A DNA stretch of 55,157 bases from Vicugna vicugna (taxonomy: Eukaryota), in the NCBI GenBank assembly GCA_013265495.1, contig MU057597.1, forward strand, positions 1 through 55,157. Reading direction: 5' to 3'. The position numbers and the translations under genes were made by a program. Each line of letters begins with the position of its first letter. The stretch's first letter is position 1. Under the pieces are notes generated by a model. That model was given only the letters and a program-made list of their open reading frames with translations, made no database searches and was not told the DNA's origin. This document shows, piece by piece, positions 1 through 55,157 of the stretch.

Positions 1-75
1 TAGTCAGTTTACAATGTTGTGTCAATTTCTGGTGTACAGCACGTTGTTTCAGTCACACACATGCATGCATATTGT
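1..75 (-). mobile_element. L1 3' end fragment
   Basis: tagtcagtttacaatgttgtgtcaatttctggtgtacagc is the same L1 tail sequence seen at 26777, 29720, 37270 and (reverse) 52260. Confidence 0.75.
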
Positions 76-1219
76 CCCAGGAGCTTTACATCACTATACC
101 ACAACAGTGCAATTACAAGCTCTGACCCCCTAAAACCTACCCCTTCATTCATGAATATGCAGCATTACAATATTTCCTCATCTCCTCTTTTGTGCCCAAA
201 TAAAACCCATGTTACGCACCTTGATTTACCTGAAGTGAAAATAGCAATAATAAAGATGGAAAAAATTAGGAAATGACAGTTTCAGAGATAAGGTTAAGAA
301 GCTCTTTGAGCTTGGAGTACTGTAATATAATTTAGAAGGAACAATATACAGTGGGAACTTTCTAGAGTTTCATAGTATTACAGGAGAAACATGGGCCAAA
401 ATCTACTGTGATTGAGGAAATGTCTCATTTTTTGTGAATATGTCCCTATTGCTGCTTTAAAGTTATACAAACAAAATTCCCCGTAAGCAAAATGGATTCG
501 TGACTTTCACCAATAATCAACTTCTCCTCCGCTAGTCTGTATTTAATGAAAAGTTCCACGATCCACTCATTCCCTTGCTTGGACTCATGAAAGTTCATGC
601 TGAAGGGTCTTGTCAACATGGCTCGTTTGCAGTACTGCGTAATACAGAGCAATCCACCTCGTAGGAGCCCCAAATCTATCCCAGTCACTGCATCTTTTTA
701 AAATGTGAATTGATGATATCTTTTCATTTGTGTGCCACCTGAAGTATAAAATGGCATAGTCCCCCAGTCTTAGACCCCAGGTCTTCTCCCTGAGTCTCTG
801 CAACTGAGCCGTGTTGAGTTTGGCCTCCTGGGGAAATGGGGAATAGAGAAAACTGCCCATTCTACCCAGGGAGAGTTTTGTAGTTTGTAATACAGAGACA
901 ACTGAAGTTCTCATTGAAGGAAATGTTGCTGGATCCAGTCACGGTCCCGCCTGACATTCCCCAGACGCGAGTTCCTAGACCGCCGAATTGCTTCAGCCTC
1001 ACTAGCAGGACTTCTGGGCAACCCGCTGGCAAACCCAGTTTTTGACTTAATCTGTTTTCAACCTGTGAAGAGGAGACATCTCAGTTTCCGACGTGTTTCA
1101 CACAACTGCAAGCGTTTGTCTTGAAACTGTTACAGGCAGTTATTTAAACTAAGCAGACAGCAACCCTGCTGCACAAAAGACACTTCAGCGTTTCTAAACT
1201 TGAAAAAGACATCTCCAGA

Positions 1220-1960
1220 GCGAGGCGGATGGAGAGCAGGCCCCGCCTCTGCCCCTCCCCCAGCTCATGCACGCCCCGCCCTTCACCGGTAGAGCTCCGC
1301 CCAGGCCCCGCCCCCAGCCGCGTGGGCTCTTTGCCGGTGCGCCGCTTCTTACGGAACCGGAAGTGGGGTGCTCGGGTGGAAGGTCACACAGCAGACCGTA
1401 AGTTTCTCCCTTTTAGTGTAAATCTGCGCTTCGCAGTCCCCCGTAGTCCATCCTCAGGGCCTTGAAGTCAATACGGACCTTAAATCCCCACACCTGCTCC
1501 TCTGCCCCCAGTAAATTCAGACGTCGCTGTTAAAGGTCAGGGGTCGTTTCCCTTGGGGTTTAAAATCGCCCGAGGCTGGTAGCTGTCCTCGGGCTTTAGC
1601 CCTTCGGTCCACGAAGACACCACCTTTAGAGTCATTTTCCTTCTTGAAACCTCCTACTACCTCCGCCCCCCCTGGCACGTCCCCTTCCGCGAGGTGGACG
1701 GCGCCGGCCGCCCCGCTCCTGTAGGGCCAAGTCCTCTCCCGGGTCCCGGGATTCTGAGGACCCCGGCCTCTCCTGAGACCCCCTGCCTCCCAGCCCCTCT
1801 GTCCTCGCGTCCTCCTCAGGCCGGTCCTTCTGCTCCGCGGGCCTCCCCTTCGTAGTCAGCCCTTCCCCCACCCCGCGTAGGGGGAGGTGACCGGGGTCAG
1901 CCGTGTGACCCCGCAGTATTGTTACGTCCCACATTCCACCCCGCTGAAAAACGGTCTTTT
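1220..1960 (+). promoter_or_regulatory. CpG-island promoter of KRAB gene unit 1
   Basis: CpG-dense; several GC boxes (GGCCCCGCCC/CCCCGCCC) at 1239-1315; ETS/GABP motif CCGGAAGTG at 1357-1365; followed by a splice donor. Confidence 0.8.
1340..1397 (+). other. Non-coding exon 1 of KRAB gene unit 1 (start approximate)
   Basis: Donor CC|GTAAGT at 1398 directly downstream of the GC boxes and ETS site; equivalent donor in the paralog at 25376. Confidence 0.65.
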
Positions 1961-2254
1961 CCAGTAGGCGGGCATCTTACTGAGTCGACATCCCTGTAAA
2001 TACGTGGGCGCGGAGAATCAGGGGAAGCAGAGACAGTGGCTGAGAGAGAAGTAGAAAAACTGAGGAGAAAAGAAGGAGGGAGAACCAGTGGGAACGGTGA
2101 GGATGGCTGAGGGGTTGTAAAGAGACAGTAACCTGAAAGACAGCTGTGAAAGGAACAAGCGGATAAAACAGAAGTTTATAGAAGGGGGATAGACTGGTGA
2201 GCAGAATAGGGCGGCAAAGCAGCAGTGGGATAGTGGGCAACACTGGTGAAGCAC

Positions 2255-2924
2255 TGTGGGAGCCCATGATTCAGTTAATAAATTGTGACAGATCCCAGCC
2301 GCTTGTGACCTTGAAGAAGAACAAATGTGCTTTGCTAGCAGGTGCCTGTGCATTTGCACGCCTGTCTCCTTGCCATAAAAAGCAGGGACAATGCGCTGCT
2401 TGCGTAGTTGAGGTTTTAGCCTAGGGCTGCTTCCAATGGCAAAGCCATTGTGTGTCCCTTGCTATAAACGCAGGACATGGCTTATTTTAAGCATAGGTCC
2501 ATAGTTTAGGATTTACTCTTCTCGTATGACCTATGCCCTCGGCTATAAACGCTGGGCATGCCTTCTGCTGTTTAGTCTGTAATCCCCAAGACGAGGGACT
2601 GGCTAGTCTGGTGGTCTGTTTTGTAATCAACTTAGGTCTGAAGAGTGTACCTTGTTCCCCTCTCCCCATGTCTGTCCTGAAGATAAATTAAGCCTTTGTA
2701 CTCATTATGGATTCTATAATCTCTACTCCATCCCGTCTTTCCTTAAGCTCCTACATCCCATGACACAGCTATTGGTGATTTTTCCTTTGACTGTACACAA
2801 TAAATGTGGGCGCATTTGAGAGGCTTGAGGAGTTGATCCCCGACTCCCTCTCGCTCTCTTGACTTTCCACAGTCTCAAGTAATTCATTCCATCTCGGTGG
2901 GACTTCTGCCAGTCAGAACCCACA
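2255..2924 (+). repeat. 5' LTR of beta-like ERV
   Basis: Starts TGTGGG, ends CCCACA; AATAAA at 2799-2804; repeated GCTATAAACGC at 2461 and 2542; PBS follows. Confidence 0.85.
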
Positions 2925-2926
2925 AC

Positions 2927-2944
2927 TGGTGACCCCGATGTTAT
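2927..2944 (+). other. Primer-binding site complementary to tRNA-Trp
   Basis: TGGTGACCCCGATGTTAT versus tRNA-Trp PBS TGGTGACCCCGACGTGAT (16/18), 2 nt after the LTR end. Confidence 0.8.
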
Positions 2945-3104
2945 TGGCTACACAGCGACGGAATGGCACACTTCAGCTGGAGAGAGACTGCATCCTGATC
3001 CCCGTAGATTTCACTCCGGTAAAGGAACAGCAACACCCACTTGGGATAGTTGCCAACATGCCTAGAATTCAGAGAGAGCCTTGTTTTGCTTTCATTTTCT
3101 TACT

Positions 3105-4500
3105 ATGGGTCAACAATTAACTAAGGAACAAATGATCTACCTCCGCACCTTGCAGCAGCTGCTGAAAGCATCTCACTGCTCCCTGTCAGAGAGCAACTTA
3201 TTAAATTGTTACAAATGGTACAAGAGATTTGTCTCTGGTTTCCAGACCATGGAACAATCAATTTGGAATTCTGGGAACAGGTTGGTAAGAATTTAAAACG
3301 TAGGCATCAGCAAAGGGAGAAAATCCCTGCTTCCATTTTAACTACTTGGAATTTGGTACACGCTGCTTTATGTCCCTTATACTCTTATTTGCAGACTAAT
3401 TACGTTGAACCTGAACCCTGTTCTTCCCCTTCCTCCCCTCCTACTACTTCACCCCCAGTCCTTTCTGCACAGTTTGCCCCTCTTTCACAGATCGATTTGC
3501 CGCTGCCACCGCCTCCTCCGTCTCCTGAGGAGTATGATTGTAAGCAAACTGCTGTGGAACAATGTTTTAAAGAAGGTTTACATTTGGGAGAGCTGCATGC
3601 TTTCCCGGTGATTGCAGGGCGTGGCAAGGTGTTAAGCATGAGGCTGTCCCTTTCTCTGTATTCAAGGAGCTAAAAACTAGTGTTATAGAAAATGGGACTC
3701 AGCGTTCATTTACTAAAGGTATTCTTGATACAGTTGGAAATGCATATGTTCTGACTCCTTGGGACTGGAGAGCTCTTGTAAAAACTGTCTTAACTCCTGC
3801 TCAGTTTGCTATTTGGTCTTCTGAACATCATGAAGTTTCTCTTACAAGCTGCTCGTAATGCTGATGCTAATAATGGTACACCTATAGAAGTGCTTGAAGG
3901 AACAGGTCACTATGCTGACCCTCAGCAGCAGATCCATGTGGATAGGCTGGCTTTTAGGCAGTGTACTGACACTGCCCTCGCGGCGTGGTGTAAAGTTCCC
4001 GCAACCAGAGCTGCCGCTGGCTCCTTTGTTACCATTCAGCAAGGCGCCACAGAACCTTATGTTGATTTTATTAATTGCTTAGAACTGAGCATCTCTCACC
4101 AAGTAGATGATCAGGAGGCAGCGAGAGTGCTCTTACAACAGCTGGCTTATAAAAACGCTAATGCAGATTGCCAGGCAGCGCTTGCCAGTATTCGAACTCA
4201 AAACAAAAATACAGCCAATTATATAAGAGCTTGCCAGAATGTGGGAACTGAAACCCATCGTGCTCAGGCCCTTGCAGCTTTAATGAGATCCACTTCTGCC
4301 GTGACCTGCTTTAAGTGTGGTAAACCTGGCCATGGTCAAAGGGAATGCTGCCAGCCCAATAAGGGAGGGCAAGGAAGTCCGCCTCAAAAATTAACCTAAC
4401 AAAGACTGCCCTCGGTGCGGCAAAGGAAGGCATTGGGCAAACCAGTGTCGCTCTAAATCTGAGAAGGATGGCAATCTGATTTCAGGAAACGGGAAATGGG
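3105..4500 (+). pseudogene. gag: Frameshifted betaretroviral gag (MA-CA-NC)
   Basis: MGQQLTKEQ start; MA motif CLWFPDHGTINLEFWEQVGKNL; proline-rich stretch; CA LTPWDWRALVK; MHR IQQGATEPYVDF; knuckles CFKCGKPGHGQREC and CPRCGKGRHWANQC; spread over several frames. Confidence 0.9.
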
Positions 4501-4559
4501 GCGCCAGCTCCCGTGCCCCAAACCCCAAGTGGAACAGCCCCACCCGGCCAGCTCAAACA

Positions 4560-5135
4560 CAGGTCTCTCTGACCCAGTCTCCTCGGCCCGGTCCTGCGGA
4601 GACCCCTTCAGCAGTGCGTCCACAGTGGACTTGTGTTCTACCTCAGAATTAGTTCTTAAGGAACTAGATTGTATATACTCCGCCTCCACTGGAATGTCTG
4701 GCCCTTTCCCTGAAGGGACCCAGGTCTAATCGTAGTCTGCTCAGATGGATCACAGCAAGGCGTTCTGGTTCTACCTCAGTTATGTATTCTGACTTTGCTG
4801 GTGAAGTGGAAGTGCTTTTACAGCCCTCCGGACTTCACGTCCTCTCTCCGGGGACCTGGCCTGGAAAACTTCTGCTCCTTCCCCTTAAAGGGACCTTGCC
4901 AGCCCTATAACTAGTCATCCTTTGGCTACGACAGCCCTTTACTGGGCGAAAAGGATTGAGTCTCAACAGCCTCTTGTACCGGAAAATCTAAGCGGCATAA
5001 CTGTTCATGGATTATTAGGTCCGGGGCAGGTGTCTCTTACCGCGCAGCACGAGCGGCCTCCTCGGTGGGAAGGATCTGTAGGCCAGTCAGTCATTGCTGG
5101 TGTTGGGGGGACAGATCTGCCAATGCAGTAAAAAG
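4560..5135 (+). pseudogene. pro: Degenerate dUTPase-protease (pro)
   Basis: dUTPase-like SASTVDLC...TGMSGPFPEG...SDFAGEV; protease-like ALYWAKRI...GLLGPG (decayed LLDTG)...IAGVGG; stops and frameshifts. Confidence 0.8.
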
Positions 5136-5140
5136 TCTCT

Positions 5141-5242
5141 CAGATGCACAGGCGCCTGCTAGCAGAGCACATTTGTTGTTCTCAAAGGTCACAAGCGGCT
5201 GGGGTCTGTTACAATTTATTAACCCAGTCATGGTCTCCCACA
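5141..5242 (-). repeat. Inverted copy of the first 102 nt (U3) of the 5' LTR
   Basis: Reverse complement aligns without gaps to 2255-2356, 90/102 matches by manual count. Confidence 0.95.
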
Positions 5243-7501
5243 AGGCACTTCACACAGGGAGTAGGGGGAGAAGCTGAAAGAGATAGGAACCATGGCCTTC
5301 AGAGCTACATGGTGCTGGGAGAGAAGGGAAAATGAGTGACTGGAGCAGGAAGAGAGAGCGGGAAGACGTATAACCACCAGGGGGTGCTGGAGAGTGGGGC
5401 CTACGGGAGTGTAACCCGGAGGGCAGAGAGGGAGCCGAGATGAGGCAGGGAGGCAGAAATAATGGAGATTTAGGACATTCGGAAGGGTTGGGGAGAACGG
5501 GCAACAAGATGAGGAACAAGTTGCAGAGTGGGCCAGGCCGGGTGTGAGGGAGGAAATGAGGGGAGGGGAGAAACAGCAGGAGAGCAGAGGGGAACAAAAA
5601 GAGACAGAGACAGAGACAGAAAGAAATAGGGAGAGAGAGAAACTGAAATGGAAACACAGCAGAGCGGGGAGAGGGGGAAACTAGATGCGGATGGGTGGTG
5701 AGCTGATTTTATGTGGATAATTAAGTTGTGATATATTGATTCTTAGCCTTAGAATCTAATTTAAAGCTTGTTTGTTTAAATTATACAGATGAGGATAAGA
5801 ATGACAAAACTCCTGTCTGCGAGGCTTGTGCATTTTGTAATTGTTTGTATGAGAAGATAGTTTCCGTTTGCCATCCCTGCTCAGCCAGAGGGCAGTGGCT
5901 TGTTCGCTCAGTTGTGGTCACCCCCTTCGCGGCAGAGGACTGGGGAGAGGACACGTGGGGCAAGAAATGGCCAACTCCGTCACTACATTAAAAGGAACAT
6001 TGAAAGTGGTGGGGGGGTTTTGTAATGGATTTACTTTTGTTTCTCATTTCTTTACATGTAATTCTTTTTGTAGCTTGGGATAAAAATTAGTTCATTCAGT
6101 ATCTACTTTCCTGCAAATAATTATTCACTTCTGAAATAAGATTTGGTGGCCTCCTATAATCAATTCATGTCATTCTTTTCTCAATATGCTCTATTCTCAA
6201 CTTTTTTTTCACTTTGCAGAATTCTTTAGATTAAAAAAATTTTTACAAATTGATTCTCTCTCTCTTTCTTCCCTGTTTTTACAAATGGATTCTCTTTAAG
6301 TTTGTTTCACGTTTATTTGAGGCCTGTTGGCTTTCTTCTCTTTACCCTATGTCTTGGGAAAGTTCTTTGGTAACTAGTAAAATATATTAGCCTATTTTGA
6401 TGAATAGTTGGTGAGGATGTCGTGATCCTTTATAATAACCCAGGTTTTATTGCCTCCACATCAAACTCCCACATCGAAGATGCCCTTCTCCGTGGGTTAT
6501 GTTGAGTCTTTCCCATTTTCCCTCCGCTGGGCCTCACGCAGCCTCCGTCTGCCCCCCAGGACAGCTGCGGCACCTGTTTTGGGGTTGTGTTTGGAGGCTG
6601 TGTGTTGGGCTGAATATTTTTCTGGGACGACTAGGGGGCTAGAGCAGGTGATGAGGATGCTTCTCGTATTTCCTCTGGAAATGCCAGTTGATTTGTACAT
6701 TCTGTGGCCGCTCAAAATAAGAACGAAAGGATGTTGTTAAGCCTAAAAAGCCCCACAGAACTGGGGTCCTTCTGCAGTGTCCCGAGGTGTCCCCATGTTT
6801 ATCTGCTCCGCTGTAGCCCCCAGGTCTACCAGGCTGCGCACTTCCAGTGACGGTTGCCACCTTGGACAAGAGCTTTGCCTCCAGCAGTGCATCTGCTGGG
6901 GTGGGGGATGCTGATTTCACTGTGTTAAGAGTGAGCAGATGGTCAGGAACCCAAGGGGGCATCAAGGAGGCCCCCCCACGTAAAGAGCTGGTGTGTCTCC
7001 CTGTTCGCTGTGAGAGGGGAGAACAGGAGACGGTGAGATCTGGGGTCTCTCTGTCCTTGCGACTTCTTCGCTGAACTCAATCCAGCTAAATCTCAAATGC
7101 CTTTAAAGCTCAACTCTGTGACATCCCCAGTTGCTGGCAGGTTTTCCCGGGAGGCCCAGCTTCCTGAGCTCCCTCCTGAGTGCCCAGTGTCGTTTGGGTG
7201 GCAGCTTGTTCATTTCTGTTGCAATGCCGGTGCCCACTGTCCCTGTGACTTTTAGCCCAGATGCTCAGTCTTGCATGGAGGAGAGGTAGAAAGATGAGGG
7301 GAGTGGAGGGGAACCTGTGGGGTCTGCAGGAGGGACCTGGCAGCCTGTGTGGGCATCGGGATGAGCCCCGTGAGTGGTGTGTGCACCTGTGCAAAGCATA
7401 ATCGTGGGACCAAGGGATGGATGTCTTAGTTCTGGCTGGAGGACCTGGCAGTGGGTTCCTGGCTAACTGGGGGCCGCGTGGAATGGTGGGGGGCACCGTG
7501 G

Positions 7502-7790
7502 TGTCTTAGCGCAGGTTCCCTGGGACACAGATGCTGAGACTGAGATTTGCATGCATGGTGCTAAGAGGGTGGTTCATGATCACACCTGAGGAGCAATGAA
7601 GGCAGTGGGATTCGGCTGAGAGGAGCACTGTGCTGCAGTGTTGTTAGAACCAAGGCCTGCGCTGAGGTCACGTGGTGCTCTGGGTACAGGAGGATGAGTA
7701 GCTTTGTCTTTGGAGGATGGATCTAGGGGTTGTCCCGTGGCATTCACACCACACAGTGACTTCTGTGGGGCCTTTTTGGAGGGTAAGACT
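7502..7790. mobile_element. MaLR MLT1-type LTR fragment
   Basis: tgtcttagcgcaggttccctgggacacagatgctgagactgagatttg resembles the MLT1 terminus; partly shared with the inverted paralog near 45000. Confidence 0.55.
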
Positions 7791-8438
7791 CATCATGCAA
7801 CCCAAGAGTAGTTACAGGGAAAATCCCAGAGGTCACTTTGTGGGTTACCTTGGGTATTTGGGGTTGCTAGTGAAGAAAGTTTCAGATGCATTTGGAAGGT
7901 AAAAAAAAGATAACTTGGAGTGTTTCCTTGGAAGTGTTGAAGTCTCACTGGGGCAAGTGCATCAGTGTAGACTTTTATCTTTTATTATTAGATTTTAGAG
8001 GTAGCAGTGTTTGGGCTGGGGCCACTGTGAACGAAAAGAAGGTGTCTTAGGTCTAGTGGGTGCTTGGCTGTCTTCATGGTCAGTATTCCATCATAAATGC
8101 ATGAGTTATTAAGGCCTGGACTCCTTTATGAGATTGCATAGCAGGATGGGTGGGTTAGTACTGGATGTCTGGGGAGTGTGTTGGACCAGATGAAAGTTGG
8201 TAAGTTTCTTCCAGTCTGGAAGGGAAGTGGTTGGCCCTAAGCTTCGATCCCAGGGAGGGCCTGCCTGGGATGGGTGTATGGGCACAGCTCGAGAGGGGCC
8301 GTGAACTCCCGTGATGCAGGGGAAGATTATTCCAACGATCAGAGGGCCACTGATACCACAGTGACCTGCTGTGCAAAGGCTGATTCTGGGGGAAGATGCA
8401 GCGGCTTCTTTCTTGCTGCCAGTGCAGGGAGGTTATTC

Positions 8439-8472
<34 letters not shown>

Positions 8473-8486
8473 CACTCACACTCACA
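8439..8486 (+). repeat. (CA)n microsatellite
   Basis: Directly visible. Confidence 0.95.
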
Positions 8487-8489
8487 TGA

Positions 8490-9395
8490 TACAGATAAAA
8501 GGGGACTCTTGTGCACAGTTGGTGGGAACGTGAATGGTATGGTTTTGTGGAAAACAGTTCCTCAGAAATTAGAAACAGAACAGGCACAGGACCGAGCACT
8601 GATTATTCCCACTTCTGATTATATTTCCAAGGAAACTAGATCCGTGATTTGAAGGAGTTACCTGCACTCCTGTGAGCATTACTGCATTATTCACAACAGC
8701 CAAGACGTAGAAACAACCTAAATGTCTGTCGACAGATGTGGATAATGAAGACTTGTGTGTGTGTGTGTATGAGACAGGCTGGGACCTGGGACCCTTTACT
8801 GCAGTGCTTGCACCTGGACAAATTCTCCTCAAGCAACCGGATACAAAGAAACTACGAGGGACTAAAACGTACGTGCAGGCGTGCGCAGTAGAGGCAGTTA
8901 TGAACAATAAGATACAAAAAGAGCACAAGCCAACTGCCACCTCAGAGGAGCCGGGAGCAAAAGCGGGGTACCACTCAGGATCCCTGCACACAGCATCACC
9001 ACGGAGGTGGGCGGATCGCCTAGGCTGTGCCTCCTGCCCGACCCACCGGTCTGCTCCTGCCCTCACTTCATGTGAGGAGCCAGCTGGCCTCTCCTGCTTG
9101 GGGAGCGAGCAAGGGCCCCCTTTTCTTGTCTCACGTCGCCTCCTCTTGCTACGAGTCCCAATAAAGCCTTGTCTGAATTTCTCGTCTGGCCTCATCAATT
9201 TTTGTTGATTAAAGAGCCCAAGGACCTGGGTTGTAACACACACACACACACACAAACACAAACACAATGACATGTTTAACCATAAAAGTGAAGATTTTGC
9301 CACTTAGAGCAACATGGATGATCGTAGAGAACGTTATCCTCAGAGAATTAAGCAAGACAGAGACAGGTATTAAATGGTCTCCCTTATATGTGGCA
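8490..9395 (+). mobile_element. Old L1 ORF2-end/3' UTR fragment interrupted by a solo LTR
   Basis: ttattcacaacagccaagacgtagaaacaacctaaatgtc and gcaacatggatga...ttatcctcag are L1 3' motifs. Confidence 0.75.
8770..9238 (+). mobile_element. Solo LTR (ERV1-like)
   Basis: TGAGACAGGCTGGGAC...TGTAACA; AATAAA at ~9160; same family as the split LTR at 25876-33816. Confidence 0.85.
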
Positions 9396-9467
9396 CAGGA
9401 GCGGGAGTGTTGATTCTAAACATTAAACGGCATCTTGCTAACTTTCAAGATTGACTTCTAAAGACCC

Positions 9468-9545
9468 ATGTTGCCTGAGGCAGAAGCCTGGAAGAGGAGG
9501 AAGAGCAAGAGAAAAAAAAAAAAGCCAGGAATGGCTGTTTCTCAG
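9468..9545 (+). CDS. First coding exon of KRAB gene unit 1 (exon ~9450-9545): MLPEAEAWKRRKSKRKKKKPGMAVSQ
   Basis: Matches the MLREE...KEPGMALPQ-type start exon of the ZNF816/ZNF28-like family; donor CAG|GTAAAG at 9546, phase 0, in frame with the KRAB-A exon. Confidence 0.85.
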
Positions 9546-10139
9546 GTAAAGTCTTACTCTCACTGGATTCTCAGTCTGTCCTTTCTGAAATGCCCTTCTT
9601 TGGACTCACTAATCCTGTCAGACTCTGCAGCGTCCTGCCTGACACCTGTACATCCACAGTCACCCAGGGCCCCCCCTCAGCGCCTGTCCTCCCCACTCAG
9701 ACTCCACCCCCGGGACCCTGGGACCTGGAACGTGTGAAGTGGCTCCCCGGGCGGCGTCCTGGGCGGGCTTCACCCCCGTGGGTTGGAGACGCGGTGTCTG
9801 TGCTGTGGGGCAGCAGGGCGAGTTGAGGTGCACTGTCTGCTCTCTGTAAATCAGAGAAAGAAGCTGCACAGGGAAGTCAGGTAGTAATGGGCACAATACC
9901 TGGTAGAATATGGAAAAGAGACCAAGAAGCGGGAATCAGTTCTGACTTTTGATAGCGCACCCCACAGCGTACACCCCTAAATGAATACCTCCTTCAAAAT
10001 CTTAATGGTTGGGAATGGAATAGAAGGTTCAGCAAGAGACATCAGTGATGGAGGGTGTTTTATTCCATCATCGATTTTAAGCTATGAAATCAGTCTGGAT
10101 GTCTGACACTTGGGAGATTCTTTAACTCATTTTCATCAC

Positions 10140-12540
10140 CTCCATTCCTTGGAGGCTGTCTTTTCACTCTGTGGATTGTATCCTCTGGCACATACACGTT
10201 TCTGCATTTGATGCAGGTGAGGTTCCAGCTTCATTCTTTGGCTGGTGGAGACCAGCTTCCCGGCACCCTTTGTTACTGAGACCATCCTGTTCCCATGGTG
10301 TGGTCTTGGCTCCCTTGTCAGTACGTTCTGCATATATGCAAAGGATTCCTTCTGAGCATTATATTCTCTTCTGCTGTTTTATACGTCTGTTTATGCCAGT
10401 ATCGCACCATCTTGATTATAACATGTTCTGAATTCTAAAACAGTGAGGCATCCAGCTTGCTTCTTTTTCAAGAATGTTTTCCCTATTTGGGGTGCCTGCA
10501 GTTTCCATATGAATTGTAGCTTTTTTTTTTTCTATTTCTGAAAAAAAACTGCCATTGGGAATTTGGTAGGGTTTCCATTGAATCTGTAAAACACTTTGCA
10601 TAGACATTTTAACAATATTAAGTCTTCCTGTCCATGAGTAGTGGATGTCTTTCTGCTTTATATCTTTGATTTCTTTTAAAAACATTTCATAGTTTCCGGG
10701 GTAGAAGTCTCACAAACTCCTTTTTATTCCTGAGTTTATTCCTGAGAATTTCTTTATTTCTTTTCCTTCTTCTTTTTTTTTTTTTTGATGCTGTAGTAAA
10801 TAGGATTGTTTTCCAGTTTTCTTTTCAGATTGTTCATTGTGAGTATCTAGAAATGCAGCTGATTTTTGTGCATTGACTTTGTCTCCTGCAATTTGTCTAA
10901 CATTGTCTTTCAGTTGTAAGAATTTTCTTGTGGAATCTTTATGGTTTTGAACATACAAGATTTTGTCACCTGCAAAACAAAACTTCTCCAATTTGGATGG
11001 CTTTGATACATTTTTCTTGCCTGTTCTGGTTAGAATTTTCAGTGCTTTGTCGAACGGCAGTGCAGGGACTGTGCATCCTTGCCTTCCTGATCACAAAGGA
11101 AAACCTTTTGTCTCTCACCACTGAGTGTGATGTTAGCTGCGTGTTTTTCATATATGGCTTTCATCATGCTGAGGTACTTTACTAATGTTTTTGGTATTTT
11201 GAGTGTTTTTATCTTAAAAGGTTGTTGACTTCAGTTGAATGCTTTTTTGCATCCATTGAGATGATCATGTATTATCTTTTCCCTTCGTTCTATTACTGTT
11301 GTTTATTATACTGATTAATCTTTTCATTTGGAATCATCCTTGCAGGGTTTTTTATTTCTGCACCCGTCCCTCAAGTTACAATTCTGTTCACATTTTTTTA
11401 TTTCTTATTGATTAAGTCTTTGTAGGAATGTGTACATCTCTTCTAGGTTATGTAACTTTGGGGCATAAAATGTTTCATAGTACTCTTGCAGTCCTTTAAA
11501 AAGTTACTGTGATACCAGTTACAATATCTCTTCTTTCAAGCCTGATTTTAGTTATTTGACTGTTCTCTTTGTTTTTTCTTCCCTTAGTCTAGTAAAGGGC
11601 TTGTCAACTTTATAATCTTTTCAAAAAAACTAACCCTTGGTTTGTTGATTTTATATAATTTTTCTATATTTTCTGTTTTACTTATCCATGGTCTTATCTT
11701 TCTAATTTACCTATTTCTGCTAAATTGGGGTTCAGTTGTTCTTCTACTTCCTAGAGTTGTAAAAAGAGATTTCTGATTTGCCGCTTTTTCCCCTTTTTAA
11801 CGTAATCATTCAGCAGTGTAGCCTTCCCTCTTAGGGGCGCTTTTGCTGTAGCCTGTGACATTTGATGTGCTGTATGTTCACTTTTTCATCTAGATGTGTT
11901 AAAAGTTCCCTTGTGAGTTCTTTATCCTGTTGGTTATTTAAGAATGAGTTGTTTAATTTCCACATTTTATGAATATTTGTTTTCCTTCTCTTATTTTTTC
12001 TAGTCTCATTTCACCAAGGTTAGAGAAGATGCTTATTATGATCTCAGTCTTCTGAAGTTTGTTAAGATTTATTTTGTGGCCTATCATGTGGTCCATCATG
12101 GAGAATGTTCCGTGTTTGCTTGCGAAGCATGTGTTTCCCGCTGTTGAGTGCAGTGTTCTGTGCATGCGTGTTAGGTACGGTTGTTCTGTAGTGTGGTCAG
12201 GTGCTCAGGTTCCTTGTTGATCTTTTGTTTGGTTCTATCCGTACTACATAAAACTGGGGCACTGATGTCTCAGACTGTTGCTGTGCTGTTCTGTATGTCA
12301 TTTCTGTCAATGTTTGTTTCATATATTTAGAGGCTCTGATGTTAGATGTATAAATGTTTATAATTGTTACATCTTCATGGTGAATTGATTCTTTTGTAAC
12401 CATAATTTTTTTTTTTTGTCTCTTGTGACAGTTTTTGTCTTTAGTCTGTTTTATCTGATGCTCTGTATCTACCCCTGCTCTCTTTAGGGCAGAATATCTT
12501 TTTCCCTTTTGTCACTTTAATCCTATTCATGTCCTTAGAT
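10140..12540 (-). mobile_element. Old L1 ORF2 fragments (EN/RT region)
   Basis: Minus-strand peptides WTGRLNIVKMS, FAGDKILYVQN...VNAQKSAAFL, HGTFSMMDHMIGHKINLNK, TIINIYTSNIRASKYMKQTL. Confidence 0.9.
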
Positions 12541-13589
12541 TTGTGAAATGTAACATTTCCAGCACTTTGACACTCTCTGTCGCTCACTCTCAGTTTTTTC
12601 CCCCTTTAACTACTTCTGCTGGTCCTGGCTCAGACATCATGTACACTGGTGAATGGCAGAAACTCTGGCCACTGTAATTTCAGAGGAAATGCATCCAGTG
12701 TTTTCCGCTGATCATGAAGTCTGGAGAAATATTTTTGCTTAGTGATAGTTTTTTTCCCCTGATTTCCTTTTTTTCCTGTCATGATTTTTAATTATGCAAG
12801 AATTTTTTAAAGTATCTATTACTGTGATAAATTTTTTAACTTCCTCTGTTAAATTTTTGTCTAACACTGATAACTTTACTAATCTTGATTTGACATTTTA
12901 TTAATGGAATACACAAATTAATTCTGACTTTTGTTAATAACTACATACCTAAAATTAAGGAAGGATAAAATGGTATTATTTAGAATATAGGTATTTATAC
13001 AGATTGGAGTTATTGTGTTCTATATATTTTTTCATATTTGTACTAGTTTTTTTTTTTACTGGCCTGATATAGAATAATGCTGACAAACTAACAAGTACAG
13101 CCGATCCATTTTCATTGTCCCAAAGATGCTGAAATACACATGATTAAAAATGATAATGAAAAAACTGTCCAAAAATGTGTCAAGAGGCAACTCCTCTCAT
13201 TTCAGTTAAGTGTGTTTACATGTGTGTACCTGAGTTCATGGATGTGCAAGTCCATGAAGGCATTATCATTTAATAAATATATTTTATCTTTTTTAGCAGT
13301 TGAAATTACATGTTAAATATATTCCATGGCCTTAAATTTTTTCTACCACTATCACAAGAATGATTTAAACAGTAGTAAGATGACTGACATAGTGTCTGTG
13401 TGTGTGTGTTGTGTATGTGCACGGTGACCTTTCCTGCTGTTCCATGAACCTCAGCCTCCTTGAACTGGCTCCGGGTTTCTCAGGGCGCCCTCTGTCAGTG
13501 GGCCTTTACACTCTGCCACTTGGCTGTTTGACTCCTACGTTGAATTCTAACGCCCGGATGCTTGCTGTGACATTTCTTAGCTGTTCGGT

Positions 13590-13740
13590 CTGAGGCGATT
13601 CCTTAGAGTGTCTGTGGCAGTTTTGTCCTCTGTACGATGGGAACAGATCTTTCTTTCATGAGCTGTTATTTTGGTAACAGGTCCATCTGTGTAAAGCTTG
13701 TAGAGTGACGCTTAGCATGTAGGAGGAGGTCAAGTCATTG
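13590..13740. mobile_element. MIR-like fragment
   Basis: cagttttgtcctctgtacgatggga...gtaaagc...gcttagcatgtagg resembles the MIR core. Confidence 0.45.
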
Positions 13741-14137
13741 CTGTCATCATCACAATTTCAGATCTGCCTTTTTTTTAAAGCCACTGTGGCCTTTGTCATC
13801 CCTGAAGACACCACTCAGACCACAGCTCACCTAGATACTGAATATCACTCAGTGTGTAGAATGTCACATCTTAACACTTCTGTGCAGATAACCCAGTGTT
13901 GGGTTTTATTTGTCTATATTTTATGTATTGTCCGTAAAAGAAATCGACATTGATTTGGAGGATATCATAATGTCTTATGAAAAAGCATAAGAAATGATAA
14001 TTAGAAAACCAAAATTTGCTCCAAGTACCTTTGCATGGCTCTGTCAGAGCACACACTTCAACCAAGTCAGTCCTTACCCCTCTCTCCTTTTCTCATTTTG
14101 TGTGAAAATAAGAACTCTGGTCATGGCCCCGTGCTGA

Positions 14138-14356
<219 letters not shown>

Positions 14357-14745
14357 TGACTGTGCTCGGAGCCCTGTTGACTCAGACACGAAAAGCTTTG
14401 CAACTGAGCATCAGGGATTTGAGTCTTTCCTTCAGGGGACCTGCCCTCCTCATGATACACCAGGATTTGCTCCAGAGCTTAAGCATTTATAAAGCTGATT
14501 TCAAACTTTTGAAGTATCCAATTCCCTGTCTTCCACACCTAGGCTCTAATTCTGTCGTTCTTGGAAAGGAACTAGATGACTGAATATCATGCTGCTCCCT
14601 CTGCACGCAGAAGGAGGCGAACAGTGGGTGAATTTGTGAAATATTTTTCCCCACCCAACTGTCATGTCCTCACTCCTCAGCTGAACAAAGAGCTGGGATT
14701 CTGGAAAAGCCACAGCACGTGGCGTCTCTTTCTTCTTCTGAGCAG

Positions 14746-14878
14746 GAATTTCTGTTTCTCATCTGAATATTATCTCTATTTTGGAGCAAGAGAAAGAGCC
14801 CTGGACTGTGGAGAGTGGGGTGAAAATAGCAAAAACCAAATGCGTGGGAATGGGAACGCACCAACGTTGTGGACCCAG
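14746..14878 (+). CDS. KRAB-B exon (133 nt, probable frameshift)
   Basis: gagcag| GISVSHLNIISILEQEKEPWTVESGVKIAK... |gtcagc; LEQxKEPW motif. Confidence 0.85.
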
Positions 14879-16263
14879 GTCAGCTCTCAGAAGGGCAGAG
14901 AGGAAGCCACAGCATTGATAGTGTCTGAGAAACTCGCCCCACATTGGAGAGTTCTATGAGAAAACAGAAGTTTATTCTCAACTCTCAGAGGAAACGTTTC
15001 TTCTCCCCAGCTTACCACTCTGTCCTTGAACATGCGAAATGTGAGCTTTCACCCTCCAGGGGCGCTGCAGCCCTCTGCTCTCTGCCCCCTGTCAACCTTG
15101 CTGCTTGACTTGGAGGCACGGGGGATGGATGGGCTGTTTGGAAGGGGTCTCCTTCCATCCTTGTCTCTCCTGTACTTGATTCCACTGGCTGTCCAGTTCT
15201 TGGTCTGTATAGGTCGGAGCTGACACCTCCAGAGAGCCCTGATCCCTGGGCTGATCCTGATTCCATCCCAGTTTGCTGTGCATTAAAGACCTAAACAGGA
15301 GGTGGGAAAGCACTGGCTGCTCTCTGATTCCACCTGGCACCTCAGACCCTGCACGGAGCTGCCCAAGCGCTGTCTGCGGCTCCGGTCCCTTAGCTATTTC
15401 TTCTGTTACTGCTGTGCCCCAGCCTTCAGGGGGTTGTGTAAAGGGGCAAAGAGTGGGATCTCCTGTACTTGTTCCTTAGGAAAACTGTAAAGACAGTGGA
15501 TGGAGAGAGTGTCTTTGACCCCCAGTCCTCCGTGGGGAGCATATATGAATCAGGCTCCGAGCTTGGCACCTGTGGGTAGAGCGCAGGGTCCCAGGTCAAG
15601 GTTACACAGCGTCTGACCCCCCATATCCTGCCTTTTTCTCGCTCTTGCACCTGTTTGTCCAGTCGGGGCTTGTAGTCTCTTCCTGATAGCGTACTCTCTT
15701 AAACTGGCATGATTTTGCCTTTGGAACTTGCTTTTGAAATATACTTCGTAGGGTCTAAAATTTTACCCTATTTTTAAATTTTATTTTATTTTTTGCTCTG
15801 ATAAGCCACCTTTAGGTGATGAACATCTTCTGGTGGCCTTTCCTGTGGAATGAGTATGCTTGGTAACAGAACGTTCTTGGTGGAGAATGTTTTCACTGGC
15901 GCTTTGCAGTGTTATTCCGCCACATACAGAAGCACGACGAAGCTGCTCAGTAGGGAGGTCAGCGTTTCTCAGGACACTGAGGTAGAAGTTCTCATGAGAG
16001 CCTGACTGAGAAGTGTTTCTAGTTTCCTTCTGGTTTTGAGAAATGTCACAAAAGCATGTCTCAAGGGCTCTGTGACAGTCTTGTTTACATATACTAACGG
16101 TCATTCCTTTTGAGAGTCAATAAATGGTATAAGAATTTCTCCTAGGGTCAACACTGTCCAAGTTCATGTCTGCAAATCTTTGAGGCTGTTGGCTAAACTT
16201 GTTCTTGCCACATTTTTCGTGCCCTATGTGTGTCACTTGTCATTCTACTTCAAGAAATACAGT

Positions 16264-16584
16264 GGTTTTGTTTTTCAGTTGAAGTATATTCAGTTATAGT
16301 GCATCTGTTTCTGGTGTACAGCTTACTATCCCAGCCATGCATAGATGTACATATATTTGTTTTCATATTCTTTTTCACTAAAGGTTATTACAAGATTTTG
16401 AATATAGTTCCCTGTGCTATACCGAAGAAATTTGGTTTTTTAATCTATTTATATATATTTTGGTTATCAATTGCAAATCTCAATCTCTCAAATTTATCCA
16501 TCCCACTATCTTTCCCCCAGTCACTGTAAGATTGTTTACTATGTCTGCGAGTCTGTGTTTTGTAGAGGAGTTCATTAGTGTCCT
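16264..16584 (-). mobile_element. 5'-truncated L1 with TSD
   Basis: 12-bp TSD AAGAAATACAGT (16252-16263, 16585-16596); T-rich tail at left. Confidence 0.9.
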
Positions 16585-16849
16585 AAGAAATACAGTTTTG
16601 AAGCATCTTAATGAGGGAGCTTATAAGCTGAATGGTGCCGCCAGTGAAAGCACTGTAATTTGCTTTGTTTAAGTCACTGCTACTTTTGTTTGGCACATTG
16701 CTATGCATTATAGATGAACTTGATTTGTATTTATTTAATTGTTAGGGCCATATTTTTGATGGTACTCTTTGTGTTCTTTGTTTAATATCTGCAGTGTGTG
16801 GGAAGATTGAATTGGGGAATGGCCCCCTGCCATGGTAGCCAGACCCTTT

Positions 16850-17940
16850 TAGAGTTTTTCGTATATTCTCAATATTAACCTGTTGTCAGATATATTATGT
16901 GCACATATTTTCTACCATTCCATATATTGTCTTTTGACTCTGCTGTGTATGCTTTGATTTACAATAGCTCATAATTTCAATGCAGTCCGGTTTATTTGTT
17001 TTCACTTTTGTTACCTGTGCTTTTGCAGTCATATCTGACCAGTCGTTGTCAAATCCAACATAATGAAATTTTCCTGTTTTTTTCTTCTAGGAGTTTTATA
17101 GTTTTAGGTGTTACGTTTAGGCATTTTGTCCATTTTGAATTAAATTTTGTATATGGTGTAATGTAATGGTCCAACTACATTCTCATGCGTGAGGAGGACA
17201 TCCAGTCTCAACACCTTTTATTGAATGGACTGCCCTTTTTCTTTCGAGTGGTCTTAACGCCCTTGTCAAACATCATTTCACTGTATGTGTGGGAGTTCAT
17301 TTGTGATGTGTCTGTTCTGTTCCACTGGTCTTTCTTTCTGTCTTTGAGCCAGTACCACACTGTTTTGATGAGTAGTAGCTTTGTAATACATTTTGAAATA
17401 TGGAAGTATGAGACCTCAAACTTTGTGGTTTTTAGCTTATTTTTGCTATTTGGGGTCTCGAGATTCCATGTGAGTCTTAAGATAAATTTATCTCTTTCTT
17501 CAAAAAATGCTATTGGGATTTTGCCAGGGATTGCTTTGAATCTGTTCATCGTGTTTGGTAGTACTGACAGCTAGACAATATTGTCTTCCAGTCCATGAAC
17601 TTGGGATATCTTTGCATTTATTTGCATCTTTTCTAATATTTTTCAGCAGTGTTTTTAGATTACAGTGTATAGATCTTCACCTTTTTGACTAAGGTTTTGC
17701 CTAAGTGCTTATTCTTTTTGATCCTATTGTGAATGGAATTGTTTTCTCAGTTTTCTTTCTGATTGTTCATTATTAATGTGTAGAAACAATTGATTTTTGC
17801 ATGTTGATTTTATATCATAATTTTTCTGAATTCACTCATTAGTTACATCAGGTTCTTTTGGCAGAATCCCGTGAGTTTTCTACATGTTAGATTATGTTGG
17901 CTCTAAGTAGATAATTTTGCTTATTGTTTCTGTCTCTTTG
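16850..17940 (-). mobile_element. Old L1 ORF2 fragment
   Basis: Peptide RFKAIPGKIPIAFF...KTVWYWLKDRKKDQWNR; same insertion present in the inverted paralog at 52.4-53.3 kb. Confidence 0.9.
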
Positions 17941-18029
17941 TTTCCCCCTTTTTTCCTTTTTAAAATTCTTATTTATATGATAAACCAGGATATCTTTTTG
18001 TACACTTCTTTGTATTTGGGTTTTTTTTT

Positions 18030-18680
18030 CCCCAGATATAATTAACATGTAACATGGTATAAATTTAAAGTATATGATGATTGATACACATATATATTTT
18101 GAAACAATTACCACAATAGGATTCTTAAGACATCCATCTACTCACATAATGACAAGTTTTTTTAACATGGTAGAATATGTAAGGTCTACTGTCTTTGTGT
18201 GAGAGGGTGAGCTATGAGCGTCCTTCTACTCCGCATCTTGGCCCCTCTCGTAAGGTCTACTGTGTTAACAACTTTCACGTATGTAGTACAGTATTCGTGT
18301 TTGTAGTCACTGCTGTAAATTAAGTCCCCAGAACTGATTCATCTTAGAACTTGAAGTTTATTATTCTTGACTGACATCTCCACTTTCTTCCCTGGTAACT
18401 ACTATTGCACTGTTCTATTACTTTGGTTTCTTTTTTCTTTTTCTTTCTTTCTTTTTTTATTTTCACTGATTTACATATAGGTGAGTTCATGCAGTACTTG
18501 CTTTCCCTCTGGCTTATGTTACTTGGCATAATCCCCTCAAGGTCCATCCATGGTGTTACGAATAGCAGGATTTTGTTATTTTTTAAGGCTGAATAATATT
18601 CCCTTGTGTATATATAATAGTTTTTGAATATTTAGTTGGACCCTTAGGTTGTCTCCATGTCTTAGCTGTTGTGATGTAGG
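18030..18680 (-). mobile_element. Old L1 3' UTR fragment
   Basis: MDLEGIMPSNISQ-type L1 3' motif; aggtccatccatggtgttacgaatagcagg. Confidence 0.75.
18193..18249 (-). mobile_element. 57-bp insertion resembling an L1 5' terminus, with 14-bp TSD
   Basis: GTAAGGTCTACTGT duplicated at 18179-18192 and 18250-18263; insert reverse complement gagaggggccaagatgcggagtagaaggacgc. Confidence 0.7.
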
Positions 18681-19560
18681 TTCAAGATACTGAATGTAGT
18701 TCCCCGTGCTCTACAGTAGAAACTTGTTTATCTATTACATCCCATTTGTGTATTGTTATTTTGTCTGTGACCCTAGCTAACACATTTTTAAAGCACACTC
18801 GATTACATATATGTTGGGGCCAGTGAACAGGGTAATGTAAGGTTACTGTATAGATAGGGAATTGCTATGTTGAATGGCTATTATGTAAGCAGAGAATATT
18901 TCATTTATTAATTTTTATTTTGATTTACAGATGATGGTCTTTCAGTATGTATTTTACAAGACAACTGGCATGAACCCCTTGTTAATATCATAAAATGCCT
19001 GCTCTTCATGGGTTCAGATAGATTTATAACAGGTTTTTAGAAACCTTTTGTTTTTTAAAAAATGGTTTTAAATGAACTACTTTCTCAATGCTATATATGT
19101 TGTAAAGTTCTAACTGACACCTTTTTACATTATTCATTAAATAGCTTGTTTTGGATTATTTACCATTATAATTTATTGTCTGTTCTTTGGCATTTAATTA
19201 TGTACAATAAGTATGCATAAACTATGTATAATATAATATTTTTTCTCCTCAATTATGAGACAGCAGAGTGTTTACTGCCAATTCCAGTGTGCTTTGGGTC
19301 CTGGTAGAAAAATATCCTTTCTCTAAGGGCTGACATAGTTTGCACTACATGAATGTTTTTGTCCTAGGGTATTTGAAACTAGGCTACCCTGCAATTAATT
19401 TGAATTACAAATTATTTATTTATTAAAGATTCCTATTCCATTAGCATTCCTTAAATTTTGAAGATCACCATTGGAAAGTTTCATAACTCTGTTCAGGATG
19501 GGTATTATTTTTGGTGTAAATATGTTTTTAACATAAAGTAACTTATGTTTGGGTGCCACT

Positions 19561-20269
19561 TGCTGTGTCCAGCGCAGTTTAGGACCATGTCTGAGGACAG
19601 GCAACCCAAGACTTAAGAAACAAAGAGACAAAGTAAAGAGCAAAGATGGGACCAGGGAACTCAAGATCTCGTGGATTTAAAGTGCCAAAAGCCTGGTCGA
19701 CATTATATTTATTAGGAGTACACAGCTCAAAAAAAAATGCGATCAAAGAGGTGGGGCTTTAGATATTCCAGGCGATAAGCAGTAGGTTCTGCTTGCTGGT
19801 TAGCTGATTAATTTCAGGTCTGTCTCTTCCGGGAACAGTCACCCTCCTCGGGGTTTGCAACACTTCTAAGTCTATCTTGTTATTGCCCCTGGGACATCTC
19901 GAGATAGCAGATACTCCCCCTGGGTTAAACTGCATGCTTTCGTGCCAGAGCAAAGTTCTGTTAATGGATGACTGGCTTTCCAGGACCGTCCATTGTTTAC
20001 CCTCGGAAACAAATGCCCTCGTTCGTGCCCTTATGGTCAATGTCAGGATTGCCCCTCACAAATTTTCTTTAGCACAATACATGCTATAGGTCATCTACTG
20101 CGTAAAACATTAAAACAAAGCAAGCATGTGCATTTTAAGCAAGTGTGAATATAACATTTTAAGCTCATGGAAATTTAGGTGCGGCTTGTTTTCTAGCTGC
20201 TTGTTTTCCAGCAGGTTGTTTCCCAGCAGATAAACATTACTAAGCTGTTTTATAAAGCAGTATCCCACA
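19561..20269 (-). mobile_element. ERVK-like LTR with residual tRNA-Lys-like PBS
   Basis: Minus strand starts TGTGGG and ends CAGCA; AATAAA (plus TTTATT 19708-19713); TGGCACCCAAACA at 19558-19546; related copy at 49315-50035. Confidence 0.8.
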
Positions 20270-20607
20270 GGGTGTTGAAGTGTTGATTTCAGATATTGCT
20301 ATTGAGCAATATGTTGCATGGTTGATTTTCAACTGTAGTGAAATTTCTTGTTTCTTCTTTTTAATGTGATTCTTTCTTACATTTATTTTCTTCTTCCACA
20401 CGATGTGATCCACATTATATATTTAACTTACATTTTCCCCGTTTTACACAAAAGGATACATAAATCAGTGTGCTGTGAGATTTTTGTGACATGAAGATGC
20501 ACATAAGACAATAACAGGTCCAAAGTAAGTGTGCTAGAAACATGAAGAGTTCCTTCAGGTCTTTATTCAATGAAATACCTGGAAAGACATGAGGTGGTGA
20601 ATGGAAT

Positions 20608-20900
20608 CTTTTTCTTTTTAATTGAAGTATAGTTGATTTACAATGTTGTGTTAGTTTCTGGTGTGCAGCATAGTGATTCAGTTGTACATATATATGCCTT
20701 TTCATATTCTTTTTCATTATAGGTTATTACAAGAGTACAGTTCCCTGTGCTGTACAGTAGGACCTTGTTGTTTATTTTATATATGGTAGTTTGTATCTGC
20801 TAATCCCAGGCTCCTAATTCATCCCTTCCTCCTTTCCCCTTTGGTAACCATAGCTTGTTTCCTATCTCTGTGAGTCTGTTTCCGTTTGTAAATAAGAACT
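20608..20900 (-). mobile_element. L1 3' end fragment
   Basis: ttttaattgaagtatagttgatttacaatgttgtg...ggtaaccatagcttg; absent from the inverted paralog. Confidence 0.85.
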
Positions 20901-21877
20901 GAAATACTTTAATGTGGGAGTTGGCTATGATCAGGTGCTTGAAAATCAGGTGTGTGGAGATTAATAGGCATGCAGTGAAGTTACTGAAAATATAATGATG
21001 AATAAGATGGAAAGTCCCCAAGACTCCAACTATAGTTTGTGGCAAGGAGATCGTCTCCACTGCCAAATGGCCAGAGGCTACTTTGCCCTTTCCCAGTGAC
21101 CTGGTCACATCCAGAGCTGGTGGAACTTGCAGGGAAAGTGATGTTTGTGCTACTTTTATCATGGCAACCGGCACCTAGTATCCTCCACTTAGAACTTGTT
21201 CCTATCCCAGAGTAACAAGTAGATTTCTGTTAATAAATGATCTTAATTTTGATATTATCTTTTATATTATACTTTGAGTAAGAGTCACGGCTTTAACGCT
21301 TTATGTGCGTTAATTGATTGAACCTTCCACTCTCTAAGCACTGATGTTATTTTTATTTATTCTTTATTTTTTGTATTCACCCAGTGACTGGGTGAATAAT
21401 ACATGAAGAGAAATTGTCATTGAAACTCAAAGGTCACATTCTTCTAAACACAAATTTTCTACATAACTTATTCAGATAATTACCTCGGTCTCTGTATTTT
21501 TCCCTTGTAGATGATGTCAACCATATAGTTAAAGGAAAGCTATCTTAATGCAACTTACAAATTGTCTATGTTATGAAACTTCTAACTTATTCTGGGCTAA
21601 GCAAATAAGCCTGTAGGTAAGACTGAGTGCTGTGCATACGGCTTGCTCTGCAGTAGAATATTGGTTGAATGTCGCCTGGGGACGTGAGGAAGATAACAGG
21701 GGCTCAAGACAGTACAACTAAAATACTTAGTTTTGGAAGGAGGTAGTGTTAGATTCTAACTCTCCCATGGCACCTAAGCTCCTTTTCTGATCTATAAAAT
21801 GGACTGTGAATGTTCATTTATTTGCTGTTAGGTCAAATGGGTGTGACTGAATAGTTGTTTTCATACAGTAAAGTACT

Positions 21878-22275
21878 GTAGGAATCACCTGGGCTCTTAA
21901 AATGCAGATCCTTAATTAATATGTCTGGAGTGAAGCCTGAGATTCTACATTTCTTTCTTTCTTTCTTTTTTACATTTTTTTTATTGATTTATAATCATTT
22001 TACAATGTTGTGTCAAATTCCAGTGTAGAGCACAATTTTTCAGTTATACACGAACATATATATATTCATTGTCACATTTTTTTCTCTGTGAGCTACCATA
22101 GATCTTGTGTATATTTCCCTGTGCTGTACAGTATAATCCTGTTATCTGTTCTACAATTTTGAAATCCTGTCTATCCCTTCCCACCCTCCGCCCCCTTGAG
22201 ATTCTGCATTTCTAATAGGCTCCCAGATGGTATCTGTGCTGCTGCTGAGGGGTCACACTTGGAGTAGCAAGGGCC
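21878..22275. mobile_element. MER5A-like hAT element interrupted by L1
   Basis: gaatcacctggg...aaaatgcagat...gagattctgcatttctaa...cacacttggagtagcaagg. Confidence 0.7.
21955..22196 (-). mobile_element. L1 3' end with TSD
   Basis: 17-bp TSD TGAGATTCT(A/G)CATTTCT at 21938-21954 and 22197-22213. Confidence 0.9.
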
Positions 22276-22544
22276 TAAACTGGAGAATGCGCTTCTTCAC
22301 CGGTTTGCTCAGAGGCAAGGATTAAAAAGTTTGATCTACAGGTGGGGAAGTCGGGGGTGCAGTCCTCATCTAGCTTTTCGCAAAATGAGTGTCCGTTATG
22401 CATTCAACCCTGGGGATCGTCATTCAGGAGAGCAGTCACTGCCCTGCCCTTACGGAGTTCCCAACCTGACCAGGGAGCCAGACATTCAGCAAAGAATGAC
22501 TCAGCTTAAAAAGCTCTAGGGGAGGGGAAAAAGCTCACTACACA

Positions 22545-22750
22545 AAGGCGCCCCCTGCTGGAGCCTAGACCCGGCCGTTGGCCCCTAGGCTCCTGGGCTT
22601 GCCGGCCCGAGGCCTGCTGTCCGCTCCGCTGATTGGCTGGCAGGACCGGCTTCCAAGCCTAAGAAGGTGAGGCTCGGGCTGCCCGGTAACCGCCAGGCGA
22701 GGCCGCGCCCTAGGGCGCTTTCCGCTCGTCCTTCCTGTAGGCGACGTGAG
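22545..22750 (+). promoter_or_regulatory. Small CpG-rich element with CTCF core, CCAAT box and candidate donors
   Basis: GCGCCCCCTGCTGG (CCAGCAGGGGGCGC on minus) at 22548-22561; CTGATTGGCT near 22629; donors AG|GTGAGG and AC|GTGAGT. Confidence 0.6.
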
Positions 22751-23472
22751 TGTCTCTAAGGATCTGATGTTTTGATTTCACAGATGAAGGAATTTAGGAC
22801 AAAGGCAAATTTGAAAGCTCATTCAGTCCCATCCCAGCAAGTGGCTGACTCAGGAGTTGAGTCCATGCTGTCCAACTGTAAAGACAAGTCTCTTAGCGGT
22901 GTTGCTACATTAACAAGGCAAATAATTTCTACCCTTCAACTACTCAACATCTGTATTTAATTTTGTGAGTATCTCTTGACATTTTTTAATGGGTTATCTG
23001 CCTATATAATTGTAGCTATGGTGATTTTCTATTATGTCTATACTTTAATTTCATAGGCCAGTACTACCCATGGATGAATATTTAAATGAGACGTAGATAC
23101 ACTGGTAACCACATAATCCTACAGGAAAGATTATTGAAGATGAAGATGGATTTATTGAGGCAAGAATGGTTCACTGTAAGATGGAAGCAGAAGACATATT
23201 TCCCTAATTCAGCCAGGAACAAAGGTAAGATGATACCAACTGTGGAAATAATTGCAGTATTGTGGCTACTGAGGTACCGAAGGAAACATGAGTAAGAGAG
23301 CAAATGTTTTAGTGTAGAGACTAAATTATTACTGATTACAGATCATATAATGACTTCTTTATTAATGGAGGGGGCCACTATGAGAAGTTATTAGAAATGA
23401 CATAATTATTGAAATAGATTTAAAATACATATGTAAAATTACACATATTTCTATATTTCTTCTTATTTTCCT

Positions 23473-23591
23473 TTTTCTGGGGGGGAGAGGGGGAAGGTAA
23501 TTAGGTTTATTTATTTAATGGAGGTACTGGGGATTGAACCTGGGAATTTGTGCATGGTAAGCAGGTGCTCTACCAGTGAGCTATAACCTCC
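23473..23591 (-). mobile_element. tRNA-derived SINE (camelid Vic-1-like)
   Basis: gaggtactggggattgaacc...gctctaccagtgagctata; A/B-box-like head on minus. Confidence 0.85.
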
Positions 23592-23764
23592 TCTCTCCTT
23601 TTTCTTTCTTGAGCACATGCATACATGGTATTGTATTTTCAGTTTCCACGTATAAATTGCTAGTATATAGAAATGCTTTGAGGGGGGAGGGTATTGCTCA
23701 GTAGTACTTTACTCCCAAAAATAGTCTAAGAAAGTAAAAGTCTTTGTTGTACAAAGAGACACAA

Positions 23765-24736
23765 TGTAGGTTGAGACAGAAAAGGCCCCTTAAGGCTGGG
23801 TTCCTGAAAGACGAATTTCCCTGAGAGCTAGCACAGCTGGAGATTGCTCAGAATCCCAGTCTATTCGTCTGGCTGCCAAATGTACACCATATGTGTACCT
23901 TCTGGAGGACAGAGACCAAGCTCGCAAAACACAGAACAAAATGTCTAATAAGATGAGGTTGAACAGTTATATCTCAAAGGCACAGGGAGAGAAACCTAAG
24001 TTCCTGCTATAAGGACTTGTTCCCTTAGGGTCAGAATTCTGGAAAGATGTGTTATCAAGCTGGCTTTCTCTAACTAGTTTTGAAATGTCAAAAAGATCTC
24101 CCCAAGTATCTTTCAACTGGGGTGCCTGGTACCTTTATACACGACCAAATGAAATTCAGGATCATCAACCAATAACTAGGAGATCTGAGAACCAGGAGAG
24201 ACTCACCCCAATTCATATGGACTCACTGAGCAGTCGATGGGTCCAAGAGGCCTTTGCGGGTACCAAGGCGCCAGATCTTCGCAGAGTTCGAGGGAAGGAG
24301 AGATGTCTGCTCTGGGTCACCGAAACCATTGCCTGAAAGAAAAATGCACAGCATAAGAGCTGTGAGTTCAGTTTGATTTGGGGAACTTGCTGAGAACTGT
24401 AGCTTGGAAGAGAGCCAAAGAGGTAAGGATAGAGCCAGAATATGTATGAAACTTTTGCTGGGAAAACAAGTAATGAAGCATAAGAATATTACTGCTAATC
24501 CCAAAGAACAGACATTGCAGGTTAATTATTTTAAGTGTTTTTCTATGTATGGGAAGATGTCAGAATCTAGTCATTGAGATTTTTCCTTAGATAGGCATCT
24601 TAACTATCTAGGGACCAGTATATCCAAAGTACCGAATACCTCCTGTTTTTCTCCATTCAACCCGATCGCCCCTGAGGGCGCACTGTCAATGAGCTTGACC
24701 CTTGTGGAGCCGGAATGGCAGGCAACGTTGTCTTCA
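23765..24736 (-). mobile_element. ERV1-like LTR (24330-24736) with adjacent internal/leader remnant
   Basis: TG...CA bounds; shares gaacagac...gtatgggaagatg...gaatc block with the LTR at 33.9-34.36 kb; TGG-initiated PBS-like stretch on minus at 24328. Confidence 0.6.
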
Positions 24737-24744
24737 TTGCAGGT

Positions 24745-25875
24745 GTTAGTGTGAAATAGCCCATTCCACCCAAAGAGAGTTTTCCCACGCGGACAAATCC
24801 AGTTCTTGTTTGCTTAAACTGCTTAAATTCTAGTTGCCTGAAATGTTCCTGGATCCAGCCGCCACCCCACGTCAACACCCTCCACCTGAAATTCCAGTTC
24901 CCAGACCTCTGAATTGCTTCAGCCTCACCAGCAGGACTAGCCTTCAACCTGCTGGCAAAAACAGCTTTTTTTTTTTTTTCTCATTGAGTCCGGGAGAAAT
25001 AGATTTTGACTTAAACTGTTTTCAACCTCTTTAGAGGAAAACATCTTAGTCTCCAACATAAGTATCCCAACACTCTAAGCTTTTACTTTAAAACTGTTAC
25101 AAACAGGAACTTAAACTAAGGAGGAAGCAATGGTGCATCACAAGACCGTGAAGACTCTCAAGCGTGTTTTATCCCAGACAAGGTACCTTGGGAACCAAAG
25201 GGAGGGACGTGCAGGCCCCGCCCCTCCGTCTCACGGTTCCTGCGCTGCGTCTGGCCCCGTGTCCCGCCCCTCGCAGAGGCGCTTCTCCCAGGCCCCGCCC
25301 CTTCCACTCCGCGCACGCGCAGTTCCCTACAGATTCAGAAGCCGAGACTGAGGAGCTGAGGTCGCGCTCCGGGTGGTGAGTTGATTGTTTTTTCTAGTTA
25401 AACGTACGTGTCGCAGTCCCCTCTTCTCCGTACCCGAGGTTTGGGGGTCCCTACGGACCTTGAAATTCCCGCCCCCCCGTCCATCCCCAGCTAAGTTCAG
25501 TCGTGGCCGTGGGAGGCCCAGGGCCGTTTTCCCTTTGGTGGGAAGTCGCTCTGAGGCTGCTCCCTTCTTCGGCTTTTCTGCTTTCGGGCCACGTAGTCTC
25601 CGCTTTTCTTGCCGTGTTCCTGCTTGAAACCTTTTACTGACCTCAGCACCCCCACCATGTGAAGCCCTCCTCCCCAGGTGGATTCGTCCCTCCCAGCCTC
25701 GCCGTCTCGGCCCGTGGAGGGCGGCGCTGGCCGCCCCGCTCCCGTGAGGCCGCGTCCTCTCCCGGGTCCCGGCCTCTCCTGAGACCCTCTCCCTCCCAGC
25801 CCCTCTGTCCTCCGGTCCCCCTCAGGCTGGTCCTTCTGCTCCGCGGGCCTCCCCTTGGTCGTCAGCCCTTCCACT
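24745..25875 (+). promoter_or_regulatory. Duplicated CpG promoter and exon 1 (unit 2), paralog of ~840-1870
   Basis: Collinear blocks such as gaattgcttcagcctcac, ttttgactta and ctgctccgcgggcctcccctt; GC boxes; NRF1-like GCGCACGCGCA at 25311-25321; donor GTGAGT at 25376. Confidence 0.85.
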
Positions 25876-26734
25876 TGTTACTCCCCATTGAACTCTTTAA
25901 TCAATAGAAATTGGTAACAGGCCAGAGGAGTAATTCAGGCAGGGCTTTATTGGGACTCCGGCTGCAGCAGGTGGGAACGAAAACAAGTAATAGGTTCCTT
26001 TGCCCGCTGTGTGTCGGGGAGGGGGGATGGTTGTGCCGAAAAATCAGCCTCGGAACCTTGGAGGCAGAATTGTGGGAGCAAAGAAGAAAGAGAGCCGCCT
26101 TATTGCTTTGCTGGACAAAGGGAGTCAGCAGGCCAATGCCTCGGAAACTTAATCCATCCTGGGTTGGGGCTTGGTGATTATGTAGGCAAAGGGGTTGGAG
26201 CATATCGGTGGTAATGAGCAATAGAATCTCTTACAAAAGTTTGTTTTGTGTCATGATAACTTATTGTTGTCTGTCAGGTAGGTCATTGTCCGCGGCCTTG
26301 GGGTCTGATCCCACCGGTGTCACGGGGTTAGGGGTGTGGAGGGGTGGTTGGAGGATCTGGCGGTTCCTTCAGTGTTACCGTTCCATGACCTTTCTGGAAA
26401 GCAGCTTCTGGGATTTGGATACAAGTAATTTAGGTAGGGCATACATCATAGGGTCGGAGCTGCCAAGCATGTAATCATTCAACCAAGTTAAACAGTAGTA
26501 GCAAGGAGTAACACAGGTTAGTCAGAAAGAACTCGGATAAAACAAATTAATCGATCACAGTAAACTCTGTAATCTTAGTATCAGGGAAGCCATTTTGTGA
26601 CTCCTTCAAACCCCCACTGTTAGTTCCTTCTATGTCCTGCTTTCTGCTGATCTGGCCCGAAAGCCAGTTGGCAACCCTGGGATCCATCTGTGATGCATAG
26701 GCGCCTGCATCTCCAGTGTTCTGAATTTGATATT

Positions 26735-26811
26735 TTATTCTATTTTGTTTTATTTGTATTTTTTAAATTGAAGTATAGTCAGTTTACAGTGTTGTGTCAA
26801 TTTCTGGTGTA
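26735..26811 (-). mobile_element. Very short L1 tail
   Basis: T-rich tail plus aattgaagtatagtcagtttacagtgttgtgtc. Confidence 0.7.
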
Positions 26812-29705
26812 TGAAATTTTATATTATTTAAAAGAAAGTATAATTTTAGATCAGGTATAAAAGTACAGTGTATAATGTAGTTCATGGTACAAATTTTGTC
26901 TCATGAGGCAAGTAATACATCCAAGGCCGTTTAGTTTTGCCTTGGATGTCTGAACTACAGTTATTTTGACCACCTGTCACGGTCCAGGAAAATATTCTCT
27001 CTTGTCACTTCTTCCTGTATCTAGAGTTACACTGTTATAATTAATTACAAATTTTCTATAGAACTATAAAACAATTTTATAAAATAGGCAATACGCAAGC
27101 ACTATAGCTAGAAATATTGGTAAGGTCATAAGTGAGAATTCAAGTTAAGGTCTTTTATTAGGTGCAGCCCAGTTTACCTCTAGGTTGTCTAATTTAGTCT
27201 GTCTTACGCCAGTCCTCATCTTTACGGGAGATTGTGTATTGGCACTGCCCGTAAGGAATCAGCCCCTTTTCCTAGTGTTATTAGGCTGGTTATCCTTAGT
27301 GTGACTCAATTTTTCCCAACATAAGGGGGCCTTTAAACTTAAATGACCATAGCCTGGTGGTAACCATTTAAGTCCATCCCATAGCTGTGGGAGGTTGTAT
27401 TCTTGGCTGCAGTTCTGCTTATTGCTCTGATTGAACTTGAGTAACTTTAGAAGAAAATTCACGTTTACGGCCAGGGTTAGAGCGCATAGTAACTGGCCAG
27501 GTCAGGGAATCGCACCTGGTGATATCAGCAGTGGCCTGAACAGAACTACATAATTTCTTTCTTCTAGAATAAGTTCCCTAAGGGTCAACTAATGAGACCC
27601 TTTGAGTGGAGAAGTACATCAGGGTAACCCAGAAGTACTGCATATAGGTAACTGGCCATAAGCCTAATAGCTGGGTTAACTGCACCCTACAAAAGATCGT
27701 GAGATACATTTAGTTTTTAAGCAAAGCTGTGGGCAATGATCAGAGTAACTGGTGTGCAGTCCTGGTTCAGTGTCTTGGGTCAGCTGTCTACCCTAGACGT
27801 CGTCTTCCCCTCCTGCTCTGGTAGCTCTTCCTCCATTTGGACGTTGTTTTAAGGTGCAGCAGTCCTCTCTGTAGGCCAGTCCAGTGCAGGAGCCCTTTCT
27901 GTGGGGAAATTAACCCAAGAGTCAGTTTCCTTCCGTTTCACTGTGCGTGAGCTAGTTAAGAGTACCTATTAAAGGCCATTCCATTTAGATGGGAGAGAGT
28001 TCTTAAATTACGTAATTTCTGGTATGCATAATCTCCTGGTTGTAGGTCCTGAGGCATCTAATCTTTATCCACGGATAGAGTACTGAGCTTCAGAAACAAA
28101 CCTAGAGTGTCTTATTTTTAATAATTAAATTATACATCAGTACAACAAAAACAGCAAGGAACTATCTGGGAAGTGCATTTTAGGCCGTAAATACAGACAT
28201 CCATTAATAAAACTAGAATTTAATATCCACTGAAACATAATCTTTTTCTCTCTATACTTACCCTCATTTTTATCAAGTATCGTCAAATTATGATTAATTT
28301 GTCAGCAAATGATGCCAGATTATTTGATCGCATAGGCTCTTGTAAATTGGCTGTATTGGAATTTCTCAGCAGGAGTCTTAGACTGAATTCCCAAAAGGCC
28401 TCTCAAGGCCAGGAAAGCCACATCAGGCACCTGTCACAGATTTTGCCTTTTAGATTTAGGTGAATTCTTCCTTTTTTGAGGTCCCCCAAATACCTTGAGA
28501 TTCCTATACCTGGTAGGGGGTGGTCTTTCTAACTTACCTAATAAAGCTGCTGGGAACCTAAGAGTTTCCAGTCTCTGCAGGGGTCAGATAGAAAAAGATA
28601 AATGCTTCACTTCTGCTTACAAATGTATAGTTTACCAAATTGCTGTAAGTTATAATTAGCTCGAGAATGGTTTCTTTACATCTGAAAAACAGATTAAAAG
28701 CCAGTAATATTTCATAGAGACAGAACCAAAAATTATAACCATATTCATCAGTTTACTGAGCCCCAAGTAACTAATCCTTTTTTGTTTACAGTTTTATGAA
28801 ATCAGAGTTTTCATCAGACTTTTAAAATTTCTTATCCAATTCAGTGCTATAATCTGAAATTTTTCAGAAACCAGTACTTGTCAAAAAGTCCTTTCTATAG
28901 GTCTCCCTGAAGAGAGAGCATTTTGCAAAAGCATAAGAATAAAACAATAACTGTCTACACATGACAGAAGGCTTAAAAACATGGTTAAGCACCTGGTTAC
29001 ACTGTAATCAGTAAAGAAACCTGGTTACAATAACCGGGATTATGACTGGTAACGCTTCAGACATACCAGATTTTTACAGATTCCATATAATTTCTAGAAT
29101 ATCTGTATTAACACTTTCCCATACTATTTAGCCTAAGAAGATTTATTATTCATTTGACAATACTTCCCATATAATTTAACAGACCAAATGAACTTCATTA
29201 GTTTAAAATCTCTCCTTGGGATGTTTCAGGGGCCCTGTGTAGCATCCCAAGGTTAGCTGGAAGTGAAAAGAACTCATTAAAATTTGAATTTGGAATCTTG
29301 TTACCAAAAGCAGATTAACCTTTTAAGAAAACTTTGTCCTCTTAACAGAGTGAGAGAAAACCAAATGTAGTCTTGTACCAGCTTATTCTAAGATTTATTT
29401 ATTCAATTATGTTTATTTTAAACGTAGCCAATCCCAACCATGCACAAAACTCTATATTCTCGGGGTTCTGCTTTCATAAACCTTCCATCACTTTCTGCAT
29501 CCATGTTAGTTTATCCCTCTTTTTTTATCCATCCAGAAACAACTAGCTCTAGTCAAACCTGTTTCTTTCTCCTTAACAAAATACAATTTCATTTCTCACA
29601 CCTTCTATACTGAAAACACACATCCCAGTTTCTTACTGTATGCCTGGAATGTTTAATTTTTTCCCCTACAGTAACTATAAATATTAAAATAGAATCCCCA
29701 ACTCT

Positions 29706-31353
29706 TTTTTTAAATTGAAGTACAGTCAGTTATAATGTGTTACTATCTCATGTACAGCACAATGTCCCAGTCATGCATATACATGCATATATTCATTTTC
29801 ATATTTTTTTTCATTAAAGGTTATACGATAATGAACACAGTTCCTGTGCTTTACAGAAGAAACTTTTTAAAATTTATTTTTATATATAGTTGCTAACATT
29901 GGTAAATCTCAAACTCCCAAATTTATCCCTTCCCACCCCCTTTCCCCAGTAACCATAAGATTGTTCACTAAGTCTGTGATTCTGTTTCTGTTTTGTAGAT
30001 GAGATCATAGTGTCCTTTTTTTTTTTTTAAATTCCACATGTAAGTGACATCACATGGTCTTTTTCTTTCTCTTTCTGGCTTACTTCACTTAGAATGATCT
30101 CTAGGTCCATCCATGTTGCTGCAAATGGCATTTTTTTATTTGTTTTTATGGCTGAGTAGTAGTCCATTGTATAAATACACCACAACTTCTTTAGTCATCT
30201 GTTGATGAACATTTAGGTTGCTTCCATGTCTTGGCTATTGTATATAGAGCAGTTATGAACACTGGGGTGCATGTATCTTTTTGAATTAAAGTTCCCTCTG
30301 GACATACGCCCAGGAGTAGGATTGCTGGGTCATAGGGCAAGTCTATTTTTAGTTTTTTGAGGAATCTCCACACTGTTTTCCATAGTGGCTGCACCAAACT
30401 ACACTCCCACCAGCAGTGTAGGAGGGTTCCCTTGTCTCCACACCCTCTCCAGCATTTATTCTTTGTGGATTTTTGAATGATGGCCATTCTGACTGGGGTG
30501 AGGTGATACCTCATTGTAGTTCTGGTTTGCATTTCTCTGATTATTAGTGATATTGAGCATTTTTTTCATGTGCCTATTGGCCATTTGTATGTCTTCTTTG
30601 GCAATACTGTTTTATGAGCTGTTTATATATTGTGGAAATAGGCCTTTGTCAGTCGCCTCATTTGCAAATTTTTCTCCCATTCTGTAGGTTATTTTGTTTT
30701 GCTTGTAGTTTCCTTTGCTGTGCAAAAGCTTGTAAGTTTAATTAGGTCTCATTTGTTTATTTTTGCTCTTATTTCTGTTGCCTGCGTAGACTGCCGTAGG
30801 AGAACTTTGCTAAGATGTATGTCAGAGAAGGTTTTGCCTATGTTTTCTTCTAGAAGATTTACCACGTCTTATCTTATGTTTAAGTCTTTAAGCCATTTTG
30901 GGTTTACTTTTGTGTATGGAGTGAAGAAGTGTTCTCACTTCATTGATTTACATGCTGCTGTCCAGTTTTCCCAACACCACTTGAAGAGACTGTCTTTTCT
31001 CCATTGTATATTCTTGCCCTCTTTGTCGAAGGTTTATTGACCATAGGTCTGTGGATTTATTTCTGGGTGCTTTGTTCTGTTCCATTGATCCATAAGTCTG
31101 TTTTTATGCCAATACCATGCTGTTTTGGTTACTGTAGCTCGGTAGTATTATCTGAAGTCTGGGAGGGGGATTCCACCAGCATTGTTGTTTTTCTTCAATA
31201 TTGCTTTGGCAATTCTGGGTCTTTTGTAATTCCATATAAATTTTAGGATTGTTTGTTGTAGTTCTGTAAAAAAAAAAAATGTCCTGGGTAATCTGAGAAG
31301 GATCACATTAAATCTGGAGATTGCCTTGGGCAGTTGGCCATTTTAACAATGTT
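29706..31353 (-). mobile_element. 5'-truncated L1 (ORF2 C-terminus + 3' UTR) with TSD
   Basis: Peptide [17 protein letters not shown]...CWRGC...HCWWEC; 16-bp TSD TAGAATCC(C/T)CAACTCT at 29690-29705 and 31354-31369. Confidence 0.95.
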
Positions 31354-33899
31354 TAGAATCCTCAACTCTCAAAAAAGCCGCAATTTCTAGTAAAAACTAA
31401 GAAGTGTGTAATTATGAATTGTCTTTTACATTAGCATTTCGTAGGCTGGCAAACATAAATACCAACAGTGTCTGAAAACCACGTGCTTTCTTATTCTTAT
31501 TAATAGTCCTGAATAGCTTTGGTTTCTCTGTAAAAGGAAACTAATGTTTATTAATTAATGTTTTAGTATTTTATCTCATTTGCATTTGATATACTTGAAA
31601 GAACTTTTATTATAGCAAGCAATTTTTTGCTGACAAATTTGTAACAGATATAACAAAATCTTATTTATTAAATCTGTGTAACAAAAGTATTATATACTAT
31701 GCATAACATCAATGACTCTAAAGACATACTTATATTACTCAAAACAGTGAGTTTTAACTTTAATATTAGTTATCAATCTGATACTGAGTATTTCCCAGTT
31801 CCTGTGAACCTGAAATATATTTTGTTTAGCTTTTGAGAAAAAGTCAACTAAACAGTAGCGTTTTAGAAATCCTTAGTTTGTTAAGCACTTACTTGTAAGG
31901 CAGTTAAATAGAACTCTTTTATAAATTGAACACTTTTAGAGGTAGAGACATCTTGTATCTATGCCCAGACGGAGATCTCATAGTTTTCCTGCTTAAGTTT
32001 TCAACGGCCATTTACCACTTTTTTTTCCTTTGGTTTGAGGTTCTAAGAATTAACCGCAAGGCTGAATGAAGCCTCAGGCACAGCAGGCTGTGTGTGTCTT
32101 TCAAGGATGTGGTAAGAGTTGACTGCAGTCTGGTGTCAAAGTGTGTCAGCCAAGACCCCGCTCTTGGTCATCCCCGGCGTCCTGAGAGGCAGCAGTTACT
32201 GGGGTCCTGAGGCTGCCAGGCGCCTCGGGCCCCTTATTCGCAGTCATTTTTTCACCTCCTTCCAGATGATACATTAACCAAGTTGCGTTACAATAAAACG
32301 CCGTTTTCTTTTCAGTCAGTGAAGAATAGCTGTGGTTTGACCAGTCCTTTAGAATCTTTCCCAAGGGACTGTCAGGTGGAAGTGACGTGGCGCCGCCCAC
32401 TTTATCTAACCGCACGTCCTCCCAGAGACGCAGAATTCCAGCCTCACCCAGAGAGGGGATTCCAACCCTGACCAGCAAATGGAAGCCTCACATTCCAATG
32501 CAAAGGCAGACTCAGATACAACTCAGATCTGGCACAAGCCCAAATTAAACCCAAATCGGCTTCCTAGTCCACTAAGCCCGTGAGCTGCTTTCCAGTTGGC
32601 ACCTTCCAAATGGGGGCTTTGAGAGAGCGCGCCCATCAAATGGGCGGCCCCGAGGGGTCAGGGGGCCTCGGCGGGCACCGGGAACTTACCCAGAGTCTGG
32701 TCGGGGAATCTCCGAAGGGCACTCCCGGCCAGGCCGGAAAGGAGGGGGAAGAAGCCCCCGGAGCCGAGGGGTCCGGCAGCTGCTGGGGCTGCATCTGCCC
32801 CCCCGCCCCGTCCCAGAGCGTCAGCTGCCCGGGTGGCAGGCCTGGAGGGCTCAGGCAGAGATCCCCGCCTTTGAAAAGTGGGGGACCTCGAGTCCCTTCC
32901 TGGTCATGAAATCTGTTGCCCGAAAAATCAGCCTTTGCATCCCCAAAAGCGAATTCAAACTCAGGCAGTTTTGCAAGCAGAGAAGAGAGAGCCGTTTTAT
33001 TGCTTTGCCAGGCAAAGGGGGTCACAGTGGGCTAACGGCGTGGAAACTGAATCCCTCCTGGCTTGGGGCTTGGTGATAATATAGGCAAACAGGATGGAGC
33101 ACATCAGTGATAACAAACAATAGAAGTGAAGTTTCTGGTGGCCCTTCAAGTCGGGCACTGCTGTGGTGTCACCTACCAGGTCTGATCTCTCCAGCGTCGA
33201 GGGGTGGGGGCTGGGCTTTGGAGGATCTGGCGATTCCTTCAGTGTTTTCGTTCCGTGACCTTCTTTCTGGAGAGTAGCTCCTGGGTTTTGGATGCAAGTA
33301 ATTTAGGGTAGGGCATGAATCACAGGGTCGGGGTTGCTAAGCGTGTAGTCACTCAACCAAGTTAAACAGCAGTAGCAAGGAGTAGCACAGGCTGGTCAGA
33401 AAGAACTGGGAGAAAACAAGGCAATCACAGTAAACTCTACAGAGCTGTCTTAGCAGCAGGGAAGCTGTCTTGTTACTCCTGCAGTGATGGCGAGCTGGTC
33501 CCTTAAATGGGGTGAGGGTGGGAGCGGGTCCAGGGTTCGGCCTGGAATGGTGGCTTAGGCGGTCTGCCCACCCCCACCCCCCAGTGGTGGAGCTGTGTGC
33601 AGGGACCATGCGCAGTGCTGTTGTTTGCTCCCAGCACCTCAGGAGCGGCAGTTGGGTTTTGGTCTTTCTGTATCCTGTTGTTCATGGTTGCTCCAGCTGC
33701 CCCCACACACACTTATTTTTAGTCCCATTAGTTTCTTTGTATTCTGTTGCTCCAGGAGCCATTTGTCCAGGTGCACACAAAAAATGGTTCCAGGTCCCAA
33801 GTCCCAGTCTGTCTCATCCTCACTTGGATAGAGGAGGTGACCTGGGCCAGCTGCGTGACACCATGTTCTTCCATCCCAAATTCCACCCTGCTGGAAAAT

Positions 33900-35700
33900 G
33901 TGCAGTCAGTGAAAAAAATTAATCAATAGTCAATCTAAGAAATGAAAAATTTATTCCTGCCAACCTGAGGATTATAGCCCAGGAGACAGCCTCTCGGCTC
34001 TGAGAACTGTTGTGAAGAGGCAGGGGTGGGGGCGATTGTATAAATGGTTTTGGCAAAGGGGTGCATGCAATCAAGCACACGCGTTGGTAGAAGATAACAA
34101 CTATTCTCAAGGAACAGACGTCTCAGTGAATGGCTTAGTGCTTTTCCAAGTATGGGAAGATGCAAGAATCCAGGTTCATACAAATTTCTCCTGTGAATAT
34201 CTGTCTGAAGGGCCTGTTCTGCCGGGTTTCCCGGAGCAGAGAGCGCCTCATCCTGATCTTCGCCCTGAATTCCTTCCAGGCTGTGTGCTGTCGGTCAGGG
34301 GCCGCAGTGGCTAACGACCTGATTCTTGTAGAACTGGGGGGTGGGCAACTTTATTTTATAATCCCTTCTTTCCCTTTTGATCTTAATTTCAGCTGAGGTT
34401 TGGGAGGCGTTTTGTGGCCAGTTTGCCCCACAGCGCTAGGAATGCTCGTTCCCAGGCCCGGCAAGGAGGATTTCGTGGCGAGGCCGTCAGCCTGCTGTGG
34501 CTGGACTACGCCCTGCCGCCTGGAGCCGAAAGCCTCAGACCGTCTGTCTGACCAGCCTGTTACGGGCCTGGAACTGGTCCCCTCTTGTTGCTTCTTCCCA
34601 TATATGCAGTTACACTGTTACAGTCGTTGATCTCACAGGACTGTGTACTTGGTCGGTTGTTTCAAGTTGCCTGAGCACCACCGATTTTATCTGAGGCTCA
34701 GACACACGTTCGGTTGTGCAAGAAACAGTGATCTTGTAGAACAGGCAGAATACAAGTGGGACAGCTAGTGACAGTAACAAGGCCCCAGTGAGTACTTAAC
34801 TGAGAGCTTCCATTAGGCGCGGCCCAGGGTCTCCCGGGTCGGCTGGAGAGTCTGTTCTGCTGCATCAGCTGTTATCCTTAAGGGAAATGATACCTTGTCA
34901 CTGTGCAGAGTTCACCAAGCACACGGGCGAGTGGTGGGTCACTGCTGAAGGAGATGCCCCAGGACGCTCGCTCGCAGCCCCTGGACAGAGCCCCAAGGGA
35001 GGGTCCGTGGTGTCTCGCAGGAAGGAATTCAAGAGTGAGCCAAAGTAAAGTGAACACAAGTCTATTTAGAGAGATACACGTTCCAGAAAGCACACCTTCT
35101 CAAAAAGTGAGCGTGGCCCTGGGGTGTGGAGGTGGTTAGTTTTTATAGGCTGGGTGATTTCATAGCAAACGAGTGGGAGGACTGTTGTGTTTTTAAGAAG
35201 GGGTAGGGGTTTCCAGGAATTGGGCCACTGCCCACTTTTTGTCCATCTGTGGTCAGTCACCTTGGAACTGTCATGGTGCTGGTGGGTGTCATTAACATGC
35301 TGGTGTATTACCACTCTGTGTGTAACCGAGCTCAGGGTCTCCTGGAAGTCAAACCTTCTGCCGTCTTGGGATCTATCCATTTTCTTGTCAAATCCTGCTT
35401 TTCTAAATGGCTTTGTCCCCCTCCTCATTCTTTTAACATTTGTGCCCTGCCCACCTCCTGTCTCATGCTGACTCCTTAGAGGACTGAGAATGTTATCTTT
35501 TAAAGTTACATGGCTGGTGCCAAAGGAAGAGAAATTGATCTTTATGGTTGAGCAGGAATTTCCACCACTGGGGACGTCTGGTTAACGCCTAATGCAGCTG
35601 CACAGTGCACCCCAGAGGGGAGGGAGGAGGCCAAATGGGCAGAGGAAATTTTATCTTTAAACTTTTCCTGTCTTGCCTTAGACTGTGAATTTTTATTTCA
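33900..35700 (-). mobile_element. Cluster of nested ERV1-like LTR/internal pieces (~33900-34360, 34896-35465, 35491-35700)
   Basis: Absent from the paralog, where 1953 joins directly to ~1960; TG/CA-bounded segments; purine tract at 34362-34381 on minus. Confidence 0.7.
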
Positions 35701-37060
35701 TCAGTGCTCTCAGGAGGCAGGCATCTTACTCCATCTCGCTGCCCCTGAATGTCGGTGGGGGGACCAGGAGAGACACAGTGACTTAGAAAACCAAGGGGGA
35801 AAGAGTGGGTGAGATCAGATGGCACTGTAGAGGTCGGGTGAGTGTCTTGCAAAGAGGGTAAGAATGAAAGGGAAACAGCAGGGGAAGTAGCAAATGGGTA
35901 AAACAGAGGCGTGTCCAGAAAACCGGGATCTGCAGGGAGATGAAGGTACAGAGATAAAGGCAGGGTGGGAGCGGAGCCCTTGGTGACAGTGGGGCCAGCA
36001 GTGGGGAGGCACGTCACACGGAGAGTGCTTGGAGGGGTCAAGAGTGGAAGCCCTGGTCCTCAGAGTAGCTGGATGCTGGAGGGGAGGGGGAGACCAGGGA
36101 AGCAGAGGGAGCAGCACACAGAAGGAGCAGAGTTGGAAGAAAAGGCAGGAAGAATGGAGATTTGGGACACTGAGAAAAGTAGGGGAGAAAGAGCAGTAGG
36201 AGGGGAATAGGCTGCAGAGTGGGGCAGGAGAGGAGTGCGGGGAGAGACGAAGGAGAGGGAGAAACGGCAGGAGAGTGGAGGGGAGCCAGACAAAGAAACA
36301 GGGAGATAGAAAAACCAAATGAGAGGGAAGCACCTCGTAGCACAGGAGTGGGGTGACACCTGGATCCAGATGAGTGCCGAGTTGTTTGTGGATAATCAAG
36401 TTGTGATGTATTAATTTGTGGCTTTGGAATCTAATAAATTTAGACTTTTTAAAATTGATTATACAGATGAGCATGAGACCTGAAAAACTCTGGTCTCTGA
36501 CTTGTGCATTTTGTAATTATTTGTATCAGAAGGTAGCTTCCATTTGCAACCCCTGTTCAGCCAAGGGCAGTGCCTTGAGTCTAATGGTAGTGAGTCACCC
36601 CCTTCCCCTGACATTGATGTGAGCCGAAGGTCAAGGGACAGGACATCTGAGGCAGGAAGTGACCGACTCTGCCACATGAGGCCTTTGTAAATGAACATTA
36701 AAAGTGCCTTTTTTTCCCCCGGTAATAGTTTTGCTTTTTTCTTGTTTCTTTACTTTTTGTAGCTTGAGATCTTAGTTAATTCAACTTCTCTCCTATACTT
36801 ATTAACTTCTGAAATGAGCTTTGGTGGCTTCCTATAATCAGTTCATGTCATTCTTACGTAAATATGCTCTATTCTGTAGAATATTTTAAGCCTGACACCA
36901 GTTTTTTTTTAATTGAAAGAAACTACCATCTTTCATAGTTTCTGGTTTAGATCAGGGCCTGTGAGCTTTCTCCTCTTTATCTTACATACTGGAGTTCTTT
37001 GGTAAGCAGTAAACATTTCCACACTGTGCTTATGAGTACTTGGTAAGGCCAGTGCCCTTT
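35701..37060 (+). repeat. Paralogous intron-1 sequence (matches 1960-2254 and 5243-6420)
   Basis: Collinear blocks ggcatcttact, aatggagattt, gtggataat-aagttgtgat, cttgtgcattttgtaatt, tcctataatca-ttcatgtcattctt. Confidence 0.9.
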
Positions 37061-37269
37061 TAGCAGTCAAAACCTAGTTTAACCAGTTAGTCTGATACTC
37101 AGTTTTCTTCCCTTTTATGTAACCTGAAACAGTGAGCTGTGAGGGACTACGAAATGTTCCCCTCAAGTTCTTGTCTGTTCTCTGCAAATGAGAGCCCATC
37201 TATTCACAAAGAAGTTTCTCAGAGATTGTTTCTAAGCTGACTCCCTTTCAGTGTTACCCACGGAAGCCT

Positions 37270-37930
37270 AGTCAGTTTACAGTGTTGTGTCAGTTTCTGG
37301 TGTACGGCACAGTGCTTCGGTCACATAGGTACATATATTCGTTTTCATACTCTTTTTCACCATAAGTTGCTACAAGATACTGAATATAGTTCCCTGTGCT
37401 ATACAGTATGAATTTGTTGTTTATCTGTTTTATATATATATATATCAGTATCTGCAAATCTTGAACTCCCAATGTATCCCTTCCCACCCTGGTAACCATG
37501 TTTGTTTTCTGTCTGAGTTTATGTCTGTTTTGTAAGTAAAATAGAATGACAATCTCCAGATCCATCCATGTTGCTGCAAATGGCATTGTTTTATTCTTTT
37601 TTACGGCTGGGTAGTATTCCGTTGTATAAATATACCATAGCTTCTTTATCCAGTCATCTGTTGATGGACATTTAGGCTGTTTCCATGTCTAGGCTATTGT
37701 AAATAGTGCTGCTATGAAATGAACCTTGTGGTATACGTATCTTTTTGAATTAAAGTTCCCTCTGGATACATGCCCAGGAGCAGGGTTGCTGGGTCATATG
37801 GTTTATTTGTAGCTTTTTGAGGAATCGCCATACTGTTTTCCACAGTGGCTGCACCAGACTGCATTTCCATGAACAGTGTAGGAGGCGCCCTTTTCTCCAC
37901 AGCCTCCCCATGTTTCCTCTGAACTTGCAG
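37270..37930 (-). mobile_element. L1 3' fragment
   Basis: MPFAATWMDLEIVIL and PYDPATLLLGMYP motifs. Confidence 0.9.
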
Positions 37931-38289
37931 AGGATGTTTCTTCTCTCCCCAGCGTGTCACTCTGTCCTTCAACCTGTGAACTGTATTCTCCCACCCTCCC
38001 GTGGTGCCGCAGCTCCTCCAGAGACAGGCAAAGGCAAAGACTTTACCACGATCTACAACCCTTTGCCCTCTGGCTCCTGTCAGTTTTGTTGCTTGACTGA
38101 AAGAGCGATGGGGGCTGATTCAAAGGGGTTTCTCTCTCATTTCTCTTTCTGGACTTTATTCCATCGGATGCTCCATTCTTAGCCCTAACAGACCACAGCT
38201 GACACCTCGATCATCCTAACCTCTGGGCCTCTCACGGTTCCCTCCCCATTTTCTGGACTTTGGTCTAATCCAGAGTTGGGAAAAACACC

Positions 38290-38900
38290 AAGAAGTGGGT
38301 CTCTTCCTGCAAGGCGCAGGGGTCTGGCTCTGCTGCAGGCCCCCTTGTAGGCAGGTCTGTGGCCCACGGAATCCTGGGAGTGGTAGTGGCTGCTGGTGTG
38401 TGGACCTGGGTCCCAGGGTCTCACACTAGGGTGCCAGCACTCCGGGCATCCCAGGGTGGGTGGCAGGGCTGGGCCACAGGGCACGCAGGGCCTCTTACCG
38501 CAGAGTCCTGGGGGTCATGAAGCTGGTGCTGCACCCCGGGGCCAGTCCTGGCCATTGTGAGCCCTGGGACCCAAGGCCTGTGGCTGCAGAGCCTTAAGGG
38601 TTCTAGAGATCCTGTCACTCACTGCTGTGCAGGGGCCGGGAGTCCTCGGGTAACTGGCCTGCTGGTGGGGAGGGCTCTGCTGCCTGCAGCTAGCTCCCTG
38701 GCCTGGTGTGTGACAGGACTGGCGATGAGCAGGCTGGCGGGCGGGGCTGCACTGGTAGCAAGATGGGTTCTTACCTGATGCTTACCAGCTCCGGTGTCCA
38801 GTGTCCCCATGGTGGGAGCCAGCATCCACATCCCCGAGGTGAGTGCCATTCACCTCCTGCCTCTCCGGGAGGGTCTGACCCAGGCTCCTTTCCAGTCCCT
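38290..38900 (-). mobile_element. Probable old L1 5' UTR-type GC-rich fragment
   Basis: Recurrent gggtccca/ggctgcag/ctggtg motifs like those of old laurasiatherian L1 5' regions; not verified. Confidence 0.35.
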
Positions 38901-38979
38901 GCTTCTGCCCTGGGTCTGTTAATCCCTGCCCACCACCCCTTTCCCCTTGGTAACCATGGTTTGTTTTCCTCAGTGATTT

Positions 38980-39030
38980 TTTGTCTTGGTTAGTGGAGAT
39001 ACTGGGGATTGAACCTAGGACCTTGTGCAT
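38980..39030 (-). mobile_element. Partial tRNA-derived SINE
   Basis: ggagatactggggattgaacctaggaccttgtgcatg. Confidence 0.7.
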
Positions 39031-39239
39031 GGAAAGGACACCCCTCATCCCACCTTAGTGATTTTAATGCAGACTTGTTTTGTGTCCACAGAGCAACCAG
39101 GGGTGTATGGACAAGCAGCACCTGTTTCTTGAGAATCTTCCAGGACCTCAAAATTGGCCCCAGGAGCTCCCAGATGATGGGGCCTAAAATAGAAGCTCCC
39201 ATGTGCCTCTGACAACCCTCACTTGATCCTAAACTTGCA

Positions 39240-42200
39240 GGTAAGGACCACCTTTCCTCTTGGTGTGACTGGTACACAAACATCACAAGGTATCCATGTC
39301 ACCCTGGTTCTCAGCCTCTCAAGTCATGAGCAGTGGCCCAGACCCCCCCCCCCAATCACATTTCTGAACAGTCAGCCCTTTGTTCTTTGGGCTGCGGTCC
39401 CATTCTGCGCAGGCAGGGCCTCCTCCGTGTGCTGCAGGTTACACGGCTCCCTGAAGTGCTATGGGAGCTGTTCGTTCTGTATTTACTTAAAGAACATATT
39501 GTTATTCATTCATTCATTTTTAGTTTTTTTATTGAAACAGCTGATTTGCAACGCTAACAATGCTGAGTCTTAAGGAAGGCTCTCCAGTGTAACGTTGCCT
39601 AAGGGCGCAGCTGGAGCTTGCCTCTGGGGGCTGCTTTTAGCCTGTGCAGGGTAACCGGCAAGGCCTTCTCCCAAACTGGGTTGGTTTCCTGGCCTATTTT
39701 GGTGGTTCTCTTTTTTAAGGAATGACTCGTCTTTTTAGTCTTTGCCGCGGACTGAGGTCTCCATGGAGCACGGTAACTCCCCTTGTATCCCCAGTTACCC
39801 TGGCTATGAAAGCTCCTTTGTTGGCACTTTGATTTGAAGAGGCAACCCACAAAGACGCATGATTTCTCCTAGCAAGGCCCCCATTACCTCAGAAGCCCTT
39901 TTCTGCCCTGCATGGAAAAGCTTCACCCAGCCCACCTTGTTGAAGGCGTTCAGATCCCAGCAATGTCTACAGTTCCCCATGGCTCTTGGCACAACAGTAA
40001 GTCTGTCTGCCGGTAGGTCCTGGTTCCGCCTCTCGGGTTTGCATCCCTTTTATTATTGGAGGTGGCCAGGCTTAAGGACTGTTTCTGGCACAGACCAGGC
40101 AATTCTGTACGACCTTTGAGGTAGACCTTGGCATTTGTAGACCAGGAGTACATTTTTGTAGCTAATGCTAGCTTGCATCCCTCCCCTAACGGGCTCCTTG
40201 ATCATTCTGTCCCTTAAATGCTCAGCTGTAAGCACCAGCTGGTCTCCACAGTGAACCCAGCCTTCTTTGGGTGGGTGGTACTGATCAGAGTGGGCATCCA
40301 ATTCCCATTCATTTGCGCAACACTGAGGCCTACACAGGGGCAGGTCAGCGCCCGGGGTGAGGACTAGGGCCTTAGGGTCTGGATGTCTCGCTCTGACCAG
40401 TGGAACAATTTCCCGCAGCTGCTTCCTTCTGTGTGTTAACATTCCTTCCTGCTGTTAGCGGACCTCTCTCCACATGGCCCCATGTGCTTGTACTTCAGAG
40501 AAGGCATCCATAGGATCTGTACAAATGGTTACTTTTTTCTTAGCTCCAAGGTGCAGGGCTCCTGTGAGTGCTGCCCTCTGGGTGGACATACCTGGAGGCA
40601 GGCCTCCTGCTCCAAGTCCTGGTGCGTTGCTGTCGCACACCCCGCCTTTCGGAGTCCCTGGTCCATGAAGTTGCTCCTGTCCGTAAGCGTTTGCACATCT
40701 GTCAGGTCGGGTCCCCTAGAATAGACTTTGTCAGTCATTTGTATGTAGCCGTGGACAGGTTCACTTGTGGGAGTGACTGGGTTTAGAGTGGTTATCACCT
40801 TTTACTCTTACACTCAGGTTGTTAAGTAGCGTGGCCTGGTGTATGCCCTGCCGTTCCAGGAAGGGTGGCACACGGACGTGCGCAGTGGTAGGCTGGCCTG
40901 GGACCAGCCGTCCTTCAGTTACGAGGTCTGTTTGGAAAAGCAGCCTGCTGGCTACTGCACCTAAGCTTAGAGCCAGCCCTCCGGGACGCCCACCCTGCGC
41001 TTCATGCACAAGGTCACGTGGCTTCATAACACCTGACAGACCAAGTGCGAGGCTGCTCAGGTTTCTCCTTGATGCTGTGGAACCCAGGAGGGCAGCCCGG
41101 AGCCCCTCTTTAGGGCTCGTTGTCACTTCCTTTGAGAGCCTCACACAGGGCTCTGGCTCTGAGTCCAAAGTTAGGGATCCAAATGCAACAAAACAGCATT
41201 TCCTAAAAATCCCCATACCTGACTTTGGGGGTTCGGTGCAGCCTCCTAACGGTTGCTTTCATTTAATGGCGGTACTGGGATCAGCCCCACAGGCTAAGCG
41301 CCCGCTCTGCCGCTGAGCTCTGCCCTTCCTCGCTGGTGATGCCTCTTTTAGATCCAGCAGTAAGTTTGCCCTTTGATAACTCAAGTCCCAGACACCGTAC
41401 AGTTGGTTAAGAAATTATCCCCAGTCTGCCAGAAAACTTCAAGTGAGGGCCGTATTTTGGTCTGAAGCTTCCTCAGTTTTACCAGCAATCACAATACCAT
41501 CTACCTGCTGGAGCAAGACTTTCAATGGAAGGTCTGTTAGGTCCCTGGCTGAGACATCCCCAAAGTTAGTGGGGGCGTTTTCACATCCTCGCAGCAGGAC
41601 CATCCAGCAGGACTGTTACGCAGTTTCTGCCTCACCTCATTTGTAGGCAAACAGTCCTGGGGACCAGGCCTCATCAGGGAGCAGCAGTAAAAAGGCATCT
41701 TTTCAGTCCAGACCTATTAGTAAAGTAAGCATGTGGGCTCACATCTCCTCACATCTCCTCACATCTGGTGCAAAAGGCTACTCTCGGACCGGTGTTTGTA
41801 CCCAGGACGGGTGTGGCATCCTGGGGACTGACAAGGTCAAAGTAACTGGCCTAGAAGAACAGTGGCTTGAAACCTTGTCTCCCTTCCCTCCCCCATGCTG
41901 TAAGTCTGCAGCCCTGGCACCTGGACTGCCCTTCTGCGTCCTGTCAGCCCGGACCCCTGCTCTTACCGTTTGTAGAGTTTCCTCAGGGACTTGCGGTTCA
42001 GGCTTGTCTCCCAGTGCTAACAGCACAGCTTGGAGGGCTCAGGTCTGATCCAGGAGTTACTGCCATGTCTACTTTTTCTGGTGAGAAAGTCAGCTGGATA
42101 TTTAATTTTGTTAGTAGAGCTTATCCTAACAGTGAAGAGGACATTCATGCATATACTACACAAGCCCAGAAAGCTGTGCTTTAAGTATGTCCTTCTGTGT

Positions 42201-43370
42201 GACACTGGAGAAAAAGACATGCCCAGACAGCAGCAGCGATGTGTCTAGCATTGGTACAAGATAAGCAGCTTGAGTGTCAGAGCTAAGTTTCTTCCCCTGC
42301 GCTGGTCCTGGGGTCCCTTGTGGGGGAAATGTGGGTGCAGCTCTCGGACTTTAAAGGAGTCCGGGTCCCTGGCAGCAAGTTGCAGCATCTGGCGGGAAGC
42401 CTGGAGGCAAGTCCCTTTTCTTTTCTCCCAAGGAAGGATGCCACCAGGTGAGGGTGGGCGTGGAAGGGAGTCAGAGAAAGGTTCAGAGTCATAAAGACTG
42501 CGGATGTTGACAGGTGTCTGTGTGAACCAAGGACAGAGGGTTTTCGACCCGTACCTGCCGCACAGCAGTTCTCAGGAGACCTGGACGCAGCCTCTCAGGT
42601 CACAAGGACAGAGGAGACGAACTCAGAGCAGGGTCAGGACTTCACTTCCCCGGCGACCCCCGAGCCCCGGGTGTGGGAAAGCTGGGCCTGAGGAAGCAGA
42701 GCACAGGTACCAACTGGAAAAGACACTGGCCTAATAATACTTTTCACATGCTTTACCTGACAGAACAATTAAGAGATGTCTTTCACTTACTGTCTTAGAG
42801 ATGAAGGATTGTCCATTTTATCTTTTGGTTTTGTAGATTACACACCATTGGCTTTCAGGGGACTGACCCCCGCCCCCAGCTCCTCCGGGGATGGGCACAC
42901 GTCTGCCCCACAATGGGGACGCGGGGGCCCACCCAGAACCCTGTCTCCCCAGCAGGCTAACTGGGACCATCACCTACTAGAGAATATTCTACCTTGCTAG
43001 AAATCCCAACATCCTTTCTTTCTGACTGATTCATCAGCTCTGACTTGAATTTTTAGTAAAACCTTCTGACTTGCTTCCAGTGCACAGTCTGCCCCAACCA
43101 GAGCTGCGCATTGTTACTGGCAAGCACAATAAATATGCTCCCCTCGACACCAGACAGTCACGTATTCCAGCTGACTACCGCCCTCTCAGGATCTGAGGTG
43201 GAAACACAAGGCCTCGCCTGCGGGCCCTTCTGGGGATAAAGCGCCCTCTCACCTCAAGCCCCGCCCACCACCACTTACTCAGGAGCCAGTGTTTCTCCTC
43301 CTCGTGGCCTGTGACCGTCACACAGGCTTTCCCCCTTACCAAGTCCTCACACTTCTCTGCCTAGCTCGTG
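39240..43370 (-). pseudogene. pol: Decayed ERV1 (gamma-like) gag-pro-pol internal region, no LTR recognised
   Basis: IN PWRPQS...LKK...QET...WEKALP and MPRAMGN...GWV...ASEV; RNase H VTICTD..AF...AHGAMW; RT remnants WMVLLRGCENAPTNFG and LLQQVDGI; many stops and frameshifts. Confidence 0.85.
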
Positions 43371-43393
43371 CTAGGGAGATTTCTTGTTTCTTG

Positions 43394-43735
43394 TTTTTTT
43401 TTTAATTGAAGTATTGATTCTCAATGTTAGCTTCAGGCATACAGGAAAGGAATTCAGTTATATATATACACACATACTTTTTCAGTTTCCATCATACAAA
43501 AAATCGAATATAGTTCCCTGTGCTATACAGTAGGTCCTTGTTTCTATTTTATACATAGTAATATGTATCTTGTTAACAAGGACCTACTGTATAACACAGG
43601 GAAGTATATTCAACCTCGTAAAAAAAACTGATGGAAAAGAATCTGAAAAAAAGTGTAAATTGCTTTCCTCTACACATGAAACAAACATTGTAAATCAAGT
43701 ACACTGAAGTCAACAGCCATTAAAATAAAAATATT
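43394..43735. mobile_element. Two L1 3' tails in inverted arrangement
   Basis: gttccctgtgctatacagtaggtccttgtt followed by aacaaggacctactgtataacacagggaa. Confidence 0.8.
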
Positions 43736-44211
43736 TTAAGTGAATGAATAAATGACACATTGTTTTATACAGTCACCTTATCATTTGAGTCACATAACCT
43801 TCTGCCTAGCACAGAGGCGGCCCTGCATACACTGGGGTCACAAGCATGAAGTGAGGGGGAGGAAGGGCGATCAGCCACCAGGACCCTTAGAAAGAGCAGA
43901 GCACAAAGGTACTTACCAGGACTGTGGGGCCTGGGGCCTTCTCACTAGCTTCCACCTACAGGTACACGTAAAAAAGGTGGCCATCCTCCTAGAAAAACAA
44001 CACGAAGAGAAGTATATGGGTAACTGAACTTCACGCTGTACACCAGAAATTGACAACATTGTAAACTGAAGATGCTTCAATTAAAAAAAGTGGGAATGCT
44101 GTATCCTATGCCTGTTCTAAGCCATGCCACGTACATCCCACCAGCCGTGCACATGGGTGTATTCTGGACAGATGGGGAAGGACAGCAGAGGAACCACACT
44201 GGGTTGGTAAC

Positions 44212-44299
44212 AGGAAAGTAGCAGCTATATCTTCCCCAAAATAAGCCTTTGTACTAGGAAAGTAGCAGCTTTATCTTCCCCAAAATAAGCCTTTGTACT
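44212..44299 (+). repeat. 44-bp tandem duplication
   Basis: aggaaagtagcagct(a/t)tatcttccccaaaataagcctttgtact x2, one mismatch. Confidence 0.95.
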
Positions 44300-45530
44300 G
44301 CAGGTCGCTGTGACAGTGACCATCCACTGGTGCTTGGAACCATCTTTCCTTACACCCCGGAAATTTATGGCCCCTCTCAAGTTGTGCCTGTACACCCATC
44401 CCAGACAGGACATCCCTTAAGAAATCCTTTCGCCATCGATGGTTAGAACCACCTGTTTGCCTTCTGGACTCAGAGAAACTTACACTCATGGGGCCCAACA
44501 AACTCCCCAGACACCCCGTAATGATCGCCCCATCCTGCTGTGCAGTCCCACAAAACACTGCAAGCCCTGACAACGCACACACGAGGGAATACACGTGAAG
44601 ACACCCAAGGACCCACCAGACTGAAGACACCATGTTTTCATTCAGTGACACCAGCCAAACACTGTCACCTCTAACATCTACTAATAACACAGATGTGTCT
44701 CCAGTGATGCACCTGCCCAAGTGAGACCTCAACATCTTCCAAGGAAACACTCCCAACTTTTCTTTTATAGCTTCCAAAATGCTCTTCACTGCAACTTAAC
44801 CAAAGACATCCCAGAAAATGAACTCTCAGATTTTCCCTCTAACTACTCCATGGGTTGCACAATGATTCTTGCCCTCCAAAGACCCCACACAGGTCACTGC
44901 GTAGAATGCATGCTGGGGGGCACCCTCCAGATCCAGCCACTCAGGACAAGGCACCCATCCTCCTGCACCCTAAGCTCCCCGTGGGCTCAGCTCAGGTCGT
45001 GTCCCAGGGAACTCGAGCTAAGACGCTGTGGCACCACACACTATTCCATGCAGCCTGCAACGACCCACAGGTGCGTTTGCAGATGTCAGAAAGAGGCTTC
45101 CCTTTCCAGCAGTCCCACACAGCCCTGGACCCCACAACCATGCTTGGGGCAGGTGCACACACCAGCTGCCATGCCCCTCCTGCAGCCCCCATGGCTCCCC
45201 TCCACGTCCCTCATTTTTCCTCCTCTCCTTCACGCACATGTGAGCAAATGGGGCTAAAAGGCACAGGGACCTCCTGGAACAGGCCTCACAGCAGGAAGAC
45301 ATGGAAGTTGCAAACTGAACGACCCTGGGCATCCAGGACGGAGATCAAGAAGTTGTAGCTCCTGGGAAGACGTGCCAGCCACTGTGGACATCATGAAGTC
45401 CAGTTTAAAGGCGTTTGAGAATGGGCTGGATTGAGTTCAGTGAGCAAGTCACAGAGAGAGGCCCCCTATCTGTCTCCTGTGCTCCCCACTCACAGCAAAC
45501 TGGGGGATACCTGAGCTCTCAGGGAGGGGG
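44212..45530 (-). repeat. Inverted paralog of unit-1 intron sequence ~6960-8430
   Basis: Reverse-complement matches such as ctgaactcaatccagc, gagtagtta-agggaaaatc and tttccttggaag. Confidence 0.9.
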
Positions 45531-45612
45531 CAGAATAGGATGACTTTGTAGTGAGGCTTAAAAATACCAGTAGTGGGACCTCAAAACCAGGTCTCATGTA
45601 AAACTGAATGCT

Positions 45613-45667
45613 GCTCAAACTCCTGACCTCTTGCGAAGCACGTGCTCTACCAACGAGCTACAGCCCC
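45613..45667 (-). mobile_element. tRNA-Ala-like SINE head or tRNA pseudogene
   Basis: Reverse complement ggggctgtagctcgttggtagagcacgtgcttcgcaagaggtc; internally deleted. Confidence 0.55.
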
Positions 45668-45729
45668 ACCACCAAGGGGGCGTATCTGAGGGAGAGGAGG
45701 CTGTTGAGATACAGGCTGAGGGGCCTGTC

Positions 45730-46025
45730 AACTGATGCAGAGAAAACATTTTAAAAAATTCAACAACTATTTATAATACAAACTTCAGAAAAGGAGGAAG
45801 AAGAGGGAACCTCCCTCAACTCAATAAAGAACATCTGCGAATAAATTGCAGCAAACACAAGTAACGGTGAAAAGCTGGCTGCTCTTCCCCAGAGATTATG
45901 AACACGGTAAGCATGCCCACCCTGACCACTGCTACTGACACTGTGTTAGAAGTTCCAGCCAGTAAAACAAGGGAAAGAGAATAAATAAGCCATAAAGGGA
46001 GGAAAGGAAGATAAAATTGTGCGCC
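45730..46025 (+). mobile_element. Old L1 ORF2 fragment
   Basis: gatgcagagaaaacattt...aaaattcaac and ctgtgttagaagttccagccag. Confidence 0.7.
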
Positions 46026-46047
46026 CACGGGCAGGAGGCATCACGAC

Positions 46048-46712
46048 TGATGGGCTGAGTAATGCCCCCTCCCCCCAGTAACGGCCATGTCTTCGCACCT
46101 GTAACATGCTGGGTGGTTTTGTTTGTTTTTTCTAAATGTCATTTAAAGTTATTTTCTAGTATTTTTTGGAGGGAGGTAATTACATTTGTTTGTTACTTAT
46201 TTCTTTATGTAACAGAGGCCTGGGGACGGAACCCGGGACTTCGTGCGTGCTAGGCATACACTCTACCCCTGAGCTACATCCTCCCCACTAACTGTTAAAT
46301 GTCAAAGGGGAGTTTGCAAAAGTGGTCGGGTTAAGACCAGGACACAGGAGATGACACGGATGATCTGGTGAATGGATATAATCCCAAAGGTTCCTGTAAG
46401 TGGGTGGAGTGAGAGCAGCTCCATGGAGAAGTTAGTGGTCTGCTGGAAATACACAGACAGCGCCGAAGAGACATTAAGAGGCTACCTTGCTGCTTTCGAT
46501 GGTCGAGGAAGGAGACGATGAGGCAAAGGTTGTCATAATCTCTAGACCCCAGGACAGACAAGGAGGCGTATTCAGGCCTGGAGTGTCCAGAAGCGGCCCA
46601 GGGCTGTGGATCCACTTCACACTCTGGCCTCCGAAACTACAAGAGAACAAATGTTGGCCAGAGCCACTCAGTTTGTGGGAATTTGTTACAGTGGAAATAG
46701 GACATTTACTGA
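46048..46712 (+). mobile_element. MaLR MLT1-like LTR, interrupted by a SINE (46160-46286, minus)
   Basis: 3' end gccactcagtttgtgggaatttgttacagtggaaatagga is MLT1-like; SINE gaacccgggac...ctctacccctgagctaca. Confidence 0.7.
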
Positions 46713-47724
46713 AATGGCACATGGAGAAAGGCAAACGAATTCATGGGCATTTCTAGAAAAACTATTATTTGCAAGGTCTAGGATACAAGAACAAAATACA
46801 AAAATCTATTTCAACTTCATATACTAGCAATTTATGTGGAAATTGAAAATACAATACCATGTTTGAATGCTCAAAAAAATTAAAAGTAGACAAATGAGTA
46901 AGCTTAACAAAACATGGACTTTTTTGGTGAAAACTACAAAATAACGAAAGAAATCAAAGATGGCCTTTCATTTAGGTCATCTCTGGAAAACACCATGTTC
47001 ACTGACTGGCAGACACAACATAAAACAATGGCAGGTCACCCCAAAGTGACTGACACGTTTGATGCATTGCCAGTCAAGATTTTGTAAATACAAGCAAGAT
47101 GATTCTAAAATTAACAGGGAAGTAGTCGAAATTCTTGGTGAAAATGGGAAGGAAAGGTCTCTAATGCTGGACATCTGAGGTACTTAACGGAGAGTAATGG
47201 TATCTAGACAAATACTGATGGTCTGTTGACTATGGTGCGAACAGCTTCCCTTCCGAATTTAAAGGAGCTTTTTTGAAGTTAATGCCATCAAAATGGGTTT
47301 CATACCAGGGCGGGGTTGGGACCTGGGAAGAACTAACTTCAGCAGTTTCCACCTTTCAAGTAGATCACATGGAATTTTTTTCTGTTTTGACTGAAAATAT
47401 TTTTGGTGGGGGCTCATTAGAAATATTCTAAAACTAGACTGTGTGAATGGTTTCACAACTTTGTAAATCCACCAAAAAAAAGAAAAATCACTGAATTCCA
47501 TAATTAAAACAGTTTAATGGTACTCAAATTGTATCAATACACTTTTTTCATGCAGTGTTACCCTAGACTCACAACACACCTACAGTTTCAACTTACGTAC
47601 ACTTTCCCAAAGATTTTAGATGCAATTTTACATCTTCTCTTTTTCAAAAATTGCATTATAAAAAATTACTACATTATATCTAATACTTTCTCTCAATAGT
47701 CCTCAAATAATACTTTAGGATGTG

Positions 47725-47855
47725 ATTTTTTTTTCTTGATGGGAGAAATTAAGATTGATTGATTGATTCATTCATTCATAGAGGTACTGGGACTGAACCC
47801 AGGACCTCCTGCATGCTAATAAGCACGCGCTGTAACACGGAGCTGGACCCTCCCC
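47725..47855 (-). mobile_element. tRNA-derived SINE
   Basis: gaggtactgggactgaacccaggacctcctgcatgct. Confidence 0.8.
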
Positions 47856-48261
47856 ATCGATTTCTAATCAATAACAAGTTACCTCTACCCTAAAATCTCT
47901 GGCTCATGTTTTCCTTTTAAACCTCAGAGCCCACAGTCTTGTGCAGTTACTTCCCTAGTTGGTATCACTTTACACTTGTTCCTGGCTAAAGGGCACCGTG
48001 TCTTCTGTATCCATCATAGCAGTGAACCGCTCTTGCCTCAATAAATACGTCATGTTCAATAATCCCTTTTCTTGGATTATCTGGTAATCAGTGCACCTAC
48101 ATATTATTTAAATACTCAGTCCCTGGCAATACGGGCCTATGAAATGAGACACAGGTGAACCCCGGCAGTATCGCGGGCTCAGTGCCAGGCCCCACAGTAA
48201 AGCAGCTGTCGCTGGACCACAGGGCGCAGACAACTTACGCTGATACTACTTTAAACAATTG

Positions 48262-48360
48262 TTTTAGTTTGGGGAGTTATTTATTCACTTACTACTTGGA
48301 GTTATCAGGGATCGAATCCAGGACCTCATGCACGCTAAGCACTCACTCTACCCTACCCCC
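48262..48360 (-). mobile_element. tRNA-derived SINE (degenerate)
   Basis: gggatcgaatccaggacctcatgcacgctaagcactcactctacc. Confidence 0.7.
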
Positions 48361-48726
48361 GTTTACACTACTCTTCAGACTATGAACTGAAGACCCTGAG
48401 GGCGTCCCACCTGACCAGCTGCATCTGCTTTTTGTGGGCAAAGAGCTGGAGGATGGTCGTGCCCCCTGCATTCGGTTCTTCTGTCTGCGGGGCAGCTCCC
48501 CCAGAAACACAACTGGGACGACATGACCTGCCCCAGGGGTGCTGCTTCCCGGCCCTGTGTCCCATCAGATGGCGTAAGAATTACTCTGGCCACACCAACA
48601 ACAGGGGCCCAGGAAAAAGATCAAGTAAGGCCCATCCACAGGCCCCTCCGCTGCTGGCAGGGCAGCCATCACCCAAGCAGGTGCGTCCCCTTCACTGCCT
48701 GCAGCAGCAAACAAACAAAACCAGCT

Positions 48727-49009
48727 TACTGCTAAAAAGGCCAACCATCGTGTGAGCCTTCAGTGAGTCACAGCAGGCACACTTAATGATCACTGGTAAC
48801 ACATCACAGTAACAAATACAACAACAATGAAAAAGTCTGGAACACTGCGAGAACTACCAAAATGAGACAGAGACACGAACTGACCGAGCACAGTTGGAAA
48901 AATGGCGCCAAATACTTACTTCACGGTGGGTTGCCACAAACCTTCAGCAGGTAAAACCATGGGATCTGTGAAACACAGTAAGGCGAAGAGCAGTAAAAAG
49001 GTGTCCCTG
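48727..49009 (+). mobile_element. Tigger2-like DNA transposon 3' fragment
   Basis: gagacacgaa...gttggaaaaatggcgcc...gggttgccacaaaccttca resembles the Tigger2/MER28 end. Confidence 0.75.
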
Positions 49010-49314
49010 GATAGCTGTTACAGGAAGATGCCATAACCACAATTACACATGACAGCAAATCAGCTACAAATGGAGAAAGACGCTCATGAAGTTAACTACA
49101 GACATGAGTGGCTGAAGGGTGTGGAGAACGTGCCTTGTTCGTGTAGCCACGTGCCTAAGTTCTCTCTGCAGCCAGATGACGCGGACCAAAGCCGGATTCA
49201 GCCACTTCCTTGGATGGGATTTTTTTTTTTTTTCCTGGTCCTAAGTTCCTTCACCTGGGAAGTAAGAAAAAGCATGGGTACTTATTTCAGAGTTGAAAAT
49301 TCAATAAGGTACTG

Positions 49315-50035
49315 TGCTGCATCCAGTGCAGCTCGGGACCGTGTCTGAGGACGGGCGACGCAAGACTTAAGGAACAAAGAGACAGAGTAAAGAGCAAAGA
49401 TGGGACCAGGGGACTCAGGATCTCGTGGATCTAGAGCGCCCGAAAGCCTGGTTGACATCATATTTATTAGGAGTATACAGCTCAGGAAAAAATGCAGTCA
49501 AAGAGGTGGGGCTTCAGATGTTCCATGTCTCAGGATTTCTCCTCACAAAATTTCACCTACTGTGTAAAACATTAAAACAAAGCAAGCATGTGCATTTTAA
49601 GCACGATAAGCACTAGGTTCTGCTTGCTGCTTAACTGATTATTTTCAGGCCTATCCCTCCTGGGAACAGTCACCCTCCTCGGGGTTTGCAAAATTTCTGA
49701 GTCTAGTCTATCTTGTTACTGCCTCCGGGACATCTCGAGGTAGCATCGCAAATACTTCCCTTGGGTTAAATCACATGCTTCCATGCCAGAGCAAAGTTCT
49801 GCTAATGGATGACCTGGCTTTCCAGGACTGACCACTGTTTTACCCTCAGGAAATACCTGCCCTCCTTCATACCCTTATGGTCAGTCTCAGGATTTCTCCT
49901 CACAAAATTTCATCTACTGTGTAAAACATTAAAACAAAGCAAGCATGTGCATTTTAAGCAAGTGAGTGTGAATACAATACTTTAGCTCATGGAAATGTAG
50001 GTGCGGCTTGTTTTCTAGTTGCTTGTTTCCCAGCA
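49315..50035 (-). mobile_element. ERVK-like solo LTR with internal ~77-bp duplication
   Basis: Collinear with 19561-20228; TG...CA; AATAAA on minus at 49463-49468; possible decayed TSD GTACTG/GCACTA. Confidence 0.85.
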
Positions 50036-51589
50036 GCACTATGCTTAAGGCATTAATTACAGTGACCCCACTTGAAATGTGATATAAAAGATTATATAAA
50101 TCAAATTTAAGATCAGTTACCAAAGATTTTTGGTGGGGAACAAATACTGGTTCAGTTGACATGCTCAAAGGAGCACAAATCTTATTTTCTCTGCAAGATG
50201 CTCTGGTTCTCAATGTGACTCCATCACTGGGAAAGGGCACTATGGCTTCCAGGCACTGGACAATGGAGAGTGTCTCCTTGTCACAACTGTAGTTGGAAGC
50301 TTGGCATCTTTCTACCACAGTCCTCGTTATATTTTCATTCCCTTCGCTTGTGTGCACGTGCAGCTCCACACACTTGATTTTCAAGCACCTGACCACAGCC
50401 AACTCCCACAAAACAGAGGTCAGGTCTCCACTGTGCCCTTTCCAGTCCTTTCACTGAACTGACCCCTAGAGGAGCACTCTCTCCTTGTGTCTTTCTGTGT
50501 TGTTGCATTATGTGCATTTTCATGTCACCAGAGTCTGAAAACAGTACACTGATTTATCTGTCCCTTAGAGTCAAACAAGGGAAACATATGTGGTGGGAAA
50601 ATGCAATGCTAAGGAAAAGCTATTAAAGAACACTTTATGCCATTAGAAAGTACACCAATTGACGTATTCCTAATACCGTCCTTTACAATGGAAATTTTAA
50701 TGTCTTTTGGGAGACTGCCCTTCTAGTACACGTGCTTGGTTATACTATCTAATGAACATTTCCGAACATTGCTTTTTACTCAACTAGTGAAAATATCATA
50801 GACAATGTATCTGAATAGTAGTAGTTGCCTGCACATTCAACAACCCTACTGAACAATGGAGCGTGTCTGTGCTGCCGGAAGAGAAATGTACTAAATTATT
50901 ACCATGAAGAAAAGCAGCGTGTGCTCTAATCAAGAAATCAGGTTTGAAGGGTAAACATTCAGTGTTGAATTTAACAGTCTGACTCCAGTTTGATGCTTGA
51001 CTACTGACAACTTTCAAGCCACAGCCTCTTCCTATTGGACTATCTGGACAAGCTGATAAAAAAGCCTGAGGACTTCCTCCTCTGATACCAAATGAAGTTC
51101 AGACCTTAAGTGGGTAACCTCCCCTGAGCTCCACCCAGTCACCATTCCCTGGTCTCTGAAACCATTTTCTTAACACTGTGAGAGTCTCTGCTGTCCCCTG
51201 GACACACTGAACGATGTGAGAAATGTTCTCATTCCCCTTCAATGTTAACATCGGTCTCAGCGACCAAACTGTGGGCAGGACTCCACCCCAACCCAGTGAA
51301 TGGCCGCAAGTGCACATGACCAACAGCAAAACATGTTTTGGGGGTGAATACATAAAATTTCTAGTTTATCAAACAAAAATGTTCCCATTGTATGTTGTTC
51401 ATTTTTAAGACAAAACTCATGAACACTGATTTTTTCGAACTGTTTCACTGAGCAAGCACAAAAGAGACATTTCATGATTTAAAATGCTTCTAATATTTTG
51501 CAGATGCTTACTCTTCCCTTCACGTAAATCACAGTGGACCTCATGGGGTTTTTTTGAGCAAAAAAAAGGACAAAGAACCACAACTGATA

Positions 51590-52320
51590 TATGTGGATAA
51601 AAGGGAACCCTCCTACACTGCTGGTGTAAATGCAGTTTGTTGCAGCCATTGTGGAAAACAGTATGGAGATTCCTCAGAAGACTAAAAATAGACTTGCCCT
51701 ATGATCCAGCAATCCCACTCCTGGGCATATAGAGTTCCCCAGAGGGAACTCTAATTCAAAGAGACACATGCATTCTGATATTCATAGCAGCACTATTTAC
51801 AATAGCCAAGACATGGAAACAACATAAATGTCCATCGACAAATGAATGGATAAAGAAGCTGCCATCTATTTATACAATGGAATACTACTCAGCTATAAAA
51901 AAGAACAAAATGTCTTTTGCAGCAACACAGATGGACCTAGAGATTGTCATTCTAAGTGAAATAAGCCAGAAAGATAAAGAAAAATATCAAATGAAATCAC
52001 TTATATTTGGAATATAAAGAAAAAGACAAACTTACTTGCAAAACAGAAAGAGACTCTCAGAGAAGAAACTTGTGGTTCCTGGGGGAGAGGAGATAAATTG
52101 GGAGTTAGAGATTTGTAGATACTGATATATACAAAATAAACAACAAGTTCATGCTGTACAGCACAGGGGACTATAGTCAATATCTTGCAGGAACTTATGG
52201 AGAAAAAATATGAAAATGAATATATGTATGTTCATGTACAACTGAAGCATTGTGCTGTACACCAGAAATTGACACATTGTAAACTGACTATATACTTCAG
52301 TAAAAATAAATATTCAAAAA
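51590..52320 (+). mobile_element. L1 3' end
   Basis: ccctatgatccagcaatcccactcctgggcata...gtacaccagaaattgacacattgtaaactgacta plus A-rich tail. Confidence 0.9.
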
Positions 52321-52384
52321 TACTGAAATACTAGACATAACATTACATGAGAAGGGAAAGATTTATACAATGCAAGTTAAAATG

Positions 52385-53290
52385 ATGCTGAAAAAATGTA
52401 AATGCAAAGATATGCCAAGTCTATAGATTGGAAATCAGTATTGTCTAGAGTCAACACTACCACAGCAATCAACACATTCAAATCAATCCCTAGTGAAAAC
52501 CCAACAGCATTTTCCTGAAGAAACAGATAAATCCATCCTATGATTCACATCAAATCTCAAGAGACCCTGAATAGCAAAAATAAACTTGAAAAGAACAAAG
52601 CCAAAGGTCTCATGCTTCTTTACTTCAAAACTTATTCCAAAGCTACACTCATCAAAATAGTGCAGTTAAGGCATAAAGACAGAGGAACCACTGGAATAGA
52701 ACAGAGACATCAAAAATAAACTCTTGTGTGGCAGTTGGGGTATAGTTCACTGGTAGGGCTTGGGTTCAAACCCAAGAACCTCCACTAAAAATATAAGAAG
52801 TAAATAAATACCTAACATCCCCCACACAAAAAATAATAAAATAAAAAAATTTTAAATACACTCTTGTGTTTATGGGCAAATAGTGTTCCACAAGGGCATC
52901 AAGACCACTTAAAGGGGGAAGGGCCAGTCTGTTAACAAGGTGTTGAGAATACTGGGTAAGTACAAGCAAAAGAATTTAGTTGGACCATTATCCTGCACTG
53001 CAGACAAAAATTAACTCAAAATGCTCCTAATATCTAAACCCTAGACCACAATGTATAAAACTCCTAGAAGCAAACACAGGAAAAGATTCTGGATACTGGT
53101 TTCACCAATGATCGATCAGATGTAACAGCAAACGCACAGGCCCACAAAGTAAAAACAGACAAATTGGACCAAATCAAAATTATAAACTATTGCTCACTAG
53201 TAGAGCGAAAAAACAATCCATGGCATAGGAGAAAAGATCTGCAAATCACGTATCTGATGATACATTAGTACAAAGAGTATGTCAAGAACT
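52385..53290 (+). mobile_element. Old L1 ORF2 fragment shared with unit 1
   Basis: Reverse-complement counterpart of 16850-17640. Confidence 0.8.
52730..52853 (+). mobile_element. tRNA-derived SINE with TSD
   Basis: 16-bp TSD AAATA(A/C)ACTCTTGTGT at 52714-52729 and 52854-52869. Confidence 0.8.
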
Positions 53291-54611
53291 CTAAAAGGGT
53301 CTGATCACCAGCTCCACCATGGCAGGGGGCTACCCCAATTAACCATCCCACACATTGCAAATATAAAACAAAAACCCTAGGAGTAACAAAAAATAACAAC
53401 AAAAACAAAAAACCTCATGATAAATAAAACTCACAATCATTTACAAGGCAAAGACATGTACAAAATGAAAGCAGCAGTGCCGTAAACAAAACAAATGATG
53501 GTTCTTCCCTGAGGCACCACGCCACTTCATAATCTCTCGTTCAGACGCTTCAAAATCACACGTGCAGGCAGAACACACACACAGGTGATGGAACAGGGGG
53601 CATCGACAACAGTGTATGGAGTCAACAGCCTCACAGATGTGAGGATGTGAACTTGGGCACACCTGTCCCCAGGAGAAACTTCTATACTACTGATTGAGGC
53701 TCAAAGGGGATGGTCATTACTACAACACTGTCACGCGGCCCTTGAGACAGGCTTCTGTGACATTTCTCAAAGCAAAAAAACAAAACAAAACAAAACTGGA
53801 AAGACTTATAGGTCAAGGTCTATTGTGATGCTTTCTATCCCATATCCTAGAACACAGTGACCTCTCTGCTGAGTGGCTTCACGAGGCAGTGCCGCATGTA
53901 GCAGGAAAGCACTACAGCACACGAGAGAGGTTTTCTCCATCAAAACCTTCTGTTACCCAGCACTCCCACCCCACAGAGTCCACAAGACGTCGCCCACTAA
54001 ACATAGTTGGATTATCACAGCAAAGAAACGGAATTAAATTTCAGACCCTAGGACTACATACTTCAAAACAATTTAACAGGCAAAGTCATACAAACTAAGG
54101 AGAATGCACAATCACCAAAGGCCTGCACTCCCAGCCTGAGCAGAGCAGTACAAGACCAAGAAATGGAAGATATAAGGCTGAGGTCTTATGGGGCCCTGAA
54201 TGGGACCAGGTGCTCCACGCACAGATGCCAAAGTAAGAGCGTGAGAGAGTTGTACATGCTCCCCTTGTAAGATTAGGATCAAAAACAGGATCCCTCTGGA
54301 TCCCTCTGTCCACTGTCCTTACAATACTACAAGTAACACTCACAGAAGATCCCATCCACCTGGCTGAACACACCCCTGAAAAGAAGAATGTCTGAGGGAT
54401 GTCAACAAGCAGAGAGGACCTGAGACAGCTACGTCAGGTCCGGAGGTGCCAGATGGAACACAGAGCGGCTGAGTTTTCCAGAACGTCTTCTGATTACGTC
54501 TTCCGAGTCCGGGACCAAACCCGGACAGGCTCAGGGGCTGGACTCCACAGGTATCAGCTCTGATCTCTGTGGACCAAGAACTGAGCATCCTACAGGATCA
54601 AGTCCATTTGG

Positions 54612-55157
54612 GAGGAACTCTAATTCGAAAAGCTACATGCACCCCCGTGTTCATAAAAGCACTATATACAACAGCCTAGACATGGAAGCAACCTAACTGT
54701 CCACAGACAGATGACTGGATAAAGAAGCTGTGGTGTATTTATACAATGGAATACTACTCAGCCATAAAACAATAAAACAAAGCCATTTGCAGCAACATGG
54801 ATGGACCTGGAGATCGTCATTCTAAGTGAAGCCAGCCAGGAAGAGAAAGAAAAAGACCATATGATATCACTCATATGTGCACTCTTAAAAAAAGAAGAGA
54901 GGACACTAATAAAATGAACTCATCTACAAAACAGAAACAGACTTGCAGACACAGTAAACAGTCTTATGGTTACTGGGGTAAAAGGGGTGGGAAGACAGAA
55001 ATCTGGGAGTTTGAGATGTGCAAATGTTAACCACTATACATAAAAATAGATTAAAAAAAACTATAGCACAGGGAACTATATTCAATATCGTGTAATAACC
55101 TTTAACGAAAAAGAAAATGAAACTAATGTATGTATGTATACGCATGATTGGGATATT
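54612..55157 (+). mobile_element. L1 3' end (runs off the window)
   Basis: acatggaagcaacctaa...gcagcaacatggatggacctggagatcgtcattctaagtgaa. Confidence 0.9.

Follow-up and report, generated by a model that had tools for sequence, protein, structure and literature searches.

A decayed, beta-like endogenous retrovirus (ERV) at positions 2249..5248 of the window, the stretch of 55,157 nucleotides from Vicugna vicugna (contig MU057597.1) that was analysed, carries the same U3 tip at both of its ends, facing inwards, inside a single target-site duplication (TSD). This two-U3-end anatomy is confirmed. Rather than the two direct LTRs of a canonical provirus, with one U3 end and one U5 end, the unit presents terminal inverted repeats and a duplication, as is the case for TIR- or MITE-like elements. 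Most likely, the provirus is the fossil of a single event, either an error in viral DNA synthesis or a rearrangement after insertion, rather than a member of a mobile family. We give somewhat better than even chances to an origin in which integrase itself made the U3/U3 insertion, from one molecule or from two; this would mean that a retroviral integrase can insert two U3 att sites without a U5 end in a living cell and still leave a normal TSD. All features described below lie on the plus strand unless stated otherwise.

The two ends and the target site

The left end is a complete 5' LTR of 670 bp (2255..2924, TGTGGG...CCCACA), as the first-pass annotation had proposed, with its 3' boundary placed by the primer site 2 nt downstream. 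It contains TATAAA at 2463 and 2544 and AATAAA at 2799, and its U3 and U5 tips form a perfect 6-bp inverted repeat. Betaretroviruses prime with tRNA-Lys, which a strict assignment to the genus Betaretrovirus would call for in the primer-binding site (PBS). Instead, the PBS (2927..2944) matches tRNA-Trp at 16 of 18 positions when compared with the tRNA-Trp complement and the published avian ALV/EAV primer.

At the right end, U3 positions 1-102 recur in inverted orientation (5141..5242, minus strand) with CA at the host junction. Inverted alignment with the left arm (2255..2356) gives 90/102 identical positions, with 8 transitions and 4 transversions (blastn E 1e-31), so that the inverted LTR start first read from the letters alone is upheld. 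The similarity ends sharply, at U3 position 102 on the inner side and at the LTR tip on the outer side, and the element is bounded by TG...CA. A truncated direct 3' LTR was rejected as the identity of the right end, which in direct orientation shares 22/102 positions with the terminal 102 nt of the U5 side of the 5' LTR. A long natural terminal repeat in U5 was likewise rejected, as the inverted match between U3 and U5 is 6 bp only; the 102-nt inverse that U5 had been suggested as possibly carrying is absent from the element's own U5. The final 6 nt of the right end are the same as the final 6 nt of the U5 of the 5' LTR. No polypurine tract, 3' R or U5 was found at the right end, and neither pol and env nor any further part of a 3' LTR could be traced in the window. 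Folding of the arms does not exceed that of shuffled sequences (z -1.25 and -0.02), and a search of Rfam returned a single sub-threshold match (E 0.74).

The left TSD, AAGCAC (2249..2254), precedes TG, and the right TSD, AGGCAC (5243..5248), directly follows CA. Among the lengths of 3 to 9 that were tried, only 6 fits (5/6 match; chance about 0.012 from local composition), and the others were rejected. According to the excerpted source, 6 nt is the TSD length of alpha- and betaretroviruses, including MMTV and ALV (PMC12789967). A paralogous intron in the same window offers the empty site with a single AGGCAC (36007..36012), to which the left TSD aligns. In unconstrained local alignments the left flank ends at 36012 (score 117, against at most 55 in 200 shuffles) and the right flank starts at 36007 (score 52; equalled by 0 of 300 shuffles). 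The paralog therefore lacks the ERV and has the hexamer once, and with the flanks aligning in exact register both the duplication and the empty site claimed for this locus are substantiated. A pair of independent insertions in opposite orientation at one and the same hexamer was also discarded, as it would presumably require site-specific targeting.

A KRAB zinc-finger gene is the probable host, and the ERV would sit in sense orientation within the first intron of this gene. A KRAB-A exon lies at 14159..14270 (Pfam KRAB E 2.8e-16), and a CpG-island promoter with a first-exon donor (1200..1950; GTAAGT at 1398) would belong to the same gene.

Coding remnants, class and age

The interior places the element, as far as its sequence tells, among decayed class II (beta-like) ERVs. 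A class II gag with matrix, capsid and two zinc knuckles spans 3105..4650 (Pfam, PDB and tblastn frames), with frame changes near 3190, 3620, 3840 and 4390. Its Pfam domains, Gag_p10, Gag_p24, Gag_p24_C and zf-CCHC_5, are those of a betaretroviral-type Gag, and its best PDB matches are a Gag-Pro-Pol chain and HERV-K Gag/CA; the 6-bp TSD and TG...CA ends also agree with class II. Of the gag and pro genes originally reported, gag stands with these four domains, whereas pro is much weaker: the protease region has no match to any Pfam family at E<=10, and its sole PDB match is a dUTPase (E 0.29). A degenerate dUTPase-like region, in pieces, may occupy 4610..4886 on the strength of that match; it is weak, with 23 and 53 of 1000 shuffles scoring as well in pairwise comparisons and no Pfam match.

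Positions 4931..5140 would correspond to the N-terminal half of a degenerate protease, cut before the C-terminal half and with its catalytic motif not intact. The homology (4931-5068) was seen pairwise against P0029, a protein bearing Pfam RVP, with a score of 55 reached by 1/1000 shuffles for one of 9 frame/reference pairs tried. P0029 was the one protein with RVP in a Pfam scan of 26 long Gag relatives, taken from 151 proteins, and it loses similarity upstream of the junction of pro with the inverted U3. A motif scan of all 151 proteins revealed no further protease, a junction-spanning protease query gave no candidate in the protein search, and the protease piece had no usable match in the ESM Atlas. 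An alternative frame over 5127-5153 reads S-K-K-S-L-R-C-T-G, apparently extending 12-13 nt into the inverted arm, and this reading seems to resemble class II proteases. It points to a possible microhomology of 12-13 nt between pro and the inverted U3 (5141..5153). For comparison, the 2.2-kb interior and the reversed LTR share only 1 match of at least 11/12.

The arms differ by K2P 0.13, and the insertion is therefore old and not a fold-back artefact; the divergence corresponds to 13 My at 5e-9 or 30 My at 2.2e-9 per site per year. The homologous pieces of gag, chosen partly by open frame, hold 0 in-frame stops in 457 codons, for which the probability is about 0.03 at 6% drift per arm and 0.16 at 3%. 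This hints weakly that the two U3s already differed at insertion, and it counts to some degree against birth with two U3 ends.

Origin of the second U3 end

That integrase joined two U3 ends had been proposed from the start, and the anatomy agrees, as an end in CA that abuts an exact 6-bp TSD favours the action of integrase on both ends. The proposal overlooked the 6-bp inverted repeat shared by U3 and U5, which allows for a later rearrangement. The route that we tentatively prefer, at rather less than even chances, is that of a one-off provirus that had two U3 ends from birth, produced within one reverse-transcription complex through a template switch and then integrated normally. The plus strand, past the second strand transfer, would reach the protease gene and then jump to spare plus-strand strong-stop DNA at about U3 position 90-102. 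Copying of this template back to its 5' tip would replace the U5 end with another blunt end of U3, both U3 tips would be trimmed to CA by integrase and inserted together with a 6-bp duplication, and the unpaired flaps with pol, env and the 3' LTR would be removed by host repair. With strong-stop DNA as the template the inverted piece must be shorter than one LTR, and 102 nt agrees with this. Both ends also stop exactly at the LTR tip, next to an exact 6-bp duplication. The excerpted literature describes free plus-strand pieces and non-homologous switches of reverse transcriptase (RT) (PMC3187697), concerted integration in vitro by RSV integrase of donors with only a (gain-of-function) U3 end (PMC3579926), and, in vivo, HIV proviruses that carry inversions (two cases of n=1, 1.3% each; PMC9278108). 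Such an event would be rare, since aberrant proviruses numbered 0/99 and 0/85 in the counts excerpted for unperturbed HIV vector integration (PMC5041404).

Birth with two U3 ends is countered by the shared CCCACA tip, through which a later rearrangement could give the same junction, and by a microhomology that is only putative, no intact protease of the family having been retrieved. We regard such a rearrangement as somewhat less likely than this birth and as its most serious competitor: a template switch (deletion-inversion-deletion) during replication or repair of a normal provirus would leave pro, copy the U3 of the 3' LTR backwards to its tip and re-join the U5 tip via CCCACA, with the original TSD kept. 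Since the right end and U5 of the 5' LTR share their terminal 6 nt, a normal right junction is fully compatible; the arms diverge as expected for two LTRs of one provirus, and either estimate of age leaves millions of years for the change. However, two junctions are required, the second of which must fall on the tip-to-tip match out of the 129 ordered exact inverted 6-mers that two LTR copies share (452 5-mers and 1873 4-mers), and nothing more of the 3' LTR, nor of pol or env, survives in the window.

A two-molecule origin, in which a single integrase complex joined U3 ends from different cDNAs and the inserts met tail to tail, appears rather improbable. Most of both molecules would have been removed by end-joining or long-palindrome collapse, leaving a 102-bp arm. 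In cells the integration complex normally assembles on both ends of one cDNA, which counts against it, and the second molecule would have had to lose all but 102 bp at its tip. Set against the 12% arm divergence, the stop-free gag mildly suggests different templates, and in the excerpted RSV work concerted integration with single-U3-end donors is necessarily a two-molecule reaction (PMC3579926). One-ended integration, in which integrase inserted the left U3 end and a host polymerase lengthened a truncated right end along a viral U3 template before this end was joined to the host, is very improbable. In HIV, aberrant ends are frequently truncated and linked by short homology to further viral sequence in either orientation, but according to the same excerpts these events usually leave long duplications or deletions, not a canonical 6-bp TSD at a CA tip (PMC5041404). 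Much larger duplications or deletions are the usual outcome of host-repaired one-ended integrations as excerpted (PMC5041404; PMC2857682), whereas here the second end has a 6-bp TSD that is exact against the paralog.

The first-pass annotation had further raised a multicopy, retrovirus-derived family with terminal inverted repeats, in its boldest form a recurrence of U3-U3 units in a class II family primed by tRNA-Trp; this found no support, and we consider it highly doubtful. The Logan proteins P0004 (91%) and P0011 (84%) share two of the gag frame breaks of this copy, so that a related defective copy exists somewhere, but a difference of about 12% in amino acids corresponds to about 5-6% neutral DNA difference, for which an ortholog or segmental duplicate suffices. 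Self-propagation is unlikely given that the parts needed in cis for regenerating the ends via RNA, the polypurine tract, 3' R and U5, are missing. By the standard mechanism, transcription from the LTR would begin beyond the left arm, and the RNA could not serve to restore the ends. The window contains no second copy. Searches for long protein relatives confirmed 0 of 4071 candidates at E<=1e-10, Gag-related loci were confirmed in 0 of 162 metagenome stretches and 0 of 12 in viral contigs, and DNA patterns gave 28 metagenome loci, all chance matches (at most 22 identical bases at the pattern), and 0 viral loci. Finally, a fold-back or chimeric join in the assembly is scarcely credible even with 0/10 window ORFs recovered by exact look-up, because a fold-back would have identical arms where these differ at 12/102 sites, and because the flanks close exactly on the empty site of the paralog.

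Comparison with known systems

Class II proviruses (ERVK/ERV2; HERV-K(HML), MPMV and MMTV) share with this element the Gag_p10 matrix, capsid and zf-CCHC_5 knuckle, the 6-bp TSD and the TG...CA ends, and possibly a dUTPase-like sequence ahead of protease. Unlike them, it lacks pol and env and ends on the right in an inverted U3 tip and not in a direct U3-R-U5 LTR, while its tRNA-Trp PBS resembles that of alpharetroviruses. DIRS-1 elements and MITEs also have inverted termini; DIRS-1 uses a tyrosine recombinase, by the excerpted account, whereas the unit here has no mobilising enzyme and no sign of more than one copy. The provirus is a single decayed locus with no demonstrated function. If the two-U3 reading is true, it predicts a class of proviruses that is missed, because LTR-finders and integration-site assays assume direct repeats and a U5 junction. 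An inverted U3 tip next to a canonical TSD could easily be sought in the genome of any mammal and in long-read data on vectors.

Among proviruses of abnormal structure, the one-ended ASLV and HIV proviruses of the excerpted study likewise have one normal end and another that is truncated and joined to viral sequence in the opposite orientation, but usually with long duplications or deletions, whereas the present element has an exact canonical TSD and two ends that look like the work of integrase (PMC5041404). HIV proviruses with inversions and asymmetric LTRs, ascribed to RT misalignment, resemble it in their intact 5' LTR, large deletion and inversion, although none of the cases in the excerpts has the inverted piece as a terminal att site (PMC9278108). 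The in vitro U3/U3 products of RSV integrase are alike in that two U3 tips are inserted together with a 6-bp stagger; those excerpted are engineered two-molecule reactions, whereas this is a germline insertion (PMC3579926). If born at integration, it would be in vivo evidence that the integration complex can do without the pair of U3 and U5, otherwise known from test-tube reactions.

Two inverted U3 tips at one insertion site

On its right side the element (2255-5242) ends in an inverted copy (5141-5242) of the first 102 nt of its own LTR (2255-2356). The repeat finder and blastn agree with the first-pass annotation that 90 of the 102 sites are identical; the mismatches comprise 8 transitions and 4 transversions, for a K2P of 0.13 and a raw fraction whose 95% interval is 6-20%. 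The similarity stops inwardly at U3 position 102 and outwardly at the LTR tip exactly. It had been asked whether such an inverse sequence might be native to U5. The right end, however, is not U5: it agrees with the final 102 nt of the 5' LTR at 22 sites, and the terminal repeat that the LTR itself carries measures only 6 bp.

The hexamers AAGCAC on the left and AGGCAC on the right enclose the unit, and among duplication lengths of 3 to 9, 6 alone fits (5/6 match; chance about 0.012). Against the paralogous intron, the best local alignment of the left flank stops at 36012 (score 117; best of 200 shuffles 55) and that of the right flank starts at 36007 (score 52, reached by 0 of 300 shuffles). 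The hexamers are therefore a true duplication, in support of the earlier claim of a single one around the unit. Except for these six bases, the host neither lost nor gained sequence. Read across, the pre-insertion site (2246-2254, 5249-5254) gives a short palindrome (GTGAAG, CA, CTTCAC), imperfect and not centred on the duplication; it is missing from the paralog and probably due to chance. The right flank is about 70-75 bases longer than the paralog at 5330-5400, with extra sequence that is not LTR-derived.

Anatomy, age and relatives

The 5' LTR (2255-2924; TGTGGG...CCCACA) carries TATAAA at 2463 and 2544 and AATAAA at 2799. Two bases beyond it lies a primer site (2927-2944) with a 16/18 match to tRNA-Trp, the comparison being with the tRNA-Trp complement given in bioRxiv 10.1101/400127 and with the primer of an avian provirus in PMC5029493. 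The Gag is of class II (Pfam Gag_p10, Gag_p24, Gag_p24_C, zf-CCHC_5), its top PDB matches being a Gag-Pro-Pol chain and HERV-K Gag or capsid. By this Gag and by the 6-nt duplication, a length compared with PMC12789967, the element is assigned to class II. The initial reading of gag and pro followed by a break stands for gag through Pfam and is weak for pro. The one support for a protease is a pairwise alignment at 4931-5068 (score 55, 1/1000 shuffles, best of 9 frame/reference pairs) to P0029, the one protein that carries Pfam RVP among 26 long Gag relatives scanned; Pfam and PDB searches for the protease returned no match. The dUTPase signal is likewise weak. Pro (4600-5140), with no Pfam match, is far more decayed than gag (3105-4520), with strong matches and no stops. 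The infecting element may therefore already have belonged to a defective, helper-dependent lineage, or its protease may be very divergent. Past 4430 the element has no stretch of 9 or more purines, and no further LTR pieces were found within the window.

If the arms started out identical, their divergence gives an insertion age of 30 My at 2.2e-9 per site per year. With 5e-9 per site per year, from PMC8605555, it becomes 13 My under the same assumption. Four frame changes in gag fit an old copy. There are 0 stops in 457 gag codons (P is 0.03 if each arm drifted by 6% and 0.16 if by 3%), which is only a weak hint against the simple age reading because open frames partly decided the limits of the gag pieces. 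Two Gag-related proteins from the Logan collection, P0004 (91% over 90 aa) and P0011 (84% over 75 aa), have ends and beginnings in this gag's own out-of-frame readings. They have two frame breaks in common with it (3830-4396), and about 12% of their residues differ, equivalent to a neutral DNA difference of 5-6%; each stands as a singleton and comes from 2 contigs no longer than 1172 nt. They may derive from an orthologous copy in a diverged species, from a segmental duplicate or from a defective subfamily, and another such protein, P0005 (80%), is probably a further member of the family. The contig and protein collections searched returned no DNA of the family.

Origin of the two U3 ends

The structure is real and unusual. 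Its best reading is one ancient mishap during reverse transcription and integration. Every model must yield a CA-ended U3 tip beside an exact 6-bp duplication, together with an internal junction away from the LTR tip. We lean slightly towards the original proposal that integrase joined two U3 ends, which now stands beside a serious rival. RSV integrase performs concerted integration with donors bearing a modified U3 end only (PMC3579926).

With rather less than even confidence, we suggest that this took place in a single complex. The plus strand would quit its minus template within pro, land on spare plus-strand strong-stop DNA and copy U3 back as far as its tip, after which integrase would insert both U3 ends. 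Pieces of displaced plus strand are on record, as is occasional switching between non-homologous templates (PMC3187697), and HIV proviruses can carry inversions (PMC9278108). Such a course would account for the exactness of the tip, for the duplication and for an arm that falls short of a whole LTR, and it predicts microhomology at the internal junction. A second frame across 5127-5153 reads S-K-K-S-L-R-C-T-G, which we take to be similar to the post-flap stretch of class II proteases; if so, 12-13 nt of pro would lie inside the inverted arm. Searches testing this reading across the junction were all empty, so the candidate microhomology is a lead only.

The serious rival, which we judge only somewhat less likely, is a later rearrangement in which a deletion with templated inversion kept the original right junction of a normal provirus. 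This could preserve the junction because CCCACA is common to the U3 and U5 tips, and time was available, but it must land on one hexamer out of 129 ordered exact inverted 6-mer matches. More doubtful is the meeting of two cDNAs within one integrase complex. One-ended integration with host repair of the other end is very improbable: such ends are often truncated and fused to viral sequence of either orientation, but the duplications or deletions beside them are usually long (PMC5041404), one 273-bp case appearing among 15 in PMC2857682. The multicopy family with terminal inverted repeats first envisaged is less credible still, as the element lacks a 3' R, U5 and polypurine tract and the left arm would be absent from an LTR transcript. 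Least likely of all is an artefact of assembly.

Host locus and comparison with known retroviruses

The element probably lies, in sense, in the first intron of a KRAB zinc-finger gene, although the link between the exons is one that we infer: Pfam finds a KRAB exon in the window (E 2.8e-16), and a CpG island and splice donor (1398) lie upstream. The element sits about 850 bp into this intron, and its sense polyadenylation signals (2277, 2799, 3200) could cut the host transcript short or start it anew. Duplicated CpG-island promoters and first introns (1000-1950, 25000-25900, 33800-36900) and a KRAB-A exon (14159-14270) mark a KRAB zinc-finger cluster. Old duplicated blocks pair 6984-9089 with 33489-33823 and 44258-45519, 15776-17683 with 52352-54041, and 19561-21168 with 49315-50410; they occur in both orientations and are about 67-87% identical. 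These blocks are consistent with a rearranging gene cluster.

No endogenous provirus with two U3 ends is described in the literature searched, which covered few subscription papers, such as the older virology of reverse-transcription errors, and no supplements; with such patchy coverage the missing precedent is weak evidence, and a similar case may be listed among the aberrant HIV structures tabulated in PMC5041404. The nearest named relatives of its Gag include one protein from emu and one from cobra. The tRNA-Trp-primed, Gag_p10-bearing family may be a class II lineage of its own among mammals. The element departs from a canonical provirus at its right end and from a strict betaretrovirus at its primer site. 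The avian alpharetroviruses have a similar tRNA-Trp primer site.
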